Part shown: piece after piece, positions 1-64,000 of the stretch
How the letters are laid out: the number at the start of each line of letters is the position of its first letter
How positions within the stretch are numbered: the stretch's first letter is position 1
Assembly: GCA_044224725.1 (NCBI GenBank)
Contig: JBGAJW010000016.1
Location: forward strand, 7,055 to 71,054
Direction of reading: 5' to 3'
DNA length: 64,000 bases
From: Flavobacteriales bacterium
GTDB taxonomy: Bacteria; Bacteroidota; Bacteroidia; Flavobacteriales_F; PHOS-HE28
The notes under the pieces: generated by a model
Told to the model about the DNA's origin: nothing
What the model saw: only the letters and a program-made list of their open reading frames with translations
Databases searched by the model: none
Program-made: the position numbers and the translations under genes

Positions 1-776
1 TCAACAACCTCCTCATCGCTGATGCTGACGGCATCCGCACCATCACCATCAACCGACCCGATCAGCTCAACGCGCTGAACCGTGCCACCATCGCCGAACT
101 GGATCAAGCGCTGACCGAGGCCGATGCCGACAAGGGCGTGCGCGTGCTCATCATCACCGGTAGCGGCCCGAAGGCCTTCGTGGCCGGTGCCGACATCAAG
201 GAGTTCGCCCACTTCGCCGTGGAAGAAGGAAAGGCGCTCGCGGCCGATGGCCAGAAGAAGCTCTTCGACCATGCGGAGCGCATGAGCAAGCCCGTGATCG
301 CTGCGGTGAACGGCTTCGCGCTGGGTGGCGGACTGGAGCTGGCCATGAGCTGCCACATTCGCGTAGCGAGCGACAATGCGCGCATGGGGCTGCCGGAAGT
401 CTCGCTCGGTGTGATCCCCGGTTACGGCGGCACGCAGCGCTTGGCGCGACTGGTAGGCAAGGGAAAGGCCATGGAGATGATCTTCACCGCGGGCATGATC
501 AAAGCCGACGAGGCCCTGCAATGGGGACTGGTGAACCACGTTGTACCACAGGTCGATCTGCTGGCCAAGTGCAACGACCTGGCCGCCGCCATCATGAAGA
601 ACTCACCCACCGCCATCGCCGCCGCCATCCGCGCGGTGAACGCTGGTTATGAACCCGGAGCGGACGGCATGCAACGCGAGATCGAGGAGTTCGGCAAGTG
701 TTTCGGCACGTCTGATTTCAAGGAGGGGACGAGCGCGTTCATGGAGAAGAGGAAGGCGAACTTCACAGGGGCGTGA
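1..776 (+). CDS. Enoyl-CoA hydratase/isomerase (crotonase family), 5'-truncated by the window edge. The frame is open from nt 3 (NNLLIADADGIRTITINRPDQLNALN...).
   Basis: Crotonase motifs are present: oxyanion-hole region AAVNGFALGGGLELAMSCHIRVAS, plus ...GLPEVSLGVIPGYGGTQRL and MIFTAGMIKADEALQWGLVN. The ORF runs to the window start without a stop. Confidence 0.85.
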   Translation, partial: NNLLIADADGIRTITINRPDQLNALNRATIAELDQALTEADADKGVRVLIITGSGPKAFVAGADIKEFAHFAVEEGKALAADGQKKLFDHAERMSKPVIAAVNGFALGGGLELAMSCHIRVASDNARMGLPEVSLGVIPGYGGTQRLARLVGKGKAMEMIFTAGMIKADEALQWGLVNHVVPQVDLLAKCNDLAAAIMKNSPTAIAAAIRAVNAGYEPGADGMQREIEEFGKCFGTSDFKEGTSAFMEKRKANFTGA

Positions 777-1423
777 AAACCTGCTGGATCGACCGACTGG
801 CGACGCCACTTGGGGAGGTGACTTGTGAGCTACTATCTGAGCCACCCGTGGCTGAACGTAACACGGACCAGAGTGTCGCTACCATAGGAGGCTATACGAT
901 CAAGAGCGATCGACAAGCCTTACCGATGGATTGGAATAAGGGAAAGACTCAAGCGCCAGCACTTATCGACGGAGGTTGTTTCTGGCGCTGGGTTTTCATG
1001 CGTACCGGTCCCGGCGAAGCAGAGTTCATCATTCGCTGTGGCCTTAATGCGCACTCGGTGATCTACGACCCAGCGACAGGTGAAGACCTCGCAGCGGTCG
1101 AGTATTGTAAGAAGGAGCAGGTCCTTCACATCGGGACGGAGGATGACAAGTATTTGCGCTATCGCTCCAAGGATGTTTCCGGTGCCTTCCCCCTGCGGTT
1201 TGGAGAATTGCCTTTTGATAGATGGGAGGGCCTATTGGAGGATCTGATACAGCTCAGCGAACAAGGGATCCACCTCGCCGTTCCGAATTTGCGGATAGGA
1301 GAGACCATGTACTTCCATGTGATCGCGGCATATAAACGGACCAACCCTCAACAAGACATATCGACGTGGCTCGCTGTTGACAGGCGTAAAGCCGAACTTG
1401 ATTCATTCGCCCCCTGGCCATGA
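773..1423 (+). CDS. Hypothetical protein of 216 aa with no recognisable domain. It has a GTG start overlapping the upstream stop (GTGA) and lies in a lower-GC segment.
   Basis: Long ORF with normal protein-like composition. The 4-nt overlap with the crotonase stop and the ATGA overlap with the next gene suggest translational coupling. No signal peptide or known motif was recognised. Confidence 0.45.
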   Translation: MKTCWIDRLATPLGEVTCELLSEPPVAERNTDQSVATIGGYTIKSDRQALPMDWNKGKTQAPALIDGGCFWRWVFMRTGPGEAEFIIRCGLNAHSVIYDPATGEDLAAVEYCKKEQVLHIGTEDDKYLRYRSKDVSGAFPLRFGELPFDRWEGLLEDLIQLSEQGIHLAVPNLRIGETMYFHVIAAYKRTNPQQDISTWLAVDRRKAELDSFAPWP

Positions 1424-1809
1424 GCGCCCGCCACAAACTCGCCAGCCGAACGGCCATCTATGGACTCGGTGTTATCATGGCGCTCTTCGTGACCGGTTGT
1501 GGTCGACTGAACGATGATAGACTAGTGGGATGTTGGTGGAACGAAGTGCGACCTGATTACGATATCACAACGTTCTGCTTTCGGCCTGACGGAGATTGGA
1601 GCAGCTCAGGTCCTGACGAGTCGCCTATGCATGGCACGTACGAATTGAGTGGAGACCTCTTGCTTTGGCGTTGGATAGACTCCCGATATGGGCATGACAC
1701 CACTTTCCGTTGCATCATGCACTGGAGCGACGAAGATCACCTTCGTCTTGCGATGAAGCTCGACCCACGACCAGGAGTTGAATTCAATTGGGAGCGCCGT
1801 CCGAAATGA
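1420..1809 (+). CDS. Small predicted lipoprotein (129 aa). Its N-terminus is a diverged duplicate of the N-terminus of the downstream flippase.
   Basis: Signal peptide with lipobox (LFVTGC). The N-terminus MSARHKLASRTAIYGLGVIMA matches the flippase N-terminus MSVLRKLAGQTAIYGLSSIVA. There are ATGA overlaps at both ends. Confidence 0.5.
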   Translation: MSARHKLASRTAIYGLGVIMALFVTGCGRLNDDRLVGCWWNEVRPDYDITTFCFRPDGDWSSSGPDESPMHGTYELSGDLLLWRWIDSRYGHDTTFRCIMHWSDEDHLRLAMKLDPRPGVEFNWERRPK

Positions 1810-3317
1810 GCGTCCTCCGCAAACTCGCCGGGCAAACGGCCATCTACGGGCTGAGCAGCATCGTTGCGCGCTTTCTGAACTTCCTGCTGGTGCCGCTGTA
1901 CACGAGCAAAGGCGTGTTCGAGCCGGCGGACTATGGCGTGGTCACCGCGCTCTACTCGTGGACGGCCTTCCTCAACGTGGTACTCACCTTCGGCATGGAG
2001 ACGGCCTTCTTCCGCTTCTCCATGAACACGCCGTTGCAGCAGCAGAGCGACAACGGGCGAACGATCTACAGCACCGCCACCTATGCGCTGCTCCTCCCCG
2101 CGCTCGTCTTCATGGGCTTGGGCAGCTTGTTCTCCGGCTCCATCGCTGACGCATTGCACTTCCCCGCGTATGCCAGTTCCGTTCTGTTGCTCGTCCTGAT
2201 CATCGGCATCGATGCGCTGACCGCTATCCCCATGGCGCGGCTGCGCCAGCAAGGGAGGCCCTGGAAGTACGCGTTCATCAACATATTGAGCGTGGCGGTG
2301 AACGTGGGCCTCAGCGTGTTCTTCTTCCTGTACTGCATGAAGCGTTACAACGCCGGGGAAAGCACGCCGCTGATCGACCGCGTGTACGATCCGGCGTTCG
2401 GCGTGGGCTATGTGTTCGCCATCAACTTGGTGTCCACCGGGGTGAAATTGCTGGTGCTGCTTCCCGCGTGGCCATCGCCATCGCACTTCCAGAAACAACT
2501 GCTACGGGCCTTGGCCGCCTTCGGTCTGCCCTTGATGATCGCCGGTCTCGCGGGCATGGTGAACGAAACGGCGGACCGCATCATCCTCAAGTACCTGCTG
2601 CCCGCCGATGTCGCCAACGCGCAGATCGGTATCTATGGCGCATGCTACAAGCTGGCGATCCTGATCACGCTCTTCATCCAGGCCTTCCGCATGGGCGCGG
2701 AACCCTTCTTCTTCAGCCACGCGCGTGAGAAGAACAGCGGCGAGACCTTCGCGCGCATCATGAACCTGTTCGTGGCCGTGTGCATGGCGGCCTTCCTCTG
2801 CGTGATGCTCTTCATTGACCTGTTCAAGTGGTTCATCCCGAACCCGGCCTACCACGAAGGCCTACGCGTGGTGCCGATCCTCATGCTCGCGAATGTGTTC
2901 CTCGGCATCTACTACAACCAGAGCGTGTGGTACAAACTCACCAACAAGACCCGAGCCGGTGGGACCATCGCCGTCATCGGTGCCATCATCACGCTCGTGC
3001 TGTTGTTCTCGTTGATCCCGAGCATGGGGTACATGGGCGCGGCATGGGCTACCCTGGCCTGCTATGCGAGCATGGCGGCGATCAGCTACGTGTGGGGGCA
3101 GAAGCACTACCCGGTGCCATACAATGTTGGGCGCGTGCTCACTTACATGGCGGCGGGCGTTTTCATCTGGTGGAGCGCCGAGGCCTCGACCGCGATCAGC
3201 CTGACATTGCCCCACGGCGAGGCATTCAACTATGGTCTGAGAGCCGTCCTGTTGGCCGGGTTCGTCGGCGTCGTTTGGCGGAACGAACGGAGAACTTTGT
3301 CACCTTCGCATGGATGA
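1788..3317 (+). CDS. Polysaccharide biosynthesis protein / Wzx-like oligosaccharide flippase (multi-TM, MOP superfamily). The likely true start is the ATG at 1806.
   Basis: About 500 aa, highly hydrophobic, 12-14 predicted TM segments. N-terminus KLAGQTAIYGLSSIVARFLNFLLVPLYT is typical of Bacteroidota lipopolysaccharide/polysaccharide flippases. The 1806 ATG overlaps the upstream stop (ATGA). Confidence 0.75.
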   Translation: MGAPSEMSVLRKLAGQTAIYGLSSIVARFLNFLLVPLYTSKGVFEPADYGVVTALYSWTAFLNVVLTFGMETAFFRFSMNTPLQQQSDNGRTIYSTATYALLLPALVFMGLGSLFSGSIADALHFPAYASSVLLLVLIIGIDALTAIPMARLRQQGRPWKYAFINILSVAVNVGLSVFFFLYCMKRYNAGESTPLIDRVYDPAFGVGYVFAINLVSTGVKLLVLLPAWPSPSHFQKQLLRALAAFGLPLMIAGLAGMVNETADRIILKYLLPADVANAQIGIYGACYKLAILITLFIQAFRMGAEPFFFSHAREKNSGETFARIMNLFVAVCMAAFLCVMLFIDLFKWFIPNPAYHEGLRVVPILMLANVFLGIYYNQSVWYKLTNKTRAGGTIAVIGAIITLVLLFSLIPSMGYMGAAWATLACYASMAAISYVWGQKHYPVPYNVGRVLTYMAAGVFIWWSAEASTAISLTLPHGEAFNYGLRAVLLAGFVGVVWRNERRTLSPSHG

Positions 3318-3859
3318 GCGGCAACGACATCCAAGCCCTGGACGCGCAGCATCGCAAGCCCTTCCTGCGATGGGTGAAGCGCCGCTTCGGCATCTCTGAG
3401 GCTGATGCGCAGGATGTCTACCAGGAATCGGTGACGGCTTTCGCCCAGCGCGAAACGCAGAACGAGGGTGGCGAATTGGAGTGCCAGCCTTCGACTTTCC
3501 TGTACGCCATCGGCCGCAACCAGACGCTGAAGTTGATCCGCTCGCGCAAAGGAAACGAGAACAGCACCATCGAACTTGACTCAGCCGGTGGCCTGTTCGA
3601 ATTGCCGGAAGTAGAGTCGCTGTTCGACATGGAACATGCGCGTACCGTGGTCCGTGAAGGTCTCGCCCGACTCACCGAACGACAGCGCGAAGTGCTGCGC
3701 CTCTACTACTACGAGGAACGGTCCATGCAGGAGATCGCCACCGTCATGGGCTACAACAACGCGGATGTGGCGAAGAAGATGAAGTACGAGGGCCTCAAGA
3801 AACTGTCCACGTTGATCGTGCGGAGTTGCGCGATCCCGTTCTTTTTCCATGCGTTCTGA
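3314..3859 (+). CDS. RNA polymerase ECF-type sigma-70 factor (181 aa)
   Basis: Region 2 (FLRWVKRRFGISEADAQDVYQESVTAF) and region 4 (LTERQREVLRLYYYEERSMQEIATVMGYNNADVAKKMKYEGLKKL) are both present. The start ATG overlaps the flippase stop (ATGA). The longer ORF beginning at 2828 is an artefactual extension through the flippase 3' end. Confidence 0.85.
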   Translation: MSGNDIQALDAQHRKPFLRWVKRRFGISEADAQDVYQESVTAFAQRETQNEGGELECQPSTFLYAIGRNQTLKLIRSRKGNENSTIELDSAGGLFELPEVESLFDMEHARTVVREGLARLTERQREVLRLYYYEERSMQEIATVMGYNNADVAKKMKYEGLKKLSTLIVRSCAIPFFFHAF

Positions 3860-4577
3860 ACACGCCGATATCGAGCGCATCGAAGCGTATGTGGAAGGCC
3901 GCTTGAGCGATGCCGACCGCCGTGCGTTCGAGGAGCAGCTCGGAACGGACAGCGCGTTGGTGGATGAACTCCATGCCTACCGGGTTATGCGCAAGGCATT
4001 GGTGGATGTGTTCGCGGAAGAACATGAGCGTGCCACGCAGAATGGCAAAGTTGTGCGGTTGAACAACCCTCGAAAGAGCACTTGGCGATGGGCGGTGGCG
4101 GCGGCTGTTTTGCTACTGGCGGGTGCTGGTGCGCGGTACTTGCAGCATGCGAAGGAGTCCCTGCCTGAGCTGGCGGAGCGGTATGTGGTGCATGAATCTC
4201 CGCTGCCTGTGCTCATGTCCGGCCCGGCAGATCACCAGAACGTGCTGGACAAGTCGATGCAACTCTTTGGGGCTGGCCGGTACGATCAGGCCCTTGCTGA
4301 ACTCGAACGGTTACCGGCAAGCGACACGGTCGCGTTCTATGCGGGTCTGTGCGCGGTTGAACTCCATCAAGATCCTTCCACCCGTTTCCAATCGGTGATC
4401 GATGATGCAACGAGCGGCTATCATCCAAAGGCGCTCTATCACTTGATGCTCTGGCAACTGGAACACGATTGGCGAACAGATGCTGTCCACCTGCTCCAAG
4501 AGCAACTGCGCATCAGCGATCATCCGTATCGCCAGCAATTGGAGGCATTGGCTGCTGACAAGGCGCTGCTGCCCTGA
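3849..4577 (+). CDS. Anti-sigma factor: a single-pass membrane protein with a cytoplasmic N-terminal sigma-binding region and a periplasmic C-terminal domain
   Basis: It overlaps the sigma-factor stop by 11 nt. The N-terminus IERIEAYVEGRLSDADRRAFEEQL is typical of RskA/ChrR-type anti-sigma N-domains. One TM segment (WAVAAAVLLLAGAGA) is present. Confidence 0.6.
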   Translation: MRSEHADIERIEAYVEGRLSDADRRAFEEQLGTDSALVDELHAYRVMRKALVDVFAEEHERATQNGKVVRLNNPRKSTWRWAVAAAVLLLAGAGARYLQHAKESLPELAERYVVHESPLPVLMSGPADHQNVLDKSMQLFGAGRYDQALAELERLPASDTVAFYAGLCAVELHQDPSTRFQSVIDDATSGYHPKALYHLMLWQLEHDWRTDAVHLLQEQLRISDHPYRQQLEALAADKALLP

Positions 4578-4580
4578 GCG

Positions 4581-6968
4581 ATGTTCCAACGAACACCGTT
4601 CCCCGGCAAGGTGGTGTTGAGCTTCTTTCTGGCTGTTTGGTTCTGCGCACACAACACAGCCGTCCGCGCGCAGGCCGCATCCGTCTTGCAGCGCGCCGAA
4701 CAAGCCTTGTGCGATGGGGATGACCTCGGCGCGGAACGTTCCTTGATGAAGTTGTTGGCGGAACCAGGGCTTGAAGGCAGCGCGCGATTCGATGCGCTGA
4801 TGCTGATGGCGGAGATCCACTATCAACGATCTGCGCAGGAACAATTCTTGGCCGCTACCGAAAGCGCGGCCAAATTGCTGGGTCCACAGGACGGCCTTGA
4901 ACAGGAATCGTGGGCGCGCGTGGAAACCAACCGTTGCCGCCACGCGTTCTTCGCGATGCAGTACGAGCGTGCGATAGAACTCGGAGAGTCCGCGATAACC
5001 CGCTACCGACGCGCCCCTGACCGGTCGCACTGGAAGAATGCCTTCCGGATCCATCAAGCACTGGCGGCCTCGTACCGCATCGGCACGCCGGAACGGAAGG
5101 GGAAGGTCTTCGCGCACTTCGACACAGCCCTGGCGCTGGCCCATGCACGCACGGACCTCCTGCCCTACTGGGAAGCCGCGATCCAGCGAAGCCTTTCGAA
5201 CGCGGCCATGGACCGCATGCGAAAAGACAATCCAGACCATGTGAAGTGCGCCGACCTCTGCAGGCGCGCACAAACCCAGGCGCTGCGGATCATGGCGCGG
5301 AGCCACCCGAACAATCGGCTGGAGTGCGCGATGCTGATGAACCTGCACGGCTTGTACCTGGTTTACAACGGACAGCCGGACAGCTCCATGAAATGGTTGT
5401 CGAACGCACAGGATCTCATCTCGGAAGATGTGTGGCGCGCACGGGATGAGCGGTTCTTTCCGACCTGGCTCCTCACGCTGCGCTGGAAGGCCTTCGTATT
5501 CGAGGGCGAACCTTGGCGCTCGGATACCGCACTGCTCAATCGCTATTTGGATGAACTGCAAGCGGCGGAACCCTTGTTCACCCGCTATGCCGCCATGCAA
5601 GCCACCGCCAAAGGGCTGTTCACACAGGACCGGTACGACCGTTCACCTTTCCCATCAACACTGGCCGTTTGTCAGCGGCTGTGGGAGCTGACCTTGAATA
5701 CGAGCTACATCGACCATGCATTGCGCACAACGGAAAAAACACGAAGCGACGCATGGAACATAGCGCAGTCGCTTCGGAGTCGGCGAGATCTGATTCTTCC
5801 CGATCCGCCGACAGAAATGTTGTCCTCGATACGGCAGAAGATGGACCCGAACGAAGGCTTGCTGATTTGCGTGGACTATGGCTTGGCACAGGTTGGCCAT
5901 CGCGTTATCACCCTGACCGTGACCGTTGATTCCGTAGACTTCAACGAATGTGGATTCAACTATGACTGGTCCTGTGCATTGGACATGCCACAGCCGCTCG
6001 ATGCGATGAAAGAACGTCGTGCGCTCCACTTGCTATACGACTCGATCTACGCGCCGGCGAAGCACCTGTTGAATGATCGGATCACACGGCTGCGTGTGGT
6101 GAGCACGAACGAGCTTGCCAAGTTGAGTTTCGACGCGTTGCTGGCTGATACCGCTTCCGCTGACATCCGAAAATGTCATCCGCTGGTGGAAGAGCACGCC
6201 ATCAGCTATCCCTACTTCCTGTTGCCCTCGAGCGATGATGGACCCAGCTCCCCCCAACGCGACGGACTGTACTTGGCCCCGACGCGAGGATCAGGGGAAC
6301 TGACGGACTTGACCATGCTGCGCGAAGCCATGGCGTTTTGGCACGAAGGTGTTTTGCCTGGTGATCTGGATAGTTCAGTGACCGATGCGGCTGTCGCGAT
6401 GCAGCGCATGGAACAGACCGAATTCCTGGTGTGGGGTGGACACTGCGGCGGCAACATCTTCATACAGGATGAGCCTGTCAGCAGCTTCTCGACCTCCTTC
6501 ACGGACAGCGCCACGACCTTGTTGCCCAGCCAACTATTGAGTTTGCATCAAGCGCCTTCGTTCGTGGTGCATGCCTCCTGCCAGAGCGGCGTGTTCTATC
6601 CCTACGGCAGTAGCGGTAGCGTCTCGTTCGCCCGCGCCTTCCTGTTCGCCGGATCCCGCACCGTGGTGGCAGCGCAACATGTGGCCGATGAGCGATCCTC
6701 CATCCGGCTATTGGAGCATCTGATGGATGAACTCGCCGACGGACAACCGGCGGACCTTGCTCTTCAACACGCCAAGCTCGCCTACTTGCGAGAAGCCGCT
6801 TCCGCCGAAGACGCACGCCCCTTATACTGGGCCACTTGGCAGGTGTGGGGCGAATGCACTCCGCTGGTACCCGCTGATAAACCCCTACGCCCATGGCCGT
6901 GGCTGGGGGGTGGAGCAATCATTGTGCTTGCTGGAGCCCGCGCATTCCGGAAGCGCAGGAAAATTTGA
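4581..6968 (+). CDS. Secreted TPR-repeat CHAT-domain (caspase-like) protease with a C-terminal TM anchor
   Basis: N-terminal signal peptide, TPR-like helical N-terminal half, and a C-terminal CHAT domain. The catalytic His sits in LVWGGHCGG and the catalytic Cys in FVVHASCQSG. Motifs AGSRTVVAAQHVADE and PLYWATWQVWGE follow. A terminal hydrophobic stretch ends in RKRRKI. Confidence 0.75.
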   Translation: MFQRTPFPGKVVLSFFLAVWFCAHNTAVRAQAASVLQRAEQALCDGDDLGAERSLMKLLAEPGLEGSARFDALMLMAEIHYQRSAQEQFLAATESAAKLLGPQDGLEQESWARVETNRCRHAFFAMQYERAIELGESAITRYRRAPDRSHWKNAFRIHQALAASYRIGTPERKGKVFAHFDTALALAHARTDLLPYWEAAIQRSLSNAAMDRMRKDNPDHVKCADLCRRAQTQALRIMARSHPNNRLECAMLMNLHGLYLVYNGQPDSSMKWLSNAQDLISEDVWRARDERFFPTWLLTLRWKAFVFEGEPWRSDTALLNRYLDELQAAEPLFTRYAAMQATAKGLFTQDRYDRSPFPSTLAVCQRLWELTLNTSYIDHALRTTEKTRSDAWNIAQSLRSRRDLILPDPPTEMLSSIRQKMDPNEGLLICVDYGLAQVGHRVITLTVTVDSVDFNECGFNYDWSCALDMPQPLDAMKERRALHLLYDSIYAPAKHLLNDRITRLRVVSTNELAKLSFDALLADTASADIRKCHPLVEEHAISYPYFLLPSSDDGPSSPQRDGLYLAPTRGSGELTDLTMLREAMAFWHEGVLPGDLDSSVTDAAVAMQRMEQTEFLVWGGHCGGNIFIQDEPVSSFSTSFTDSATTLLPSQLLSLHQAPSFVVHASCQSGVFYPYGSSGSVSFARAFLFAGSRTVVAAQHVADERSSIRLLEHLMDELADGQPADLALQHAKLAYLREAASAEDARPLYWATWQVWGECTPLVPADKPLRPWPWLGGGAIIVLAGARAFRKRRKI

Positions 6969-7049
6969 TCGCATGGCGGGTTACCTCCTGCTCTGGATGG
7001 GTATCAAGCTGTGATACCCTTCCTCCGAACAAACTTGAACCCTTGACCC

Positions 7050-8282
7050 ATGCGCAACCTTTTCGCTCTGTCCGCACTGCTCTTCGCCGTAACCAACCTC
7101 CATGCTCAACCGCCGAATTATGTACCCACAGAAGGGCTCATGGGTTGGTGGCCATTCAGCGGGAACGCGAATGATGAGAGCGGGAATAGTCACCATGGAA
7201 TTTCGGTCGGAGCTACCCTCACAACAGACAGATGCGGGCAGCCCGCAAGTGCATACGCGTTCAACTCAAGTTACATTGAGGTACCGCCGATAGCGGCGAT
7301 CAATGGCATGGATGACTTCGCTTGGTCGGTATGGTTCATGATCGAGGGCAACGCAGCCGAAGAGAGACAGTACTTGGTCGGACGCGGCTGGGACTTCACG
7401 GAGGGCTTCAGCATTTGGCGAGGGAATGATGACCGCTTGGCTTTGATCGTGAACGGGTTCAACGGATTCCAACAATTGTCCGCGAGTCCTGCGGCTCCCA
7501 TCCAAGCGTGGCATCACTTCGTAGCCAATCGTGAGCAAGGTGTCGTCGGCTACTACATCGATGGAGTGCTCGATACGTCTTTCGCCTGCCCAGCGACTGT
7601 GCTCACAAGCACATGGCCAGACTCGCTGTATTTCGGAGCGCACAAGTGGTACAACCAACCGCCCGACTACTTCGAGTACTTCCTCAACGGCAAACTCGAT
7701 GACATCGGTCTTTGGAACCGCGCACTGACCTCTGATGAAATCCAAGCCCTCTACCTCACCGGTTGTGGCCCATGCATCAGCACAACGCCCGTGAGCTATT
7801 CCGGTCTTTCTGCGAGCTACACGACGCTCGACGCTGCTACAACACTTGTCGGAAGTCCGGTCGGTGGTGTCTTCATCGGCTCGGGCATGTCGGGCAGCAC
7901 CTTCGACCCATCCGCAGCAGGCGAAGGGACCCACGGCATCAGCTACACCTATTTGGATTCCAACAACTGCGTGAACACCTACAGCCTATGTACATCAGTG
8001 GTTATCGGAATGGGTCTTGAAGTTCCCCCCCGGACGATGGGGGGCGTTCGCGTTTTCCCGAACCCCAACGACGGCCAGTTCACGGTGGAAATGGAACTGC
8101 TGGGCTTGGTGTCCTTGCAGGTATTCGATGCACGCGGCCGACAAGTTCACAACGAAGTGTTCCAGGGCAACGGCAGCAAGACACAACGCATGCTGGACCT
8201 CTCTGGGCTGGCCAAGGGCGGTTACTCGGTAACCATGCAGAACGCCGGTGCGATGGTCACGCAGCAGGTGATCATTGAATGA
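7050..8282 (+). CDS. T9SS-secreted LamG/concanavalin-A-like jelly-roll lectin domain protein
   Basis: N-terminal signal peptide and a LamG-like core (GLMGWWPFSGNANDESGNSHHG...). The C-terminal roughly 80 aa (VFPNPNDGQFTVEM...GGYSVTMQNAGAMVTQQVII) has the T9SS type-A sorting domain signature. Confidence 0.7.
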   Translation: MRNLFALSALLFAVTNLHAQPPNYVPTEGLMGWWPFSGNANDESGNSHHGISVGATLTTDRCGQPASAYAFNSSYIEVPPIAAINGMDDFAWSVWFMIEGNAAEERQYLVGRGWDFTEGFSIWRGNDDRLALIVNGFNGFQQLSASPAAPIQAWHHFVANREQGVVGYYIDGVLDTSFACPATVLTSTWPDSLYFGAHKWYNQPPDYFEYFLNGKLDDIGLWNRALTSDEIQALYLTGCGPCISTTPVSYSGLSASYTTLDAATTLVGSPVGGVFIGSGMSGSTFDPSAAGEGTHGISYTYLDSNNCVNTYSLCTSVVIGMGLEVPPRTMGGVRVFPNPNDGQFTVEMELLGLVSLQVFDARGRQVHNEVFQGNGSKTQRMLDLSGLAKGGYSVTMQNAGAMVTQQVIIE

Positions 8283-8366
8283 CCTGCGAGAAGGTGGCGT
8301 CCCCTCCACGAGCGTGTTGGTCACGGGCGAGCATCACGTGCCGCAAGGACATGCACCTTTGCGGGC

Positions 8367-8831
8367 ATGAATGACTTCTCGACTGCGCTCGAAGTGACAT
8401 CAGTGAGGATCGTCAACAAAAGCAAACACTCGCTCCCCAACTACGCTACCGCCCACAGCGCCGGCATGGATCTCCGCGCCAACTTGGAAGCATCCATCAC
8501 TTTGGCCCCCGGCGAACGCGCCTTGGTGAAGACCGGCCTCTTCCTGGAACTCCCCGAAGGCACCGAAGCCCAAGTGCGCCCCCGCAGTGGGCTTGCCTTC
8601 AAACATGGCGTTACCGTGCTCAATGCGCCGGGCACCATCGATGCCGACTACCGCGGGGAGGTGGGCGTCATCCTCATCAACCACGGGCAGGAGCCTTTCG
8701 AGGTGAAGGATGGGGAACGCATTGCCCAGTTGGTCATCGCCCGGTACGAGCGCATCACCTTCACGGAAGTAGCTGACCTGTCGGTGTCAGAACGCGGGGC
8801 CGGGGGCTTCGGGCACACTGGAAGGAATTAG
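8367..8831 (+). CDS. dut: dUTP diphosphatase. The likely start is GTG 8394 or GTG 8403, giving about 143 aa.
   Basis: All Dut motifs are present: [51 protein letters not shown] and GFGHTG. Confidence 0.9.
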
Positions 8832-8850
8832 GCACCTTCGCGGCCAATTC

Positions 8851-8929
8851 TTCACCACAGAGGCACAGAGACACAGAGGACGGGCCGAGAACATTGAGCT
8901 TCTCCGTGCCTCCGTGTCTCTGTGGTGAA
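8851..8929. repeat. Long imperfect inverted repeat (12-bp perfect outer stem TTCACCACAGAG / CTCTGTGGTGAA plus a further imperfect inner stem of about 12 bp) between dut and the nucleotidyltransferase gene. It is a candidate terminator or attenuator.
   Basis: Read directly: ttcaccacagaggcacagagacacagagga ... ctccgtgcctccgtgtctctgtggtgaa. Confidence 0.45.
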
Positions 8930-8942
8930 CTTCAGACACGAA

Positions 8943-9950
8943 ATGAAGATCATCGTCCCCATGGCGGGCATGGGCAAGCGGATGCGTCCGCACACCCACA
9001 CCACCGCCAAGCCGCTGCTGCCCATCGCGGGCAAGCCCATCGTGCAACGCCTCGTGGAGGACCTGGCTGCCGTGGCCGGGGAACCCGTGGAGGAGGTCGC
9101 CTACATCGTTCACCCCAGCTTCGGCAAGAAGGTGGAGGATGAACTGGTCGGCATCGCGAAGGCCATCGGCAGCAAAGGCACCATCCACTACCAGAAGGAA
9201 GCGCTGGGCACGGCCCACGCCATCCTCTGCGCCGAACCCGCGCTCAACGGCCGCATCATCGTGGCCTTCGCGGACACGCTCTTCCGCGCTCAACTCAAGC
9301 TGGACAAGGACTGCGACGGCGTGATCTGGGTGAACAAGGTGGAGGACCCCAAGCCCTTCGGCGTGGTGAAGCTGGACGACAGCGGCATCATCACGGAGTT
9401 CGTGGAGAAGCCGCCGACCTTCGTGAGCGACCTGGCCATCATCGGCATCTACTACTTCGCCGATGGGGAGTACTTGCGCAGGGAGATGCAGTTCCTCATC
9501 GATAACGACATCAAGGACAAGGGCGAGTACCAGCTGACGAACGCCATGGAGAACATGAAGCGCAAAGGCGCGCGCTTCAAGGCCGGCAGCGTGGACGTGT
9601 GGATGGACTGCGGCAACAAGAACGCCATGGTGGACACCAACACCAAGGTGCTCGGCTTCCTGAAAGGCGACAAGAGCTTGGTGAGCGCTTCCCTGAAGAA
9701 GGAGAACAGCGTGGTGATCGAGCCCTGCTTCATCGGCGAGAACGTTTCGTTGACGAACAGCGTGGTGGGACCGAACGTTTCCATCGAGAGCGGCTCGGTG
9801 GTTGCTGGCAGCATTGTGAAGAATTCGATCCTGCGCGGCAACACGCGTGTACAGGACTGCGTGATGGACAACAGCATGATCGGCGAACGGGCACAAGTCA
9901 AAGGCCACGCGTTGGACGTCAGTATCAGCGACGACAGCACGATCGGCTGA
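8943..9950 (+). CDS. Sugar-phosphate nucleotidyltransferase with a C-terminal left-handed beta-helix (GlmU / mannose-1-P guanylyltransferase-like)
   Basis: N-terminus MKIIVPMAGMGKRMRPHTHTTAKPLLPIAGKPIVQ carries the G-x-G-x-R nucleotide-binding signature of NTP transferases. C-terminal hexapeptide-like repeats follow (VIEPCFIGENVSLTNSVVGPNVSIESGSVV). Confidence 0.75.
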   Translation: MKIIVPMAGMGKRMRPHTHTTAKPLLPIAGKPIVQRLVEDLAAVAGEPVEEVAYIVHPSFGKKVEDELVGIAKAIGSKGTIHYQKEALGTAHAILCAEPALNGRIIVAFADTLFRAQLKLDKDCDGVIWVNKVEDPKPFGVVKLDDSGIITEFVEKPPTFVSDLAIIGIYYFADGEYLRREMQFLIDNDIKDKGEYQLTNAMENMKRKGARFKAGSVDVWMDCGNKNAMVDTNTKVLGFLKGDKSLVSASLKKENSVVIEPCFIGENVSLTNSVVGPNVSIESGSVVAGSIVKNSILRGNTRVQDCVMDNSMIGERAQVKGHALDVSISDDSTIG

Positions 9951-9975
9951 CCTTTGTACCGCCCGTTCACGCGGG

Positions 9976-11754
9976 ATGAACCAGATGCGCTCCTTCTCCG
10001 CCTGCCTCTTTCTTCCGCTGCTGGCGGTGCTCATCGCGTGCGGCGGAGCGAAGCCCGTTGCCGAAAAACCCCGCGACCACGAAGGCGCAGAGGCCACTCA
10101 CGCCGTTGGCGGCAAGAACAAGCGTGCGTTGGTCATGCGCCTCTTCATGGAGGCCAACCAAGCCCGGTTGAAAGGTGAACTTCCCAAGGCGATCCAGCTC
10201 TTCGAAGCCACCTTGAAGGAGGACCCGCAGAACGCGGCCAGCATGTTCGAGCTGGCCAAGCTCTACAACCAGGCCCAGGCCCCCGAGGAGGCGCTCGCGC
10301 TGGCGAAACGCGCGGTGGCCACCGACAAGGAGAACATCTGGTACCGCTTCCTGCTCGCCGATATGAGCATGCAGAACAGCGACCTGGCCGGGGCCACCAA
10401 GGCCTACCAGGAGATCGTGGCCAAATGGCCCGACCGCTATGAGGTGTACTTCGGACTGGCGAACACGCTGGCGCAACAGAAGAAGATCCCCGAGGCCCGG
10501 CAGGTGTTCCGCGATCTGGAAAAGCGCACCGGCAGCAACGAGGAACTGGTGATGCGCGAGTACGACATGCTCGCCAACGCCGGTGAGACGGCCGCCGCGA
10601 GGGACCTGCTCAACGATGCCATCAAAAAGAACCCGGAACAGACGCAGTACTACGGCATGCTTGCCGAGGTCTACGAGTCCATGGGTGATACGGCCAAGGC
10701 GGAGGAGCTCTACCTGAAGGCCCTCGCGCTGGACCCGGACGACAGCATGACGCGCATCTCGCTCGCGCAGTTCTATTACAACGCGGGGCGCGCCACGGAA
10801 GGCTTCACGCACCTGAAGGAGGCCTTCGGCGATCCCGATCTGGACATCGATCCGAAGATGCAGTTGCTGCTCGGTTTCTATGAGATGAGCGCCAAGCCGG
10901 GCGGGGATGTTCCCGCCGACCTCGTGCAGCAGAGCCACTTCCTCATCGACGAGCTGAAAAAGGCCCATCCGCAGAGCGGCAAACCCTACAGCATCGAAGG
11001 CGACTTCTACACGCGGGAGGGCAAGATCGCCGAAGCACGCGATGCCTTCGCCAAGGCCGTCGAGTTCGACAAGGACCGCTTCCCCATCTGGTCGGCCTTG
11101 CTGCAATTGGACGCGCAGCTGAACGACTACACCGCGTTGGATGACCACGCGCAACATGCCATCGAGCTCTTCCCGACGCAGCCGGAGTTCTACCTGTACA
11201 AAGGCATCGCCGCCAGCCAGCTGAAGAAGAACGATGAAGCCATCGAGGCCCTCGTTACCGGACGTGACCTGGTGGTGGACAACAAGCCCCTTGAAGGCCA
11301 GTTCTGGACAAGCCTCGGCGACGCCTACAACGCGGCGAAGGAATTCGCGAAGAGCGATGCGGCCTACGACAAGGCGCTCGCCATCAACCCGGACGATGCG
11401 ACCGTCCTGAACAACTACGCCTACTACCTGAGCGAGCGCAACGCCGAACTGGAGAAGGCCGAGCGCATGAGCCGCAAGTGCAACGACCTGCAACCCGGCG
11501 TGGCGACCTACTTGGACACCTACGCCTGGATCTTCTACAAGCAAGGGAAGTTCAGTGAGGCGCGCACCTGGCAGGAAAAGGCCATCGCCAGCGGCGGCGA
11601 AAAGGAAGCCGTGCTCATCGAGCATTACGGCGATATCCTCTTCAAGCTGGGCGATACCGCCGGTGCGGTGGAGCAGTGGAAGAAAGCGAAGGACCTGGGC
11701 GGGGCGAGCGAGTTGATCGGACGAAAGGTCACCGAAGGCAAGCTCATTGAATGA
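9976..11754 (+). CDS. Tetratricopeptide-repeat lipoprotein
   Basis: Signal peptide with lipobox (LIACGG). Multiple TPR-like helical pairs run through the 592 aa (AIQLFEATLKEDPQNAASMFELAKLY ... YAYYLSERNAELEKAERMSRKC). Confidence 0.7.
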   Translation: MNQMRSFSACLFLPLLAVLIACGGAKPVAEKPRDHEGAEATHAVGGKNKRALVMRLFMEANQARLKGELPKAIQLFEATLKEDPQNAASMFELAKLYNQAQAPEEALALAKRAVATDKENIWYRFLLADMSMQNSDLAGATKAYQEIVAKWPDRYEVYFGLANTLAQQKKIPEARQVFRDLEKRTGSNEELVMREYDMLANAGETAAARDLLNDAIKKNPEQTQYYGMLAEVYESMGDTAKAEELYLKALALDPDDSMTRISLAQFYYNAGRATEGFTHLKEAFGDPDLDIDPKMQLLLGFYEMSAKPGGDVPADLVQQSHFLIDELKKAHPQSGKPYSIEGDFYTREGKIAEARDAFAKAVEFDKDRFPIWSALLQLDAQLNDYTALDDHAQHAIELFPTQPEFYLYKGIAASQLKKNDEAIEALVTGRDLVVDNKPLEGQFWTSLGDAYNAAKEFAKSDAAYDKALAINPDDATVLNNYAYYLSERNAELEKAERMSRKCNDLQPGVATYLDTYAWIFYKQGKFSEARTWQEKAIASGGEKEAVLIEHYGDILFKLGDTAGAVEQWKKAKDLGGASELIGRKVTEGKLIE

Positions 11755-12641
11755 GGTGCCGCGCGCGGTTCCTCGGCTTCGGGCTGCTCGCATTTCTCGC
11801 GGCGTGCAAGCCCATCCGTGAAGTGATGCCGTTCCGCGGGGAGATCCCCGCACGTGGTCCGGAGAAGCTCGTTGAACGATTGGTCGCCGACCGCATCACC
11901 GATGTGCGGTACTATAGCGCGAAGGCCGGTGTGGAACTGAAAGACAGCACGGGCTCGAAGAACTTCAAGGCGCACATACGCTGCGCGATCGACAGTGCGG
12001 CCTGGATCAGCGTGGTCCCTGCGCTGGGCATCGAAGTGGCCCGGGCGCTGCTCACCACGGACTCGCTGAAGGTGATGGACAAGCTGGGCGACAAGTTCTG
12101 GGTGGGCGATACCGCCCAGGCCAAACGCAAATTCGGCCTGGCCCCGGACCTCTCGCTGTTCCAGCAAGCCCTGCTCGGCATGCCCATCGGTCTGGACCCC
12201 GAAGAGAAGTACAAGAGCGACCGGGAGGACGGCCAATACACCCTCACCAGCAAGGAGAAACGCCGCTTCCGCCGCGCGGCTGAAGACATGGCCATCGACG
12301 ACACGCTCGCGCACGATCACGACATGGGCGAGCGAAAGTTGGAGCGCACCCTGCGCCGGGCCGAGAAGAAGGACGCCATCGTTTTCAAGTACTGGTTGGA
12401 GCCCGACAGCTTCCGGGTGACCCGTGTACTGATCAGCGACCTGGCACACGATCAACAAGCGGACGTGCGTTATTCATCACGGACCACCGTGAATGGACAC
12501 TCCCTGCCCAGCCTCGTCAGCCTTTCTTTGTCGGACCCCGCGCGCCACGCCGAAGCCGTCTTCGAACTGGACCGCATCAGCCTCGATGGGCCCCTCCAAT
12601 TCAGCTTCAGGATCCCGGAGAAGTTCACTCCGATGGAATGA
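11751..12641 (+). CDS. DUF4292-like lipoprotein (LolB-like fold family)
   Basis: Lipoprotein signal (LLAFLAACKP). The gene order TPR protein, then DUF4292, then M23 peptidase is a conserved Bacteroidota arrangement. There is an ATGA overlap with the TPR gene. Confidence 0.5.
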   Translation: MRCRARFLGFGLLAFLAACKPIREVMPFRGEIPARGPEKLVERLVADRITDVRYYSAKAGVELKDSTGSKNFKAHIRCAIDSAAWISVVPALGIEVARALLTTDSLKVMDKLGDKFWVGDTAQAKRKFGLAPDLSLFQQALLGMPIGLDPEEKYKSDREDGQYTLTSKEKRRFRRAAEDMAIDDTLAHDHDMGERKLERTLRRAEKKDAIVFKYWLEPDSFRVTRVLISDLAHDQQADVRYSSRTTVNGHSLPSLVSLSLSDPARHAEAVFELDRISLDGPLQFSFRIPEKFTPME

Positions 12642-13881
12642 GCCACGGGCGCTGCTCGCGCTCCTTTTCCTTCCCCTGCTCCTGACGGCGAACGCGCAGA
12701 GCCGCAAGGAACTCGAGAAGAAACGCGACCAGCTCGACAAGCAGATCAAGGCCACCAGCGCATTGCTCGCTGCCGGCGAGAAGGAACAGAAGGCCACCCA
12801 GCGCCAGCTCGAACTCCTGCAAGCGCAGATCCGCCAGCGGCAAGAGCTGATCAATACGATGAACAGTGAGGTGTTCCGCGTGGACAAGGAGATCAGTGAG
12901 ACCGAGGACCTGATCGGCTCACTGGAAAGCGACCTCGTGAAGTTGAAGGACGAGTACGCGCGCATGCTGCAGTACGCCTACATGAACCGCGATTCGTACG
13001 ACCGCCTCAGCTACATCTTCGCTGCGGAGAGCTTCACACAGGCCTTCCAACGCAGCCGCTACCTGGACCAGCTCGCTGAGCAGCGCCGCCAGCAGGCGAG
13101 CCTCATCTCCGCCACGCAGGAAAGCCTCGGCAAGAAGGCCGAAGACCTGAAGGGGCGCCGCAACGAAAAGGTGTCGCTATTGAGCGAGCAGGTCACAGAG
13201 AAAAAGAAACTCACCACGGACAAGAGCGCACAGGAAGGCACCCTGAGCAGCTTGCGCAAGGAGGAGGACAAACTCCGCGCAACGCTCCGCAAGCAGCAGA
13301 GCAAACGTGAGAACCTGGCCGCCGAGATCCGTAAGGCCATCGAAGCGGAAGTCCGCAAGAGTTCCAAGCCCGCGAAGACCGGGACCAGCGGAGGCTCAAG
13401 CGAGAAGAGCTCCGGCAAGATGGAGCTGTCCTTGACACCCGAGGCCCGGGAGCTGGGCAGCGACTTCGAGAAGAACAAGGGCAAGTTGCCGTGGCCCGTG
13501 GCGAAGGGCACGATCACAGAGGGCTACGGCGAACACGACCACCCGGTGCTGCGGGGCGTGAAGACCTACAACAACGGCATCGATATCAGCTGCGAGAAGG
13601 GTGCGAGCGTAAGGGCCATCTTCCGCGGCGAGGTGAGCAGCGTGATCGTGATCCCCGGCGCGGGAAAAGCCGTGGTGCTGAGCCATGGCGCCTACCGCAC
13701 CGTGTACAGCAACCTGCGCGAGGTGAGCGTGAGCAAAGGTCAGAAGGTGGAGACCAAAGGGGCCGTGGGCTCCGTGATGACCGATGAGGATGGCTCCACC
13801 GCGCACATCGAGATCTGGAAGATCACTTCCGCAGGCGACCTGGTGAAGGTGGACCCGGGTGCGTGGATCTACCGGGATTGA
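12586..13881 (+). CDS. M23-family peptidoglycan DD-metalloendopeptidase with an N-terminal coiled-coil (EnvC-like). The start is uncertain and the ORF is open from 12493.
   Basis: Signal peptide (ALLALLFLPLLLTANAQ), a long coiled-coil (KELEKKRDQLDKQIKATSALL...) and a C-terminal LytM/M23 domain (VKTYNNGIDISCEKGASVRAIFRGEVSSV...GSTAHIEIWK). Confidence 0.8.
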   Translation: MGPSNSASGSRRSSLRWNEPRALLALLFLPLLLTANAQSRKELEKKRDQLDKQIKATSALLAAGEKEQKATQRQLELLQAQIRQRQELINTMNSEVFRVDKEISETEDLIGSLESDLVKLKDEYARMLQYAYMNRDSYDRLSYIFAAESFTQAFQRSRYLDQLAEQRRQQASLISATQESLGKKAEDLKGRRNEKVSLLSEQVTEKKKLTTDKSAQEGTLSSLRKEEDKLRATLRKQQSKRENLAAEIRKAIEAEVRKSSKPAKTGTSGGSSEKSSGKMELSLTPEARELGSDFEKNKGKLPWPVAKGTITEGYGEHDHPVLRGVKTYNNGIDISCEKGASVRAIFRGEVSSVIVIPGAGKAVVLSHGAYRTVYSNLREVSVSKGQKVETKGAVGSVMTDEDGSTAHIEIWKITSAGDLVKVDPGAWIYRD

Positions 13882-13893
13882 CACCTCCACACC

Positions 13894-14454
13894 ATGTTGC
13901 GCTTCCTCAAATGGATGCTCCTCATCTTTCTCTTCGTCGCCGGGACCGCCTTCCTCTTCCGTGAGCGGGTCTTTCGGGCGTTCTTCCACTTCGAGGGGCT
14001 TCACGAGCGATCCCTGGCAAATGCCGGAGTCCACGCATCAGCCCGGCCCCTCGCGTCTCTCGCACACAGGACCAACGATGTAGAAGCCTGCATCGACGCC
14101 GCCCTGGAAGAGACCGCCGAGGCCTTGAGCTTCACCACGGGCCATGTCCGCAACGATGCAGCGAGCGCGTTGAGAACCGGAAAGGCCAATTGCATCGGCT
14201 ATTCCGCCGTCTTCAAAGACCGCTGCGAAGAAAAGCTCGCGCGGGCCGGCCTCTCGGACGAATGGCGCGTTCGCCACATGCGCGGATCGCTTCACTGCGG
14301 ATCCTTCAACATGCACCGCCTCTTCTCCTCCCCGTTCTGGAAGGACCACGACATCTGCGTAGTGGAGAACCACCACACCGGAGAACGACTGCATGTGGAC
14401 CCCTCCCTATTCGACGCCCTGGGCATCCGGCGGGTAAGCGGCCCCCCGAACTGA
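13894..14454 (+). CDS. Membrane-anchored transglutaminase-like cysteine protease superfamily protein
   Basis: N-terminal TM segment ([16 protein letters not shown]). A candidate Cys-His-Asp triad is present ([12 protein letters not shown] ... [14 protein letters not shown]). Confidence 0.45.
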
Positions 14455-14507
14455 CTACTTTCGCCGCGCGGTACGGACAAGACACTTTTCATCCGGAACG
14501 CGGGACC

Positions 14508-14666
14508 ATGGGCAAATTCGGTACAACGGAGATCATCCTCATCCTGGTGGTGGTCCTCCTCCTGTTCGGCGGAAAGAAGATCCCCGAACTGATGCGCGGC
14601 CTCGGCAAGGGCATGAAGGAGTTCAAGGATGCCAAGGACGGCAACGAGCCGAAAGACGACAAGTAG
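14508..14666 (+). CDS. tatA: Twin-arginine translocase subunit TatA/E (52 aa)
   Basis: [40 protein letters not shown] shows the hallmark TatA N-terminal TM and amphipathic helix (FGxxKLPxxxRxLG). The upstream part of the 14190 ORF is a spurious extension. Confidence 0.85.
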
Positions 14667-14681
14667 TCCGACGACCGCAAC

Positions 14682-16094
14682 ATGTCGACACTGCGTGATG
14701 CGCAGGCCGCATTGGCCGCCGGAAGCACTTCGGTCGTTGAACTTACCCGCGCGGCGCTCGCACTGGCCCGCGCGAAAGCCGATCTGAACATTTTCCTGGA
14801 GCTTTTCGATGAGAGCGCGTTGGCCAAAGCCGCCGAGGTGGACGCCAAACGCGCTGTGGGTACCGCCGGTGTATTGGCGGGGGCCATCGTCAGCCTGAAG
14901 GACAACCTCTGCTACAAGGGACACAAGGTTTCCGCCTCGTCGCGGATACTGGAAGGCTTCGTCAGTCCCTACAGCGCGACCGTGGTGGAGCGCTTGCTCG
15001 CCGCCGATGCGGTGATCATCGGCCGCACGAACTGCGACGAGTTCGCCATGGGCAGCAGCAATGAGAACAGCGCCTTCGGCAACGTGCGGAACCCATTGGA
15101 TCCGACGAAAGTCCCGGGCGGGAGCAGCGGGGGTGCGGCTGGCAGCGTGGCGGCGGGCATCTGCAACATAGCCCTCGGCAGCGATACCGGTGGAAGCATC
15201 CGGCAACCGGCCTCCTTCACCGGAACGGTCGGATTCAAACCCACCTACGGGCGGGTTTCGCGCTATGGCCTGATCGCCTTCGCCAGCAGTTTCGACCAGA
15301 TCGGCCCCTTCGCACACACCGCCGAAGACGCGCTCGCTGTGCATCGTGTGATCGCCGGGCATGACCCGTTGGACAATACGAGCAGTTCGCGACCGCTCGC
15401 GGAGACCCCGGCTCTCCGCTCCGCTACCACCGGGGGTCAACCGCTACGCATCGCCTACTATCGCGAGTGCATCGAACGAGATGGCCTCGACCCTGAGATC
15501 AAGGCGCACCTCCTCAACAACATCGAGCGCTTGAAGGAGCGCGGCCATTCTGTGGAGGCCATCGAATTGCCGATGCTCGACCATCTGGTCCCCACCTACT
15601 ACATCCTCGCTACAGCAGAGGCCAGCAGCAACCTGGCGCGCTTCGATGGCATCCGTTACGGGCACCGCAGCAAGCAGGCGCAGGGCGTGGACGAGACCTA
15701 CCGGAAGAGCCGCACCGAAGGCTTCGGCGCGGAGGTGAAGCGCCGCATCCTGCTCGGAACTTTCGTGCTCAGCGCGGGCTATTACGACGCTTACTACGCC
15801 CAAGGCATGCGCGTGCGCCGCCTGATCCGCGACAACACGTTGAAGGCCTTCGAGCGCTTCGATCTGGTGATGACCCCGACCTGCCCGACCACGGCCTTCG
15901 GCCATGGCGAGATCAGCGACCCGGTGGCCATGTATCTACAGGACATCTTTACCGTGCAGGCGAATTTGGCCGGAGTGCCGGCCATCTCCGTTCCCACGGG
16001 CACGCACTCCAACGGGCTGCCGTTCGGCACCCAGCTCATGGGCAAGCCGTTCGATGATGAACTGCTGATCGCCATGGCGCAGCAGCTATTCTAA
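14682..16094 (+). CDS. gatA: Glutamyl-tRNA(Gln) / aspartyl-tRNA(Asn) amidotransferase subunit A
   Basis: Amidase signature GGSSGGAAGSVAAGICNIALGSDTGGSIRQPASFTGTVGFKPTYGRVSRYGLIAFASSFDQIGP. Length (470 aa) matches GatA. Confidence 0.92.
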   Translation: MSTLRDAQAALAAGSTSVVELTRAALALARAKADLNIFLELFDESALAKAAEVDAKRAVGTAGVLAGAIVSLKDNLCYKGHKVSASSRILEGFVSPYSATVVERLLAADAVIIGRTNCDEFAMGSSNENSAFGNVRNPLDPTKVPGGSSGGAAGSVAAGICNIALGSDTGGSIRQPASFTGTVGFKPTYGRVSRYGLIAFASSFDQIGPFAHTAEDALAVHRVIAGHDPLDNTSSSRPLAETPALRSATTGGQPLRIAYYRECIERDGLDPEIKAHLLNNIERLKERGHSVEAIELPMLDHLVPTYYILATAEASSNLARFDGIRYGHRSKQAQGVDETYRKSRTEGFGAEVKRRILLGTFVLSAGYYDAYYAQGMRVRRLIRDNTLKAFERFDLVMTPTCPTTAFGHGEISDPVAMYLQDIFTVQANLAGVPAISVPTGTHSNGLPFGTQLMGKPFDDELLIAMAQQLF

Positions 16095-16162
16095 GGCCGC
16101 GAAGCTTAGAATCTGGAGGAGACCAGAGGAAAGCCTTAGTTTGGGCTGGTAATAGCACCCGC

Positions 16163-18961
16163 ATGGGTCTGCGTCGCCCCACGTACATCGCCGCCTTGCT
16201 TATCGCGCCTCTGCTTGCTGCCCAGCAGGAAGAGCACTATTTCGCCGATACCGAAATGAAGGAAGGTGGCGCGGCTAGGTCCTCTCTCGTTCTAGGTAGC
16301 AACATCCTTGTCGGGGGGTATTCATACGCCAAGAAGCAGCTTACTCCCTCGGTCACGCTGCTGGACACCTTGGGGAATGTGGTTTGGACCACGACAACCC
16401 ACGATACAACGGACTACAACCTTAGTCAGTGGAGCTATCCGCCAGTGGAGAAACTGCTCGATGGAGGTGATGGTTTTATCTATGCCGCATCACCCATTTC
16501 GAATTTTGAGGGGCTGATATGGAAGGTGAATTCCGCCAACGGCGACATTGTCTGGCAGAGACACTGTGAGTGGAATCTCTTCAGCTACGGCTCATTGCTG
16601 TCCTTGGATAATGAACGTATCCTTTTCGAGCATGGAAATGAAGCGCAGGACATAGTCATTGACTATGTGGACCGGGCCACAGGAGATGTTACCGGAACGT
16701 ACTCTATCAATCCTTCGTCCGACTACTCGTTCGCCGTGGCCTTAGACCATGATGGGCATGTATACTATACCAAGGACGACAGCCTTTTCAAGGCACCCGT
16801 GGAGGATCCGGGTACCCGCATCTGGTCCAAGCGGTATTCGGCTGCAAGCCTGAGATATTTCAGCCAATTGTACGTGGACGAAGCTGACAGTCTTTTTGCC
16901 ATGGGCACTGGCAATTCGGGCCAACCTGCCAAAGTGCTGGCTGTGGCTGTCGGGAACGGTGATATGCAGTGGCAGCAACCCTCCTTCACTGATGTTCGCT
17001 ACCAGGACCTAAGCGATAGGAACGGGAAGATCTACTCCGTGTGGAAGAATCTGCTGGTCGGCGATGGTGGGGGCGCTTTTCACGCGACCTGCGTCGACAA
17101 GCTCACTGGGGAAGTAGCTTGGACAACGAGCATCAACAACCCGCCCGTGGGCTTGCCGGGCCCGTCCAGCGACGATGACGAAGGTGCCCAGGCAGGGGAG
17201 GTGGATGATGCGGGCAACTATTACATGACGGGGTTCTATGGCGGAGGGGACTACGGTCCGGGGGTCTGGGCCGTAGCCAAGGTAAATGGTGCCAATGGGG
17301 AACTCATATACAGTCGGACCATTACGCTTGACTCGCTTCAATACAACAACCTCAGTTGGGGTACAGGAGCGTTCGTGATTAACGGGTTGCCGTGCTTCGT
17401 CGGAGAGCTGGAAACAGCGCACCAGGAAGGTTACAGGCGCGAACAGGCCACGTTCGTTCGTCTCGATCCCGGGAGTGGCGATATCGTGATACGGGAACCG
17501 TTCAACGGTGAACACCCTCAACAGTCATCTGCCGTTGGCATCACTTCATCGGCGGCGGGCACTTACGTTCTCAAGCAATTAGGCCGGAGGGTGTGCTTGG
17601 AGATGTATGACCAGGACAATACCCTCGTGTGGGAGCGGTCGTACGGGGGGAGCTACGCCTTGTGCACGGGCCAGTTGGCCATCGGTCCTACAGGGGATGC
17701 GTGGTTCACGGCGTTCAGCGTACCCTTTGAGAGTTTCTACTCCTACATTAGTTCGGATGCGGACAGCCTTTGGATAGTCAGCGTTTCACCGGACGGGACG
17801 CTACAACAGCAAATCCGGTTTCCGACCGGAAGTCCGAACGATAGACCTGTGGACCTGCTCGTTGATGAGCAAGGGCGCGCTTACATGTGCTATGCCCAAC
17901 CCGACTCTATGTTCTTCCGTGCCGTCGTATCGGGTGTATTGGGTCCGAAAACCTTCCTTGACCTCACTTATCTATGGCCCAATCCCAGCGTGAACGTAAT
18001 GGTGGACCATGACGCAACGACCTTGTTCGTTCTCGGGAGACGTGGGAGCGCCCTGAAACTCTTGAGTATTGATAAGAGCATGCAACAGATCACCGCAGTG
18101 GACACTATCCCGACCAGTCCTCCTATCCTCAAGCTCCAACAGGTACTGCGCCTTCCCGGTGACCGACTGTTTGTGATCGGCGAAGGGCAATTCAAGCAAC
18201 GAATGGCCATGTATGATGTCGCCGCACATGATACCATCTGGTGCGGCTGGGCAACCGGGCCGGCTCCGATCCGGGCGTGCTGGGCTGGTTACGGGATATA
18301 TACCGCATCGCAGGATACAGGCAACACCGCGGCGGTACGGCGCTACAATGCGGACACTGGCGAACTCATTTGGACGCATACGGTCGATGGGCCGGCGGTC
18401 AGTCAGAACTGGGTCTTCGCATTGTGCCATGATCCTTACAGGCAGCAGATCATCGTTGGTGGCTGTGAGTACCAAAGCATAAATGGCCCCAACAACGTGG
18501 TGATCCAACGCCTGGATTCATCGGGGGCGTTGATTGAAGACATCTATCGCGTGGGTGGCCCTGCACTGATGGATGGCGCTTATTGCGCGGCCGTGCTCCC
18601 GAATGCCAGCGTATTGGTGGGTGGTTCGTTGGATACCACCGCATATGGGAGGGCTGGTTTCATCTACACACTGGAGGAGCCACTCCCAATGCAGGTGCGG
18701 CCAGATCCAGGGCCGTCTCACGAACAACTCATGGTGTATCCTCAACCGATGGCACAGTTGTCTTGGCTTGATCCTGGCCTGCTCCCCGCGCCATATACCT
18801 TGATGTTGTACGATGCCAATGGATTGCAAGCGCAGGTGATATACCAATCGCGAACAGCGCCCATCCCGTTGGTCCGTGGCTCTCTTGCCCGCGGACTTTA
18901 TTTGGCAAAAGTCACCGCTGGCGATGGCACCAGCCATTGCCTCCGGCTGATGATCGAGTGA
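16163..18961 (+). CDS. Large T9SS-secreted protein (932 aa), probably beta-propeller-rich, in a lower-GC segment
   Basis: Signal peptide (LLIAPLLAAQQ). Repeated 'GxxxW' beta-strand-like segments are present. The C-terminal roughly 80 aa (MVYPQPMAQ...GLYLAKVTAGDGTSHCLRLMI) resembles a T9SS sorting domain. GC is about 50-55% versus about 62% in the flanks. Confidence 0.55.
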   Translation: MGLRRPTYIAALLIAPLLAAQQEEHYFADTEMKEGGAARSSLVLGSNILVGGYSYAKKQLTPSVTLLDTLGNVVWTTTTHDTTDYNLSQWSYPPVEKLLDGGDGFIYAASPISNFEGLIWKVNSANGDIVWQRHCEWNLFSYGSLLSLDNERILFEHGNEAQDIVIDYVDRATGDVTGTYSINPSSDYSFAVALDHDGHVYYTKDDSLFKAPVEDPGTRIWSKRYSAASLRYFSQLYVDEADSLFAMGTGNSGQPAKVLAVAVGNGDMQWQQPSFTDVRYQDLSDRNGKIYSVWKNLLVGDGGGAFHATCVDKLTGEVAWTTSINNPPVGLPGPSSDDDEGAQAGEVDDAGNYYMTGFYGGGDYGPGVWAVAKVNGANGELIYSRTITLDSLQYNNLSWGTGAFVINGLPCFVGELETAHQEGYRREQATFVRLDPGSGDIVIREPFNGEHPQQSSAVGITSSAAGTYVLKQLGRRVCLEMYDQDNTLVWERSYGGSYALCTGQLAIGPTGDAWFTAFSVPFESFYSYISSDADSLWIVSVSPDGTLQQQIRFPTGSPNDRPVDLLVDEQGRAYMCYAQPDSMFFRAVVSGVLGPKTFLDLTYLWPNPSVNVMVDHDATTLFVLGRRGSALKLLSIDKSMQQITAVDTIPTSPPILKLQQVLRLPGDRLFVIGEGQFKQRMAMYDVAAHDTIWCGWATGPAPIRACWAGYGIYTASQDTGNTAAVRRYNADTGELIWTHTVDGPAVSQNWVFALCHDPYRQQIIVGGCEYQSINGPNNVVIQRLDSSGALIEDIYRVGGPALMDGAYCAAVLPNASVLVGGSLDTTAYGRAGFIYTLEEPLPMQVRPDPGPSHEQLMVYPQPMAQLSWLDPGLLPAPYTLMLYDANGLQAQVIYQSRTAPIPLVRGSLARGLYLAKVTAGDGTSHCLRLMIE

Positions 18962-19313
18962 TGCAGAATTCGGCGCCAAGGTGACCAAGCATACTGGGAA
19001 GCGCTCAGCGACCGCGCGCATGACCAAATTGCGCAAGCGCTTCGATCGGCGTCCCGGCCTGATTCTGGTTGAACCTCCCTCCGGGAGGCAGGCCTTCCTC
19101 CAAACCGAGGGCGTGCTCACGGAGGTGGAGGGAGCACCCCACCAAGCGAGTGGAGCCCAGGCGCACATTGTTCCGCTGGTTCGGGGTTCACAAGTGGTAG
19201 GTGAACATTTGCGCTAGAGCGCCGGACCTGCGCCCGAAAGGTGGACCATCCAAAGGGATACTTGTGTGGTTTGAAAAGCCTGCCACCTTTGCTCGGACAC
19301 AACCTTCCTCAGC

Positions 19314-20876
19314 ATGATTCTTACGCGCCGCATGGACCGCATGCTCTTGCTCATCTCTTCCACGATCGCCGCATTGTGCGCCTTGGCACAGGCCCCCCCC
19401 TCGATCGACTGGCAGAAGGCCTTGGGTGGGTCCTTAAGGGACAAGGCGTATGCCGCTCACCCGACCATGGATGGTGGGTTCGTGGTGGTTGGCCAAACAC
19501 AATCCGACGATGGTGATGTGAGTGGGAACCATGGAGGCCTTGACGGCTGGTTGATAAAGCTGGGACCGACGGGGACAATCCAGTGGCAGAGGGCTTTGGG
19601 CGGGAGTGCGGACGACTGGTTGGCATGCACGCAACAGGTAGCCGACGGTGGCTACATCATGGCAGGTGCCGCCGAGTCCAACAATGGCAACTTTAGCGGC
19701 AACCATGGCGGTAAGGATTTCTGGGTGGTAAAGCTCAACGGGGAGGGCGTGCTCATCTGGCAAGTTTGCTTGGGTGGTGACCACTGGGATGAAGCGGCTT
19801 CGATCCAACAGACATTGGATGGGGGCTATATCGTGGCCGGCAGGACTGCATCCGACAATGACCAGGTCACGGGCTTTCACGGCGGCATGGATGTATGGGT
19901 AGTGAAGCTGGATGCATCGGGCGTGCTCCAATGGCAGAAGGCATACGGAGGCAGCCTGGCGGACGAGGCGAACTCCATCCGGCAGCTCAGCGATGGTGGC
20001 TACATCGTTTCCGGTTTTACTTATTCGAACGATGGTGATGTCACTGACAACCATGGGAGCTACGACTACTGGATCCTGAAGCTGGATGCCACAGGAACGC
20101 TTGAATGGCAGAAAACATTCGGAGGCAGTGAGAGCGATGAGGGGGAGCAGATACTCCCGACCGTTGATGGTGGATTCGTGGTGACCGGCAACACATCGTC
20201 AGGCGATGGCGACGTTTCCGAAGCGCCGGGAAACGGAGATATGTGGGTGTTGAAACTGGACAACGCGGGTGAACTCCTATGGGAACGTGCGTTTGGAGGA
20301 ACCGATAACGACTACGGCCGCTCCATCGTGATCACCGATGACGGGCACTACGTGATGGCGGGCTATTCCGGTTCGGCTGACGGCGACGTTCCCGGCAATC
20401 AAGGAGACTTCGACTATTGGGTCATCGATATGGATGAAAGCGGCACTCCGGGGTGGTCTCTTTCCCTGGGTGGCGGCGATGAGGACGAACTCCGATGGAT
20501 GGAGGCCACCAGCGATGGGGGCTACATCGTGTCGGGGGCCACCCTGTCCACCAGCGGGGACGTGACGGATAACCACGGGGACTATGACGTGTGGTTGGTG
20601 AAGCTCAACTTCTTCGTGGACGGGATCGCGGCCGACCAGCTACCGGCCTTCAGTGTTTCACCTAACCCAGCTTTCAGCCTCGTCCGCATCACAGCGGAAC
20701 GCTTCATCGACAATGGCGAATTGTGGCTCACAGATGCGACTGGTCGCATAGTGCTGAAAGAAGGAATGAACGGCATTACGAAGATTTTGGACCTGGAACA
20801 CCTCGCCGCGGGTTGCTACACGCTGAATGTGCATACCGGGGAGCATGTAAGTAGCACACGCCTGCTCTTGGAGTAG
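19314..20876 (+). CDS. T9SS-secreted protein made of eight tandem repeats of about 48 aa (beta-propeller blade-like) plus a C-terminal sorting domain
   Basis: Signal peptide, then eight copies of the consensus W(Q/E)(K/R)A(L/Y)GGSxxDxAxxIxQxxDGGYIVxGxTxSxDGDV(T/S)xNHGxxDxWVVKLDxxG. The C-terminus SVSPNPAFSLVRITA...GCYTLNVHTGEHVSSTRLLL is a T9SS domain. Confidence 0.65.
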   Translation: MILTRRMDRMLLLISSTIAALCALAQAPPSIDWQKALGGSLRDKAYAAHPTMDGGFVVVGQTQSDDGDVSGNHGGLDGWLIKLGPTGTIQWQRALGGSADDWLACTQQVADGGYIMAGAAESNNGNFSGNHGGKDFWVVKLNGEGVLIWQVCLGGDHWDEAASIQQTLDGGYIVAGRTASDNDQVTGFHGGMDVWVVKLDASGVLQWQKAYGGSLADEANSIRQLSDGGYIVSGFTYSNDGDVTDNHGSYDYWILKLDATGTLEWQKTFGGSESDEGEQILPTVDGGFVVTGNTSSGDGDVSEAPGNGDMWVLKLDNAGELLWERAFGGTDNDYGRSIVITDDGHYVMAGYSGSADGDVPGNQGDFDYWVIDMDESGTPGWSLSLGGGDEDELRWMEATSDGGYIVSGATLSTSGDVTDNHGDYDVWLVKLNFFVDGIAADQLPAFSVSPNPAFSLVRITAERFIDNGELWLTDATGRIVLKEGMNGITKILDLEHLAAGCYTLNVHTGEHVSSTRLLLE

Positions 20877-21449
20877 GAACCGCTTTACGCGGGCAACACA
20901 CCCTTCGGGTCATCTGATGTTCGGATGTAAACATGTGGCACTCGGGAAACACCCGAGAGCCGGGATGGCATTGCAAAGGAGTTTCATGAAGTTGGAAGGC
21001 AGCGTAGTGCCGAATATTCGACCTTCTTTCCCCCAAAACGCCAACAGCCTCCGCTGATCAAGCGAGGGCAGTTGGTAAGGCAGGTTCCGCTTGGGGCGGG
21101 TATTTGGCCGAGGAACGTGTTAGCCCCGTGGAAGGGCACCGCCACCGCTTATGCGACGCGGCTGGTCACGATCTCCGAGAGTGGGCCTTCGCCGGCGGCG
21201 TCGAGCGCCGTTACGCGAAACCTGTGCAAATCCTCACAACTCGCGTGAGCGTCGCCCTCGTCTGATATTGACTCCTGCTACCCTCGATCCGTACGGCCGC
21301 TGATCGTTTACTGATCCGCCCCATACGGACTGCACGGTCCGTTCCGTTCTCCCTCCGGTCTGTGGCGTGCTTTTTCCCGTTCATGGGCCGACCGTTACCT
21401 TTCGTCGACCGCGCCGTTCACAGATGATCGTGGACCGCTGCCTAGAACC

Positions 21450-22982
21450 ATGCGGAGCCCGGAGCGTATGAAGCCTACTTTTCGCCCCCACATGACGAAG
21501 ACCCGTACCCTGCGACTGGTCCTGGCCGCCTTCTTACCAGGTCTTTGTTCCATTCCCGTTTCCGCCCAGGATCCCATGGCCCCCGATGATGAGGTGCTCG
21601 CGCGGATCAATGACCTGAGCAACTTGCCCTGGCTGAAGAACGACCCGTTCAGCACGGACGTGGGCGCGTTGAACACGCATGGCTTCGCGCCTACCGACAC
21701 GCCGAGCTATTCGCCCGATGTGTTGCGCCAACGGCTCGCGTTGTTGGATGAGCGCACGCCTTTCAAGCTCACTTACAACGAACAAGTGCAGGGGTACATC
21801 GACATGTACACCCGCCGGAAAAGGGAACAGGCCGGGCGCATGCTCGGATTGGCCCAACTCTACTTCCCCGTATTCGAAGAGGCGTTGGACCGGCATGGTA
21901 TGCCGCAGGAGCTGAAGTACCTCGCCGTGGTAGAAAGTGCATTGTTCCCAGGTGCGAAATCACGCGCGGCGGCTGTGGGCCTCTGGCAGTTCATGATCGG
22001 TACCGGCAAGATGTACGGACTGGAAGTGGACAGCTACGTGGATGAACGCTGCGATGTGTACCAGAGCACCGAGGCCGCTTGCCTGTACCTGAAAGACCTC
22101 TATCGGATCTTCGGCAACTGGGAACTCGCGCTGGCCGCGTACAACTGCGGACCCGGCAACGTGAACAAGGCCATCCGCCGATCAGGAGGCACGGATTACT
22201 GGAGTGTGTACAACAACCTGCCCCGGGAAACGCGCGGCTATGTACCCGCCTTCATCGCGGTGAACTACCTCTTCAACCACGCGGCGGACCACAACATCTA
22301 CCCCGTGATCCCGAACTACTGCGCGTACGAGGTGGACACGGTGCAGGTGTGCTATCCGCTCGACCTGGCCAAGCTCGCCGAGATCACCGGTGCCAACACG
22401 CAGGAGCTCCTCGACCTGAACCCGGTATACAAGCAAGGCCGTGTGCCGGACATGAACCAGGAGGCGACGCTCTATCTGCCGCGCACGCTCGTGGACGAGT
22501 TCATCGACCGCGAGGATTTCATCCGCTACAGCTACGTGCCGGACATGCACATGCCCGCTCCCGTGGCCAAGGGTGCGAACAAGAGCACCGGCGCGGACGG
22601 CGCAACAGCAAAACGCACGCATACGGTCCGGCGCGGGGAATCGCTTGGTACCATCGCACATAAGAACCATGTGACCGTGGGCAACCTGCGCGCTTGGAAC
22701 AAATTGCGCAGCGACCGAGTACGTGTGGGCCAGAAGCTCATCGTGAGCAAGGCTTCAAGCGCTGCGGCTTCTGCGGACCAATCGTCCAACGAACAGAAAG
22801 TTCTCCCAAGCGCTGCCACGGAGATCATCTTCCATACCGTACAGCCGGGCGATACGCTGTGGGGCATCGCACAGCGCTATCCAGGCGCTTCCGTGGAAGA
22901 GATCAAGCGCATCAACAGCGATTCGGATCTGCGCCACCTCGTCGTGGGCAAGAAGATCAAGGTCTCGGTACAGAAGGGCTGA
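21450..22982 (+). CDS. mltD: Membrane-bound lytic murein transglycosylase D-like protein (SLT domain plus two C-terminal LysM domains)
   Basis: SLT catalytic region LKYLAVVESALFPGAKSRAAAVGLWQFMIGTGKMYGL...AAYNCGPGNVNKAIR. There are two LysM motifs (HTVRRGESLGTIAHKNHVTVGNLRAWN and HTVQPGDTLWGIAQRYPGASVEEIKRIN). The start may be at 21468 or 21492. Confidence 0.8.
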   Translation: MRSPERMKPTFRPHMTKTRTLRLVLAAFLPGLCSIPVSAQDPMAPDDEVLARINDLSNLPWLKNDPFSTDVGALNTHGFAPTDTPSYSPDVLRQRLALLDERTPFKLTYNEQVQGYIDMYTRRKREQAGRMLGLAQLYFPVFEEALDRHGMPQELKYLAVVESALFPGAKSRAAAVGLWQFMIGTGKMYGLEVDSYVDERCDVYQSTEAACLYLKDLYRIFGNWELALAAYNCGPGNVNKAIRRSGGTDYWSVYNNLPRETRGYVPAFIAVNYLFNHAADHNIYPVIPNYCAYEVDTVQVCYPLDLAKLAEITGANTQELLDLNPVYKQGRVPDMNQEATLYLPRTLVDEFIDREDFIRYSYVPDMHMPAPVAKGANKSTGADGATAKRTHTVRRGESLGTIAHKNHVTVGNLRAWNKLRSDRVRVGQKLIVSKASSAAASADQSSNEQKVLPSAATEIIFHTVQPGDTLWGIAQRYPGASVEEIKRINSDSDLRHLVVGKKIKVSVQKG

Positions 22983-22997
22983 GCACCTCACCCCAAC

Positions 22998-23018
22998 CCC
23001 TCTCCCGAGGAGAGGGGC
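22998..23018. terminator. Perfect GC-rich hairpin (9-bp stem CCCCTCTCC / GGAGAGGGG, 3-nt loop) 16 nt after the mltD stop. It is a candidate intrinsic terminator and one copy of a repeated palindrome.
   Basis: Sequence cccctctcccgaggagagggg. A T-run (ctttttc) lies about 25 nt downstream. Confidence 0.5.
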
Positions 23019-23226
23019 TTCGCAAGACCCTGCAGCTTTTTCACATTCCATTCCGCTCGAACCGGCTCCGGGCTTCCCATTGACGGTCAGGCAATAGGCC
23101 GAAGAAGGTGCGCGTTCTCATGGCAGGGCATCGTGCGATGTTGATAATTCAACGAGCCGAACGAGCCGGTCGTCGACTACTTTGCGGTGGTCATCAAGAC
23201 GGGTTTCTCGTCGATCACGCATCCGC

Positions 23227-23457
23227 ATGGAACTCACCCGCATCCGCCCCTTCGCCCACAAGCACTGCCGTTTCAAACTGCGCAGCGGCAAGGAAGTGTT
23301 CGGCGTGATCTGGGAAGTGGAGAGCACGGAGAAGCGCTCCCTCTTCTTCGCGAGCATCGGTGACTACGAGCGCCTGCAGCGCGATCCCCAAAAACCGGTC
23401 AGCGTCATCAACCTGCGGCCGGAGGAGATCATGCATGTGGAGAGCATCGCGAGTTGA
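23227..23457 (+). CDS. Small hypothetical protein (76 aa)
   Basis: An ORF with plausible composition but no recognised domain. Weak call. Confidence 0.25.
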   Translation: MELTRIRPFAHKHCRFKLRSGKEVFGVIWEVESTEKRSLFFASIGDYERLQRDPQKPVSVINLRPEEIMHVESIAS

Positions 23458-23496
23458 TCCGCAGATGTCGCTGATGACGCAGATGAATGCGTCAGG

Positions 23497-24021
23497 TCAA
23501 TCCATTTTGGTCGTCCTCACACCGATCGGTCGGTGCTGTGCCCATAACATGATCAGCGGGCTGATCATCAGGCTTACCGGAACGATGGAGAAGTACCATG
23601 GACGGAAAAACGTCCAACCGGAAGGCAGGTAGTCGCGATGCCACGACGTGATCAGGATCACGAACCGTTCGAACAGACTGAACGGATCAATGAGCAGCCA
23701 CGTGATCGCCCATGCCACCCACCATGAACGTCTGGCGCGTTCCAACAGAAGCGTGGTGATGATGACCAGGAGCGACAAAGGCCGTATCCAGAACCAGCGC
23801 GCGTGATGAAGATGGGCTGCCATCGTACTGGCCAGCCATGCGATCAATTCGAGGCCGGACCCGATGATCGCCAGCCAGGTGCAATACAACAGCATCCTGC
23901 TCCATGCCTCGGAGCGCTCACGATGGAATACGCGCCAGATGGCCAGCAACGGAATGGTCAGGACGAACAAAGCCTGAAGCAGGTCGGCCAGCGAGGCCAT
24001 GTATGGCCATGTTGCGGCCAT
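23497..24021 (-). CDS. Hypothetical integral membrane protein (about 175 aa, 4-5 TM segments), immediately downstream of and co-directional with the oligopeptidase gene
   Basis: Hydrophobic segments (LFVLTIPLLAIW, LLYCTWLAIIGSGLELIAWL, LSLLVIITTLLL, WWVAWAITWLLI, YFSIVPVSLMISPLIML). The start ATG abuts the ptrB stop. Confidence 0.4.
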   Translation of the reverse strand: MAATWPYMASLADLLQALFVLTIPLLAIWRVFHRERSEAWSRMLLYCTWLAIIGSGLELIAWLASTMAAHLHHARWFWIRPLSLLVIITTLLLERARRSWWVAWAITWLLIDPFSLFERFVILITSWHRDYLPSGWTFFRPWYFSIVPVSLMISPLIMLWAQHRPIGVRTTKMD

Positions 24022-24023
24022 CT

Positions 24024-26147
24024 TCACCGGCTGGACAGCAGCCTCGCGCGCTGAACGAGGAACGCATAGATCAGTGCAACCTCTTTCAGCCGTTCGAAAC
24101 GCCCACTGGCACCACCGTGGCCCGCCTCCATATTGGTCTTCAGGATGATCGGCTCGGCCGCCTTCTGGTGTTCGCGCAAGCGCTGCACCCATTTGGCCGG
24201 CTCCCAGTACTGCACCTGGCTGTCGTGGAAACCGGTCAGTACCAGCATCGCGGGATAGTCGGCGTCCTTCACGTTGTCATACGGTGAATAGGACAGCATG
24301 CGCTCATAGGCTTCCTTCTCCTTGGGGTCGCCCCACTCATCGAACTCGCCGGTGGTGAGCGGGATGCTGTCATCCATCATCGTGGACACCACATCCACGA
24401 AAGGCACTTCGGCCACTACGCCGTTCCACAGGTCGGGACGCATGTTGGTGACGGCGCCGACGAGCAGTCCCCCCGCACTGCCGCCCATGCAGAAGAGGCG
24501 TTGCGGATCGCTGTACTTGTTCTTCAGGAGGTACTCGGCGCAGTCGATGAAATCCGTGAAGGTGTTCATCTTGTGCTCCATCTTGCCGTTGTCGTACCAG
24601 TTGCGGCCGAGCTCTTCACCGCCCCGGATATGGGCCAGCGCGTAAACGAAGCCCCGGTCCAGCAACGATAGGCGTGCACTGCTGAAGGTCGGGTCCATGC
24701 TGATGCCATAGGAGCCATAGCCGTACAGGAGCGCGGGTGACGTTCCATCGATCCTGGTGCCCTTGCGGTATACGATGCTGATCGGAATACGCTGGCCGTC
24801 ACGCGCCGGTGCCCACACGCGCTCGCTCACATAGTCCGCCGCATTGAAGGTGCCCATGACCTCCTGCTGCTTGAGCAGGATGTCCTTCGCCGTGTTCAGG
24901 TCGTGCTCGTAGATCCCGTTCGGCGTGGTAAGGCTGGTGTATCCATAGCGCAGTTTGTCGCTGTCGTATTCCGGGTTCGTGCCGGTATAGGCCACATAAG
25001 CCGGGTCATTGAACACGATGGGATGGTCCACGCCCGTGCTGAGCTTGCGCACGCGCAGGTGCGTAAGGCCGTCCTTGCGCTCGCTGAAGACCATGTGGTC
25101 CTTGAACAGGTCCACGTCTTCCAGCAGGACGTCCTCACGGTGCGGCACCACTTCGGTCCATGCCGCCTTCGAGGTATTGGACACGGGGCACTTCATGAAG
25201 CGGAAGTTCGTGGCCTTCCAATTGGTGAGGATGAAGAACTCGCCATTGGCGTGTTGCACACTGTACTCGTGCTCTTCTTCGCGGGGAAGTACCACCCTGA
25301 ACGACCCCGTCGGTTCGCCCACCGGCAGGTACCATTCCTCGGTGCTCAATGTGCTGCCCGTCGTGATCATCACGAAGGCGTTGCTCCGGTCGCGGTACAC
25401 ATCACAGCTGAAGGCGCCGTCCTTCTCGTGGTAGACCTCCACGTCGCTCTTCTCGTCCGTGCCGAGCGTATGGCGGAAGATCTTGTAGTTGCGCAAGGTC
25501 TTGTCCTTCCTGCTGTAGAAGAAGGTCTTGTTGTCCGCCCAAGCGCCCCCTCCACTCGTGTTGGTGATAATGTCCGGCAGTTCTGCGCCGGTCGACAGGT
25601 CGCGGAACCGGATCGTGTACAGACGGCGGCTTACGGTGTCCACACTGTACGCGCAGAGCTCGTTGTCCGGGCTGATCTCGAAGTCTCCGAGATCGAAATA
25701 GTCATGCCCGACGGCCATGGTGTTCTCGTTGATGAAGTCCTCCAGCCTCTCCGGCTGGCCTCCGTCAGCGTTCGCCTTGCCGCGCATATGCACGGCATAC
25801 TCTTTCCCTTGTTCGAAGCGGTGGTTGTACCAGTACTTCATCTCTTGGAAGAGGGTTTCGCGGAGTTGCTTCACGGGGGCGAGAAGGCTGTCCGCATAGG
25901 CGTTCTCAGCGGTCAGATGCGCGATCACTTCCTGCGTGTGCACGTCCGGTTGCTTCGCCTCGCGCTGCTCCTCGCTCAGGCGCATCCAGAAGTACTCGTC
26001 GTTGCGCGCATGGCCGTGCTCGACCATTTCGTGGGGGACCTTTTTGGCCTGGGGGGGGCGGGGTTGTTCGCTGGGCATGTGGGTCATCGGCTCGCCGCAC
26101 GCTGCTATCATGCAGATACCTGCGATGAGGCCGGCGTTGTGGTACAT
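24024..26147 (-). CDS. ptrB: Oligopeptidase B / S9A prolyl-oligopeptidase-family serine peptidase, predicted lipoprotein. The ORF extends to 26207.
   Basis: C-terminal catalytic domain has GGSAGGLL (nucleophile Ser), ...DDSIPLTTGEFDEWGDP and ...HGGASGRF. The N-terminal beta-propeller region is present. N-terminus MYHNAGLIAGICMIAACGE has a lipobox. Confidence 0.85.
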   Translation of the reverse strand: MYHNAGLIAGICMIAACGEPMTHMPSEQPRPPQAKKVPHEMVEHGHARNDEYFWMRLSEEQREAKQPDVHTQEVIAHLTAENAYADSLLAPVKQLRETLFQEMKYWYNHRFEQGKEYAVHMRGKANADGGQPERLEDFINENTMAVGHDYFDLGDFEISPDNELCAYSVDTVSRRLYTIRFRDLSTGAELPDIITNTSGGGAWADNKTFFYSRKDKTLRNYKIFRHTLGTDEKSDVEVYHEKDGAFSCDVYRDRSNAFVMITTGSTLSTEEWYLPVGEPTGSFRVVLPREEEHEYSVQHANGEFFILTNWKATNFRFMKCPVSNTSKAAWTEVVPHREDVLLEDVDLFKDHMVFSERKDGLTHLRVRKLSTGVDHPIVFNDPAYVAYTGTNPEYDSDKLRYGYTSLTTPNGIYEHDLNTAKDILLKQQEVMGTFNAADYVSERVWAPARDGQRIPISIVYRKGTRIDGTSPALLYGYGSYGISMDPTFSSARLSLLDRGFVYALAHIRGGEELGRNWYDNGKMEHKMNTFTDFIDCAEYLLKNKYSDPQRLFCMGGSAGGLLVGAVTNMRPDLWNGVVAEVPFVDVVSTMMDDSIPLTTGEFDEWGDPKEKEAYERMLSYSPYDNVKDADYPAMLVLTGFHDSQVQYWEPAKWVQRLREHQKAAEPIILKTNMEAGHGGASGRFERLKEVALIYAFLVQRARLLSSR

Positions 26148-26228
26148 GGGTTCGATCCCGTGGGCTTGGGAAGACCATGGGGCGGGCAAGTTACCCCGGC
26201 CCTCCATTCCTTCCGGCCCGGGTCGGCA

Positions 26229-26951
26229 TCACTCCAGCACAGCGCGCAGGACATCCAGTGAACGAAGCTCTCCGAAGCCTGCCACATGGAGCCGATAGTA
26301 AATGAGCAGGTCTTCCAGCAGCCGACGTCGTACTTCCGCGGAGGTCCTCAGCAGGGTGACCGTCTCCCCCGGTGCTTCGATGCGGCCTATCAGTTCGGCG
26401 AAAAGGTCGACCTGCGCCGGTTCCATGCAGAACTCGTGAGGAGCTTGGCCGTGGAAGAAATAGCCTTCGCGCAGGTCGAAGCGGTGTTCACCCGCATCGG
26501 GGATCTCAGGGAAGAAGCCCAAGTGGCGAGACAGTCCAACGAGAAGCAAAAGCGGCTGATGGGTCATGTCCGATCCCGTGTCCATGTTTTCCAAGGTCTC
26601 CTGAAGGAAGCCGTAGAGTTGTGCGTCTTCGGACTCCTCGCGCAGGGTGCGGTTGAACACTTCCTGGGCGAAGAGCATCAGCACGCCACGCACCGGCTCC
26701 TGCTGCAGCCGCGTGTACGGCCGATCGATCCGCAGTTCGCGTACGGTACGGAGCTCATGCTCGCCCGCTTCCGGCACCACCAGTTCCACCCGGGACAAGG
26801 GTTGAAGCGCGGCCGATCGGGCAGTGCCCTTCCCTGCTGACCGGACCATGTAGGACCGCAATCCGAACCGCTCGGTATAGGCCCGCAACACGGTGCTCTT
26901 ATCGCCGTGCTTGATGGCCCTCAGGACGATGGCTCGCGTGGTCTGGACCAT
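26229..26951 (-). CDS. recO: DNA repair protein RecO
   Basis: N-terminal OB-fold region MVQTTRAIVLRAIKHGDKSTVLRAYTERFGLRSYMVRSA... The length (240 aa) and layout match RecO. Confidence 0.8.
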   Translation of the reverse strand: MVQTTRAIVLRAIKHGDKSTVLRAYTERFGLRSYMVRSAGKGTARSAALQPLSRVELVVPEAGEHELRTVRELRIDRPYTRLQQEPVRGVLMLFAQEVFNRTLREESEDAQLYGFLQETLENMDTGSDMTHQPLLLLVGLSRHLGFFPEIPDAGEHRFDLREGYFFHGQAPHEFCMEPAQVDLFAELIGRIEAPGETVTLLRTSAEVRRRLLEDLLIYYRLHVAGFGELRSLDVLRAVLE

Positions 26952-26977
26952 GCGCGAAGTTCAGCGCCGGGAACCGA

Positions 26978-29338
26978 TCACCGCACCACCATCACCTTGG
27001 TGTTGCAATGCGACGTACCGGTCGGGTCTGAAGCCAGCACGATGTACACGCCGCTGCTCACGCGTTGTCCGCTCAGATCCGTTGCCGGCCACACCGCTTG
27101 GCCGCCGTTGGAGATGGTCCTGTAAACGAGGTTGCCGGCCATGTCCGTGATGCGCACGTCGCTGTCCGCGATGAGGCCGGTAATGGCGACCGGCCCTTGG
27201 TACGTCCCGCGCACAGGATTGGGGAAAACCGTGGCGCAGTCGGCTTCCTTGGCCCCGTCGGTCGCTTCCCCCCGATAACTCACGATGCCCTGGTCCGTGC
27301 CGATGAACACTTCGCCGGTGTTGCCGTTGATGGTGATGCTCGTGACGTTGTTGCTGGGCATCGGGCTGTTCTCCTTGGTGAAATGCTCGAGTTGGGTGGT
27401 CCCGTCCGGACTCACCAGGAACACGCCGCTGCTCTGCGTTCCGAGCCATTTGCGATCGCCACCGTCCACCGTGATCGCGCTCACCACTTCGGTCTCCAAC
27501 AGGATCTGCACGTTCCCATCCTGTTCGATGAGGATCTGCTGGCAATCGAAGTTCTCATCACTGAATATGGCGTCCGGGTTGTAGAATACCGCGATACCCT
27601 TGCCCGTACCCACCCAGACCTCCCCATCCTGGTCCTCCGCGACGCTGAAGACGTCCATCGTCGGCAGTTTGCCCTGGTTCTCGTAAGTGGTGAGCACCTT
27701 GAACTGATCGTCGCCCGTGTCGTCGATGGTGCCGCCATCCGTGAAGACCAGCAAGCCACTGGTGCGGGGGCGCACCAGCCATTTCTGTCCGTTCTCCATG
27801 GCGGTGATATCGGACAACAGTTCGTTCCCGCCCAGGATGGTCCCGGGATCGAAGGACTTCCATGTCCCGTCCTTTTTGCGCACACTGATCACTTTCTGCG
27901 TGTTGGCGTTGGACACCCAGAGGTTGCCGTCCTTGTCGAAGTCCAATCCGCCGACATCCACGACGCCATCCGCAGGAGTTCCATTGGTGCCCAGCGAGCT
28001 GTTCGTCGCGTTCCATATGTTCTGTACCACGCCATCCTGCCATTCCAGCACCCCTTCCTCCCAGCTGCCCGTGTACGCATGGCCGGTTACCTCCGGGTCC
28101 ACCGCCACCGCCATCGGGTCCACGGCGCCTCCGCCGATCCCGTTCACTCCCATCATCAAGGGATCATCCGCTTCCCCCACCGTTCGCCATTCACCATCCC
28201 TGAAGAGATGCACTCCTTCATGACCGTATGCGTTGGTCCAGTTCCCCGTGACCGAGCCGGTGGCCACCATCAGCAGGTCGTTCCGCACATCCAGTTCGAT
28301 CGCACCGCTGGTACGGGGGCCATTCGGCAATGTGATGATGCCCGCCCCGCCCTCATCGCATCGGACCAGGCCCAGATTCAGGCTCGCCACCCAGACCCCT
28401 CCATTGGACGCCCCGGTAACGCTGGATACGATGAAGTTCCGTCCATTCGCCGAACTCGTGGAGAAGATCCGCTGTAAGCCATTGTCATATTGCCGCGTCT
28501 CGAAGATCTGTCCGATCACAAGTCGCTGCCCGTCCGGTGAGACGGACATTCCCCGGGTGTCCCTTCCATACGCGTCGGACAACCGCTGCCAGCCACCGTC
28601 CCAGAAGTAGATGGTATCGGTCTCGGCATTGCTGGGCGGGGGAGCGGACCAATTCACGAAGAGCCTGCCCGAAAACGATTCCACATCCGTGAAAAACCCG
28701 TCCGCCTGTGGCAGGTCGATCCGCTGGTGCCAACTGGTGAAGGCGGCCAGATTGGGTTCCTCCTTCCAGGCGCTGAACAGGCCCCTCTCCGTTGCCGCAT
28801 AGATGGAATCCTGGTGGAAGGTCAATGTGTTCACCCGATTCTGCGCGGCGTTCGGGAAAATGAACCAGGTATCCTTCACCTCATTGCGCGCCAGATCGAG
28901 CACGACAATACCGAAGCCACAGCTCAAATAGGCAAGTTCACCCTCGCAGGTGATGCCATAGATCCGCTTGTCCCCGATGATGCTGCTTCGCCGGATATCG
29001 CTCAGGTTCGTGCACACACCTCCGGAAACCACATCCACGTTGCCATTGCCGTAGCCGATCACCAAGGCGTTCCGCGCACTGTTCCAGCCCAGGGCGCTCA
29101 CGTCCACATCGTTCAGGGCATTCGTCTTGTTGATCCGCGCGACCTCGTTGCTGGCGGGGTCGAAACTGAAAATCCCGTTGCGCGTGGCGCAGTACGCCGT
29201 GCCGTTGCCTTCGACCACGGCCACCGTGGCGATGTAGCTGAAATGGTCGCGCCATTGGCCGATGGGGATCTGGGCATGCGCCGCGCAGGCGAGTGCGAAC
29301 TGGAGCGTGATAGCGGCCAGGGTACGGATGGATGGCAT
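26978..29338 (-). CDS. T9SS-secreted protein with two beta-propeller domains of the two-component-regulator propeller type (PorZ-like)
   Basis: Signal peptide (LQFALACAAHAQ). Repeated W/Y-containing propeller blades fill the first roughly 650 aa. The C-terminal T9SS sorting domain is (TVFPNPVRGTYQGPVAITGL...SGVYIVLASDPTGTSHCNTKVMVVR). Confidence 0.6.
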   Translation of the reverse strand: MPSIRTLAAITLQFALACAAHAQIPIGQWRDHFSYIATVAVVEGNGTAYCATRNGIFSFDPASNEVARINKTNALNDVDVSALGWNSARNALVIGYGNGNVDVVSGGVCTNLSDIRRSSIIGDKRIYGITCEGELAYLSCGFGIVVLDLARNEVKDTWFIFPNAAQNRVNTLTFHQDSIYAATERGLFSAWKEEPNLAAFTSWHQRIDLPQADGFFTDVESFSGRLFVNWSAPPPSNAETDTIYFWDGGWQRLSDAYGRDTRGMSVSPDGQRLVIGQIFETRQYDNGLQRIFSTSSANGRNFIVSSVTGASNGGVWVASLNLGLVRCDEGGAGIITLPNGPRTSGAIELDVRNDLLMVATGSVTGNWTNAYGHEGVHLFRDGEWRTVGEADDPLMMGVNGIGGGAVDPMAVAVDPEVTGHAYTGSWEEGVLEWQDGVVQNIWNATNSSLGTNGTPADGVVDVGGLDFDKDGNLWVSNANTQKVISVRKKDGTWKSFDPGTILGGNELLSDITAMENGQKWLVRPRTSGLLVFTDGGTIDDTGDDQFKVLTTYENQGKLPTMDVFSVAEDQDGEVWVGTGKGIAVFYNPDAIFSDENFDCQQILIEQDGNVQILLETEVVSAITVDGGDRKWLGTQSSGVFLVSPDGTTQLEHFTKENSPMPSNNVTSITINGNTGEVFIGTDQGIVSYRGEATDGAKEADCATVFPNPVRGTYQGPVAITGLIADSDVRITDMAGNLVYRTISNGGQAVWPATDLSGQRVSSGVYIVLASDPTGTSHCNTKVMVVR

Positions 29339-29447
29339 GCGGACGGGTGATGAGCACCGGTATCAACGTGTTTCCGGCGCGATCGGTATGGACAAAGAAA
29401 CCGCTTGAACGTAACGGTCCCCCACCAAAGGCGGAGGACCGTAGTTG

Positions 29448-29518
29448 AGGTCGCGTGCGGATTCGAACCGCAGTAGCAGCTTTTGCAGAGCTGTGCCTAG
29501 CCACTCGGCCACGCGACC
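29448..29518 (-). tRNA. tRNA-Cys (anticodon GCA)
   Basis: The reverse complement gives GGTCGCGTGGCCGAGTGGCTAGGCACAGCTCTGCAAAAGCTGCTACTGCGGTTCGAATCCGCACGCGACC(T). It has a 7-bp acceptor stem, an anticodon stem CAGCT/AGCTG with loop CTGCAAA (anticodon GCA), and T-arm TGCGG-TTCGAAT-CCGCA. No CCA is encoded. Confidence 0.85.
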
Positions 29519-29587
29519 TTGAGCGGGCGGCGAAGATAGGCGAAGGGTAATCGATCGGCGGATGCGGACAGGATCCCCGGCCAGGAT

Positions 29588-29953
29588 TCACCCTCGGCCC
29601 TCGATCTCGTAGACCACATGGTCCAACGCGCCGCCCACGGGCGGGTGCTCTTTGGTGAGCCTTACACGCCAATGGAACTCGCCGGGCCACGTGGCTTTCA
29701 AGTGGTTCATGATGCGGCGTGCCACCTGTTCGATCAACGCGCTGCGCTGCGCCATCTGACCCAGTACGATCGCGGTCACCCGGCCATAATCGATGGTATC
29801 CTGGAGGTCGTCGCTGTTCTCCGCGTCGGAGAAATCACCCTCCACCCGCACATCCACACGGTAATGCCCCCCGATGCGCGCTTCCTCCTGCAGGCAGCCG
29901 TGGTATCCGAACGACCGGATCCCGTTCACCTCGATCACGCCCATGATGCGCAT
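29588..29953 (-). CDS. folB: Dihydroneopterin aldolase
   Basis: GVIEVNGIRSFGYHGCLQEEARIGGHYRVDVRV ... DTIDYGRVTAIV ... the FolB motif pattern (GxHGxxxxExxxGQ) is present. Length 118-121 aa. Confidence 0.85.
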   Translation of the reverse strand: MRIMGVIEVNGIRSFGYHGCLQEEARIGGHYRVDVRVEGDFSDAENSDDLQDTIDYGRVTAIVLGQMAQRSALIEQVARRIMNHLKATWPGEFHWRVRLTKEHPPVGGALDHVVYEIEGRG

Positions 29954-31470
29954 AGATCGAGCCCTGCCTTCAAGCGGGCGATGACCTCTTCCTTGCCCAA
30001 CAGTGCGCTCACGTCGAACATGCCCGGACCCTGCATGCGGCCGGCCACGAACAAGCGGTACACGGGCATCACCTGGCCCACCTTCATCGCTTTCGCTTGG
30101 AGCACTTGGTTGAAAGTGGCTTCAAGGTCTGACGGTCCGGGAGTTTGAAGGACCGAAAGCGCGCCGATGTAGGCTTCGATGGCTTGGGCGGTTTCGGGTT
30201 TCCAGCGCTTCTTCAGCTCCTCGTTCGCGGCCTCGTTGCCGGTGAGCGGGGAGCCCTTGGTGAAGAGATAGGTTCCCTCAAGCATGTCGTCGACGAAGGT
30301 GGCCCGCTCCTTCAACAAAGCGGCGGCGCGGGTGGCCCGGTCCAAGGAGGTCTCGATGCCCTTGTCCTTCAACCGGGCCATCAGTTTGGCCCCCAGTTCC
30401 TCATCGGGCCGCATACGCAGGTATTGCTGGTTGAACCACTTGGTCTTCTCCGGATCGAACTTGGCACCGCCCTTATGCACCCGCTCGAGGTCGAACAGCT
30501 GGGTGAGTTCCCCGATACTCATGATCTCCTGGTCCGTACCGGGGTTCCAGCCCAGCAGTGCGAGCATATTGATGAACGCTTCCGGGTAGTAACCCCGCTC
30601 GCGATAACCGCTGCTCTTTTCCTTGCTGACGGGGTCGACCCAATCCAATGAAAAGACCGGAAAACCGAGGCGATCACCATCGCGTTTGCTGAGTTTGCCA
30701 TTGCCATCGGGCTTCAAGATCAACGGCAGGTGCGCGAACGCCGGACGCTCCCAACCGAAGGCTTCGTAGATCAGCACATGCAATGGGGCGCTGGGCAGCC
30801 ATTCTTCCCCCCTGATCACATGCGTGATGCGCATCAGGTGGTCATCCACGATGTTGGCCAAGTGGTAGGTGGGCATGCCGTCGCTCTTGAACAGCACCTT
30901 ATCGTCGATGTTGGCGCTGTGCACCACCACCCACCCGCGGATGATGTCCTCGAAGCGCACTTCCGCATGGCGGGGCACCTTCAACCGCACCACGTACTGG
31001 TCCCCACGCTCCAAGCGCTCCTTCACCTCGTCCGCGCTCAAAGTGAGCGAGTTCTTCATGTGCTCGCGCGTGACCGCGTTGTAGGCCGGGGCGGCAACCC
31101 CCGCGGCCTGCAGCCGGGCCCGCATCGCCTCGAGTTCTTCCGGCGTGTCGAACGCGTAGTAGGCCTTGTCCTTCGCTATCAATTCATCAGCGTACTGCTT
31201 GTACAGCGGCTTGCGGTCGCTTTGGCGATACGGTCCATCAGGACCGCCCAACCATGGGCTTTCATCGGGTACCAGACCACACCACTCCAAGCTCTCCTTG
31301 ATGTACTGCTCGGCCCCCGGTACGTAGCGCGCCTGGTCGGTATCCTCGATGCGCAGCAGGAACTGCCCGCCGTGCTTGCGGGCGAAGAGGTAGTTGTAGA
31401 GGGCAGTGCGCACACCGCCCATGTGCAAGGGGCCGGTGGGGCTGGGGGCGAAGCGGACGCGAACGCTCAT
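29935..31470 (-). CDS. gltX: Glutamate--tRNA ligase. The ORF extends upstream to 31614, but the conserved N-terminus begins at M 31470.
   Basis: RFAPSPTGPLHMGGVRTALYNYLFAR with the HIGH-type motif. A KMSKS-like LSKR is present (GNGKLSKRDG). The length of about 512 aa matches GltX. Confidence 0.9.
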   Translation of the reverse strand: MSVRVRFAPSPTGPLHMGGVRTALYNYLFARKHGGQFLLRIEDTDQARYVPGAEQYIKESLEWCGLVPDESPWLGGPDGPYRQSDRKPLYKQYADELIAKDKAYYAFDTPEELEAMRARLQAAGVAAPAYNAVTREHMKNSLTLSADEVKERLERGDQYVVRLKVPRHAEVRFEDIIRGWVVVHSANIDDKVLFKSDGMPTYHLANIVDDHLMRITHVIRGEEWLPSAPLHVLIYEAFGWERPAFAHLPLILKPDGNGKLSKRDGDRLGFPVFSLDWVDPVSKEKSSGYRERGYYPEAFINMLALLGWNPGTDQEIMSIGELTQLFDLERVHKGGAKFDPEKTKWFNQQYLRMRPDEELGAKLMARLKDKGIETSLDRATRAAALLKERATFVDDMLEGTYLFTKGSPLTGNEAANEELKKRWKPETAQAIEAYIGALSVLQTPGPSDLEATFNQVLQAKAMKVGQVMPVYRLFVAGRMQGPGMFDVSALLGKEEVIARLKAGLDLCASWA

Positions 31471-31693
31471 GTGCTCAAGGGATAGGTAACCGTTCGAACG
31501 GCCTTCAAAAGGGCGGCGAAAATAGGTTGGGGCTTCCGGGAACGACCGGTCAACCCGCCGTACAGGGCTGTGTTGTGGAACAACGATCCAACACCAGACC
31601 CTCGCCCCCTCCACCGCTTGTCAACAAATTCGTCGAATATTTCACGGCATTCATCGAAATCGTTCTGACATTTGTGACCTCAATCATTCGCCC

Positions 31694-32233
31694 ATGAAGC
31701 TCCAACAACTCCTTTCAGCGGCGGTGTTCGTCCTCTCCTCAGCCGGCCTGAGCGCCCAGTGCAGCGAGGTTCCTTTGGTCGACAAGGAACTCTTCGACCT
31801 GTTGCGCAAGCAGCCCACGCTCTCCGCCACTCATGCTTCATCGCGCATCGACGTGGTGAACGACCGATTTGAACCCTGTACCCGGCGAAAGGACGCGCGC
31901 TACGTCCGCACGATCACCCCCACGGCGCATGGCTATTCTGTGCGGGTGCAGACCCCCCACGGGTTCACCCTGATGACCGGCATGTTCGCTGACGCCGATG
32001 CCAACGTGCCCCATGGCGATTTCCGCTACTACGATGATGCCGGTACCCTGCGCGCCGAAGGCCGGTATGTGGACGGCCTGAAGATGGGTGTCTGGCACCG
32101 GTACGACGACCGCGGCCAGGCCTTGTTGGACAAGGAATACGATGGCCTGGATTGGGAGGGAAAGCAGTTGAAACTCGGACTGGCCAGCCAATGCTGCTAC
32201 CTCGGTGATATGGCCGAGGAGCGCGAACAGTAG
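31694..32233 (+). CDS. Secreted MORN-repeat-variant / YwqK-like protein
   Basis: Signal peptide (VFVLSSAGLSAQC). MORN-variant-like repeats follow (GDFRYYDDAGTLRAEGRYVDGLKMGVWHRYDDRGQALLDKEYDG). Confidence 0.4.
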   Translation: MKLQQLLSAAVFVLSSAGLSAQCSEVPLVDKELFDLLRKQPTLSATHASSRIDVVNDRFEPCTRRKDARYVRTITPTAHGYSVRVQTPHGFTLMTGMFADADANVPHGDFRYYDDAGTLRAEGRYVDGLKMGVWHRYDDRGQALLDKEYDGLDWEGKQLKLGLASQCCYLGDMAEEREQ

Positions 32234-32328
32234 CCCCAAAGCCACACGAAAGAGAGCGGGTCATGAACGGCCCGCTCTCCTTCGTTTTTCGGCCACTCCT
32301 CTCATGGGGGAGCGCAAGAAAGAAGTGC

Positions 32329-32658
32329 TCAACGCAACTGTACCCCTTTCAGCAGCAAGCGTTGCCAAGAGGGGTTCTGGCGCAGATAATCCTTCACCTT
32401 CGGGCAAAGGGGGATCAACTTCAGGTTGTTGGCCTCCACATGACTCAAGGTCTTTTCCGTGAGCACGCGGTGCGCATCACCGGTGGCCAATTGTTTGGGC
32501 ACGTCCGTCCGGGTGAGGAATATCCGATCGCCCTGGTGGTCGTATTCGATGCGGGCCCGCTGATCGCCCACTTTCAGCACGAACTGGCGCGTGGCCTTTT
32601 CGTCCGTCAGTGTCAACTCGCTAAGGTCCGTGACTGCGGGGGTAATGGTTTTCGCCAT
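32329..32658 (-). CDS. Small GNAT-like N-acetyltransferase (about 109 aa, YjdJ/PF14542-like). The ORF extends upstream to 32751.
   Basis: IEYDHQGDRIFLTRTDVPKQLATGDAHRVLTEKTLSHVEANNLKLIPLCPKV resembles the single-domain GNAT_acetyltran_2 family. Confidence 0.4.
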   Translation of the reverse strand: MAKTITPAVTDLSELTLTDEKATRQFVLKVGDQRARIEYDHQGDRIFLTRTDVPKQLATGDAHRVLTEKTLSHVEANNLKLIPLCPKVKDYLRQNPSWQRLLLKGVQLR

Positions 32659-32943
32659 GGTGAGGAGGGCCGCAAAGATAACCTTACGGACGCGCACTGG
32701 TCGCATACCGGTCCCGTCTCGGCCGCAGTCCCTTCCATCGAGTGCGCACAATGAACCAGTTCAATGGCGGCCCTGCGCCCCCATCGGACTTTTGTGCCCG
32801 ACACGTGGATCCCCATGGACCGCAAAAGCCAGATGGGCACAGGTGCAGCAGCCGTTACCGGAATTACGCTCGCCGATCAGCGGACCAACGATTTGCCAGT
32901 AGTGGTGTGCTTCAACCATTTGCCCTCGGAAAACCCGAAGATC

Positions 32944-33669
32944 ATGGCCAACACCGTCCTCCATAAAGCCGCTACCCGCGGCCACGCCGATCATGGCTGG
33001 TTGAACAGCCACCACACCTTCAGCTTCGCGAACTACTATGACCCGGAGCGTATGCACTTCGGCGTGCTCCGCGTGCTGAACGACGATACCGTGGCCCCCG
33101 GCATGGGCTTCGGCACGCATCCGCATGACAACATGGAGATCATCTCCATTCCGCTGGAAGGCGATCTGGAGCACAAGGACAGCATGGGCAACACCGCGGT
33201 GATCCGCAACGGGGACGTGCAGGTGATGAGCGCCGGCACGGGCATCCGCCACAGCGAGTACAACCGCAACAAGGAACAACTGGTGAAGTTCCTGCAGATC
33301 TGGGTCTTCCCGAACAAGCGGGATGTGGCACCACGCTACGACCAGATCACATTGGACGCGGCCAAGCGGCACAACAACCTCCAACAGATCCTGTCGCCCA
33401 ACCCCGAGGATGAGGGCGTGTGGATCCACCAGAACGCGTGGTTCCACTTGGGCACCTTCGACAAGGACTTCGCCACGACCTACGAGCTGAAAGACAAGCG
33501 TAACGGGGTGTACGTGTTCGTCCTCAGTGGGGACCTTACGGTGAACGGCATCCCACTGAACCAACGCGATGGATTGGGTGTTCAGGAGGCGCCTTCCTTG
33601 AACCTGAAGGCGGACAGCCAAGGTGCCGAAGTGCTGCTGATGGAAGTGCCGATGACCATTGAACAATGA
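32944..33669 (+). CDS. Pirin family protein (bicupin). The ORF is open from 32764.
   Basis: GHADHGWLNSHHTFSFANYYDPERMHFGVLRVLNDDTVAPGMGFGTHPHDNMEIISIPLEGDLEHKDSMGN is the classic pirin N-terminal cupin with its metal-binding His residues. Confidence 0.9.
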   Translation: MANTVLHKAATRGHADHGWLNSHHTFSFANYYDPERMHFGVLRVLNDDTVAPGMGFGTHPHDNMEIISIPLEGDLEHKDSMGNTAVIRNGDVQVMSAGTGIRHSEYNRNKEQLVKFLQIWVFPNKRDVAPRYDQITLDAAKRHNNLQQILSPNPEDEGVWIHQNAWFHLGTFDKDFATTYELKDKRNGVYVFVLSGDLTVNGIPLNQRDGLGVQEAPSLNLKADSQGAEVLLMEVPMTIEQ

Positions 33670-34268
33670 CCGAACTGACCACCATTGACACCCGAACGCT
33701 GAAGGAGGCGCATACCGCGCAACCCGTGCATCCGCTGATCCGTGGGCGGTTCAGCGCACGCGCCTTCAGCCCCGAGCAGCTCTCTGACGCTGAGCTCCTC
33801 ACCCTCTTGGAGGCGGCGGCTTGGGCACCCAGCGCAATGAACGAACAGCCTTGGCGGTATCGCTATGCGCTCCGGGGGACCGCGTGGTTCGATACCCTTT
33901 GGAACTGCCTGAACTCCGGCAACCAGCCGTGGACGAGGGATGCCGCCGCATTGGTGGTCTGTTCGGTGATGACGAAACTCGAACGCAACGGCCAACCGAA
34001 CCACAGCCGCCACCACGACCTCGGCCTCGCCAACGCACAGCTGCTACTGCAGGCCACGAGCATGGGCATCTATGGCCACCTCATGGGCGGTTTCGACCAT
34101 GAGAAGGCCGACCGCGAACTCGGTATCGACGCCGAACAGGAGGAGGTGGTTTGCCTGCTAGCCATCGGCCGCCTCGGAACGCCGGATAGCCTCATTGAGC
34201 CCTTCAAGACCCGCGAACTGACCCCGCGCACCAGGCGTCCCCTTGCAGGCACGGTACAGCGGCTCTGA
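33666..34268 (+). CDS. Nitroreductase family protein
   Basis: RFSARAFSPEQLSDAELLTLLEAAAWAPSAMNEQPWRY ... NAQLLLQATSMGIYGHLMGGFD matches nitroreductase-fold FMN oxidoreductases. There is an ATGA overlap with the pirin gene. Confidence 0.8.
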   Translation: MTELTTIDTRTLKEAHTAQPVHPLIRGRFSARAFSPEQLSDAELLTLLEAAAWAPSAMNEQPWRYRYALRGTAWFDTLWNCLNSGNQPWTRDAAALVVCSVMTKLERNGQPNHSRHHDLGLANAQLLLQATSMGIYGHLMGGFDHEKADRELGIDAEQEEVVCLLAIGRLGTPDSLIEPFKTRELTPRTRRPLAGTVQRL

Positions 34269-34348
34269 GCTTGCTCCGTTCGGAGGCTGGAATTGACCGG
34301 CGGCATCAGCGGCTGCCAAGGATCACAGCTGCTGAGTAAGCTTGTACC

Positions 34349-35503
34349 ATGAGGCCATTCCTGTTCGTACTCGGCGTCCTGGTCCTGCTGGTGCCCGAGA
34401 TCCTGCGGGTCTACTACATCATGCCCTTCCCCGGCAGCCAGGAGGACATGCCCACGGATCTGCGGCAAGTGGACATCGCCTACTGGCTGCACACCAATAT
34501 CTGGTGGGTGCGGTTCATCGGTCTTGCGCTGATCATCGGGCCGTTCATCCACTACCTGCGTACCGGCAACTGGAGGAAGCGGATAGCCGTGCTGTTACCT
34601 GTTACGCTCTGCGCGGTGGTGTTCTACGCGTTCAACTTCAAGTTCATGGCGGACAAGATGTTCTACCCGCCGAAGGTGAAGAACCTCGCCCCCGTCCCCT
34701 CTCCCGAGGAGAGGGGGGCCCTGCCCGATAGCGTCGCGAACCACTTGGTGATCGCCGTGGAACGCAATGGCGATGCGCGCGCTTATCCGATCGAACTCAT
34801 CGGCTACCACCACCAAGTGCTCGATACCATCGGTGGTGAACCAGTTCTGGTGACCTATTGCACCGTGTGCCGAACAGGCCGCGCTTGGAAGCCGGAAGTG
34901 AAGGGCCAACCGGAAACCTTCCGGCTTGTGGGTATGGACCATTTCAACGCCATGTTCGAGGACAGCCGCACGGGATCCTGGTGGCGTCAGGTGAACGGCG
35001 AGTGCATCGAGGGGCCATTGAAAGGACAACAACTCGAAGAAGTGCCGAGCCAACAGATGACGCTCGGTGAGTTCGCTTCGCGTCATCCGAAGGGGCTGGT
35101 GTTCCAACCGGACAGCAACTTCACCCAAGAGTACGCGGGGCTGAAGGGCTTCGATGATGGAACGATCGAATCTTCTCTCGAATACCGCGACACGGCAAGC
35201 TGGCAACCCAAGAGTTGGGTTGTCGGCGTGGTCCTCGATGGGCATGAGAGAGCGTATGATTGGAACTATCTCTCACGGAACGAGGTCATAAACGACACTT
35301 TAGGTGGTCAGTGCATCAAGTTGTCGACCGACTCTGCCACGGGATTCGATGGTCTGGTTGTGTTCTCGGAGGTATCCGACAGAGCAGATGGCTCGGGGAG
35401 AGATTCTACCTACGTTGAAATGAACATTCCTGCCTACCAGGAGTTCTGGCACAGCTGGCGCACCTTCCACCCGAACACCACGCGGTACGAGCCGAAGCGC
35501 TGA
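34349..35503 (+). CDS. DUF3179 domain protein with an N-terminal multi-TM region
   Basis: Three or four N-terminal TM helices. The DUF3179 core carries the VLVTYCTVCRTGRAW (CxxC) motif. A 21-nt palindromic element lies in-frame in this gene. Confidence 0.55.
   Translation: MRPFLFVLGVLVLLVPEILRVYYIMPFPGSQEDMPTDLRQVDIAYWLHTNIWWVRFIGLALIIGPFIHYLRTGNWRKRIAVLLPVTLCAVVFYAFNFKFMADKMFYPPKVKNLAPVPSPEERGALPDSVANHLVIAVERNGDARAYPIELIGYHHQVLDTIGGEPVLVTYCTVCRTGRAWKPEVKGQPETFRLVGMDHFNAMFEDSRTGSWWRQVNGECIEGPLKGQQLEEVPSQQMTLGEFASRHPKGLVFQPDSNFTQEYAGLKGFDDGTIESSLEYRDTASWQPKSWVVGVVLDGHERAYDWNYLSRNEVINDTLGGQCIKLSTDSATGFDGLVVFSEVSDRADGSGRDSTYVEMNIPAYQEFWHSWRTFHPNTTRYEPKR
34696..34716. repeat. Second identical copy of the 21-nt palindrome cccctctcccgaggagagggg, lying in-frame inside the DUF3179 coding sequence (it encodes PSPEERG)
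   Basis: Exact 21/21 match to 22998..23018, in a different context (intergenic versus coding). Confidence 0.6.
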
Positions 35504-35539
35504 TGCACTCATCACCGCATCTTCACATCCGCTCATTCC

Positions 35540-36007
35540 ATGGCCCACGACCCCCTCTTCGAACAGCGCATCGCCGACGCCCTGAAAGCCCAAGGTGCCA
35601 AGCCCGAGCACAAGAAGATGTTCGGGGGTGTGGCCTTCATGGTGAACGGCAACATGTCCGTCGGTATCACGAACAAGGGCGACTTCATGGCGCGCTTCGA
35701 CGGCGAGCGGCACGAGGAGATCCTTCAATGGCCGGGTGCAAAGCCCATGACCTTCGGGCACAAGAGCATGAAGGGCTTCCTCTTCGTGGATGCTGAGGCC
35801 GTGGAAAGCAGGGCCGCCTTGGACAAATGGGTGAAACTGTCCTTGGCCTATGTGAACGGGCTGCCCATGAAGGCGAACAAGGCTTCTGCCGCTTCGACAG
35901 CCAAGAAGCCCGCGAGCACGGTAAAGAAGAAGGTTGCCCCTGCCAACCCCGGTTCAAAGACCGGGGCAAGGCCCGGCAACAACCCTCGGAAGAAAAAGCC
36001 CGTATGA
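35540..36007 (+). CDS. TfoX/Sxy N-terminal-domain family protein with a Lys/Ala/Pro-rich C-terminal tail
   Basis: LFEQRIADALKAQGAKPEHKKMFGGVAFMVNGNMSVGITNKGDFMARFD matches the TfoX_N pattern. Confidence 0.6.
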   Translation: MAHDPLFEQRIADALKAQGAKPEHKKMFGGVAFMVNGNMSVGITNKGDFMARFDGERHEEILQWPGAKPMTFGHKSMKGFLFVDAEAVESRAALDKWVKLSLAYVNGLPMKANKASAASTAKKPASTVKKKVAPANPGSKTGARPGNNPRKKKPV

Positions 36008-36037
36008 GCGGCCCGGCCACATAACGGCCGTCCTATC

Positions 36038-36667
36038 ATGAGCGCACTCGCACAACTCGCTACCTCCTTGGGCCGTGCCGATGAACAGCCCAACATCGCG
36101 CTCGCTGAGCGTATCGTGCTGGACAAGGACGTGCCCGCCGTGCGTGAGCTGGTGGAGATCCTGAACGGCAAGGACAAAGCCCTGAAGAGCGACGCGTTGA
36201 AGGCGCTCTACGAGGTCGGCTACCGTTCGCCCGAGCTCATCGCCCCGTTCATCGCGCAATTCAAGAACTTGCTGGCGAACCCGGACAACAGATTGGTCTG
36301 GGGTGCCATGTGCGCCATCGATGGCATCGCCACGATCAAGCCGGATGCGGTGTACATGATCCTTCCACAGATCATGGCGGCCGTGGACCGCGGCACGGTG
36401 ATCACGCGCGACCATGCCGTGAAGACCCTCGCCAAGCTCGCCGCACAAGAGCGCTTCGCACGCACGGCCATGCCACTGCTGCTGGAACAATTGCGTACCG
36501 CGCCGTTGAACCAATTACCGATGTACGCTGAACTCGCCTCAGCCGTCGTGCTGCCACAGGACACCGCCACGATGCGTGCGATCCTGGAAACACGCCTGCC
36601 TGAATTGCCCAATGAGGCGAAGAAGAAGCGCGTGGAGAAAGCGTTGCGGAAGTTGCGCGCAGCATAG
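36038..36667 (+). CDS. Hypothetical HEAT/armadillo-like helical repeat protein (209 aa)
   Basis: All-alpha composition with repeated LxxLxxxL helices. It may be DNA-alkylation-repair (AlkD)-like, but that is not established. Confidence 0.35.
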   Translation: MSALAQLATSLGRADEQPNIALAERIVLDKDVPAVRELVEILNGKDKALKSDALKALYEVGYRSPELIAPFIAQFKNLLANPDNRLVWGAMCAIDGIATIKPDAVYMILPQIMAAVDRGTVITRDHAVKTLAKLAAQERFARTAMPLLLEQLRTAPLNQLPMYAELASAVVLPQDTATMRAILETRLPELPNEAKKKRVEKALRKLRAA

Positions 36668-36756
36668 GCTCGACGGTACGCAGACCGCGCCAATACCACA
36701 GATACGCCGCTGACCTGAACGCCGGTGGTGGGCGTCTGCCCTCCACTTCCATTGCT

Positions 36757-39339
36757 GTGCCGCATCTTCACGGCATGGAAGGTCTCGTGTTCCTGCTCGC
36801 GCTGGTGCCCATCGCACTGCTCGTTCTGCTGATCATCAACATCAGCAAGATGAACGGGCTGCGCGAAGAAGTGCGCCTGATGCGCCTGCAGATGCAGGAG
36901 CTGATGAAGTCCTTGGCCCAACGGCCCGCTGGCCCTCCGCCGCCTGCGAAGGAGGCGTCTCCTGTTCAGGCTCCTCCTGCCCCAACGCCACAGACAACCG
37001 TTGTTGTTCCGCCCCCAACTCCTGTCCCTTCGAGCGAAGCCGAAAAACCTCCTCCTCCGGCACCGCCACCGGTCGTCATCGTCCCACCCCTTCGCACCGA
37101 GCCGCTCCATGCTTTGCGCGAAGAGTTGCGTGAACAACAGTCAGCGGCGGCCCACAAACCGACCGCTGTTCCGGAGAGGGTCATCATCGCGCCGCCGCCA
37201 CCAAGGCCCCCTCCGCCGCCCGCGCCACCGAAGCCTTCCTTCCTCGACCGCAATCCGGACCTGGAGAAATTCATCGGCGAGAACCTGATCAACAAGATCG
37301 GCATCACCATCCTGGTGCTCGGGTTGGGCTTCCTGCTGAACTGGGCTATTGACAAGGGCTATATCAGCGAGACCGCGCGCACGCTCATCGGTGTCGGTAG
37401 CGGAGGTGCGCTTATCCTCCTTGCCCACCGGTTGCGGGAGAAATTCCGCGCGTTCAGTTCCGTGCTCGTGGGTGGTGGATTGGCGGTGCTGTACTTCACC
37501 ATCGCCTTCGCTTACCGGGTATATGAGATCATTCCGCAAGCGCCGGCCTTCCTGGTCATGGCAGGCATCACGGGGCTCGGGGTTCTGCTCACCTTGGTGT
37601 ACGACCGTCGCGAACTGTCGGTGATAGCGCTGCTCGGCGGTTTCGCGGCCCCGTTCCTGACGAGCCGTGGCGATGGCAACTACGTCGTGCTCTTCAGCTA
37701 TCTGCTCATCCTGAACACGGGCATGCTGGTGCTGGCGAACTACAAGAAGTGGCACCTGATCAACGTGATCGCCTTCCTGCTCACCTCGGCCATTTTCGGT
37801 GGCTGGCTGAGTATGCGCTTCCTCGATCTGGAGCCGCGACCAGTGTGGCCCGCGATGGGCTTCGCGACGGCCTTCTTCCTGGTGTTCTTCATCATGAACC
37901 TGCGTTACAACCTGAAGCACGGCTCACAGTTCGTTGCGCTGGACTTCTCGTTGTTGTTGGCGAATACCGCGGTGTATTTCGCGGCCGGGCTTTCGATACT
38001 CCAGAACGTGAAGCCTTCGCTCGATGGCCTCTTCGTCATCGTGCTCGCTGCTTTCCATCTGGTGTTCGCGTGGATGTTCCACCAGCGCGCCAACGCACCG
38101 AAGCACTTGGTATTCCTGCTGATCGGCCTGGTGCTCACCTTCCTCAGCTTGGCAGGGCCGCTCCAGTTGCACGGTGATCACATCACGCTGTTCTGGGCGG
38201 CGGAGTGCGTGTTGCTCTTGTGGTTCTCGCAGCGCACGGGCATCCGCTTGGTGGAACGCGCGAGCATGCTGGTCGTCGTGCTCATGCTCATCAGCTTGGT
38301 GATGGACCTCGCGAAACACTACGGCGAAGTGCCGTTGATCCGATTGACGCCCTTGGTGAACAAAGCGTGGATCACCGGCATGGTAGCGGCCATCGCGCTC
38401 TTCCTGTACGGCCGACTCTGTACGCTGTTGCCCGCCGATCGCTCCGTTCTTCCGGGGCTCTCACCGAAGCTTCTCCGCAATTCCGCATGGGTGCTCTGCG
38501 CGGCAACGGCCTATGGGGTGAACTTCCTGGAGATCGGCCATCAGCTCGGCTTCATGCTGGGCGCGAATGTGGTCGTCATGGCGCTCGCGGCCTATTCGCT
38601 CGCAGCGTTCGCGGGGATGCACTTCATCGCCCGCACAGCCGGCCGTGCGATGAGCATTGCGGTGCTCGCGCTGCTCACCCTTGGTCTCTTGCACTACATC
38701 ACGGGGTTCTATTCCAACAGCATCCATGCGCTGCTCGATGTGCGCACCAACGCAGGCGGGGATGGCTTCGCGGTGTTCCATATCGCCGCGTTCATCGCCG
38801 CGGTCCTCGCGTTGGTTTGCGTTGTGCGAACGGTGCGAACGATCGTTGCGAAGAACTCACCGGCTTGGACGCTCTACGTGTGGAGCATCTGTGTGTTCCT
38901 GGTGTTCTTCGCCAGCCAAGAGCTTGACCATGCGATGCTGGCCGTTATCGCACCGACCACCTATGATGTGGGAGCGGACAACTGGGCGGAGGGTGCCGAT
39001 CAACGCTACGCGCTCATCGATGCTCTGCACTCGGCGCGAAAAGCGGGCTACCCGATCCTTTGGGGGCTCGGCTCCTTCGTGTTGATGTGGTACGGCATGC
39101 GCATGCGCCAACGCATGGTGCGCGTCATCGCTCTATCGCTCTTCGGCCTCACGCTGTTGAAGCTGTTCATCTACGACCTCAGCGGTATCAGCGAGGGGGG
39201 GAAGGTGGCGGCGTTCATCTGCCTCGGCATCATCCTGCTCGTGGTGAGCTTCATGTACAACAAGCTGAAGCTGCTGTTGAAGGAAGATGCGGGATCAGTG
39301 GACCAGAAGATCAGAGGATCAGAAAATGGACCGGCTTAG
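36757..39339 (+). CDS. DUF2339-like large polytopic membrane protein with an N-terminal Pro-rich linker
   Basis: 860 aa. One N-terminal TM is followed by a low-complexity PPPPAPTP.../PPPPRPPPPPAPPKP segment, then about 20 TM helices. Confidence 0.55.
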   Translation: MPHLHGMEGLVFLLALVPIALLVLLIINISKMNGLREEVRLMRLQMQELMKSLAQRPAGPPPPAKEASPVQAPPAPTPQTTVVVPPPTPVPSSEAEKPPPPAPPPVVIVPPLRTEPLHALREELREQQSAAAHKPTAVPERVIIAPPPPRPPPPPAPPKPSFLDRNPDLEKFIGENLINKIGITILVLGLGFLLNWAIDKGYISETARTLIGVGSGGALILLAHRLREKFRAFSSVLVGGGLAVLYFTIAFAYRVYEIIPQAPAFLVMAGITGLGVLLTLVYDRRELSVIALLGGFAAPFLTSRGDGNYVVLFSYLLILNTGMLVLANYKKWHLINVIAFLLTSAIFGGWLSMRFLDLEPRPVWPAMGFATAFFLVFFIMNLRYNLKHGSQFVALDFSLLLANTAVYFAAGLSILQNVKPSLDGLFVIVLAAFHLVFAWMFHQRANAPKHLVFLLIGLVLTFLSLAGPLQLHGDHITLFWAAECVLLLWFSQRTGIRLVERASMLVVVLMLISLVMDLAKHYGEVPLIRLTPLVNKAWITGMVAAIALFLYGRLCTLLPADRSVLPGLSPKLLRNSAWVLCAATAYGVNFLEIGHQLGFMLGANVVVMALAAYSLAAFAGMHFIARTAGRAMSIAVLALLTLGLLHYITGFYSNSIHALLDVRTNAGGDGFAVFHIAAFIAAVLALVCVVRTVRTIVAKNSPAWTLYVWSICVFLVFFASQELDHAMLAVIAPTTYDVGADNWAEGADQRYALIDALHSARKAGYPILWGLGSFVLMWYGMRMRQRMVRVIALSLFGLTLLKLFIYDLSGISEGGKVAAFICLGIILLVVSFMYNKLKLLLKEDAGSVDQKIRGSENGPA

Positions 39340-40570
39340 AACCCTTGGCGCATTGACCGGCGTTCTGGCCGCGTTCCTCGCGCAGGCACAACCGCAGTGG
39401 AGCGCTCCCCTCGCACCTGTTGAACGCGATGGCTACTACACCATCGTGCTGTCGCCGGAAGTGGTCGGGCGCTCGCGGGAAGACCTGTCCGACCTGCGCT
39501 TGCTCGACTCGTCCGGAAAGGAAGTAGCCTACCTGATCGAGCGCGAGCCCACTATGTATGAGCGCACATGGATGCGTTCCTACAAGCTGCTGCGTAATGA
39601 ACGCATCAAGCGCACGACCATTATCGAAATGGAAGCCGACAGCGCAGCCATGGTGGACGAGCTCCTCGTGCGGGTGCGCAACGCACGGGTGAGCAAACGC
39701 GCGCGCATCACCGGCAGTGATGACCGTGCGGACTGGTACATGATCCTGGACGAATGCCTCGCCGTGGGCGAAGGCGATGGTGAGACGAGCGTGCTCCGCT
39801 TCGTGGACCTTCCCTTGAGTGACTACCGCTACTACCGGATCGTGCTGGATGATTCGATGAGCGCGCCCGTTCAAGTATTGGATCTCGGACACAGCGCACG
39901 TGCGCGTAGCGAAGGGCAGTACACTCCCATCGATGGGCTCGAATTCTCCCGGACGGAAGACCGCTCGACAACACGCATCGCATTGCATGGTGGCTCGCCA
40001 TTCAGCGCCGACCGTCTCGTGTTCGACATCCGCAGCGATGTGCCCTTCCGACGGCAGGGACGATTCACCCGGCATGTCAGGTACACAACGCGGGAACGCA
40101 AGCGCGAAGTGATCCGAACGACGGAAGAACAACTCGGCGACTTCTCGCTCACACGGACTTCGCGCGGGAAGGTGACGGCACCCGGCAATATCACGGATAC
40201 GCTCTTCGTCCTGATCGAGAACGGCAATGACCAGCCGCTCGACATCACCGGAATCCGGGCTTTCCAGCTCGAACGGCGCGTGATCGCGAAATTGAACGCC
40301 GGTGGTCGTTACACCATCACTACCGCTGATGCGAAGGCGCACATGCCGCGCTACGACATCGCGCATTTCCGGGACAGCCTGCCATCCTCCATCGGTGTGC
40401 TGAATATCCCTGCGATGTCCGCGAGACCCATCACGCCCAAAGGCGGTCCTTCTTTTGCGCCGTCGATGAAATGGGTGTGGGCGGCGATCATCGGCCTTGG
40501 CGCGATCATCGCTTTCTCGGCGGTGCGGTTGCTGCGGCGCTCTTCAACAACAACGGATCGAACGGAATGA
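39326..40570 (+). CDS. DUF3999-like secreted protein, translationally coupled to the preceding DUF2339 gene
   Basis: Signal peptide (LGALTGVLAAFLAQAQP). A DUF2339 gene followed by a DUF3999 gene is a known conserved pair. There is a C-terminal TM (WVWAAIIGLGAIIAF). It overlaps the upstream gene by 14 nt. Confidence 0.5.
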   Translation: MDRLRTLGALTGVLAAFLAQAQPQWSAPLAPVERDGYYTIVLSPEVVGRSREDLSDLRLLDSSGKEVAYLIEREPTMYERTWMRSYKLLRNERIKRTTIIEMEADSAAMVDELLVRVRNARVSKRARITGSDDRADWYMILDECLAVGEGDGETSVLRFVDLPLSDYRYYRIVLDDSMSAPVQVLDLGHSARARSEGQYTPIDGLEFSRTEDRSTTRIALHGGSPFSADRLVFDIRSDVPFRRQGRFTRHVRYTTRERKREVIRTTEEQLGDFSLTRTSRGKVTAPGNITDTLFVLIENGNDQPLDITGIRAFQLERRVIAKLNAGGRYTITTADAKAHMPRYDIAHFRDSLPSSIGVLNIPAMSARPITPKGGPSFAPSMKWVWAAIIGLGAIIAFSAVRLLRRSSTTTDRTE

Positions 40571-42324
40571 ATACGCGTATCGTCGTTCTCGTGTTGGTCA
40601 TTGGCTTGTGGGCGCGACATGTCGAGCCGCTACATGCACAATGCCCGGGTTGCGTCGCGAACCTCGCCTGCATCGCTGACCCGGCCTACCCCACGCTGTG
40701 CCCCACCCAACCGCCGGACGCCACGGCCGGTGAACCCTACGCGGCCGATATCACCTTCTGGTTGCCGGACAACTTCACCGACCCCGGTACCGGTTTCAAT
40801 GTCGACTTCCTGATCATGACCATCACCGGCGTGAGCGGGCTGCCGTACGGGCTGGACATCACGTACAGCGACGCTTTGGGCATCTACTATCCACAGGAGA
40901 ACCAGTACGGCTGCGCCCGCATCTGCGGCACCCCGGTGGGCGCCGGCACTTTTACCATAAGCATCAGCATCATCGCGCATGTGGCGTACAACGGGTTCGA
41001 ACTGAACGCGCTGCAACAATTCCCGCTCACGCTCGTGGTGCAGCCCGGAACAGGAAGCAATACCGGCTTCAATTTCACCCCGACCACAGGATGCGGAACA
41101 GCCGATGTGCAGCTGGACGCGGTGATCGACGGCCAGGGCGCCCCCGTGACCTACGCGTGGGACTTCGGCAATGGGAATACCGGCACGGACGGATCGGCGC
41201 TCCAACACTACGATGCGCCCGGCTCCTACTCCATCTCGTTGCAGACCACGATCGGCGGCTACGTGCTGAACAACGTGAACGTGGGCGGGGTGAGCGACAA
41301 TTGGTGCGGTGATGTGGAGGAGCCCAGCCTTTTCGGCGCATGCACCGGCGACCCGGACCTATACTTCATCCTCACGGACGGCAACGGCAACAGCTACACC
41401 AGTTCCGCGAACGACAATTCCGGCTCCGCCAGTTGGTCCAACGTGGACCAATTGCTCGCGACACCCCCGTATTCCATCGCCTTCTTCGATGAGGATGTGA
41501 TCAGCCAGGACGATGACCTCGGCACGTTCAACATTCCGCCCGGCAGCGTTGGAACGGTGCCGTTCACCTTGGGCAATGGCACCAACGGCAGCTTGCAGAT
41601 CGACCTCTTGCCTCAGCAAGTGTTCAACGATACGGACACCGTGGTGGTCTTCGCCGCACTACTGCCGAGCCTGTCCTATGACACGCTCACGGCGCAGCTT
41701 TGCGTGAGCGATACCGGGCTCGTGGGAATCACGTGGTTCAACGATGGCGATACGGCTATCACGGGTGCCCTCTGCCTGGACGCCGACAGTTCCGGGACCT
41801 GGTGGGCGGTTGTGAACAACGCGTTCGGCTGCTCCACGGCCACGGACACGGTCATCATCTGTCCGCAGATCATCATCGAACAGAGCGGCAATGTGCTGTT
41901 CACCGAGACCGGTCTGGACGACTACCAATGGAGTTTGAACGGGGCCCCGATCTCCGGCGCTGACGGTCCCTTTCTGGTGGCCGAGACCGGCGGGCTCTAT
42001 ACGGTGAGCGCCACGAACGCGGATGGATGCTCGTTGACGGCCGAGTTCCAGCTCGTGATCATGGGGGCCTTGCCCACGGACGATGTCGGACCGGCCGTGG
42101 AGGTGTTCCCGAACCCGACCAAGGGGGCTTTTACCGTACACGTGGAACAAGCTGGATCCCTCTCCGTCCTTGGTGCGCAAGGACACCAAGTGCTCGCGGC
42201 CAGGAGGGCTTCTGGTGCGGGGAACGTGGTCTTCGAGGCAGGAATGCTCGCTCCGGGCACCTACTATCTCTGGTTGGAAACGGAAAAGGGGCGGAGCGTC
42301 TCGCGCATGTCCATCCTGCCCTGA
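40567..42324 (+). CDS. T9SS-secreted protein with a PKD domain
   Basis: ATGA overlap with the upstream stop. Signal peptide is present. A PKD-like segment is present (VTYAWDFGNGNTGTDGSALQHYDAPGSYSISLQT). The C-terminal T9SS domain is (VFPNPTKGAFTVHVEQAGSLSVL...GTYYLWLETEKGRSVSRMSIL). Confidence 0.7.
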   Translation: MNTRIVVLVLVIGLWARHVEPLHAQCPGCVANLACIADPAYPTLCPTQPPDATAGEPYAADITFWLPDNFTDPGTGFNVDFLIMTITGVSGLPYGLDITYSDALGIYYPQENQYGCARICGTPVGAGTFTISISIIAHVAYNGFELNALQQFPLTLVVQPGTGSNTGFNFTPTTGCGTADVQLDAVIDGQGAPVTYAWDFGNGNTGTDGSALQHYDAPGSYSISLQTTIGGYVLNNVNVGGVSDNWCGDVEEPSLFGACTGDPDLYFILTDGNGNSYTSSANDNSGSASWSNVDQLLATPPYSIAFFDEDVISQDDDLGTFNIPPGSVGTVPFTLGNGTNGSLQIDLLPQQVFNDTDTVVVFAALLPSLSYDTLTAQLCVSDTGLVGITWFNDGDTAITGALCLDADSSGTWWAVVNNAFGCSTATDTVIICPQIIIEQSGNVLFTETGLDDYQWSLNGAPISGADGPFLVAETGGLYTVSATNADGCSLTAEFQLVIMGALPTDDVGPAVEVFPNPTKGAFTVHVEQAGSLSVLGAQGHQVLAARRASGAGNVVFEAGMLAPGTYYLWLETEKGRSVSRMSILP

Positions 42325-42458
42325 ACGCTGGCAGGCGCCGAGTGTACCATCCACACCGGCCTGTCCGGATCTAACATCTGTTCACAGGCTGCGCCCTTGC
42401 CATCCCTCTACATTCGGCCAACATTCCCCGCGCTGGCGCGTTCCTTGACCGTCAGCCT

Positions 42459-45400
42459 ATGCCTATGGCTTCCGACTACAATCTCCTGATCGAAAAGCTG
42501 GATGCCTTCATCCGCAAGTACTACAAGGACCGGCTGATCCGCGGGGCCTTGTACAGCGTTGGCCTGCTGGTTCTCTTTTTCCTGGGCGCATCGCTCAGCG
42601 AGTATTTCGGTCGCTTCGGCACCACGGCACGCACGGTGCTTTTCTGGGGCTTCTTGTTCGTGGCCGCCGGTGTGCTGGCGCGCTTCATCGTTTTCCCGCT
42701 CGTGAAGCTGTTGCACATGGGCAAGGTGATCTCGCATGATGAGGCCGCCGCCATCGTTGGCCAACACTTCGGGGAGGTGAAGGACAAATTGCTGAACACC
42801 TTGCAACTGCGCGAGCAGGCGAACAGCAACTTCATGCAGCGCGAGCTCATTGAGGCGAGCATCGCCCAGCGCAGCCGGGAGCTGTCGCCTTTACCCTTCA
42901 CCGCAGCCATCGATCTGAGCAAGAACCGCAAGTACCTCCGCTATGCCTTGCCGCCATTGGCCGTGCTGCTCGTCCTGCTTTTCGCCGCACCGAGCCTGAT
43001 CACCGATCCGGCCAACCGCATCATCAAACACAGCAGCGAGTTCGCGCCGGATGCGCCCTTCCAATTCACCGTGCTGGACAGCAGCCTCACCGTGCCGGAG
43101 CAGGAGGACTTCGACCTGCACGTGGAAGTGAGCGGCGATGTGATCCCCCAACAGGTGGAACTCGACATCAATGGACAGCGCATCCCGCTGGTGAAACAGG
43201 ACGCCGTCCACTTCACGCACCGCTTCCGCAATGTGCAGGAGGCGATCGATTTCCGCCTCAGCGCCGAAGGCTTCAACAGCAAAGGCTACACATTGGAAAC
43301 CGTGAGCAATCCGATGCTCACCGACCTCGCCTTGCGCTTGGAATACCCGCCCTACCTCGGCATGCCGAACACCACCACGAACGGCAATGGCGATGTGACC
43401 GTTCCCGCCGGTACGCGCATCACGTGGACCGCCAACACGCGCAGCACGGACGAACTCGTGCTGGCGTTCGACGACACGACCTTCTCGCTCGAACCCCAGA
43501 GCGATAACGCCTTCATCGCCTCGCGCCGTTTTTTGCAAAGCCGCACCTACACGCTCGTGCCGCGCAAAGGCGACCGCGCCGCGCAGAACCCCTTGCAGTA
43601 CCGCGTGGATGTCGTGCCCGACCTATACCCCACCATTCTCGTGGAGCAGAAAACGGACAGCACTTCACCCAAGCGTCTCTACTTCAAAGGCGATATCGGT
43701 GATGACCACGGCTTCAAGCGCCTCATCTTCCATTACGGCTTCAGCGAAGGCGGGGACAGTGTGACCACCGAACAACGCGAGGGCACCAAGGAACTTCCCA
43801 TCGATGGCAAGAACACGCGCCAAGAGTTCTTCCATTATTGGGACCTGAGCGATCTGCGACTGGAGCCCGGTGACAAGCTGGAGTACTGGTTCGAGGTATG
43901 GGACAACGACGGTGTGCATGGCAGCAAGAGCGCCCGCAGCGGGACCCAGGTCTTCGAAGCGCCCACGTTGAAGGAACTCGCCGAGAAACAGGACGCCGAC
44001 GCCGAAGCGGTGAAGGACCAGTTGAAGGAGAGCATCAAGGACGCGCAGGAACTGCAGAAGGAACTGGACAAGCTGCGCCGCGAGATGCTGGACAAGAAAG
44101 AACTGAACTGGCAGGACAAGCAGAAGATGGAGAACGTGATGCAGAAGCAGAAGCAGCTGCAGGAGCGGATCGAGAAGACCACCGAGCAGTTCAAGCAGAA
44201 CAACCAGGAGCAGCAGAGCTTCAAGCAGATGGATGAGCGCCTGTTGCAGAAGCAGCAGCAGGTGCAAGAGCTTTTCGAGAACGTGCTGAGCGAGGAGATG
44301 AAGAAGCTCTACGAGGAGGTGCAGAAGCTGATGGAGCAGATGAACAAGGAGGAGCTCCAAGCGAAGATGGAGGACATGAAGATGAGCCAGGAGGACATCG
44401 AGAAGGAGCTGGACCGCGCGATGGAGCAGTTCAAGCAGATGGAGGTGGAACAAAAGGCCGAGGACATCGCCGAGCAATTGGAAAAACTCGCGGAAGAGCA
44501 GAAGAAGCTGGCCGAGGAAACCAAGAACGAGACCGGCGACAACAGCGAACAGAAACAGAAGCAGGAGGAACTGAACAAGGAGTTCGAGGACATCCAGAAA
44601 CAACTGGACGAACTGGAGAAGAAGAACAGCGAGCTGGAGAAGCCCATGGACCTGCCGAAGACGGAGGAGCAGGAAGAGGAGATCAAGAAAGAGCAGGAAG
44701 GCAGCCAGGAGGACATGGAGAAGAAGGAGAACGGCAAGGCCGGTGAGAAGCAGCAGAAGGCCGGTGAGCAGATGGAACAGATGGCCTTCCAGATGAAGAG
44801 CGCGATGGGCGCGAACGAGCAGGAAGAGCACGAAGAGGATATGGACGCTTTGCGCCAACTCCTGGAGAACATCGTGGAGCTGAGCTTCGATCAGGAGGCC
44901 GCCATGAACGATCTGGGCCGCACCGCGCCCAAGGATCCGCACCTGGTGGACATCGGTCGGCAACAGAAGAAGATGCGCGACGACGCCAAGGTCATCGAGG
45001 ACTCGCTCTTTGCTTTGAGCAAGCGCGTGCCCCAACTGCAGGCCGCCGTGAACCGCGAGATGAACGCCGTGAACGAGAATATGGACCAGGCCATGGAGCA
45101 CCTGGCGACCAGTCGTGCGGACATGCGCGGAAAACCCCAAGCGGCGGACAAGCAGCAACGGGCCATGACCGGCCTGAACAACCTCGCACTGCTGCTGGAC
45201 GAAGCCCTTCAGCAGATGCAGGCGGAGCCGCCCCCCGGCCCGCCCGGCAGCGGCAAGTGCAAGAAGCCCGGCGGCAAGGGCAGCAGCGCCGGTGAAAGCA
45301 AGAAGATGGCCAAGACCAAGGCCAACCAGAAGGCCTTGAGCAAGCAGCTCGAAGAGATGAAGAAGGCCTTGGAGAAGGGCAAGAAGCCCGGCGACAAACC

Positions 45401-45893
45401 CGGCCAATCGCCCGGAGAGAAGCCCGGAGCCGATGGCAAGCCGGGCGGAATGGGACTGCCGGGCATGAGCCAGCAACTGGCCCAGCTCGCCGCGCAACAG
45501 GCCGCCATCCGCAAGGAGATGCAGCGCGCGGCGCAGGAACTGAACAAGGACGGCAGCGGTGCCGGACAGCCCCTGCAGAAGCTCGCCGAGGAGATGGAGA
45601 AGAACGAGAAGGACATCGTGAACAAGAACATCACCCAGGAGACCCTGAAACGCCAGGAGGACATCATGGTGCGCCTGTTGGAGGCCGAGAAGAGCGAGCG
45701 CGAACGCGAGCTGGACCAGAAGCGCGAGAGCAACGAAGGCCGCGAGACCCCCCACGCCGATCCCGCCCGCTTCTTCGACTACCAGCGCAACAAACAGCGC
45801 GAGGCCGAACTGTTACGAACAATGCCACCGGGATTGAAGCCCTACTACAAGGCGAGGGTCGCTGAGTATTTCGATACTTTTGGCCGACCCTGA
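42459..45893 (+). CDS. DUF4175-like giant membrane-anchored coiled-coil protein (1144 aa)
   Basis: N-terminus YNLLIEKLDAFIRKYYKDRLIRG is followed by 2-3 TM helices, a roughly 350-aa globular region, and about 600 aa of E/K/Q-rich coiled-coil with a Gly/Pro/Lys low-complexity segment. Confidence 0.5.
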   Translation: MPMASDYNLLIEKLDAFIRKYYKDRLIRGALYSVGLLVLFFLGASLSEYFGRFGTTARTVLFWGFLFVAAGVLARFIVFPLVKLLHMGKVISHDEAAAIVGQHFGEVKDKLLNTLQLREQANSNFMQRELIEASIAQRSRELSPLPFTAAIDLSKNRKYLRYALPPLAVLLVLLFAAPSLITDPANRIIKHSSEFAPDAPFQFTVLDSSLTVPEQEDFDLHVEVSGDVIPQQVELDINGQRIPLVKQDAVHFTHRFRNVQEAIDFRLSAEGFNSKGYTLETVSNPMLTDLALRLEYPPYLGMPNTTTNGNGDVTVPAGTRITWTANTRSTDELVLAFDDTTFSLEPQSDNAFIASRRFLQSRTYTLVPRKGDRAAQNPLQYRVDVVPDLYPTILVEQKTDSTSPKRLYFKGDIGDDHGFKRLIFHYGFSEGGDSVTTEQREGTKELPIDGKNTRQEFFHYWDLSDLRLEPGDKLEYWFEVWDNDGVHGSKSARSGTQVFEAPTLKELAEKQDADAEAVKDQLKESIKDAQELQKELDKLRREMLDKKELNWQDKQKMENVMQKQKQLQERIEKTTEQFKQNNQEQQSFKQMDERLLQKQQQVQELFENVLSEEMKKLYEEVQKLMEQMNKEELQAKMEDMKMSQEDIEKELDRAMEQFKQMEVEQKAEDIAEQLEKLAEEQKKLAEETKNETGDNSEQKQKQEELNKEFEDIQKQLDELEKKNSELEKPMDLPKTEEQEEEIKKEQEGSQEDMEKKENGKAGEKQQKAGEQMEQMAFQMKSAMGANEQEEHEEDMDALRQLLENIVELSFDQEAAMNDLGRTAPKDPHLVDIGRQQKKMRDDAKVIEDSLFALSKRVPQLQAAVNREMNAVNENMDQAMEHLATSRADMRGKPQAADKQQRAMTGLNNLALLLDEALQQMQAEPPPGPPGSGKCKKPGGKGSSAGESKKMAKTKANQKALSKQLEEMKKALEKGKKPGDKPGQSPGEKPGADGKPGGMGLPGMSQQLAQLAAQQAAIRKEMQRAAQELNKDGSGAGQPLQKLAEEMEKNEKDIVNKNITQETLKRQEDIMVRLLEAEKSERERELDQKRESNEGRETPHADPARFFDYQRNKQREAELLRTMPPGLKPYYKARVAEYFDTFGRP

Positions 45894-45902
45894 ATTCCGC
45901 CC

Positions 45903-46340
45903 ATGGGAGCCTTGATCGAGGACGTGCAATACACCCAACGGATCGACTTCCCCGCGAAAGCGGAGAACATCGCGCTGGCCGAGAAACTCATCGATGAGGC
46001 CTGCCAAAAGCACGGCGTCCACGAGAGCCATTACGGCAACATCCTCATCGCCCTTACCGAGGCGGTGAACAACGCCATACACCATGGCAACCGGTTGGAC
46101 CCCGCCAAGAGCGTGGGCCTCGGCTACCAGATCAAAGGCGACCAGATCGTCTTCGTGGTGAGCGACGAGGGACCGGGCTTCGACTTCCAGCACCTCCCCG
46201 ACCCCACCGACCCACAGAACATCGAGAAGCCCCACGGTCGTGGCGTCTTCCTGATGCGCGCCCTGGCCGACAGCGTGGAGTTCAGCGACAACGGCAGCAC
46301 GGTGGCCATGGCCTTCAGCCTGCAGCCGGTGAAGGAGTGA
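45903..46340 (+). CDS. RsbW/SpoIIAB-like anti-sigma regulatory factor (HATPase_c_2 Ser/Thr protein kinase)
   Basis: LTEAVNNAIHHGN (N-box), VSDEGPGFD (G1 box) and HGRGVFLMRALADSVEF (G2 box). It is a standalone 145-aa protein. Confidence 0.7.
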   Translation: MGALIEDVQYTQRIDFPAKAENIALAEKLIDEACQKHGVHESHYGNILIALTEAVNNAIHHGNRLDPAKSVGLGYQIKGDQIVFVVSDEGPGFDFQHLPDPTDPQNIEKPHGRGVFLMRALADSVEFSDNGSTVAMAFSLQPVKE

Positions 46341-46765
46341 TGGCCACCCGCGGCCACATCGCGTTCATCGTCCATCAGGTCCCGTCAGCATTCCGTGAGC
46401 GAGAGCGCTTGCGCAAATGGCTCACCGCCGTAGCGAAGGACCATGGGCATAGCATCGGTGAGCTGAACTACGTGCTGATGAGCGACAAGGACCTGTTGAA
46501 GTACAACCGCGAGTTCCTTCAGCACGACGAGTTCACGGACGTCATCACCTTCGACGGCCAGACCGGCACTGGGGTGAGCGGCGATGTGCTCATGAGCCTG
46601 GACCGTATCACGGACAACGCGAAGACCTTCGGCGTGAGCGCACAGCACGAATTGCGACGCGTGATGGTGCACGGGCTCTTGCACCTGCTCGGGCACAGCG
46701 ACAAGAGTGCGGCCAAGCGAAAAGCGATGAGCGCGCTGGAGGACAAGTACCTGGCGCGGTACTGA
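46337..46765 (+). CDS. ybeY: rRNA maturation endoribonuclease YbeY
   Basis: HGLLHLLGHSD metal-binding motif (H-x-x-x-H-x-x-G-x-x-H). Size 142 aa. ATGA overlap with the upstream gene. Confidence 0.85.
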   Translation: MMATRGHIAFIVHQVPSAFRERERLRKWLTAVAKDHGHSIGELNYVLMSDKDLLKYNREFLQHDEFTDVITFDGQTGTGVSGDVLMSLDRITDNAKTFGVSAQHELRRVMVHGLLHLLGHSDKSAAKRKAMSALEDKYLARY

Positions 46766-46821
46766 CAAGAGCGCCGATGACGCGGCGTGCAGAGGTTCTT
46801 ACCGCAGAGGGCGCCGAGGGA

Positions 46822-46870
46822 CGCAGAGACTGAAGCTCAAGCTCGTTGAAACGATTGGAATTTCTCTGCG
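46822..46870. terminator. Inverted repeat CGCAGAGA ... TCTCTGCG between the convergent ybeY and histidine-kinase genes. It is a candidate bidirectional terminator.
   Basis: 8-bp arms with a 33-nt spacer, located in the 139-nt convergent intergenic region. Confidence 0.3.
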
Positions 46871-46904
46871 GTTCTCCGCGCACTCAGCGGTTCAATTGTC
46901 GCGG

Positions 46905-48680
46905 TCAGGCGGGGAACAGCAGCGTGAAGGTGGTGCCTTTGCCCAACTCGCTGTCCACCGAAAGCAGCACCCCGTGCGCATTGAAGATGTTGCGCGCCTC
47001 CGTAAGCCCAAGGCCCATGCCGCCTTTGCGGCCGCTGAAGAAGGGCTGGAAGATGCGCTCGCGGTCCTCCGCGCTCATGCCTTTGCCGTTGTCGCGGATC
47101 GTCACCTGCACACGGTTCTTCACACGCTCGGAACGGATCTCCAATCGGCCATTCCCCTCCTCCATCGCCTCCACGGCGTTCACGAGCAGGTTGGTGAAGG
47201 CCACCGTCAATGTCGATCGATCGATGGGTACGGTCCCCAATGAGGGGTCGAGCCGCAGTTCGGCTTCCGCCTTCCGCAATTCACACCGGTCCTTCACCCG
47301 CGCAAACGCATCGGCCAGTACCTCGTTCAGAGAGCCCTGCTCCATTTTCATTTCCAGCGGTCGGCTGGTGTGCAGCATCTCGGTGATCAACTGCCCGATG
47401 CGGTGCGAGTTGCGGCGCAGGATATCGAGGTAGATCTGCTGCTCGGGCAATTGCGTGCCCTCGGATTCCAGCTGGTCCAAGGCCAGTTGGATGTTCGTGA
47501 GCGGATTCCGCACTTCATGCCCCACCATGCGTGCGAAGCGACCGGTCACGCTCAAGCGCTCGCCCTCCGCCACCAGGATCGCCTGGCGCTTCGCTTCGGT
47601 GATATCCGTGAAGGTGACCACCATGCCGTCCAACAACCGCACGGCCGAAACGGCCAATGTGGTGGTCTGTCCATCGCGCGTGTATTCGCTCTCGGTCTTG
47701 AGCGGCTCACCTGTTTCCACCAAACGGATGTACTGGTTGAAGAGCACCGAATCCCTGTTCTCGGGATTCACGTCCAGGATGCTGCGATGTAGCATCTCTT
47801 CGGCCTTCTTGTGCACGATGGTCTCCGCGGCCTCGTTCATTCGCGTGCATTCAAAGTCCACGATCCTGCCCCGCTCATCACGGATGGCGCGGAAGGCCAT
47901 GATCCCGCTTTGCGAACTGTCAAGTACGCGTTTCAAGCTGCGTTCGGCGATCTCGCGCGTGCGGGCCTCCTGATCGAGTTCGGCGGCCGTGCGCAACGCT
48001 TTCCGCTCCGCGTGCTGCGCGCGCACCAGCGCTCGGAACATCCACCACAGCAGCACCCCGATGCACAGGACGGACACGCCGGCGTATACCGCCACCATGC
48101 CGGGGCCCGTGAACACCAGGTCCCTGCCCTTGGCCTCCTGCTCGCTCAATCGTTCGGTGTAGCGATCCATCAACGAACGGTGCGCGATGCGCAATTGGTC
48201 CATGCTCTGCTTGCCCAAGCGGAAGAGGATACTGTCCGGGCGGCCCAACGGTACCGTGCCCAAGCGCTGGTCGCGCACACGCTGCTCGAGGTATTGCATC
48301 CGGAGTTCTATCCGCGAGCGCAGCACGGCCAGCCCCGACCCGGATCCGGTGTCCGGAGCCAGCAGCACCGCCAGTTCCGCGAGGTGCGGGGCCAAGGTGG
48401 CTTTCGCGGTGGTGTAAGGCTCCAAGTATGCGCTGTCATTGGAGAGCATGAAGCCGCGCGTCCCCGTTTCGGCATCCTTCACGATGGACAGCACCTCATC
48501 CAGATCGCGGAGCACCCTGTGCGAATGCAGGATCTCCTGGTTCTGTCGCACGTAGCCCACCAGGTTCCGGTAGGTTATAGCGAGCAACACGAGCATGACC
48601 AGAACGCTCGTGACCGCGAGGCTCTTCAGCAACAGGTTATAGCGGCCTTGGCGGCGTATGGTCTCTGGTCTGAGGGGCAT
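46905..48680 (-). CDS. Sensor histidine kinase with an N-terminal CHASE3 domain, a PAS domain and a HisKA-HATPase core
   Basis: Two TM segments flank a CHASE3-like periplasmic region. A PAS-like segment is present. The H-box is FARMVGHEVRNPLTNI, the N-box NLLVNAVEA, and G-boxes DNGKGM / GGMGLGL. Confidence 0.8.
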   Translation of the reverse strand: MPLRPETIRRQGRYNLLLKSLAVTSVLVMLVLLAITYRNLVGYVRQNQEILHSHRVLRDLDEVLSIVKDAETGTRGFMLSNDSAYLEPYTTAKATLAPHLAELAVLLAPDTGSGSGLAVLRSRIELRMQYLEQRVRDQRLGTVPLGRPDSILFRLGKQSMDQLRIAHRSLMDRYTERLSEQEAKGRDLVFTGPGMVAVYAGVSVLCIGVLLWWMFRALVRAQHAERKALRTAAELDQEARTREIAERSLKRVLDSSQSGIMAFRAIRDERGRIVDFECTRMNEAAETIVHKKAEEMLHRSILDVNPENRDSVLFNQYIRLVETGEPLKTESEYTRDGQTTTLAVSAVRLLDGMVVTFTDITEAKRQAILVAEGERLSVTGRFARMVGHEVRNPLTNIQLALDQLESEGTQLPEQQIYLDILRRNSHRIGQLITEMLHTSRPLEMKMEQGSLNEVLADAFARVKDRCELRKAEAELRLDPSLGTVPIDRSTLTVAFTNLLVNAVEAMEEGNGRLEIRSERVKNRVQVTIRDNGKGMSAEDRERIFQPFFSGRKGGMGLGLTEARNIFNAHGVLLSVDSELGKGTTFTLLFPA

Positions 48681-49003
48681 CCGGCGGGTCTGGTATGGTC
48701 CACGTACAAGTCGCGCTCCGTGTTCACCGACAGGCCCTCAAGGTAGCCCCGTGCCCGCAGCACCACGCGGAGTCCGTGTTCATGAGCATGTGCTCGCGCT
48801 GTTATCGAGGCGCGCCGTTCCCATGGAGTGGAACAATTTCCCCAACGGCCCGTGGCGATCGACCCCCGCCACGAACACGCGTTGGCCTGATATTCAAGCT
48901 ACTACCGCGAACGCACGGACCGGGCACGGATCGGGCAGTCGGTGTGACCGGTATCGAGGCGTCCTCACGCCCTCAAAGACGTTCACGAACAATCCCGGGA
49001 TCC

Positions 49004-49912
49004 ATGAGAACCATGAGCAAAGAATCGACAAGTCACCCGCTGAAGCGCGCACTGCGCACATTGATAGCGGGCGCGATGGGCGTAATGCTGCTCATCGCCT
49101 GCGAGAACGGACCCAGCCCGCAAGAACTGGCCTTGAAAGCCGAGAACGAACGACTGAATCACGACCTGCAAGGCCGCGATTCGCTGATCGGCGATATGAC
49201 GCGCTCCTTCGACGAGATCCAGGCCAACATCGAACTCATGGAAGGCCGTGAGCAGATGATCGCGGAGAACTCCTCTGAGCAACAGCTCAGCCCGAACAAG
49301 AAGGACAGGATCGTTCGCGACCTGCAGCTGATGAACGGACTGATGAAGGAGAGCCGCGACCGCATCAAGGAACTCACCGCACGTCTCGATCGTTCGAAGA
49401 TCGACGCCAAGGGATTGCGCGCCAAACTGAAGGAGCTCGATCTGCAACTGGCCCAGCGCGACAGTGCGATCACGAACATGAAAGGCGACCTGCTGGCCCG
49501 CGACTTCCGCATCGACCAGATCAACAAGAACCTGGATTCGATCACCATGGTGGTGGCGAAACGCGAAGCGGTGATCGACCAGCAGACCGCTGAACTGAAC
49601 AAGGCCTATTACATCATGGGCACCGAGGAAGAGCTCGAAGCGCAAGGCGTGCTCACCAAGGAGGGTGGTTTCATCGGTATCGGCAAGCACACGACGCTGA
49701 ACGGAGAAGCATCAACCGCCACGTTCACCCGGACCGATGTGCGTGACCTCCACCGCATCCCCGTGAAAGCCAAGAAGGCCGAACTGATGTCCGAGCACCC
49801 GGCCAGTTCCTATGAAATGGTGAAAGAGGATGACATGATCGCCTACCTGGAGATCAAGGATGCCGACGCGTTCTGGAAATTGTCCCGATACGCGGTGGTG
49901 GAAGTGAAGTGA
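49004..49912 (+). CDS. Coiled-coil lipoprotein of unknown function
   Basis: Lipobox (MLLIACENG) followed by a roughly 200-aa heptad-rich coiled-coil. The ORF is open from 48695, but the upstream part is Arg/Pro-rich junk. Confidence 0.45.
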   Translation: MRTMSKESTSHPLKRALRTLIAGAMGVMLLIACENGPSPQELALKAENERLNHDLQGRDSLIGDMTRSFDEIQANIELMEGREQMIAENSSEQQLSPNKKDRIVRDLQLMNGLMKESRDRIKELTARLDRSKIDAKGLRAKLKELDLQLAQRDSAITNMKGDLLARDFRIDQINKNLDSITMVVAKREAVIDQQTAELNKAYYIMGTEEELEAQGVLTKEGGFIGIGKHTTLNGEASTATFTRTDVRDLHRIPVKAKKAELMSEHPASSYEMVKEDDMIAYLEIKDADAFWKLSRYAVVEVK

Positions 49913-50030
49913 TCCTTCCTTCCGGCGAACACGGCGCGGTCCCGACGTCATCGGGACCGCGCTGTATCCGGCTCCACTCGTACTCCCGCCCCGTTCTCAA
50001 CGCATGCAACACTTCAACCCGAACACATCC

Positions 50031-50663
50031 ATGGACCACTTGCTCCGACGCCCGCTCTTCTCCGCACTGCTCGCCGCCTTCTCCGTCGTACCCGCCATCA
50101 GCCTCGCTCAAGGTCCGGTCTTCGGGGTGAAAGGCGGTGTTACGCTCAGCAACCTCTACTCCGGCGACGTGGATGACAGCAACGGCCGCGTGGGCTTCAA
50201 CCTCGGCGTGCTCGGGCGCACCGATCCGCAACAACCGGTAGGGCTCCAGGTGGAACTATTGTATACCACCAAAGGCGAGACCTTCACCTACGACGGCTTC
50301 CTGATCGACCAGGAATTCAAGTTGAACCTCGGCTATCTGGATCTGCCGGTGATGGCCTCCATCCGCTTGGGCCCGGCCATCGAGTTCCAAGCGGGGGTCT
50401 ACGGCGGGCTCTTGTTGAGCTCCAACCTCTCATCGAGCGGCGATCTGGGAACCAGCTCCGATGATCTGGACAAGAGCAACTTCCATTCGCTCGACTACGG
50501 CTTCGTGGGCGGTGTCGCCTTCAATGCCGGCGCCATGCAGGTAGGAGCGCGGTACAACTATGGCCTGAGCAAGCTGGCCGGTTCGGACGAGGCCGAAGCC
50601 ATACTGGGTGACGCCAAGAACGCCTATGCGCAACTCTATGTAGCATTCGGTTTCGGACAATAG
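50031..50663 (+). CDS. Outer-membrane beta-barrel protein (OmpA-like TM barrel / PorT-like porin family)
   Basis: Signal peptide, alternating hydrophobic beta-strand pattern, and terminal ...AQLYVAFGFGQ, typical of OMP_b-brl_2 family barrels. Confidence 0.55.
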   Translation: MDHLLRRPLFSALLAAFSVVPAISLAQGPVFGVKGGVTLSNLYSGDVDDSNGRVGFNLGVLGRTDPQQPVGLQVELLYTTKGETFTYDGFLIDQEFKLNLGYLDLPVMASIRLGPAIEFQAGVYGGLLLSSNLSSSGDLGTSSDDLDKSNFHSLDYGFVGGVAFNAGAMQVGARYNYGLSKLAGSDEAEAILGDAKNAYAQLYVAFGFGQ

Positions 50664-51191
50664 ACACTGACCCCGATAGGGCCGTTGCGCAGAAGCGCGG
50701 CGGCCCTATCATGCGTTCACTCGAACAATACCACGCCGCGCTTCAACCACGAACGACATCCCATGACGACCGAGCCCCAAATGCCAACAGCCGAACGAAC
50801 CCCGAAAGCGAGAACCGTCAGCCCGCGTGTTGATGGCAAGCGGCCACGACTGAAACCGCCCGCGTTGAATCTCGAAGAGCATGTGCGATGGGAGGGAACG
50901 CCGATCACCAACCCTGGAAGGGAAGCGACGGAGGTGTCATGTCGGACCCTGCGAACGGATCCTGAACGGTCCTTCCGTTCGTTTCCGCATGCGATCCGCA
51001 AACAAGAAAGCGCGAACCGATCAACACGCCTACGCGGTGCATGCGCACCGCTTCGGCACCTGAAACACGGTTCGGCGTTCAACCCATGGCACGCAAGAAA
51101 AAAGTCATTCTGTCCGAACCGCTTCGCGATCGCTTGAAGACGATCAATGTGCGGCCCGATGAGCGCAAGGTGATCACCATCGGCGCCATCC

Positions 51192-51650
51192 ATGTCCTCG
51201 GTCCTTGAAGGCAACACTACCCGTTGGCCGAAGCGATCGGCTGAACAACACATGGAACAACGCACGTTCTCCAGCGACCTACTTGCCCTCCTGTGCCAGT
51301 ATGAACGGATGCTGCTACGCCGGTACGGTGTGCGCCTCCGCGTGGACAAGATCACCCGCGATGGAAAGAACGCGCTGTGCTCCATCGCGCAGGTGCGGCG
51401 TACCTGGTTCAGGTCCGCTCGTTCAACCGGCGAATTGATCGAGCTGGCGCAAAACGCCCTGATGCCTTTGCACCAAGTCGGTCTCAGCCCGCTGGTCTCC
51501 ACGCTGCCCCGACAGCCGAGCGCCACGTTCCCCGCATTGGACAAGAATGACCCGTTCGGCATCCATCGCGCATTGCGCCATGCCGGTTTGAACGAGGCAC
51601 CTCCTGGCAGCCTCATGGAAGCCGGCAGCTACCCTTCGTTGACGCCTTGA
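51192..51650 (+). CDS. Hypothetical protein (weak call)
   Basis: Protein-like composition and no homology recognised. It lies in a roughly 1-kb stretch with ambiguous coding on both strands. Confidence 0.2.
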   Translation: MSSVLEGNTTRWPKRSAEQHMEQRTFSSDLLALLCQYERMLLRRYGVRLRVDKITRDGKNALCSIAQVRRTWFRSARSTGELIELAQNALMPLHQVGLSPLVSTLPRQPSATFPALDKNDPFGIHRALRHAGLNEAPPGSLMEAGSYPSLTP

Positions 51651-51725
51651 ATGCGAACGGCTCCCTCCGCGCAGTGCGGGGGAGCCGTTGTTGTTCCTAT
51701 TCGACGCCGACGGGCGTCAACGCGT

Positions 51726-52331
51726 TCACTTCGCCAGCACCAACCGCACACCGGCCGAAGCATGGTAGAAGTTCACTCGCGGGTTGGTGGCGAACCGTTC
51801 CCCGTCAAAGACGTCGCTCATGGCCACGTCGTAACCAGCGTTCACGAACAGGACACCGAGCTGCACCTCACCGGCAAAGCCCAGATACCATTGTGTACCG
51901 CGCGTCTCCACGTCCAAGGAGTTCTGATCCAGCTTTGAGCTCAGACCGATCAGGGCCGTGGGGCCACCCATGAGGCTCACATTCACGGCGGGCTCCTCAG
52001 CGGGGTCGAGCAGGTTCAAGCCGAGCATCAAGGGTACGCGCAACGAACGCTCGGTGTACGTGAAGTCCTGCGGCGGAATATCCGCGGCGGTCGCATAGGT
52101 GAAGCCCAGGTTGCGCACCATGAAGTGGATACCGGGTTCCAGGAACCAATGATGCCCGAGCTTCATATCGGCTCCGAACATGTAGCCGCCACGCCCGATC
52201 CAGCGCTCGTCACCGGCCTTCTGCACATTGGAACCGTTGTACCCCGCGGACAAGTGGAACTCCTGGGCACTGGTACAGTTGCCTATCAGTGCCGCGGAAC
52301 CGGTGACCATCAGGGAAAGGAAGTGTCTCAT
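51726..52331 (-). CDS. Outer-membrane beta-barrel (porin family) protein, 202 aa. The ORF extends artefactually to 52694.
   Basis: Start MRHFLSLMVTGSAALIGNCTSAQE (signal peptide). Alternating beta-strand pattern. C-terminal ...FYHASAGVRLVLAK. Confidence 0.5.
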   Translation of the reverse strand: MRHFLSLMVTGSAALIGNCTSAQEFHLSAGYNGSNVQKAGDERWIGRGGYMFGADMKLGHHWFLEPGIHFMVRNLGFTYATAADIPPQDFTYTERSLRVPLMLGLNLLDPAEEPAVNVSLMGGPTALIGLSSKLDQNSLDVETRGTQWYLGFAGEVQLGVLFVNAGYDVAMSDVFDGERFATNPRVNFYHASAGVRLVLAK

Positions 52332-52591
52332 GTAGTTGGAATTTCGGCGATGGTCCGGCAGATCCCCAGCCACGTGATCCCGCGCCACACATCGGGTCTT
52401 GCGGTGCGCAGGCCGTAGTGTGACCTCCACAGATCGGGGAGGCGCCTCCCCCTGTTCCGCGTTGCGCGAAACCCTGGTCCGTTTGCAACGCTCAGGGTTG
52501 GCGTGCTTTTCACCGCGCAGGGGTCGGCGGTCCCACAATTGGTGAATGCCCTTCCGTCGGCAACTGGCCGGGAACCAACAACCCAACAACA

Positions 52592-52969
52592 ATGGACAAC
52601 TCAACTGGAAAGACAGCGCTCGCGCTGGTAGTGGGCATCGCCGCAGGGGCCGCCCTCGGACTCCTGTTCGCACCGCGTTCGGGCAAGGAGACACGCGCTG
52701 CCCTGCGCAGCAAGGGGGAAGACCTGCAGGAGGACCTGGAGGAACGCATCGAGCAGGCCCGCAAGGACTGGAGCAAGGCCAAGGGAAAAATGGCCGATGC
52801 AGCTTCGATGACGAAGGACGAGGTGAGCGACTTCGTCCACTACATGTTCAAAGAAGGCAAGCGCTCCGCTGGCCGTGTGAAGGAGGAGGTGAGTTCCACC
52901 GCCAACGACATCGCCGACCGCGCGAAACGCGCGGCGGACGACCACAAGCAGGCCGCACGCGCGAATTGA
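52592..52969 (+). CDS. YtxH-domain general-stress-like protein
   Basis: N-terminal hydrophobic helix ALALVVGIAAGAALGLLFAPRSGKETR, followed by charged helical repeats. Confidence 0.6.
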   Translation: MDNSTGKTALALVVGIAAGAALGLLFAPRSGKETRAALRSKGEDLQEDLEERIEQARKDWSKAKGKMADAASMTKDEVSDFVHYMFKEGKRSAGRVKEEVSSTANDIADRAKRAADDHKQAARAN

Positions 52970-53009
52970 ATCCGATCACAGTACCTCGCCGAGCTACGGC
53001 GCACGAAAC

Positions 53010-53372
53010 ATGGAAACCACCACCCGACCCGACTTCAGCGACCTGCTGAACGAAGTGGGCTCTGACGCGAAGGCCTTCTGGTACGCGCAGCGCGACTACA
53101 CCCTGCTCGTAGCGAGTGAGAAGGCCGCGAAGGCCGGACGCTCAATGGTGGGAGGAATGATCACCCTCGCTCTCGTCAGCCTGGTGGTGCTGATGCTGAG
53201 CATGGCGGCTGCCTACCTGGTCGCGGACCGGGTAGGCAGCACCGCCTTGGGCTTCTGTTATGTGGGATGCGGCTACGTCGTGGTGACGGTACTGTTCCTC
53301 CTGCTGTGGAAATCGGTGCTGGGCAAAAAAGTGCAACTCGATATCATCAACGCCTTCCATGACAAAGACTGA
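53010..53372 (+). CDS. Holin-X-like (phage holin superfamily III-like) small membrane protein
   Basis: 120 aa with two TM helices (MITLALVSLVVLMLSMAAAYLV, GFCYVGCGYVVVTVLFLLLW). It follows a YtxH gene, as in many Bacteroidota. Confidence 0.4.
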   Translation: METTTRPDFSDLLNEVGSDAKAFWYAQRDYTLLVASEKAAKAGRSMVGGMITLALVSLVVLMLSMAAAYLVADRVGSTALGFCYVGCGYVVVTVLFLLLWKSVLGKKVQLDIINAFHDKD

Positions 53373-53805
53373 ACGCTTCAGCAGCTTGGAGGACGTGCAC
53401 GCGCTGCGCCTCCTGCTCAAGGCGGAACGTGACGCGCGTGCGGAGGACCTGCGCGCCCATTGGGAGCACATCCAGGACAAAGAGTTCCGGCGAGGGCTGA
53501 TCCTCGATGCCGCATCCGATCTCTTCCGTTCCAACAACGGGAACGGTAGTGCCTTGGGGGCCCTCGTCAGCGGGGTGAAAATGGCCGGTGGTTGGCTTCC
53601 CTTGGTAGGCCCCCTCCTCGGTGGGCGGAAGGGCGTGCTCGGCAGTCGGCTCTTCTGGACAGGTCTCAGCCTCGCGCTCCCCTTGTTGGTGAACAAGGAT
53701 GGCGTCTCGCGGGCAGGCGACGTATGGGACAGCGTTCGCAACGGCATCCAGCGGATGAAGGACCTCCTGCACGGGAACAAAGGCGTTGAGGTGGAAGACC
53801 CATGA
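53359..53805 (+). CDS. Hypothetical protein (148 aa) with a hydrophobic, Gly-rich C-terminal region
   Basis: Overlaps the neighbouring genes at both ends (a 14-nt overlap upstream and an ATGA overlap downstream). No domain recognised. Confidence 0.35.
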   Translation: MTKTERFSSLEDVHALRLLLKAERDARAEDLRAHWEHIQDKEFRRGLILDAASDLFRSNNGNGSALGALVSGVKMAGGWLPLVGPLLGGRKGVLGSRLFWTGLSLALPLLVNKDGVSRAGDVWDSVRNGIQRMKDLLHGNKGVEVEDP

Positions 53806-55013
53806 TCGCCCGCGAAAAAACCGATCCGTACGCGGCGCTCCGTTCGGCAACAAGGAGCGATGCGACACCCACGGCAAGCCGTTCCGGTAAGCGTCGCCGT
53901 TGGCGCACGGTGCTCATGATCATCGGCGCGCTCGTTCTGGTCCGCATAGCGTTACCATACGTCCTGCTGCACTTCGCGAACAAGCGATTGGCCGCGATGC
54001 CGAACTACTACGGCCACATAGCGGACCTCGACCTCGCGCTTCTCCGGGGGGCCTATCGCATCGAAGCGTTCAACCTGGAGAAGAAAGACACGGTCTCCGA
54101 AAAGCTGACCTCTTTCATGAGCGCCGACCTGATCGACCTCAGTGTGGAGTGGAGCGCCTTGCTGGACGGATCGCTGGTCGGTGAGCTGGTGGTGGAACAC
54201 CCGGAATTGCGCTTCACCAAAGATGCCGCCGAACCGGCCGAAGCGCTGAAGGACAGCGCCGACTTCCGCACCTTGCTGAAGGACTTCATGCCGTTGAAGG
54301 TGAACCGCGTGGAGGTGCATCAAGGAGTTGTCCGCTACCGCGATGCAGGCAGCACGCCCGTGGTTGACGTACAGATGTACGATGTCGAAGCGCTCGTGTT
54401 GAATCTCACCAACTCGGCTGATTCGGTGAAACTCCTTCCGTCCTCACTGCGCGCCACCGCCAAGGTGTACGGAGGGGATCTGACACTCAACATGGGACTT
54501 GCCCCGTTGGCGGACAGCACACGCTTCGACATGAACGCGGAACTCGTACACACCGACCTGACGCGCATGAACGACCTCTTCCAAGCCTACGGGAAATTCG
54601 ACGTGAACAAGGGCACCTTCGGACTCTACTCGGAAATGGCCACCCGCGATGGCGCGTTCAAAGGCTATGTGAAACCCTTGATCAAGGACCTCGACGTGCT
54701 CGGGTCGGAAGACAAGCACGATGGGATTTTCCACAAGCTCTGGGAAGCCGTGGTGGGCGCGGCCGGCGGCATCCTGAAGAATCCAGGTACGGACAACGTG
54801 GCCACCAAGGTGACCTTCGAAGGGAGGCTGGACCATCCGGAAGTCGGCGCATGGGGAGCCGTTGCCCAGTCGCTGCGCAACGCGTTCATCAAGGCCTTGC
54901 CCCCGTCTCTCGACAACGAGATCAACATCGCCAACGTGGGCAAGAAGGACGGAGAAGAGAAGAAAGGCTTCCTGCGCAAACTGTTTGGCAAGAAGGAAAA
55001 GGCCGATCATTAG
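53802..55013 (+). CDS. DUF748-like (AsmA-like family) membrane-anchored protein
   Basis: N-terminal TM (VLMIIGALVLVRIALPYVLLHFA) is followed by a roughly 350-aa beta-rich domain. The C-terminus is Lys/Glu-rich. Confidence 0.5.
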   Translation: MIAREKTDPYAALRSATRSDATPTASRSGKRRRWRTVLMIIGALVLVRIALPYVLLHFANKRLAAMPNYYGHIADLDLALLRGAYRIEAFNLEKKDTVSEKLTSFMSADLIDLSVEWSALLDGSLVGELVVEHPELRFTKDAAEPAEALKDSADFRTLLKDFMPLKVNRVEVHQGVVRYRDAGSTPVVDVQMYDVEALVLNLTNSADSVKLLPSSLRATAKVYGGDLTLNMGLAPLADSTRFDMNAELVHTDLTRMNDLFQAYGKFDVNKGTFGLYSEMATRDGAFKGYVKPLIKDLDVLGSEDKHDGIFHKLWEAVVGAAGGILKNPGTDNVATKVTFEGRLDHPEVGAWGAVAQSLRNAFIKALPPSLDNEINIANVGKKDGEEKKGFLRKLFGKKEKADH

Positions 55014-55014
55014 C

Positions 55015-56121
55015 GTGAGCTACTCCTTCCAGCGGCAATTCACGCTCGCTTGGTACGTCCTCGCAGGAATGGCGGTGCACGCCCAGCGCTCCGACCGGCA
55101 CGCGGATGTGGATACCCAGTACGTGAAGGACTACTCGCATCTCCTCACGGGCCGCTCCTTCCTCAGCACCAAGTACAACGCCTTCCGGATCGACCCGGTC
55201 TATGAGGGTACCGCGTTGAACTACCGACCGAACAACCAGATCAACATCGGCGTAGGTGCGAGCTATCGCAAGTTCACGCTGAACCTCGGTTTCGCGATCC
55301 CCTTCCTGAACCGTGATGATGAGCGCTACGGCCGCACCCGCTACCTTGATGCGCAAGCGAATCTTCTCAGCCCGGAGCGCGCTACCAACTTCTTCTTGCA
55401 GGTGTTCAAGGGTTACCACATCAGCACCTACAGCCGCCAAGAACTCGGTTGGCCGGACCAAGGCGTCGCGTTGCCCTATCGTGGTGACCTGGTGGAATTC
55501 AACCTCGGCATCAGTACCCTTCGCGTATACAACAGCCGCCGCTTCAGCTATCGCGCGGCGTTCAACCAGGACGCATGGCAATGCCGCAGCCAAGGCTCAT
55601 GGTTGCTCGGCGGATACGCGCTGTACTACCGCTTGAAGGCCGATTCCTCACTGGTGCCCACCGCGCTGGCTCGGCAGTTCGATGCACAGGCCGCATTGCG
55701 CAAAGGCGATTTCGGCGACATCGGACCCATGGGCGGATACGCCTACACCTTCGTGCTCAAGCAACGCTGGTTCGCCACCGCCTCCTTCGCCGTGGGCGCC
55801 GGGCTCAGCGTGCAGCACACCCTGAAGGACCCGCCGCCGGAAGTCGCGGCGGCCGGATCCTCGACCACCTGGGGACCCGGCTGGCACCTACAGATGCGGG
55901 GGGCCATGGGCTACAACAGCCAACGCGACCAGGTGAGCCTGAGCTTCAACGAAGAGCGCGTGAGCTATTTGATGACCGACCAGAGCCTCTTCCGTTGGCA
56001 CGTGGGCAACATCCGCTTCAACGTGGTACACCGCTTCTCAGAACGATTGCCCTGGTTCGATCGCGGCTTCCGCTGGCTGAAGAAGAAGACGCCCGATATG
56101 CTGAAGACCGGGGATGCCTGA
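55015..56121 (+). CDS. DUF4421-like predicted outer-membrane/secreted protein, with a GTG start 2 nt after the upstream TAG
   Basis: Signal peptide (FTLAWYVLAGMAVHAQ). Beta-rich, with aromatic residues at strand ends. An alternative ATG start is at 55069. Confidence 0.4.
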   Translation: MSYSFQRQFTLAWYVLAGMAVHAQRSDRHADVDTQYVKDYSHLLTGRSFLSTKYNAFRIDPVYEGTALNYRPNNQINIGVGASYRKFTLNLGFAIPFLNRDDERYGRTRYLDAQANLLSPERATNFFLQVFKGYHISTYSRQELGWPDQGVALPYRGDLVEFNLGISTLRVYNSRRFSYRAAFNQDAWQCRSQGSWLLGGYALYYRLKADSSLVPTALARQFDAQAALRKGDFGDIGPMGGYAYTFVLKQRWFATASFAVGAGLSVQHTLKDPPPEVAAAGSSTTWGPGWHLQMRGAMGYNSQRDQVSLSFNEERVSYLMTDQSLFRWHVGNIRFNVVHRFSERLPWFDRGFRWLKKKTPDMLKTGDA

Positions 56122-56183
56122 GTGCGTGCTTCGGTCCTATCCGAGTGCGTACCCGCTGCGCAACCACCGGCCGTTCACCGCGC

Positions 56184-57707
56184 TCATTCCACCACCAATT
56201 TGCTCCCCGCCAACCATCTCTTCGTATCCCGCAAATGCAAGTAGTACGTGCCTGCCGGTAGTGCGCTCACAACCAATGTGGCCCGTAGAAGGTTGAGGTT
56301 CTGTTGTACGGATTGCTCCAACACCAAGCGACCGGTCTCATCCAGTAGCTGCGCCTGTACCTGCCCCTCAACCTCGCCCCCTTCAGGCAGGTCCAATACC
56401 ACACGTACCACATCACTCGCCGGGTTGGGGCTTAGGCGCAGCAGCTTTTGCAGGTCCATCACGTACTCCTGCACCCCTACGTTCTGGCAGCCGGGCACTA
56501 CACAGCCCAGGCTGTCGGTCTTGATCACAAAGATGGTTTCCATATTGGGGGTGGGATCCTCCAAGGTCTGGAACAACAAACCAGTGAGCAGGAAACCTCC
56601 ATCACTGGTCGGCTCTACATCGTAGGGCCAATGGTCGCCCATGTTGTTGAATACCGTCAGATGGCGGGACCATAGGCTATCGCCTGTAGCGGCGTACTTG
56701 GCCAGTTCCGTGTACCAGCTGTAAATGCCACAAGCAATGATCGTTTGGTCCTGGAGGATCTCGAAATCCCTGGGGAAGGCTTGATAAAAATAGTGCGACC
56801 GAGTCTCCCAGATTATATTCCCGGATGGATTCCTTTTGATAAGATCATACTGCGCCCACCCCCAAGGCCAATTGACCTCGCGGTACTCAGTGCAGGACAC
56901 AATACCACCATCGGCTGCCACACGCACTGCTCCACTACCACCTCCGTTGTCACCGAAGAAACGACGCCAGATCTGATTTCCCAGGCTATCCGTGCGTATC
57001 AGCCAGCCCAAATTCGTAAGATTACCTGGCAATCGATAACCAAGCAACAGGAAGCCGCCATCTGTGTATTGCGCTACCCCCATGCCCTCGTATAGTTGGT
57101 CCGGCGCACCGTATGTGCGCTCCCATTCTAGGAGCCCTGTACTGTCCAATTTGACCAGCATTGCGCTACCGGACGCACCCAGTGTATCGCGGAACCCGCA
57201 GTAGACAAAGCCACCATCGCTCGTTTGTCGCATCTGGCGGGTTCCAACAAGATTCGAGTCAGCTGGGTCCGAGGTCATCACCGACACTGGCGGCAACATG
57301 TTCCCAAGAGCATCAAAACGTGCAAGATCAATCGTGAAATCGTATCCATTGAAATGTTGCACAGTTGACGCGAAGCCGCCGCTATTCATCTTGGCCACCG
57401 GATCGTGGAACCCAAAATTTGAATGATAGTTTTCCCCTGTCCCTAGCTCGTATTTTTCTTGGAAGGCGCCATCGGGTCCAAGCTTGTAGACCACGCATCG
57501 GGTTCGTCCGGTACCATCATTCGACACTTGGTGACCGAATACTACAAAGCCGCTATCAGTTTCAAAGATGGATCGCCCACTGGCATCACGCCCATCCTGA
57601 ACAGCATTCATTTCGACAATAAAGCTGCTCTGGCAGGGAGCATGGTTGCTCCCTGCCAGAACCACAATCAACAGCGCGGACGAACGCATCATTTCGCGAT
57701 CGTGCAT
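56184..57707 (-). CDS. T9SS-secreted beta-propeller protein
   Basis: Signal peptide (SSALLIVVLAGSNHAPCQS). Repeated DGGF/W-containing blades. The C-terminal sorting domain is (LRLSPNPASDVVRVVLDLPEGG...GTYYLHLRDTKRWLAGSKLVV). Confidence 0.6.
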   Translation of the reverse strand: MHDREMMRSSALLIVVLAGSNHAPCQSSFIVEMNAVQDGRDASGRSIFETDSGFVVFGHQVSNDGTGRTRCVVYKLGPDGAFQEKYELGTGENYHSNFGFHDPVAKMNSGGFASTVQHFNGYDFTIDLARFDALGNMLPPVSVMTSDPADSNLVGTRQMRQTSDGGFVYCGFRDTLGASGSAMLVKLDSTGLLEWERTYGAPDQLYEGMGVAQYTDGGFLLLGYRLPGNLTNLGWLIRTDSLGNQIWRRFFGDNGGGSGAVRVAADGGIVSCTEYREVNWPWGWAQYDLIKRNPSGNIIWETRSHYFYQAFPRDFEILQDQTIIACGIYSWYTELAKYAATGDSLWSRHLTVFNNMGDHWPYDVEPTSDGGFLLTGLLFQTLEDPTPNMETIFVIKTDSLGCVVPGCQNVGVQEYVMDLQKLLRLSPNPASDVVRVVLDLPEGGEVEGQVQAQLLDETGRLVLEQSVQQNLNLLRATLVVSALPAGTYYLHLRDTKRWLAGSKLVVE

Positions 57708-57919
57708 TTGGTTTCACCGACCACAATGCCGTTGTCCACTACCCGCGCCAGGTAGAACCCATTGGCCCATGGCATGCCTTTCAAACGAACTGGCCATATG
57801 ATCAAGGTGCTTTGATCCGCTGGGTTGGGATAAGTCATGATGCCCGAAGGTACGGCTGCAGCGCTGTTCTGTGCTGCTGCCTGAATAGCGCTGGTGCGGC
57901 CAGAGCTTAGATGCTGCCT

Positions 57920-59779
57920 TCAATAGTACCCCACCTCTTCCGGCCGCGAGAACGCGTAGCCGCGTGCGCCGAGGTCGAAGTTGGAGATGGGGTTGAAGAC
58001 CGTGGTGGCGTTCGCGGATCCCGGAACATCGGGATAGAAACCGATGCTCACCTCGAAGGTCTTCACCAACAGATACTCGTTGCGCACCAGGAGCCCGATG
58101 GCGAAGGCCGGATAGATCCGGTTGCTCAACCACCGGTCGTGCTCTTCATCCACGGTGCCCACACCGAACAGCGCGACCGGCGCGATGCGGAAGCCCAGGA
58201 AGGAGAACGGCGCGTACAGCACGGTCTGTAAGCCGAGCACGGTCTTGCGTGTGCCGGACACCACCTCGCTCGAGAAGCCGTAGAGCTGCTGGCCGTTCAA
58301 GTCAAGGCGGTCCCTTGACCTGTTGAAGCCTAACGTTGAGCGGAGCTTCACGAATTGGCGCAGGTGCCACTTACCGAAGGTGAGCCGGTCGGTGAAGTAG
58401 TCCACATCCACCCGCAACGCGCCATCGACCCCCTGCCCATGATGGAAGAAGGTCCCGTAAGCCACCGTCGCGGTGAGATATCCCAGCGCATCGTAGTTGC
58501 GGCCGCGCGTGACTTCCGCACCGAGGTAAGGCTCCGGGGCCAGCAGCTCCCGTTTCCGCACGCCGGCGTTCACGCGCACCAACAGCCCCTCCGGTACATC
58601 TTCCGTGAGGCCGAAGCGGAAGAGGTAGCGTTCCTTGTAGAACTGCTGCTGACTGAGCCCTGCTCCCACCAGGAAGAGCGAAGTGTTGCTGTTGGTCCGC
58701 AAGGTGTCCTGCTCGAAGGAAGGACGCTGCGTGAAGCGTGTCTGCGCATACCGGACACCCACGATGATGCGGCTCAATTGACTGGCGAGCGTGGTGTCGT
58801 TCAACAAGGGGAAGCTCCGCCCCGCCCACGTGTCCAAACCCACTGGGCGCACGCTTGGCAATGCCATCTCTTCACCGACGCTGTCCGTTGTCGTGCTATG
58901 CGTCCATGTGCTGGTGAGCGCGGCACCGCCCGCCCACCTCGTAAGCGGCGAGAAAAAGTCGCGATGCACTTCGGCGCCCACTTGGTCCTGCTCAGCGGAG
59001 GTCGCATAAAAGGCCGATGTGCCGATGTAGGTGTCCGCGATGTTGTATACCACGTACTGCCCGTTCAGTTCGGGCCGCTGTGCCCCGAGCGAATACGCGA
59101 CCCCTTGTTCGAAGCGCTGCCCGAACCCGAGCAGGTTCCTGTCGCGCACGGTGATCGACCCATCGCTCGTGCTGATGTCCCCCACCACGTCAATGGACCA
59201 CTTGTCCAGCACGAACACGACCACATCCACGCTGTCGGCCGATCCGGACACGCGCTGGACCGTGACCCGCGCAGCGTTGACGACGGGAGATGCGCGGAGC
59301 AAGCGCTCGGATTCGGTGAGCTTCAGCGGATCCACCCGCTGCAGCTCCTTCATCAGCAAGAGACCGCGGATCACCTGCTCATGCGTCCGCACATGCAGCC
59401 CGTTGCCGATGCGTTGCAGCCGACTGGTCGGGGCCTGTGCGGTATCCTCCACGGAATAGCCGAAGGGGTCGTTCACATACACCCGCACATGCCGGATGAC
59501 CTTCCCTTTGTACTTGCGGAACGCGGCGACCCGCTTCGCCGGCTTCTTCGCCAGGGCGGGCTCCTCCTCCTCTGCGACAGGTTCCACGAAAACGCCTTCA
59601 TAGATCCAGCGCGCCACCTTGTGCTTCTTCGAATAGGCGTGGAGCTTCTCGTAGATGGCGGCCGAATCCGCCGGAGTGTTCTGGGCACTTGTCCTTGCCG
59701 AACAGCACACCAGCAGCGTGCAAAGGAGGAGTGTGGATCCGCGCCAGAGGGTATCGTGGCCTTCTTGAACGCGCAGCAT
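57920..59779 (-). CDS. Omp85-family-like outer-membrane protein (POTRA-like domain plus beta-barrel)
   Basis: Signal peptide, then a POTRA-like segment (VIRHVRVYVNDPFGY...VDVVVFVLDKWS), then about 400 aa of beta-strand-pattern sequence. Confidence 0.45.
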   Translation of the reverse strand: MLRVQEGHDTLWRGSTLLLCTLLVCCSARTSAQNTPADSAAIYEKLHAYSKKHKVARWIYEGVFVEPVAEEEEPALAKKPAKRVAAFRKYKGKVIRHVRVYVNDPFGYSVEDTAQAPTSRLQRIGNGLHVRTHEQVIRGLLLMKELQRVDPLKLTESERLLRASPVVNAARVTVQRVSGSADSVDVVVFVLDKWSIDVVGDISTSDGSITVRDRNLLGFGQRFEQGVAYSLGAQRPELNGQYVVYNIADTYIGTSAFYATSAEQDQVGAEVHRDFFSPLTRWAGGAALTSTWTHSTTTDSVGEEMALPSVRPVGLDTWAGRSFPLLNDTTLASQLSRIIVGVRYAQTRFTQRPSFEQDTLRTNSNTSLFLVGAGLSQQQFYKERYLFRFGLTEDVPEGLLVRVNAGVRKRELLAPEPYLGAEVTRGRNYDALGYLTATVAYGTFFHHGQGVDGALRVDVDYFTDRLTFGKWHLRQFVKLRSTLGFNRSRDRLDLNGQQLYGFSSEVVSGTRKTVLGLQTVLYAPFSFLGFRIAPVALFGVGTVDEEHDRWLSNRIYPAFAIGLLVRNEYLLVKTFEVSIGFYPDVPGSANATTVFNPISNFDLGARGYAFSRPEEVGYY

Positions 59780-59809
59780 GATCGCGGGAACCGTTGAGAC
59801 GGGGCGTAT

Positions 59810-60940
59810 CTACTTCTTCTTTCCCACCATGGTCCGTGGGAGGCTGAGCAGGGAGGACGCCATGTGCGGCTGGTCATCGCCGAGCAGGTATCCAAAGGGC
59901 TTCAAGGGTTCCACGCGATCGCACACGACCTTCACGATCGCTGTGAGCGGAATGGCGAGGAACATGCCGGCGATGCCCCACAGCGCGCCGCCGAACAGCA
60001 CCACCACGATGGACACCAGCGCGTTCACTTGCACCCGCGAGGCCACCACGCGCGGCACGATGAAGTTGTTGTCCACGAATTGCACCGTGAGATAGACCAC
60101 CAGCACCAACAGCAGTGCCGACGGGCTCTTCGTAGCGACGGCCATGAGCATGGGCAGTGAGATGGCCACCAGCCCGCCGATGTAGGGGATCATGTTCAAC
60201 AGGGCGCCGATCACCCCGAAGAGGATGGCGTACTCGATGCCGATGATCATCAATCCCACGGAATTCAGTACCGCCACGATGAGCGCTTCCAGCAGCAGGC
60301 CCACGAGGTAGCTCTGCACCAGCGAGCGGGTCTGCACCAGCACATCAGCGACCATGGCGTGCCGATCACGGGGAAAAAGCTTTGCGATGAACTCCAGCAG
60401 CAGCGGCTTGTAGAAGAGGATGAGGAAGATGTAAACGGGCAGCAGGAACACGAAGGCGAAGACGCCACCGATGGTGGTGAGCGTGGACCCCACGAGCATC
60501 GATCCGTTCTTGGTGACCTGGGATTGTGCTTTGGTCACCCACGCGCGGATGGCCGAGCGTTTCATGTTCGTGAGGTCAGCGGCCCAGCGTACCGCATCAT
60601 CATAAAGACCCTTGGACCTCTCCTTGAGCGCGGGGAACGAGTCACTGAAATGGACCACCTGCGCGGAGATGAACCAGATGAGGCCGGCGAGGAGCGCCAT
60701 GGCCAAGGTGATGGCGATCGCGATGGCCAGCACGCGGTTCAGCCCCCTGGCCGAAAGCAGGTTCACGACCGGATTCAGGACGATCGCGAGGATCGTAGCG
60801 AACAAGAGCGGTGTGATGATGTCCTGCCCGATCCAGAGAATGAAGAAGAACGCGACCAGTCCGAGCAGTATCGCCGACGCTTTCGCATACGCCGGCCAAG
60901 TGGTAGTCGTGGTGGTTTCCATGTGCTTTCCGTTCATCAT
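59810..60940 (-). CDS. AI-2E family transporter (UPF0118 / PerM-like). The ORF is artefactually open to 61567.
   Basis: C-terminal core LLLVLVVYLTVQFVDNNFIVPRVVASRVQVNALVSIVVVLFGGALWGIAGMFLAIPLTAIVKVV is the AI-2E family signature. Eight TM segments. Confidence 0.8.
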   Translation of the reverse strand: MMNGKHMETTTTTTWPAYAKASAILLGLVAFFFILWIGQDIITPLLFATILAIVLNPVVNLLSARGLNRVLAIAIAITLAMALLAGLIWFISAQVVHFSDSFPALKERSKGLYDDAVRWAADLTNMKRSAIRAWVTKAQSQVTKNGSMLVGSTLTTIGGVFAFVFLLPVYIFLILFYKPLLLEFIAKLFPRDRHAMVADVLVQTRSLVQSYLVGLLLEALIVAVLNSVGLMIIGIEYAILFGVIGALLNMIPYIGGLVAISLPMLMAVATKSPSALLLVLVVYLTVQFVDNNFIVPRVVASRVQVNALVSIVVVLFGGALWGIAGMFLAIPLTAIVKVVCDRVEPLKPFGYLLGDDQPHMASSLLSLPRTMVGKKK

Positions 60941-61941
60941 CGGCCGGACGGCCCTCTTATCGGTGCGGCCTTCTGGGCCTCGTCGATCTTCTCCTGCTTG
61001 GTCCCCTTCTCTACCACGTGCCCGTGATCCAGAACGACTTCTTGCTGCATGACCCGCACCGCGTTCGCCGAAGGTCTGATAGGGCGGCCGTGGACCTTGG
61101 CCCACACGTACACGAACTCCGCCCCGAGGAAGAAGGTCTGCGAGCTGTAGAAGGTCCAGAGCAGCAACGAGATCAACCCGGCGGCCGCACCGAACATGGA
61201 CGTGGGATCGGATGCGCTGAAATAGAACGCGATGATGTAGCGCCCCAGGCCGAACAGCGCCGTGGTGAAGAGCGCACCGGGGAGCACATCGCGCCATGCG
61301 ATGCGCGCGTCCGGCAGGTATTTGAACAGGCAGGCGAACACGCCGGTGGCCACCGCGATGGACAGCCCCAAGGAGATCCCGGCCAGCAGCACGATGCTCA
61401 GTTCCGGCAGCGCCCGCTCCAGGTTGTCCGAGAAACCCTCGATCAGCGCGTTGATGAGGAAGGTCACCACCATCAGGAAGCCCAGACCCAGCACGAAGGA
61501 GAACGACAGCAGCCGGGATACCAGGAATCCGACCACGGAGTTGCGTGGCTTCGGCTTGATCTCCCACATGCGGTTCAACGAGCTCTTCAATGCGCCGAAG
61601 ATCCCCGAGGCGCCCAGTATCAGCGTGATGATGCCCAGCATCGTGGCGAGCCAGCCGTGCCCGCTCTTGTACGCACTGCCAAGTATGTCCTCGAGCGCCT
61701 TCGCCGTATCCGGACCGACCAGCCCATTGAGGTCGGCGAACACTTTGCCGCGTATGGCATCAGGTCCAGCGATCAGCCCGGACACTGAAATGATCACCAC
61801 GAGCAGCGGCACGATGGAAAAGATGGTGTAATACGCCAGCGCCGCACCCATTTCGAAGGTGTTGTCATGCGCGTACGCCTTCACCATCGCTTTGGTGAAC
61901 CGCCAGACCTTGGAGATGTACCCTCGTGTTTTCCGGACCAT
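60937..61941 (-). CDS. YihY/BrkB (ribonuclease BN-like) family membrane protein. The ORF is artefactually open to 62169.
   Basis: AHDNTFEMGAALAYYTIFSIVPLLVVIISVSGL ... GLGRYIIAFYFS ... SSQTFFLGAEFVYVWAK matches YihY family conserved blocks. Six TM segments. Confidence 0.8.
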   Translation of the reverse strand: MVRKTRGYISKVWRFTKAMVKAYAHDNTFEMGAALAYYTIFSIVPLLVVIISVSGLIAGPDAIRGKVFADLNGLVGPDTAKALEDILGSAYKSGHGWLATMLGIITLILGASGIFGALKSSLNRMWEIKPKPRNSVVGFLVSRLLSFSFVLGLGFLMVVTFLINALIEGFSDNLERALPELSIVLLAGISLGLSIAVATGVFACLFKYLPDARIAWRDVLPGALFTTALFGLGRYIIAFYFSASDPTSMFGAAAGLISLLLWTFYSSQTFFLGAEFVYVWAKVHGRPIRPSANAVRVMQQEVVLDHGHVVEKGTKQEKIDEAQKAAPIRGPSGR

Positions 61942-62068
61942 GGTCTGCTTGCATCGTCCCACGACCAACCCCGTACCGATCGGCTGACCGCACAGTGGAG
62001 GCCGTGATGACGCCGTGAATGTGGCGATCATTCTCCGGACCGGGGCGACTTCTCCCCGATCCGAGTAT

Positions 62069-63796
62069 TCAGCCGCCTTTGCGCGCCGCTCGCTTGCGCT
62101 GACGTTGTTCCGCATTGCGCGCCCGTTCCTTCTGCCGCATGATGGCGCCTTGGATATCCGCCAGAACACCCGGCAGGAGCGTGCGCGTCAACCCTTCCCG
62201 CGTGTAGCACCAGATGAAGTTGAACAAGCTGCGATCCTTCTTGCGCCCGATGCGCAAAAGCATGGTACGTTCATCCGCCGGCCGGTCCTTGCTGTCGTGA
62301 TGCACCGCGGTGTTGGTGAGCTGTGTCAGGAGCCGCCGCTTCCCGCCGTCCGCCTTCAGTATCTGCAACCAGGCATCGCTGTACTTCAGGGTGAAGGCGC
62401 CCATGGCCGAATCGTTGTTCGCGCTCATGTGCAACTTCAGTGAACCGATCCACCCGCTGTCCGCCCGCAGCAGGATGAGGTTCTCGCTCATATTGTTCGC
62501 CGCACTCAGGGGCATGTCGCGCACGGTCACGTCCAGCGTGAAGGCATCCTTGGTCGAAGCGAGCGGCGCTGCGTACTCCCCGTGCAGGACTCCGGCATCG
62601 AAGAGCTTCGCGTCAACGGTACCGCGCATGGAGGAATCCGCCAGCGCCAGCAAGGTGTCGTTGCTCACGTTCATGATCGTAGCCCCGATCCCCGTGAGGC
62701 GCATGCTGCCGTAGCCGTTCCCCACCTCGAAGCGCTCCGAGTAGGTCATGTCGGTGTTCATCAACCGCAGGGTGTCCACACGCAATCCGAAGGGAACGTT
62801 CCGCAGCGCGGAAACCGGCAGCGGCATGAAGTGCGAGAGCGCGTCCGGCATGGACTTGTCCAGGAACACGTCGAAGAACGCCCCGTCCACCGTCAAGCTG
62901 CCCATCTCCACCTGCTGTTCGGCGAAGGCGCGGTAGAGGTCCACCCGGGCCAATGCGATCGACTTCACGTCCAACGCGTAGATCGTGGTCATCTCACGCA
63001 AGTACTTGTGCGTGGTCTTCCGGTCCACATGGGGCGTGTAGCGCAGTGAATCGATGGAGGCCAGGCCTTCCGGGTGCAGCAACCCGATGTGCGCGATGGA
63101 CAGGTCGTACAGCGGAGGGAGTTCGGCAGCGACATGCTGGATGTCCACCTGCGCCGTGCCCACGACCCATTCCAAGGGATCGCCCAGCTTCGGCAATCGG
63201 ATGTGTACCTCGTGTGCGCGTGCATCCATGCGTCCGATGCTCAGTTCCGGCGCACGCTCGGTGAGGTCCACCGCCGTTCCGCTCGCTTCCGTTACCAACA
63301 GTTCGCCTATGCTCAACAGGTCCGGGGTCTCCTGCGTCTGCCGGTCTTCCGCCGAAGTCCTCACCTGCGCATCGCGATGCGAAGCGTAGGTGTACCGCAC
63401 CACCGGTGTGTATACCGTGGCGGAAGCGATCCGCACTTCGTCCTTCAGCAACAAGCGCCAGTACGAAAGCCCGCTCACGGCGATGCGCCCTGCCCTCGCG
63501 TTCAGCACGAAGCGGCCACGTCCGTGACGAAGGCTGTCCAACAGGGCCGTGTCCGGCTCCAGCGAAAGATCCAGGATGGCCAGGTCGCCGCCGATCGGAT
63601 CGATGTCCACCTTACCGATCTTCAGGGAGTACAAGGGCCCGCCCGCCTTGCTCACCACCTCCCGGAGCTTTTCCAGTACCAGCCCTCGCATCCACTCGGA
63701 GCGCAGCAGTGCCCGACCTCCGAACACCAAGGCCGGGATGATGATCAGCAGGACCGCCAGTTTCCACCAGCGGGTGCGCGATGTCGTGTTCTCCAT
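62069..63796 (-). CDS. Hypothetical membrane-anchored protein, possibly of the AsmA-like family
   Basis: N-terminal TM (WWKLAVLLIIIPALVFGG), then a pattern resembling AsmA N-domains (KIGKVDIDPIGGDLAILDLSL). The C-terminus is Arg/Lys-rich. Confidence 0.35.
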   Translation of the reverse strand: MENTTSRTRWWKLAVLLIIIPALVFGGRALLRSEWMRGLVLEKLREVVSKAGGPLYSLKIGKVDIDPIGGDLAILDLSLEPDTALLDSLRHGRGRFVLNARAGRIAVSGLSYWRLLLKDEVRIASATVYTPVVRYTYASHRDAQVRTSAEDRQTQETPDLLSIGELLVTEASGTAVDLTERAPELSIGRMDARAHEVHIRLPKLGDPLEWVVGTAQVDIQHVAAELPPLYDLSIAHIGLLHPEGLASIDSLRYTPHVDRKTTHKYLREMTTIYALDVKSIALARVDLYRAFAEQQVEMGSLTVDGAFFDVFLDKSMPDALSHFMPLPVSALRNVPFGLRVDTLRLMNTDMTYSERFEVGNGYGSMRLTGIGATIMNVSNDTLLALADSSMRGTVDAKLFDAGVLHGEYAAPLASTKDAFTLDVTVRDMPLSAANNMSENLILLRADSGWIGSLKLHMSANNDSAMGAFTLKYSDAWLQILKADGGKRRLLTQLTNTAVHHDSKDRPADERTMLLRIGRKKDRSLFNFIWCYTREGLTRTLLPGVLADIQGAIMRQKERARNAEQRQRKRAARKGG

Positions 63797-64000
63797 GCTC
63801 GGCTATCCGGTGATGCCGGGCGCTACCCCACCGTCGGGAACGGGCGCTTGCGGTTCGCGCACGAGCGTGGGCCTGTGTATCGGGTCCTTCTTCTCCGGTC
63901 GCCGCTCTGGAATGGGTGCCTTGTGCTTTTTCATTCGAGAGGGTATGCGAAGATCAGCCCAGATCGTGGAGCACACGACCGTACGCTGGATGCCGCCCGC

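What the first reader, a model, noticed from the sequence alone, without database searches (positions are those of the whole stretch)
773..1809. Lower-GC two-gene insertion that duplicated the 5' end of the flippase gene
The two ORFs at 773..1423 and 1420..1809 have about 52% GC against about 62% in the flanks. The first 20 residues of the second ORF are MSARHKLASRTAIYGLGVIMA, a clear paralog of the flippase N-terminus MSVLRKLAGQTAIYGLSSIVA that starts only 4 nt after it. The duplicated segment now acts as a lipoprotein signal peptide (LFVTGC). All junctions keep 4-nt GTGA or ATGA overlaps. This looks like insertion of a foreign two-gene cassette into the flippase start with a partial duplication of that start. 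Both products lack recognisable domains. One is cytoplasmic and the other a small lipoprotein, so a toxin/immunity-like or effector pair is possible.
Basis: seen in the sequence. Interest (0 to 1): 0.55.

Follow-up and report, generated by a model that had tools for sequence, protein, structure and literature searches.

The report
Flippase-start stub in a gene-insertion hotspot
The repeat is real: a small lipoprotein gene borrowed its start codon and signal-peptide start from the neighbouring flippase gene. This happened at a spot where related Flavobacteriales keep inserting and shuffling different small genes, each insertion leaving a stub of the flippase start.

Summary
Window 1420-1492 and 1806-1878 are a 73-nt direct repeat, in register with two start codons. 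All three gene junctions are 4-nt overlaps. The region has 54% GC against 61-63% in the flanks.

ORF1 and ORF2 are not one cassette or a toxin/immunity pair, because each occurs without the other in related genomes. The crotonase-flippase junction is an insertion hotspot in a clade of high-GC uncultured Flavobacteriales. The gap ranges from 16 nt to about 1950 nt and holds co-oriented, lower-GC genes. These include ORF1-type proteins, small lipocalin-like lipoproteins such as ORF2, two-TM proteins and ParDE pairs.

At least 20 loci carry one or two extra copies of the flippase 5' end ("F stubs") in front of inserted units. ORF2 and its relatives use the stub as start codon and signal-peptide N-terminus. 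Stub boundaries vary, crotonase 3' fragments are also duplicated, and no recombinase lies nearby.

I therefore favour homology-anchored (HFIR-type) insertion followed by shuffling at the stubs. This resembles Rhs/CDI orphan arrays and Vibrio T6SS immunity arrays. Site-specific recombination is not excluded.

The parts
1..776 (+). 3' part of the enoyl-CoA hydratase (crotonase) gene; conserved left anchor of the hotspot
   Evidence: Pfam ECH_1 E=2e-57. It lies upstream of the flippase in most close relatives and in many distant Bacteroidota.
773..1423 (+). ORF1, 216 aa, with no signal peptide evident in the sequence; an independent insert that fills the crotonase-flippase spacer
   Evidence: Its GTG start overlaps the crotonase stop. 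Homologs of 44-74% identity sit at the same position in L085-L088 without ORF2. The wider family has 254 representatives at E<=1e-3. There is no Pfam or PDB sequence hit. The AF2 model is poor (pLDDT 59) and only suggests a beta-sandwich.
1420..1492 (+). F stub: displaced copy of the flippase 5' end, now codons 1-24 of ORF2
   Evidence: 74% identical over 73 nt and 85% over the first 41 nt to 1806-1878, in register with the start codon. The window is colinear with L085 through crotonase, ORF1 and the flippase start up to about +47.
1420..1809 (+). ORF2, 129 aa: predicted small lipocalin-like lipoprotein. Its start codon and the n-region and part of the h-region of its signal peptide come from the flippase
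1806..1878 (+). Resident copy of the flippase 5' end (F)
   Evidence: Codons 2-8 show almost no synonymous variation across 23 loci that were not selected on this region.
1806..3317 (+). Polysaccharide-biosynthesis/flippase family gene; conserved right anchor of the hotspot
   Evidence: Pfam Polysacc_synt E=5e-13. Orthologs of 61-86% identity are found in L001-L016. Position 1 is always an ATG, GTG or TTG codon at xTGAGCG.

Best explanation
The crotonase-flippase junction is a recombination hotspot in a clade of high-GC uncultured Flavobacteriales. Small accessory genes accumulate there in the same orientation as the flanks, usually with overlapping stop and start codons, so they are probably co-transcribed and translationally coupled with the flippase.

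**History of the window (inferred).**
1. An ancestor had crotonase-ORF1-flippase, as L085-L088 still do.
2. Incoming DNA from a relative carried a lipoprotein gene lying directly upstream of that relative's flippase start.
3. It integrated with its right end anchored by homologous recombination in the flippase gene. Its left end joined inside the recipient's first 60-75 nt of flippase, either illegitimately or through an F stub the donor already carried.
4. The intact flippase start came in with the insert. The old start was displaced upstream as a stub and fused in frame to the lipoprotein.
5. The stub now supplies ORF2's start codon, its coupling to ORF1's stop, and the n-region and part of the h-region of its signal peptide. 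The lipobox Cys and the mature lipocalin-like barrel come from the cassette.

Once a unit is bracketed by F copies it can be moved, excised or re-ordered by ordinary homologous recombination at F. This would explain the combinatorial arrays.

**Shown:** the repeat, the hotspot, the independence of ORF1 and ORF2, the stub arrays, the variable junctions and the predicted fold.

**Inferred:** the recombination mechanism, co-transcription, and signal-peptide function.
For: **The gap is hypervariable.** Crotonase-to-flippase synteny is conserved, but the gap varies from 16 nt (L015) to about 1950 nt (L003) and holds different genes in close relatives.

**Extra F copies are common.** They start at xTGAGCG and occur in WIN, L001, L002, L003, L006, L009, L012, L016, L081, L089, L091, L093, L102, L105, L108, L109, L112, L116, L120, L123 and L133. 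Some are nearly identical to the resident copy: 54/54 nt in L081, 61/63 in L002 and 97 nt at 95% in L003.

**The first stub sits at the ancestral position.** It usually lies about 100 nt after the crotonase stop, which is where the flippase starts in the short-gap genomes L005, L011 and L014.

**Junction positions vary between cassette types.**
- The right end of the stub lies between +20 and about +73.
- The left end of the duplication lies between 0 and -46.

**The mirror-image event exists.**
- In L008 a 141-nt copy (96% identical) of the crotonase 3' end follows ParE.
- In L116 a fragment of about 50 nt of the crotonase 3' end is joined inside a ParD remnant, ahead of a 144-aa gene that sits directly after crotonase in L074 and L128.

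**The same cassette appears in different contexts.**
- The ORF2 type follows ORF1 in the window, the spacer in L081, and a 187-aa gene in L089.
- ParDE lies before or after the lipoprotein (L091 against L081).

**Fused and unfused forms of the same families both exist.**
- Lipocalin-like lipoproteins at L116 2829, L108 4648 and L135 440 keep their own signal peptides.
- The two-TM family is unfused in L102 and L100 but F-fused in L109 and L120.

**No recombinase is nearby.** None appears in the annotated neighbourhoods.

**No hairpin in F.** F folds no better than shuffled sequence, z = +1.2.

**The two window copies may differ in origin.** The stub encodes MSA, like most relatives, while the resident flippase encodes MSV. 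This weakly suggests they came from different lineages.

**Precedent.** HFIR has been proposed for analogous arrays (PMC5361080).
Against: - No recombination intermediate was observed, and the mechanism rests on comparative anatomy alone.
- All stubs share at least the first 20-22 nt. These are exactly the codons (2-8) with almost no synonymous variation, which would also fit a short recombinase core site.
- Experimentally, HFIR is rare (PMC5361080). Yet at least six independent junctions fall within the first 75 nt of one gene, which requires strong selection or a mechanistic bias.
- F is too conserved to tell whether stubs are homogenised with the resident copy.
- Most data are MAG or metagenome contigs. 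However, the same structures recur in independent assemblies: L096-98 are three assemblies 95-96% identical to the window, and L081-84 are four contigs.
Confidence: 0.6

Rival explanations
1. Site-specific recombination. The first 20-25 nt of the flippase gene act as an attachment site for an unlinked tyrosine recombinase of the Xer or integron type. Circular cassettes insert there one after another, as with integron attI, dif/IMEX or SCCmec arrays.
For: - The cassettes are co-oriented, tightly packed and lower in GC, with a repeat between units and TA cassettes present.
- Every stub retains at least nt 1 to about 20.
- Those codons are almost invariant at synonymous sites, including the non-preferred AAA Lys codon.
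- Stub length is cassette-specific: ParDE about +45 to +53, the two-TM family about +38.
Against: - No recombinase gene lies in any neighbourhood examined.
- Repeat length varies from about 20 to 97 nt and sometimes includes 30-46 nt of upstream spacer.
- Crotonase 3' duplications and a junction inside ParD do not involve the putative site.
- F shows no hairpin or inverted-repeat signal.
- Synonymous constraint next to a start codon is also expected from selection on translation initiation.
Confidence: 0.17
2. Local tandem duplication followed by de novo divergence. ORF2 arose in place from a duplicated flippase 5' region and is not an inserted gene.
For: The repeat is tandem-like, with 386-nt spacing and both copies in frame at start codons.
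Against: - Similarity to the flippase stops at about +73.
- The ORF2 mature domain is homologous to lipoproteins that have their own signal peptides at the same locus (L116, L108, L135), and to family members of 31-55% identity in other genomes.
- The model is a complete lipocalin-like barrel.
- The stub differs from its resident copy at the few sites that vary between species.
Confidence: 0.04
3. One reading: one foreign two-gene cassette (ORF1+ORF2) encoding a toxin/immunity or effector pair, inserted in a single event.
For: - The two genes are adjacent, have similar low GC (0.541 each) and overlap by 4 nt.
- True TA pairs (ParDE) do inhabit this hotspot.
Against: - ORF1 occurs alone in L085-88, and the ORF2 family occurs without ORF1 in at least six arrangements.
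- The repeat brackets only ORF2.
- There are no toxin, immunity or defence hits.
Confidence: 0.03

Closest known systems
Orphan-module arrays made by homology-facilitated illegitimate recombination: Vibrio cholerae T6SS immunity arrays (Kirchberger et al. 2017, PMC5361080) and the Rhs / CdiA-CT 'C-terminal displacement' orphans discussed there
   Same: - A conserved gene serves as the homologous anchor.
- Incoming DNA displaces part of the resident sequence, which persists as a remnant.
- Successive events build co-oriented arrays of heterogeneous small genes.
- No integrase is evident.
   Different: - The repeated constant piece here is the 5' end of a housekeeping flippase, not the 3' or constant region of a toxin gene.
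- The displaced piece moves upstream and is reused as start codon and signal-peptide N-terminus of the inserted gene.
- Apart from ParDE, the cargo shows no toxin or immunity signature.
Integron cassette arrays and Bacteroidales rAID-1 clusters (Ross et al. 2019, bioRxiv 10.1101/471110)
   Same: - Co-directional, GC-skewed, mostly orphan small genes.
- A repeated sequence between units.
- TA cassettes among the cargo (my own knowledge for chromosomal integrons).
   Different: - There is no adjacent IntI or XerD-like recombinase.
- The repeats are copies of a coding 5' end of variable length, not attC-like structured sites.
- The array is embedded between two core genes rather than following a recombinase gene.
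Staphylococcus aureus lpl tandem lipoprotein cluster (Tsuru & Kobayashi 2008, PMC2568036)
   Same: A conserved nucleotide segment inside each unit acts as a site for homologous recombination that shuffles lipoprotein gene units. The evolutionary unit spans gene boundaries.
   Different: The lpl units are paralogs of one family with a central conserved region. Here the units are unrelated genes, and the shared segment is borrowed from the neighbouring essential-looking gene.
Small Bacteroidetes lipocalin-like lipoproteins (BT_0869 / PDB 3hty, BACOVA_00364 / 4gzv, potempin E / 8ehc)
   Different: Sequence identity is only 14-17%, there is no Pfam match, and no ligand or inhibitor function can be assigned.

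Membership tests
HFIR-type displacement / orphan arrays | Variable modules lie beside a conserved anchor gene, co-oriented with it | tested here: met
   Nearly all inserts are on the flippase strand between crotonase and flippase; the one minus-strand gene called in L091 is alternatively read on the plus strand.
HFIR-type displacement / orphan arrays | Displaced units keep a remnant of the anchor's conserved sequence | tested here: met
   F stubs precede cassettes in at least 20 loci. Crotonase 3' remnants occur in L008 and L116.
HFIR-type displacement / orphan arrays | The non-homologous junction falls at different positions in different events | tested here: met
   The stub ends between +20 and about +73. 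The duplication starts between 0 and -46. One junction lies inside ParD.
HFIR-type displacement / orphan arrays | RecA-dependent anchoring with microhomology at the illegitimate joint | not testable with these tools
   One fused/unfused pair (L109 against L102) showed only an ambiguous CGGGC microhomology by eye.
Integron | An adjacent intI integrase with attI and Pc | tested here: not met
   The neighbours are a histidine kinase, crotonase, flippase, dCTP deaminase and an NTP transferase.
Integron | attC sites: imperfect palindromes that fold as hairpins between cassettes | tested here: not met
   F and the stubs fold no better than shuffles, with z from -0.3 to +1.35. No inverted repeats flank ORF2.
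rAID-1 (Bacteroidales) | [quoted passage not shown] | tested here: not met
   The low-GC co-directional genes are present. There is no recombinase and no immunity-family hit.
Integrase-mediated island with att duplication | An integrase gene in the element, and fixed-length att repeats at both ends | tested here: not met
   The 386-nt unit holds only the ORF2 body. Repeat lengths vary from 20 to 97 nt among loci.
Transposon / IS with target-site duplication | A transposase, terminal inverted repeats and a short TSD of fixed length | tested here: not met
   There is no transposase ORF, no terminal inverted repeats, and the duplications are long and variable.
Toxin-immunity / effector pair (ORF1+ORF2) | Obligate co-occurrence of the two genes | tested here: not met
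   ORF1 occurs alone in L085-88. ORF2-type genes occur without ORF1 in L081, L089, L091, L093, L108 and L130.
Toxin-immunity / effector pair (ORF1+ORF2) | A recognisable toxin or immunity domain | tested here: not met
   Pfam, NCBIfam and PADLOC give no hit. ORF1 has no match in the plasmid collection.
Bacterial lipocalin-like lipoprotein (ORF2) | An eight-stranded antiparallel beta-barrel | tested here: met
Bacterial lipocalin-like lipoprotein (ORF2) | A signal peptide with a lipobox Cys that is lipidated | not testable with these tools
   The V-T-G-C27 motif follows a basic n-region and a hydrophobic stretch (seen in sequence). A Cys lies about 10 residues before the conserved LVG-W motif in both fused and unfused relatives. 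No predictor or experiment was available.
Bacterial lipocalin-like lipoprotein (ORF2) | A sequence match to a curated lipocalin-like family | tested here: not met
   No Pfam or NCBIfam hit at E<=1 and E<=0.1 respectively.

The most novel reading that the evidence does not exclude
The arrays are a recombinase-free, integron-like gene-capture platform. The first 20-70 nt of a conserved, probably essential flippase gene act as a universal, portable homology arm. Any gene bracketed by F copies can then be inserted, excised and re-ordered upstream of the flippase of any species in the clade. On arrival it obtains transcription, a coupled start codon and, for exported proteins, a ready-made signal-peptide N-terminus.
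Probability: 0.3. Interest if true: 0.7.

Novelty: new variant of a known kind. Interest (0 to 1): 0.5.

Why it matters
This is a clear natural example of how newly acquired genes get expression and export signals. They are spliced into the first codons of a conserved gene and reuse its start codon and first transmembrane segment, while the incoming DNA restores the host gene.

If the stubs really work as portable homology arms, this is a simple recombinase-independent route to cassette shuffling in uncultured Flavobacteriales. It would extend the displacement-array idea from toxin loci to housekeeping operons.

It also has a practical consequence. Short N-terminal similarity between neighbouring genes can mark recombination scars, and gene callers miss such genes. 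No ORF2 gene appears in the gene table for the 95%-identical contig L096.

Tried and rejected
- **Known RNA families.** Rfam with a permissive threshold found nothing on window 600-2000 or on the L016 spacer and element.
- **Promoters and terminators.** The sigma-70 and terminator scan of 1-3500 found no promoter and only two chance-level terminator-like sites inside the flippase. Bacteroidota promoters are not covered by this scan.
- **Hairpin or attC-like structure in F.** None was found.
- **Defence and plasmid links.** PADLOC gave no hits for ORF1, ORF2 or four other cassette proteins, and ORF1 has no match in the plasmid collection.
- **ORF1 function.**
  - The profile search found a large unnamed family.
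  - The members have no shared Pfam domain and no sequence relative in the PDB.
  - The cluster look-up gave only 'hypothetical protein'.
- **Concerted evolution test.** I tested whether each stub is closer to its own resident F than to other species' F. It was uninformative because F is nearly invariant and my extent measure was circular.
- **Biased first estimate.** A first synonymous-diversity calculation was biased by loci that had been selected on the F motif. I repeated it on 23 unbiased loci.
- **Other hotspots.** A search for other stub-type repeats in the window found none.
Full report
**1. What is in the window.**
The first 3.3 kb carry four co-oriented genes joined by 4-nt stop/start overlaps:
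- The 3' part of an enoyl-CoA hydratase (crotonase) gene, up to 776, Pfam ECH_1.
- ORF1 at 773-1423, 216 aa.
- ORF2 at 1420-1809, 129 aa.
- A Polysacc_synt-family flippase at 1806-3317.

The overlaps are GTGA at 773, ATGA at 1420 and ATGA at 1806.

The repeat is confirmed. Positions 1420-1492 and 1806-1878 are 74% identical over 73 nt and 85% over the first 41 nt, in register with both ATGs. It is essentially the only such repeat in the 64-kb window.

GC of 773-1809 is 54.2%, against 63.1% for crotonase and 61.0% for flippase. That puts it in the lowest 1.1% of equal-sized windows. GC3 is 0.57-0.59, against 0.83-0.86 in the flanking genes.

**2. Related genomes change the picture.**
A scan of one genome per species returned flippase orthologs from uncultured, mostly high-GC Flavobacteriales MAGs, with 61-86% identity for L001-L016.

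Crotonase lies upstream of the flippase in nearly all of them, and also in many distant Bacteroidota. The gap between the two genes ranges from 16 nt (L015) through about 100 nt (L005, L011, L014) to about 1950 nt (L003), and its content differs between close relatives.

ORF1 and ORF2 are independent:
- ORF1 homologs (44-74% identity) sit alone between crotonase and flippase in L085-L088. They show the same overlap with the crotonase stop and no flippase duplication.
- An ORF2 homolog (P0003) sits in L081-84 without ORF1 and is followed by a ParD/ParE pair.
- Further ORF2-family members (P0010, P0011, P0012) sit at the same locus in yet other combinations.
- Three independent assemblies 95-96% identical to the window (L096-98) carry the same ORF1-ORF2 arrangement, so it is not an assembly artefact.

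The window is colinear with L085 through crotonase, ORF1 and the flippase start up to about +47. It is colinear with L081 through the ORF2 body and the next flippase-start copy. The window therefore looks like an L085-type arrangement into which an ORF2 unit was inserted.

**3. The repeat is one instance of a recurrent pattern.**
I call the flippase 5' end 'F' (xTGAGCGYCCTCCGCAAACTCGCCGG...). One or two extra F copies occur upstream of the resident one in:
- L001, L002, L003, L006, L009, L012, L016 and L081;
- L089, L091 and L093;
- L102, L105, L108, L109, L112, L116, L120, L123, L130 and L133, among the loci found by a metagenome scan for the F motif.

Some copies are nearly identical to the resident F: 54/54 nt in L081, 61/63 in L002, 97 nt at 95% in L003 and 79 nt at 96% in L016.

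The first stub usually lies about 100 nt after the crotonase stop. That is where the flippase begins in the short-gap genomes, so it is the original start left behind.

Units that begin with an F stub include:
- several subfamilies of small lipoproteins (ORF2, P0002, P0003, P0010-12, L001 118 aa, L123 117 aa);
- a two-TM protein family (L109, L120, L093);
- ParDE modules, preceded by a short stub ORF ending at a stop codon;
- a 314-aa protein (L002);
- a 242-aa propeller-like protein (L003);
- truncated ParD fusions (L003, L102);
- a conserved non-coding element (L009, L012).

The same families also occur without a stub. Lipocalin-like lipoproteins with their own signal peptides are found at L116 2829, L108 4648 and L135 440. 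Two-TM proteins without a stub are found in L102, L100, L107, L111, L124 and L125.

In 34 of 34 loci with an insert of at least 300 nt, the insert has lower GC than its flanks, mean 0.537 against 0.624.

**4. Mechanism.**
Several observations argue against a precise site-specific process:
- The right end of the stub varies between cassette types, from about +20 to about +73.
- The duplicated segment sometimes includes 30-46 nt of upstream spacer.
- In L008 a 141-nt copy (96%) of the crotonase 3' end follows a ParDE insert. This is the mirror image of the F duplication.
- In L116 a crotonase 3' fragment of about 50 nt, travelling with a 144-aa gene that directly follows crotonase in L074 and L128, is joined inside a ParD remnant.
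- No recombinase or transposase gene lies in any neighbourhood examined.
- F has no hairpin signal and ORF2 has no flanking inverted repeats.

These features fit homology-facilitated illegitimate recombination. Donor DNA of the form [X - F - flippase...] anchors by homology in the flippase. Its other end joins upstream at a non-homologous point.
- If that point lies inside the recipient's F, the recipient keeps F(0..y) as a stub, and the donor supplies an intact F.
- In-frame joints give F::X fusions. Other joints leave short stub ORFs.
- This needs only a simple replacement between y and the homologous crossover.

After that, units bracketed by F can be transferred, excised or re-ordered by ordinary homologous recombination. 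This explains why the same cassette, with the same stub length, appears in different upstream contexts. ParDE in L081 against L091, and ORF2 types after ORF1, after the spacer or after a 187-aa gene, are examples.

The same mechanism has been proposed for V. cholerae T6SS immunity arrays and for Rhs/CDI orphan modules (PMC5361080).

One caveat stands. All stubs keep at least nt 1 to about 20, and codons 2-8 of the flippase are almost free of synonymous change in 23 loci not selected on this region. Codon diversity there is 0.037, against 0.267 for codons 22-72, p=0.002. Lys6 is always AAA in a genome that otherwise prefers AAG. This could be selection on the translation start, since the region is less structured than shuffled sequence. 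It could equally be a short recombinase core site. I therefore keep site-specific recombination as a live rival at about 0.17.

**5. The two gene products.**

*ORF2.*
- The AF2 model (pLDDT 76) has an N-terminal helix followed by an eight-strand barrel.
- The sequence has a basic n-region (from F), a hydrophobic stretch (partly from F) and V-T-G-C27.
- A Cys lies about 10 residues before the conserved LVG-W motif in both fused and unfused relatives. So the lipobox belongs to the cassette, and the joint lies between about +60 and +78.
- The ORF2-family profile hits flippases only through this N-terminus.

*ORF1.*
- It has no signal peptide evident in the sequence and a conserved N-terminus that begins at the crotonase stop.
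- It belongs to an unnamed family of about 210-230-aa proteins, with 254 representatives at E<=1e-3.
- The family has no Pfam or PDB sequence relatives.
- Its model is poor (pLDDT 59), so the beta-supersandwich hits are only a hint.
- I cannot assign a function to it.
- Nothing supports a toxin/immunity relationship between ORF1 and ORF2.

**6. Origin of the window's two F copies.**
At the few sites that vary between species, the stub differs from its own resident F. The stub has codon 3 GCC (Ala), as in most relatives. The resident has GTC (Val). They also differ at the Gly9 and Tyr14 codons. This weakly suggests that the two copies come from different lineages, as HFIR or import would predict, and not from a recent in-place duplication. 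The closest relatives by flippase identity (L001, L111, L124, L129; 86-88%) carry other cassettes. ORF1 and ORF2 relatives are found in lineages with 75-81% flippase identity. This patchy distribution fits exchange or rapid turnover.

**7. Verdict.**
It is wrong about a single two-gene toxin/immunity cassette. The feature is a new variant of a known kind: a displacement or orphan array made by homology-anchored recombination, here at the 5' end of a housekeeping gene with capture of its N-terminus. Interest is moderate at 0.5. The recurrent reuse of an essential gene's first codons as start and export signal for unrelated cargo is neat and testable. The mechanism remains inferred, and the cargo functions are unknown.

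Noticed in passing
window 3177-8408: A 5.2-kb block is absent from the 95%-identical strain L096, where the flippase is followed directly by dCTP deaminase. The block holds an ECF sigma factor, a putative anti-sigma protein, a CHAT-domain protein, and a Laminin_G_3 protein with a T9SS sorting domain. The last ~45 aa of the flippase also differ between the two strains. This is a second variable spot, at the flippase 3' end, with no duplication found.
   Followed up: partly
L016 5955-6000; also L003, L009, L012, L074 just upstream of the flippase start: Tandem CCATCCGTGT motifs (three copies in L016) lie inside a conserved non-coding element of about 150-200 nt. In L009 (5827) and L012 (5817) a degenerate F stub precedes the element. 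There is no Rfam match. Its function is unknown.
   Followed up: partly
window 1809-1829 (flippase codons 2-8) and orthologs: Synonymous variation is almost absent here, with non-preferred codons fixed (Lys6 AAA, Gly15 GGG, Val20 GTT) across 23 loci. The region folds less stably than shuffled sequence. This could reflect a translation-initiation constraint or a recombination core site.
   Followed up: partly
L008 2438-2578; L116 3524-3571: Partial duplicates of the crotonase 3' end lie inside the arrays. The L008 copy is 141 nt at 96% identity and follows ParE. The L116 copy is about 50 nt and is joined within a ParD remnant.
   Followed up: yes
L001, L006, L008, L012, L081, L091, L105, L112, L133 (gap between crotonase and flippase); L089 2290-2589; L010 753-1197: ParD/ParE toxin-antitoxin pairs recur as cargo of the hotspot. 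L089 has a ParE upstream of crotonase, and L010 has a weak RelE-like pair. Remnant ParD fusions occur in L003, L102 and L116.
   Followed up: partly
L096 10423-10812: ORF2 is intact in this contig (100% protein identity), but no gene appears there in the contig's gene table. ORF1 is listed only as a 141-aa C-terminal fragment (P0007). Gene callers seem to miss or truncate these overlapping cassette genes.
   Followed up: no
window 44015-45624: E/K/Q-rich coding repeats with a 21-nt period (15 copies) lie inside the 1144-aa ORF 42459-45893.
   Followed up: no

Follow-up and report, generated by a model that had tools for sequence, protein, structure and literature searches.

An ECF sigma factor, a single-pass anti-sigma factor and an exported TPR-CHAT protein are encoded by three tightly packed genes in a 64-kb stretch of Flavobacteriales DNA (the window), and this trio is conserved as a unit, found again in dozens of Bacteroidota loci that are otherwise unrelated. 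We read it as a three-component trans-envelope signalling module in which the CHAT protein would act as the site-1 protease that cuts the anti-sigma factor, a reading to which we give slightly less than an even chance. More tentatively, about one chance in three, the trio may stand for a large, hitherto undescribed class of Bacteroidota envelope-signalling systems, in which a dedicated, trans-encoded, inner-membrane-tethered periplasmic caspase-like site-1 protease cuts at DPGLPVxM|S and T9SS surface proteins are switched on.

All features described here lie on the + strand. The sigma gene (3314..3859) is preceded by a gene for a Wzx-like polysaccharide flippase (1788..3317; Polysacc_synt, Pfam PF01943, E=5.6e-13), whose TGA overlaps the sigma ATG at 3314 as ATGA. 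The ATG of the anti-sigma gene (3849..4577) sits at 3849 inside the 3' end of the sigma gene (11 nt overlap), and that of the gene for the 795-aa TPR-CHAT protein (4581..6968) lies 3 nt past the anti-sigma stop (4575-4577). An earlier sequence-only reading of this DNA had described the same overlapping and abutting genes, and its coordinates and junctions stand. The overlap of flippase stop and sigma start recurs in loci L002, L006 and L007, and transcription into the module probably comes from the upstream flippase gene. The 181-aa sigma factor has only the regions sigma-2 and sigma-4 (Pfam Sigma70_r2, residues 13-79; Sigma70_r4, residues 113-152) and matches TIGR02937 (sigma70-ECF) with 61.2 bits, above the cutoff of 42.9. 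By region content and profile score it is an ECF (group IV) sigma-70 factor, and every NCBIfam subfamily match falls far under its cutoff.

How far the three genes travel together bears directly on whether they are functionally coupled. Loci of the window type all retain the trio with its overlaps unchanged, and their flanks carry variable insertions. Within this narrow family the whole neighbourhood is syntenic (enoyl-CoA hydratase, flippase ... dUTPase, M23 peptidase), as would be expected if the adjacency were simply inherited and the genes were not functionally coupled. Scanning metagenomes with the anti-sigma alignment gave 32 loci, nearly all with a sigma gene immediately upstream of the anti-sigma gene. 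Thirty of these had enough downstream DNA, and in 23 of the 30 a gene encoding a signal peptide, TPR-CHAT and a C-terminal TM begins 0-4 nt past the anti-sigma stop, in unrelated surroundings; the scan patterns included the linker motif described below, which brings ascertainment bias, and the counts rest on the examined loci, a fraction of the ~1000 representatives of the anti-sigma family. L008, cultured Pollutibacter soli (L043) and L044 carry the trio as well, with different surroundings each time. Two further loci (L009, L010) pair an anchored CHAT protein of like kind with an unrelated ZAS-type anti-sigma factor in an altered gene order. The trio in such unrelated surroundings is therefore no accident of synteny; these contexts and the varied gene order effectively refute inherited adjacency, which we regard as very improbable. 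Co-conservation in relatives, which the sequence-only reading had proposed as a check, is thus borne out. In addition, zf-HC2 + TPR + CHAT fusions (P0036, P0037), matched by the profile of this CHAT family, are encoded beside a sigma gene.

An adjacent CHAT gene is missing at seven of the 30 anti-sigma loci (L016-L018, L020, L021, L036, L037). Five of the seven keep the LPVxMS motif in the anti-sigma linker (L016-L018, L020 and L021, the last with the same anti-sigma as L020); L036, whose anti-sigma is shared by L037, is without it. Since the motif is kept where no CHAT gene is adjacent, it may be used by a different protease or be needed for structure.

The 242-aa protein was assigned as an anti-sigma factor from weak profile matches, hydropathy, its AF2 model and the overlap of its gene with the sigma gene. 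The matches are below cutoff (zf-HC2, E=3e-3, 17.9 bits against 22.2; NCBIfam anti-sigma, 2e-6), and Foldseek returned no solved anti-sigma domain as a fold match to the model. In the model itself (pLDDT 87.8), three N-terminal helices are followed by a TM helix, an extended linker and a TPR domain of three repeats. The single TM helix (residues 78-99, 4080..4145), seen as a hydropathy peak at 82-98 and as an AF2 helix at 78-99, is as expected for a class I membrane anti-sigma factor. A zinc-binding anti-sigma factor (ZAS) was considered and rejected: residues 1-167 hold no Cys, so the N-terminal domain is not of the ZAS type, and the HxxxCxxC motif was found in none of 120 family members. The family is large, with 1061 representatives (at 50% identity) at E<=1e-30 in an unbiased search. 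The periplasmic TPR domain of the 242-aa protein (residues 127-236, 4227..4556; AF2 pLDDT >90) matches the TPR domains of CHIP, YbgF and SycD in Foldseek with probability 1.0 and target-normalised TM-scores of 0.65-0.75.

Between the membrane and this domain lies the juxtamembrane motif LPVLMS (residues 119-124, 4203..4220), within a segment (residues 112-126) that is extended and non-helical in the AF2 model. Its consensus is DPGLPVPMSA, with the broader form DPGLxxxM[SG]. Across 54 aligned anti-sigma sequences L119 never varies, P120, V121 and M123 are kept in at least 90%, and 111 of 119 homologs have the LP[VIL]xM core, at 17-27 residues past the TM helix. The conserved extended linker motif DPGLPVxMS, ~20 residues outside the TM helix, is new here, and we propose that it is a cleavage or recognition site.

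The 795-aa protein is predicted, from Pfam, AF2 and Foldseek, to be an exported, membrane-anchored TPR-CHAT protease of caspase-like type. Its signal peptide (residues 1-30, 4581..4670) has n-h-c regions and an A|Q site, which the family conserves and which the ~1075-aa CHAT proteins like P0022 share, and the predicted cleavage at VRA|QA fits the Q-rule of Bacteroidetes signal peptides (PMC5837995). It is followed by a TPR-like alpha-solenoid (residues 31-420, 4671..5840) that is degenerate in sequence. For the N-terminal TPR array claimed in the sequence-only reading, Pfam TPR gives no significant match (E=0.07), but the AF2 model (pLDDT 84.6, pTM 0.82) shows an alpha-solenoid over residues 9-420, and Foldseek aligns it with the TPR regions of LGN, separase and Csx29. 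The CHAT (caspase-fold) domain (residues 425-757, 5853..6851), also named in that reading, is clear from Pfam CHAT PF12770 (E=1.7e-19; 70.8 bits, cutoff 24), a match that spans residues 480-757 and takes in 287 of the 289 positions of the profile. Both AF2 and Foldseek place a caspase-like fold after the TPR solenoid, with full-length matches to separase, Csx29/TPR-CHAT and DdvA (probability 1.0).

The protein ends in a TM helix with a basic tail, predicted to be cytoplasmic (residues 772-794, 6894..6962; AF2 helix 772-794; ...RAFRKRRKI), conserved in all full-length relatives and placed 14 residues past the CHAT domain; no NCBIfam sorting-signal match was found at this C-terminus. Signal peptide and C-terminal TM/RKRRKI tail were called from hydropathy, charge and conservation, which agree with the signal peptide and anchor that had been suggested before. 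Taken with the Q-rule, the signal peptide and positive-inside C-terminal anchor predict that the bulk of the protein is periplasmic and membrane-tethered, as the sequence-only reading had also supposed. That reading had taken CHAT proteases to be normally intracellular, a premise that does not hold against the periplasmic TPR-CHAT of the anti-sigma factor DdvA (PMC11506125) and the signal-like N-termini of ~27 of 37 generic TPR-CHAT homologs (by a hydropathy heuristic).

Peptidase activity is predicted from the catalytic dyad together with the fold. The dyad consists of His621 (codon 6441-6443), in GGHCGG, and Cys667 (codon 6579-6581), the Cys of HASCQSG. Neither residue varies among 15 family members, and the two align with a His and a Cys that are likewise invariant in 13 distant CHAT proteins (alignments A1 and A4); both CHAT clades have the dyad without exception, as do the fused forms, so that a loss in orthologs, which had been named as a possible refutation, is not seen. 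This bears on the idea that the TPR-CHAT protein does no cleaving in the pathway and is a co-sensor or guard like RseB, which would bind the TPR domain or linker of the anti-sigma factor and gate another protease, with any catalysis serving self-processing. Two TPR arrays are predicted to face each other in the periplasm, and the bulky TPR-CHAT of DdvA sterically blocks RseP (PMC11506125), both of which would suit a guard. A dyad that is invariant across distant clades is hard to explain without catalysis, and we think a guard improbable. Pseudoproteases usually lose their catalytic dyad.

Downstream of the CHAT gene, a candidate output can be recognized. A bipartite promoter-like element, GGTTAC-N15-GGTATCAA (6979..7007), lies between the CHAT stop and a gene for a secreted protein of LamG/ConA-like lectin fold (7050..8282; Laminin_G_3, 2.5e-21). 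The element is unique in the window (expected matches 0.00-0.02), and each of the relatives checked has a single copy in this position, invariant in alignment A5. We regard it as a putative promoter on which the ECF sigma factor would act, by a motif that was derived post hoc, as was that of the sister clade below. The conserved ECF-type promoter-like element before this gene is new here. The LamG protein carries a type A T9SS C-terminal sorting domain (Por_Secre_tail, 7.6e-11; PF18962, 42.6 bits, cutoff 27; TIGR04183, 34.2 bits, cutoff 23), and with a signal peptide ending ...LHA|QPP it has both features of a T9SS cargo. The LamG gene also lies downstream of the module in L002, L003 and L006, and it is probably the output gene.

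A sister clade has a related motif, TTCAC-N14-19-CGATAT (25 observed against 1.1 expected), which sits before the sigma gene and before divergent genes whose products are beta-helix proteins and proteins with a T9SS sorting domain. The ECF-type promoter there would drive the whole operon of sigma, anti-sigma and CHAT, so CHAT would also be an induced product of the regulon. This arrangement is what one would expect if CHAT were an output, an effector acting on other substrates (T9SS cargo, envelope or foreign proteins), and an unlinked site-1 protease cut the anti-sigma factor; the CHAT target may likewise be a surface substrate, an alternative raised in the sequence-only reading. The motif-keeping anti-sigma relatives without an adjacent CHAT gene point the same way, as do many exported TPR-CHAT proteins encoded away from sigma genes (L004, L005). 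Against an effector role, the 0-4 nt adjacency is strict across many unrelated contexts, a second, unrelated type of anti-sigma factor is also paired with CHAT (L009, L010), and fusions of anti-sigma and TPR-CHAT (DdvA, P0036, P0037) suggest that the two are physical partners and that CHAT is not an effector further down. Moreover, the promoter-like element of the window family stands after CHAT and not before sigma. We consider an effector role rather unlikely, at roughly one chance in five.

For CHAT as the site-1 protease, we infer the following course of sigma binding, signal, proteolysis and sigma-promoter pairing, on a topology assigned by heuristics. The N-terminal helical domain of the anti-sigma factor would hold the ECF sigma factor at the inner membrane, and its periplasmic part would present a ~27-residue extended linker with DPGLPVxMS, followed by a small TPR domain of peptide-binding type. 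The TPR-CHAT protein would be exported by Sec, lose its signal peptide and be tethered to the inner membrane by its C-terminal helix. The tether would therefore keep the caspase-like domain ~14 residues off the membrane surface, level with the anti-sigma linker; this geometry follows from the short stretch between the CHAT end and its own TM helix and from the motif lying 17-27 residues past the anti-sigma TM in a segment modelled as extended. A cue in the periplasm, probably a protein or peptide that one of the TPR arrays senses, would activate the CHAT protease, which would cut the linker, possibly after the invariant Met. The remaining stub of ~25 residues would become a substrate of an intramembrane site-2 protease, and the freed sigma factor would transcribe the neighbouring gene for the T9SS-secreted LamG lectin-like surface protein from the element described above. 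We count the geometry, the co-conservation of the trio, the fused forms, the invariant dyad, the CHAT precedents and the promoter-like elements for this reading, and the motif-bearing CHAT-less loci, the induction of CHAT in the sister clade and the ascertainment bias against it. If the wider reading, as a class of such modules, is true, it would provide the first demonstrable caspase-fold protease that starts a cascade of regulated intramembrane proteolysis (RIP).

Several known systems resemble parts of the proposed module. In classical RIP of anti-sigma factors (DegS/RseP with RseA; PrsW/RasP with RsiW), a periplasmic site-1 cut near the membrane is likewise followed by an intramembrane site-2 cut, whereas the site-1 enzyme proposed here is an operon-encoded caspase-fold cysteine protease and not a serine or metallo protease. 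The stub left by the proposed cut, at ~25 residues, resembles in length that of RseA after DegS cleavage. Loci of the ECF54 type are accompanied by CHAT, subtilase or carboxypeptidase genes, so that an association of ECF sigma and CHAT-domain genes had already been noted; they are described without an anti-sigma factor, with proteolysis thought to hit the sigma factor itself, in contrast to the canonical membrane anti-sigma factor found here (review PMC8999054).

In the type III-E Craspase system (Csx29, Csx30, CASP-sigma), the CHAT protease Csx29 cuts Csx30, which inhibits an ECF-like sigma factor (PMC10028731); the sequence-only reading missed this link although it cited Craspase. A TPR-CHAT protease that cuts an inhibitor of an ECF-like sigma factor and so changes transcription would be common to Craspase and, as proposed, to the module here, and Csx29 matches the 795-aa model in fold (Foldseek E ~4e-11). 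Craspase differs in being cytoplasmic and activated by RNA-guided Cas7-11, with no membrane step (PMC10028731). A type III-E locus proper, with CHAT beside Cas7-11/gRAMP, Csx30 and Csx31, was set aside: the neighbours are the ECF sigma, anti-sigma, flippase and LamG genes, with no adjacent cas genes.

The closest likeness is to DdvA of Myxococcus xanthus, described in 2024 as an anti-sigma factor with a periplasmic TPR-CHAT that carries a His-Cys dyad and is proposed to be its own site-1 protease; without its TPR-CHAT domain DdvA is exposed to RseP, and the site-1 role of CHAT is a proposal there too (PMC11506125). Its solved structure (8rot) matches the 795-aa model (Foldseek E=5e-9). Both systems have an ECF sigma factor under a single-pass anti-sigma factor, an extended linker between TM helix and periplasmic domain, a TPR-CHAT with a His-Cys dyad on the periplasmic side (predicted here) and a CHAT domain proposed as site-1 protease ahead of RseP. 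A single polypeptide of the DdvA type (N-terminal ZAS, TM, TPR-CHAT) was rejected for the window, given the stop at 4575-4577, the new start at 4581 and the missing zinc motif. PADLOC gave no matches on the four module-region proteins, and with the flippase and LamG/T9SS-cargo genes as neighbours the locus does not qualify as DdvA-type control of an antiviral defence island. The host here belongs to the Bacteroidota and that of DdvA to the Myxococcota, and the neighbours here encode T9SS cargo, not CBASS/CRISPR. The anti-sigma factor lacks the zinc motif and has a small TPR domain of its own, and the CHAT protein carries a separate signal peptide and C-terminal anchor. Above all, anti-sigma factor and TPR-CHAT are two polypeptides here, whereas DdvA fuses both, and this split form of a DdvA-like pair is new here. 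If the proposed mechanism is true, the module would be a separable two-protein counterpart of DdvA, in which the idea that CHAT makes the first cut in the anti-sigma factor becomes testable on two separate proteins.

The ECF sigma factor (window 3314-3859), the anti-sigma factor (3849-4577) and the TPR-CHAT protein (4581-6968) are encoded by three co-directional genes on the + strand, and both the ORF listing and a direct reading of the junctions bear out the coordinates and the overlapping or abutting gene ends of the sequence-only reading. The anti-sigma gene overlaps the sigma gene by 11 nt, and the CHAT gene starts 3 nt past the anti-sigma stop. Upstream, the TGA of a Wzx-like flippase gene (1788-3317, +) shares bases with the sigma ATG (ATGA, 3314-3317). 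Every window-type locus (i.e. one carrying a close relative of the 795-aa CHAT protein) retains this overlap, which suggests that surface-polysaccharide export is co-transcribed with the signalling module. Downstream, 81 nt past the CHAT stop, lies a gene (7050-8282, +) whose product is, by Pfam, LamG/ConA-like and carries a C-terminal T9SS sorting domain. Further on, a large TPR lipoprotein-like gene (9976-11754) and a DUF4292 gene (11751-12641) are syntenic in related genomes, where an M23 peptidase gene comes after the pair; as far as seen, these genes are unrelated to the trio. A PADLOC scan for defence systems gave no matches, nor did Rfam, searched over window 1-12000 and three related loci.

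The first gene does encode an ECF sigma factor: its product matches Pfam Sigma70_r2 and r4 and scores above the TIGR02937 ECF cutoff. The 242-aa anti-sigma factor scores weakly against anti-sigma models, and the zinc motif sought in it is absent. Its AlphaFold model (pLDDT 87.8) has three N-terminal helices, a TM helix (78-99), an extended segment (112-126) and a compact helical domain (127-236) that resembles the three-repeat, peptide-binding TPR domains of CHIP, YbgF and SycD (Foldseek). An exhaustive HMM search placed 1061 representatives (50% identity clusters) in this family at E<=1e-30. Their most conserved periplasmic feature is a linker motif, DPGLPVPMSA, which reads ESPLPVLMSG in the window protein (residues 116-125). 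It lies 17-27 residues (median 19) past the TM helix and, in the model, within the extended segment ahead of the TPR domain. Across 54 diverse sequences L119 is invariant, and P120, V121 and M123 are each kept in at least 90%; an unbiased search returned the broader form DPGLxxxM[SG]. In the metagenome scan described below, the conservation of the motif has to be read with the caveat that it served there as one search pattern. Since cleavage by Craspase CHAT proteases is reported to fall after Met or Leu (PMC11506125), the near-invariant linker Met is an attractive but unproven candidate P1 residue.

The CHAT domain claimed for the 795-aa protein is secure (full-length Pfam match, E=1.7e-19). 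Of the claimed TPR array the architecture stands, as the AlphaFold model (pLDDT 84.6, pTM 0.82) shows an alpha-solenoid (9-420), but Pfam TPR gave no significant match. The solenoid is followed by an alpha/beta domain (425-757) and a terminal helix (772-794). Over its full length the model matches separase, the Craspase TPR-CHAT protein Csx29 and the Myxococcus anti-sigma factor DdvA (Foldseek, probability 1.0). Because a search of PDB sequences with the profile of the CHAT family returned nothing at E<=1, this kinship is seen at the level of the fold only. The predicted catalytic dyad is retained in orthologs: H621 (GGHCGG) and C667 (HASCQSG) are invariant in 15 family members of 37-90% identity, and distant CHATs, DdvA-like fusions included, have their own invariant His and Cys at the aligned positions. 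A rival account, in which the CHAT-TPR protein is a guard or sensor that does not cleave, has to be set beside this invariant dyad, and we think it improbable. A second cysteine, C622, is also invariant in window-type CHATs, directly beside the catalytic His (GGHCGG, window 6441-6446); in the oxidising periplasm its role might be redox or regulatory. The sister clade of ~1075-aa CHATs has HLGTHxE at this position.

Turning to topology, the N-terminal region of every complete family member is basic at its start and then hydrophobic, with an Ala-Gln junction; the junction agrees with the Q-rule that describes signal peptidase I substrates in Bacteroidetes (PMC5837995). At the other end, each of these proteins has a hydrophobic helix and then Arg/Lys. 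Placing both positively charged ends in the cytoplasm, these heuristics predict that the bulk of the TPR-CHAT protein is periplasmic, with the CHAT domain held about 14 residues off the membrane. A GlyGly-CTERM or PEP-CTERM sorting signal was considered and set aside, as there is no NCBIfam match at all and no conserved signature before the C-terminal helix; given the empty NCBIfam result, we read the C-terminus as a plain anchor. A lipoprotein attached through the Cys at position 22 was likewise rejected (no lipobox, Cys not conserved). The premise that CHAT proteases normally act inside the cell did not survive. The DdvA TPR-CHAT is periplasmic (PMC11506125), and exported CHATs are common, since about 27 of 37 generic CHAT homologues have signal-like N-termini by hydropathy.

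The window-type CHAT family is small (14 clusters, all Flavobacteriales MAGs). The block of flippase, sigma, anti-sigma, CHAT and LamG/T9SS genes recurs with the same overlaps in related loci L001-L003, L006 and L007, and the genes on either side vary. Toxin-antitoxin pairs (ParDE, HigBA, HicB, PIN) sit at variable sites around the five-gene block, never inside it (L002 3337-3863 and 12043-12634; L003 6156-7121; L006 10306-10961; L007 2761-3299). Conservation of the block inside this family alone could be synteny, and the decisive evidence for the trio as a unit comes from loci outside it. The anchored, exported distant CHATs whose loci were looked up (P0022, P0017 and P0045, each with signal peptide and C-terminal anchor) all adjoin an ECF sigma gene and a 220-245-aa single-pass protein, in unrelated surroundings and with variable gene order. 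At locus L008 the sigma and anti-sigma factors are full-length homologues of the window proteins (31% and 25% identity). The nearest non-family CHATs, P0015 (which has a near-C-terminal hydrophobic segment) and P0023, have no ECF sigma beside them, so only some of the exported, anchored CHATs show the association.

A contig search with a single protein as query found one locus, and a metagenome scan with the anti-sigma alignment found 32. In nearly all of these an ORF/BLAST/HMM pass places a sigma gene directly upstream of the anti-sigma gene. Where enough downstream DNA was available, the CHAT gene starts 0-4 nt past the anti-sigma stop in 23 of 30 loci, and every full-length CHAT there has both a signal peptide and an anchor at its C-terminus. 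Two clades make up this set, the window type (~790 aa, degenerate TPRs) and the ~1075-aa sister clade, in which Pfam TPR_12 is significant and CHAT scores 1e-56. The trio also occurs in L043, from the cultured Chitinophagaceae species Pollutibacter soli, and in L044. Together with the window-type loci, these cases uphold the expectation that the three genes are co-conserved in related genomes, and we are confident, short of certainty, that they function together. In two high-GC metagenome contigs (L009 5547-6260, L010 2646-3302) the partner of an anchored, exported TPR-CHAT is an anti-sigma factor of a different type, with an HxxxCxxC zinc motif and a ~100-aa, beta-rich periplasmic domain; in L010 a BTRD1-repeat protein is encoded between the two.

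Promoter-like elements offer a view of the output. In all window-type loci, alignment A5 shows GGTTAC-N15-GGTAT[CG]AA in the gap from the CHAT stop to the LamG gene (GGTTAC-N15-GGTATCAA, window 6979-7007), with a spacer of constant length and variable sequence. It occurs once in the 64-kb window, against 0.00-0.02 expected, and each related locus has a single copy in the same position. The sister clade has a related bipartite motif, TTCAC-N14-19-CGAT[AG][TG], upstream of the sigma gene and often also back-to-back, on the other strand, before genes for beta-helix proteins and genes for proteins with T9SS sorting domains. In 135 kb it occurs 25 times, where shuffled sequence predicts 1.1; the pattern behind this count was derived from those same sequences. 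The TTCAC-N-CGATAT form was not found in the Pollutibacter soli locus, and in the window the sister-clade motif is absent apart from one chance-like match at position 640. The sister clade carries a second conserved element, C[GCT]TATTATCG (L026 and L041 5369-5378, L031 5372-5381, L032 1316-1325, and others), in the leader of the sigma gene, some 90 nt past the TTCAC..CGAT motif and immediately ahead of the coding region. It has no Rfam match. From these sequence patterns we infer that the bipartite elements are cognate ECF promoters, with T9SS-secreted surface proteins as the local regulon; the trio may also hint at a regulatory input into the expression of T9SS cargo. In the window family no such element lies ahead of the sigma gene, and the region upstream of the window copy yielded no autoregulatory promoter, so the operon is probably transcribed by read-through from the flippase gene and not autoregulated. 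A scan for sigma-70 promoters and terminators gave nothing informative.

As to mechanism, the leading candidate, which we hold tentatively, is site-1 cleavage of the anti-sigma linker in trans by the tethered periplasmic CHAT; an intramembrane cut would follow, and then sigma release. Seven loci (L016-L018, L020, L021, L036, L037) have the sigma/anti-sigma pair with no adjacent CHAT, and the linker motif is still present in five of the seven. The CHAT could instead be an effector that is co-induced and acts on other substrates, a reading we regard as rather unlikely.

In M. xanthus, DdvA is a membrane-spanning anti-sigma factor whose periplasmic TPR-CHAT has a His-Cys dyad; its authors propose that signal-induced self-cleavage of the TM-proximal linker is the site-1 step before RseP, with validation still to come, and report DdvA-like fusions only from Myxococcota and one Comamonas (PMC11506125). 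The window trio appears to work like DdvA, except that DdvA joins protease and substrate in one chain, whereas here they are separate proteins. As the defining fusion and zinc motif are missing, the trio is, strictly speaking, outside the DdvA family. The window CHAT family profile also retrieves zf-HC2, TPR and CHAT fusions beside a sigma gene (P0036, P0037), which argues that the window anti-sigma factor and CHAT work together. In the cytoplasm, Csx29 of Craspase cuts Csx30, which inhibits the ECF-like CASP-sigma (PMC10028731). CHAT genes are also found near ECF54 sigmas, a group without anti-sigmas (PMC8999054). The ECF54 contexts with subtilase and CHAT genes are brought to mind by L004 (3455-7790), where a near-outgroup exported TPR-CHAT gene, preceded by a small TPR protein gene, overlaps a Peptidase_S8 (subtilase) gene with no ECF sigma. 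In the literature searched on CHAT and ECF topics, with incomplete coverage, we found no description of a split module of sigma, anti-sigma and exported CHAT. The split form, widespread in Bacteroidota and present in one cultured species, Pollutibacter soli, makes the DdvA-type hypothesis (i.e. that a CHAT starts anti-sigma proteolysis) testable, because enzyme and candidate substrate are separable, and it offers a specific candidate cleavage motif and a candidate reporter promoter. Caspase-like proteases would then be tied to ECF sigma control in three ways: the cytoplasmic Craspase, the fused DdvA and the split periplasmic form.

Follow-up and report, generated by a model that had tools for sequence, protein, structure and literature searches.

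BoxC, PIT or TMECO repeats have been known since the 1990s and mark unstable loci. Rickettsia palindromic elements (RPE; Ogata et al., 2000), with a length of about 100-150 bp and a coding capacity of 30-50 residues, are reportedly selfish palindromes located in frame at permissive sites of many housekeeping genes, whose orthologs do not contain them. RPE are not known outside Rickettsia, nor with an architecture of triplex type or an accompanying nuclease gene. They are mentioned in PMC3733652 as well. Vsr-like homing endonucleases of the EDxHD family, such as I-Bth0305I, are located in self-splicing introns or inteins of essential genes. The BoxC repeat of E. coli is the same as PIT (potential intrastrand triplex) and TMECO (Hoyne et al., 2000; Holder et al., 2015, PMC4666352). 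It was shown to fold into a triplex in vitro, and according to the 2015 survey no function, origin or mobility enzyme was found (PMC4666352).

The window, which is the whole 64-kb stretch of DNA analysed, contains exactly two occurrences of the 21-mer CCCCTCTCCCGAGGAGAGGGG, both on the + strand, at 22997-23017 and 34696-34716. The first-pass annotation had reported this identical pair, with the first copy one base off (22998-23018). As it also described, the 21-mer folds into a hairpin, whose nine base pairs are all perfect and whose loop is of 3 nt. The folding energy of the RNA hairpin is -16.8 kcal/mol. The motif CCTC[A/G]CCCC stands 2-3 nt 5' of the hairpin in both copies (22986-22994 and 34684-34692) and, since only four sites of this motif are found across the whole window, the repeat unit is of approximately 33 nt and not of 21, with the layout CCTC[A/G]CCCC, 2-3 nt, CCCCTCTCC, CGA and GGAGAGGGG. 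Besides the hairpin first described, the element has a co-varying mirror-repeat third segment of intrastrand-triplex type. The features of both copies and their genes are:

21450..22982, + strand: gene encoding an MltD-like lytic transglycosylase (SLT and two LysM domains), directly upstream of copy 1
22986..23017, + strand: copy 1, full element, intergenic, starting 3 nt past the mltD-like stop codon
22986-22994, + strand: third segment of copy 1, CCTCACCCC, followed by the linker AA
22997-23005, + strand: pyrimidine arm of copy 1, CCCCTCTCC, followed by the loop CGA
23009-23017, + strand: purine arm of copy 1, GGAGAGGGG
34349..35503, + strand: DUF3179 gene containing copy 2, with the Pfam DUF3179 match from residue 131
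34684..34716, + strand: copy 2, full element, in frame in the DUF3179 gene, codons about 113-123 (..LAPVPSPEERG)
34684-34692, + strand: third segment of copy 2, CCTCGCCCC, followed by the linker CGT
34696-34704 and 34708-34716, + strand: pyrimidine arm and purine arm of copy 2, with the loop CGA between them

Read on the - strand, copy 1 is CCCCTCTCC-tcg-GGAGAGGGG-tt-GGGGTGAGG and obeys the purine-motif triplex rule at all nine positions; a tract of 35-36 nt spanning this copy is identical in three other Bacteroidota genomes. Copy 2 obeys the rule at eight of nine positions, and the L163 ortholog has the canonical CCTCACCCC. Both copies show the arms of BoxC/PIT/TMECO, as a perfect 9-bp CCCCTCTCC-CGA-GGAGAGGGG, and a G-rich, mirror-symmetric third segment located 2-3 nt after the purine arm, within the 1-6 nt of this class (G·G-C, A·A-T or T·A-T triads). 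BoxC/PIT/TMECO and the window repeat are built alike, from a C-rich arm of 9 nt, a loop of 3-6 nt, a G-rich arm of 9 nt complementary to the first, a linker of 2-3 nt and another G-rich segment that follows the purine-motif rule, with G facing G and either A or T facing A. They also have a common core, CCTCTCC / GGAGAGG / GGTGAGG, with T opposite the same A, and as families both are highly conserved, multi-copy, frequent as inverted pairs and abundant in cyanobacteria too. However, the register differs (CCCCTCTCC in the window and CCCTCNCCC in TMECO), and the strict TMECO pattern CCCTCNCCC N3-6 GGGNGAGGG N3 GGGNGAGGG shows no matches in the window. In addition, reports of TMECO come from Proteobacteria, describe it as 'always intergenic' and name no associated mobility gene, whereas the window family belongs to Bacteroidota, is often in frame in genes and bounds DUF559 cassettes. 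Judged by its sequence, the window repeat is a distinct family centred on Bacteroidota, with the predicted class II purine-motif 'intrastrand triplex' architecture of BoxC/PIT/TMECO. A generic triplex scanner detected just the two copies in the 64-kb window, and two sites in 425 kb of control loci. In the Rfam search of the window only a tRNA reached the gathering threshold, the permissive matches on the hairpin being weak and chance-like, and a literature search with the raw 9-mers retrieved eukaryotic G-quadruplex and primer papers only.

The exact 21-mer shows at least 137 copies in at least 120 genome loci, almost all of them in Bacteroidota among the matches listed. In the viral collection, the family has 117 copies in 78 loci. 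Neolewinella aurantiaca contains at least 15 exact copies, and relatives contain several each among the matches listed. These matches establish a multi-copy and widespread family, and the dispersed small palindromic repeat family that had been suspected from the two copies is borne out by the exact 21-mer, which is present in 120 or more stretches from genomes that represent their species, mainly of Bacteroidota. The window shows two copies in 64 kb. Close relatives have almost no further copies in some 110 kb of flanking sequence, so that the density is modest. In virtually every copy the third segment is on exactly one side of the hairpin, and the order on the G-rich strand is pyrimidine arm, loop, purine arm, 2-3 nt and the mirror-image third segment. 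In at least 10 variants of the stem, the third segment changes along with it so that the two stay mirror repeats: GGAGAGGGG is paired with GGGG[T/A]GAGG (158 and 69 cases), GGGGAGGG with GGG[T/A]GGGG, and GGAGAAGGGG with GGGGATGAGG. At the level of sequence, this co-variation speaks for the triplex fold, or for a factor that reads it. Adjacent copies are forward-then-reverse in 27 cases and reverse-then-forward in four, with a bimodal spacing of 22-124 nt, or of 416-580 nt when a DUF559 is enclosed. The inverted pairs have their third segments outermost, and what they enclose is either a short spacer or a DUF559 endonuclease domain in frame. In the high-GC Flavobacteriales MAGs related to the source, nearly all the copies examined are in frame in housekeeping genes, such as those encoding LeuRS, MiaB, IspG, UvrD and MetH, and an in-frame copy is not the unusual case in this clade that it had been taken for. 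Genes for chorismate synthase, urocanase and other proteins also contain copies. The Bacteroidota branch of these repeats tolerates, or prefers, in-frame sites in protein linkers. For annotation, the family accounts for the recurrent low-complexity peptides PSPEERG, PLSRGEG and GEGxGVR in otherwise conserved proteins.

The 21-mer of copy 2 encodes PSPEERG in frame, as had been noted, at residues 117-123 of the DUF3179 protein, and similar in-frame insertion is found in LeuRS, MiaB, IspG, UvrD and MetH of relatives. Among 120 DUF3179 orthologs, about 90 show no insert at this site, 11 show PSP[E/G]ERG and about 13 show SSPGPFSRGEGE or PLSQGEGG. The PSPEERG-type alleles are exactly seven residues longer than the insert-free orthologs; the ortholog comparison that had been proposed thus identifies the segment as an insertion, since most orthologs lack exactly those seven codons. 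At the DNA level, the element recurs in other reading frames in the orthologs with SSPGPFSRGEGE or PLSQGEGG, once as a stem variant with compensatory changes. One element is therefore read in three frames in the DUF3179 linkers of different orthologs, which argues for an identity at the nucleotide and not at the peptide level, and selection on the peptide PSPEERG was rejected for the same reason. In the predicted protein, residues 2-98 form three helices at the N-terminus; a linker of low confidence follows at about 100-130 and leads into a beta-rich DUF3179 domain, and the residues encoded by the 21-mer fall in the low-pLDDT linker. Ortholog comparison and structure prediction together show copy 2 to be a derived in-frame insertion in this predicted linker, where it is most likely tolerated. 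Copy 2 resembles RPE in being in frame in a conserved gene, at an apparently permissive site and with orthologs that do without it; the two families are alike as in-frame selfish insertions, but RPE are longer and are not known outside Rickettsia or with a nuclease gene. A target-site duplication or a clean empty-versus-filled junction was looked for and not found: the near-identical allele pair is a recombination mosaic, and the element of the DUF3179 linker stands partly in place of other sequence and is not a clean addition. Metagenome relatives of DUF3179, mostly of 45-51% identity among the matches listed, were used only as empty-site outgroups. The L301 allele is a mosaic recombinant with the element-bearing tract, and the aligned alleles show element-bearing linkers passing between strains through homologous recombination. 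The recombination hotspot suggested by the first-pass annotation receives indirect support from this swapping of element-bearing and element-free linker alleles, which is attributed to ordinary homologous recombination.

In relatives, LeuRS and MetH contain an in-frame DUF559 endonuclease domain bounded by two inverted copies. The Bacteroidota loci that had been selected for the element contain 10 DUF559 domains, and each of them has flanking elements (nine by regular-expression scan and one variant by eye), with the left copy forward and the right copy reversed, and no DUF559 was found in 528 kb of control loci. Stand-alone DUF559 genes have cognate variant elements on their flanks. DUF559 is absent from the 64-kb window and from 650 kb of viral-collection loci carrying many copies, and the inverted pair enclosing a DUF559 is present in related loci and not in the window. 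Since the window copies are solo and without DUF559, they can at most be derivatives of the cassette and not the cassette itself, and they are most likely solo, non-autonomous members of the family. The hairpins of the window are probably the cores of two solo copies of an approximately 33-nt dispersed repeat of intrastrand-triplex type. The repeats would be the termini or recognition structures of a selfish cassette encoding DUF559, which would mobilise them, and the window copies would be its non-autonomous solo derivatives. Such repeats would have no dedicated host function, and their effects would be by-products: a stable hairpin or putative triplex in single-stranded DNA, a linker extension of seven residues and possibly local instability. 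Vsr-like homing endonucleases and DUF559 cassettes both show a Vsr-like PD-(D/E)XK nuclease ORF embedded in an essential gene. Unlike the endonucleases of introns or inteins, DUF559 cassettes are apparently read through in the host protein and have hairpin/triplex repeats as bounds.

It is unlikely that the window copies are classical REP/REPIN sequences moved by RAYT, a HUH tyrosine transposase, with the DUF559 adjacency being incidental. The window family shares with REP, REPIN and REPtron (Di Nocera et al., 2013, PMC3733652) a multi-copy, GC-rich palindrome of 20-40 nt found as solo copies and often as inverted dimers, and the DUF559 cassette resembles the REPtron in having one enzyme gene between two inverted repeats. 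Intragenic REPs are also documented (PMC3733652), with occasional in-frame copies in genes such as uvrD. In Lewinellaceae a CGTC directly precedes the stem, and in cyanobacteria-like copies a GTAG; both match REP superfamily tags (PMC3733652), and copy 2 of the window has a CGTC that overlaps its first stem base. Copy 1 has neither GTAG nor CGTC, so that the tag is not consistent in the window. Moreover, REPs do not have a mirror third segment that is always present and co-varies with the stem, incidental inspection showed no RAYT, and the gene between inverted copies in relatives encodes the PD-(D/E)XK nuclease DUF559 and not a HUH tyrosine transposase.

A structure selected by the host ranks next and is improbable: copy 1 would terminate transcription of mltD or stabilise the 3' end of its mRNA as a hairpin, copy 2 would be a hairpin in the mRNA at which ribosomes pause after the membrane anchor and before the DUF3179 domain, and their identity would come from shared constraints. 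The RNA hairpin is stable, the 21-mer of copy 1 begins 14 nt past the stop codon of the SLT and LysM gene and copy 2 is exactly at the domain boundary. The stem of copy 2 shows none of 18 possible differences amid the diverged flanks of two orthologs, whose overall identities are 80% and 75%, and one of the two has an altered loop; such perfect conservation could mean selection for a host function. However, the element is decayed in the L168 and L166 orthologs, most DUF3179 orthologs do without it, the orthologous mltD 3' region of L168 does not contain it, and the same element is found in many unrelated genes and genomes. The terminator-like role first given to copy 1 was not upheld: in a scan of 22700-23600 no terminator-like site was detected, and the stem is followed by cttcgcaag and not by a T-run, so that an intrinsic (Rho-independent) terminator was rejected. 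E. coli PIT elements likewise had no terminator or promoter activity in a follow-up study, as far as this is cited in PMC4666352.

A coincidence of GC-rich codons has a negligible probability, as the first-pass annotation had judged of a chance match: although the genome is of about 60% G+C and Pro, Ser, Glu and Gly codons can spell the motif, 100 dinucleotide-preserving shuffles gave no match to CCCCTCTCCCGAGGAGAGGGG even at three mismatches, the flanking third segment is common to both copies, hundreds of identical copies exist elsewhere, and the DUF3179 orthologs mostly lack the seven codons or carry the element in two other frames.

The derivation of the window copies from a DUF559 cassette can be extended, tentatively and with somewhat less than even probability, to DUF559 proteins as cognate enzymes of BoxC/PIT-type repeats across bacterial phyla. 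The arrangement repeat-DUF559-inverted repeat would be a compact selfish cassette that could enter linkers of essential proteins (LeuRS, MetH) in frame, be read through without splicing and leave behind repeats, single or in dimers, among them the two of the window. A repeat family that has been an orphan for 30 years would thereby be explained, and DUF559 proteins, YcjD of E. coli among them, would gain a function; if the link is causal, the origin of the repeats and the role of DUF559 are testable with oligonucleotides and a purified small protein. The adjacency could also reflect DUF559 genes as targets of the element, or under its regulation, and not as its mobiliser. A search of the viral collection for DUF559 loci confirmed nothing. 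Only one match was obtained when 120 DUF559 homologs were scanned for element-encoded peptides, a scan that is uninformative because the gene calls start inside the flanking repeats. Among nine DUF559 loci of other phyla, taken from the plasmid collection, five show no detectable element and four show a triplex-type element within 400 nt, where about 0.06 sites are expected. In E. coli, a BoxC is located 168 nt downstream of ycjD, which encodes a DUF559 protein, and a degenerate BoxC overlaps the ycjD stop codon.

The window contains two exact matches of the 21-mer CCCCTCTCCCGAGGAGAGGGG, as reported in the first-pass annotation, where the first coordinate was one base too high. The features concerned are:

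21450-22982, SLT and LysM (MltD-like) gene, upstream of copy 1
22997-23017, copy 1 hairpin, exact match of the 21-mer
34349-35503, DUF3179 gene, host of copy 2
34696-34716, copy 2 hairpin, exact match of the 21-mer

The 21-mer shows a perfect 9-bp stem and a 3-nt loop, with a computed RNA hairpin energy of -16.8 kcal/mol. Copy 1 starts 14 nt past the stop of the MltD-like gene, and the terminator role proposed for it fails because the hairpin has no T-tract. In the comparison locus L168 (L-numbers denote loci fetched from other genomes), the orthologous region 3' of mltD does not contain copy 1. Copy 2 encodes, as had been read, PSPEERG with the frame kept, at residues 117-123 of the DUF3179 protein, which lie in a low-confidence stretch of the AlphaFold model between three N-terminal helices and a beta-rich domain. 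The motif CCTC[A/G]CCCC, found at only four sites across the whole window, precedes the hairpin by 2-3 nt in both copies, therefore the repeat unit is about 33 nt long, with CCCCTCTCCTCGGGAGAGGGGTTGGGGTGAGG as its G-rich strand.

On this strand, the pyrimidine arm is followed in all copies by the loop, the purine arm, a gap of 2-3 nt and a third segment. The third segment mirrors the purine arm, placing G across from G and either A or T across from A, and a generic search of all fetched loci found at least 10 distinct stem variants obeying this rule, among them:

Stem variants and their third segments
GGAGAGGGG, third segment GGGGTGAGG, 158 cases
GGAGAGGGG, third segment GGGGAGAGG, 69 cases
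GGGGAGGG, third segment GGG[T/A]GGGG
GGAGAAGGGG, third segment GGGGATGAGG
GGAGGAAGGGG, third segment GGGGATGGAGG
GGGGGAAG, third segment GAAGGGGG

At the sequence level, this co-variation is exactly the kind that would be expected of an antiparallel purine-motif triple helix. The generic triplex scanner found only copies 1 and 2 in the window, and two sites in unrelated control loci totalling 425 kb. The E. coli BoxC element, also named PIT or TMECO, folds in vitro into a class II purine-motif intrastrand triplex; MG1655 carries 23 copies, described as "always intergenic" and commonly in inverted pairs. The element is tied to genomic instability and abundant in Enterobacteria and Cyanobacteria, and no associated gene for its mobility was found (PMC4666352). 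According to the citation in that paper, PIT showed neither terminator nor promoter activity in a follow-up study. The window element has the same architecture and the core CCTCTCC/GGAGAGG/GGTGAGG, but in another register, and falls outside the strict TMECO pattern; it is a separate sequence family with a common design.

The suggestion of a small palindromic repeat family was borne out, and both window hairpins belong to a dispersed, widespread family with triplex architecture. The pattern CCCCTCTCC-NNN-GGAGAGGGG shows 117 copies in 78 loci of a viral-contig collection, up to nine or more in a single contig, nearly all with CCTC[A/T]CCCC on one side. The exact 21-mer, scanned in one genome per species, has at least 137 copies in at least 120 genome stretches, almost all of Bacteroidota; carriers among the matches listed, which do not include the source genome, are Flavobacteriales MAGs, Lewinellaceae, Hymenobacter, Bacteroidales, Paludibacter/Microbacter and Chitinophagaceae. 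Neolewinella aurantiaca contains at least 15 copies, and three other genomes share an identical stretch of 35-36 nt with copy 1. In Lewinellaceae (L212:312-1749 and other Neolewinella/Lewinellaceae loci) the element lies within a longer conserved unit, ..ACGAACTTGCCGCTTGTCACGTCT-hairpin-CCGGGGGAGAGGGGGATCCGTGCA.., with CGTC beside the stem and in local arrays, and this form looks like a larger MITE-like subfamily.

About 90 of 120 DUF3179 orthologs have no insert at the site, and the PSPEERG-type alleles are exactly seven residues longer than these; inserts of the PSP[E/G]ERG-like type are found in 11 orthologs, SSPGPFSRGEGE or PLSQ[GR]EGG in about 13 and PSEWQKA in four. Copy 2 is a derived insertion that keeps the frame and occupies a permissive linker. 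At the DNA level, syntenic orthologs (gene order Pirin, nitroreductase, DUF3179, TfoX) contain the full 33-nt element in one constant orientation and three reading frames. Frame A includes the window and L163, with identical hairpins (L163 with the canonical CCTCACCCC), L167, with the stem intact and the loop now GGG, L168, where the element is partly decayed, and L166, where the hairpin is lost and the length unchanged. Frame B includes L165, L301 and L169, with the compensatory variant CCTCATCCCC-cgg-CCCCTTCTCC-cgg-GGAGAAGGGG among them, and frame C includes L170. The downstream residues DS[VT]ANH are retained in frame A and replaced in frames B and C, which implies two or more separate events or positions. 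Selection on the inserted peptide is rejected as an explanation, since one DNA sequence is read in three frames. No target-site duplication could be defined in the allele comparisons. In a relative, at L169:10383-10420 (GCA_039931265.1), two oppositely oriented triplex-type elements lie right after the DUF3179 stop codon.

In a neighbour-joining tree, DUF3179 linker states are scattered, even between near-identical proteins. The nucleotide alignment accounts for this: the L301 allele has the backbone of the empty allele L164, which it matches identically at both ends, and some 440 nt in its centre are the same as in the filled, element-bearing allele L165. This clear mosaic is evidence for recent homologous recombination between strains, thus linker alleles are swapped through ordinary homologous recombination.

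An in-frame copy, regarded at first as unusual, proved to be common in the high-GC Flavobacteriales clade: nearly all copies examined in source-related MAGs are intragenic. Among the matches listed, 45 of 139 copies are intragenic by an ORF-spanning test, a classification that is heuristic save for the Pfam-confirmed hosts. These are LeuRS (four MAGs), IspG/GcpE (three MAGs, with three orientation/frame configurations at one site), MiaB (two MAGs), UvrD (in the linker ahead of the tudor domain), MetH, chorismate synthase, urocanase, alpha-2-macroglobulin, an RHS protein and an FAD-dependent protein. The IspG/GcpE site (L201:4392-6500(-), L214:4965-6980, L247:2205-4424(-)) is the start of the insert domain, and its three configurations are an inverted dimer and a reversed element in each of two frames. 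Hosts in other orders include LpxB, a rhamnosidase, MetH and LeuRS; intergenic copies predominate in Lewinellaceae and Bacteroidales.

In relatives, the repeats bound cassettes encoding DUF559 (PF04480; nearest solved structure of the inserted domain, 3HRL). LeuRS and MetH (L178, L189, L235 and L282) carry this domain as an in-frame insert between two of their own domains; two inverted element copies flank it, with the third segments outermost. The LeuRS and MetH loci concerned are:

LeuRS with DUF559, Flavobacteriales and Microbacter: L177:3704-7255; L240:3203-6862(-); L184:4239-6461; L234:3794-7201(-)
MetH: L189:1434-4802(-); L235:2-1966; L178:1-1515(-); L282:2345-6541; L242:3-2789

The LeuRS insert has about 170 residues and separates the catalytic core from the editing domain; a second LeuRS site (around residue 723 or 738) contains a solo element, in frames that differ between the two orders. 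In MetH of Paludibacter and Microbacter the cassette lies in frame between S-methyl_trans and Pterin_bind; in that of Lewinella it sits between the two B12-binding domains, and one Flavobacteriales MetH shows the repeats alone at this last linker. Inverted element flanks are present at 10 of 10 DUF559 domains in 854 kb of element-selected Bacteroidota loci, and no DUF559 was found in 528 kb of control loci, the window or the viral-collection loci. Adjacent element pairs are forward-then-reverse in 27 cases and reverse-then-forward in four, with a bimodal spacing of 22-124 nt (MITE/REPIN-like dimers) or 416-580 nt (DUF559 enclosed). Two stand-alone DUF559 genes of Flavobacteriales MAGs have cognate variant elements on their flanks (CCCCACCCC / CCCTCCCC / GGGGAGGG). 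In E. coli MG1655 (L300, NC_000913.3 1351204-1351760), the DUF559 gene ycjD is followed 168 nt downstream by TMECO number 9 in the same outward orientation, and a degenerate CCCTCTCCC hairpin overlaps the ycjD stop codon; a partial duplicate of the ycjD 3' end lies between this stop and the BoxC/TMECO. Of nine DUF559 loci of other phyla, four (Synechocystis, Deinococcus, Photobacterium and Neisseria) show triplex-type elements within 400 nt, with about 0.06 sites expected, and five show none within that distance. A literature search found no paper connecting DUF559 or ycjD with BoxC.

The repeats would mark the ends of a selfish cassette encoding DUF559 or serve as its recognition structures, and the window copies are probably solo derivatives with no dedicated host function. 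A rival identity is that of RAYT-type REP, repeats served by a Y1 transposase; CGTC or GTAG tags are present in some lineages, and the domain enclosed by the repeats is DUF559. Another rival is an RNA or DNA structure selected by the host: between the window and orthologs whose overall identity is only 80% and 75%, the stem arms differ at 0/18 positions, a result compatible with structural constraint or homogenisation. A chance match is refuted, as it had been thought very unlikely, by 0 matches in 100 dinucleotide-preserving shuffles, even with three mismatches permitted.

The window also contains other repeats. An intergenic palindrome at 8851-8929, between the ORF 8367-8831 and a gene beginning near 8944, has 28-nt arms TTCACCACAGAGGCACAGAGACACAGAG / CTCCGTGCCTCCGTGTCTCTGTGGTGAA (86% complementary, 23-nt spacer), differs from the element and may be a member of another dispersed repeat family. 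A 73-nt direct repeat (1420-1492 and 1806-1878; 74% identity, 386 nt apart), with ATG at each start, may mark the starts of two adjacent paralogous genes. Repeats of 174-nt period at 19640-20536, with the motif ..GATGG.GGCTACATCGT.., lie within the ORF 19314-20876 and suggest a tandem-repeat, beta-propeller-like protein. The region 44000-45700 shows a strong A-over-T skew (AT skew 0.495) and many degenerate, GAG/AAG/CAG-rich coding repeats phased at 21 nt, a pattern resembling that of a long coiled-coil protein rich in Glu, Lys and Gln. The sole Rfam match above the gathering threshold in the window is a tRNA gene at 29448-29518 (-).
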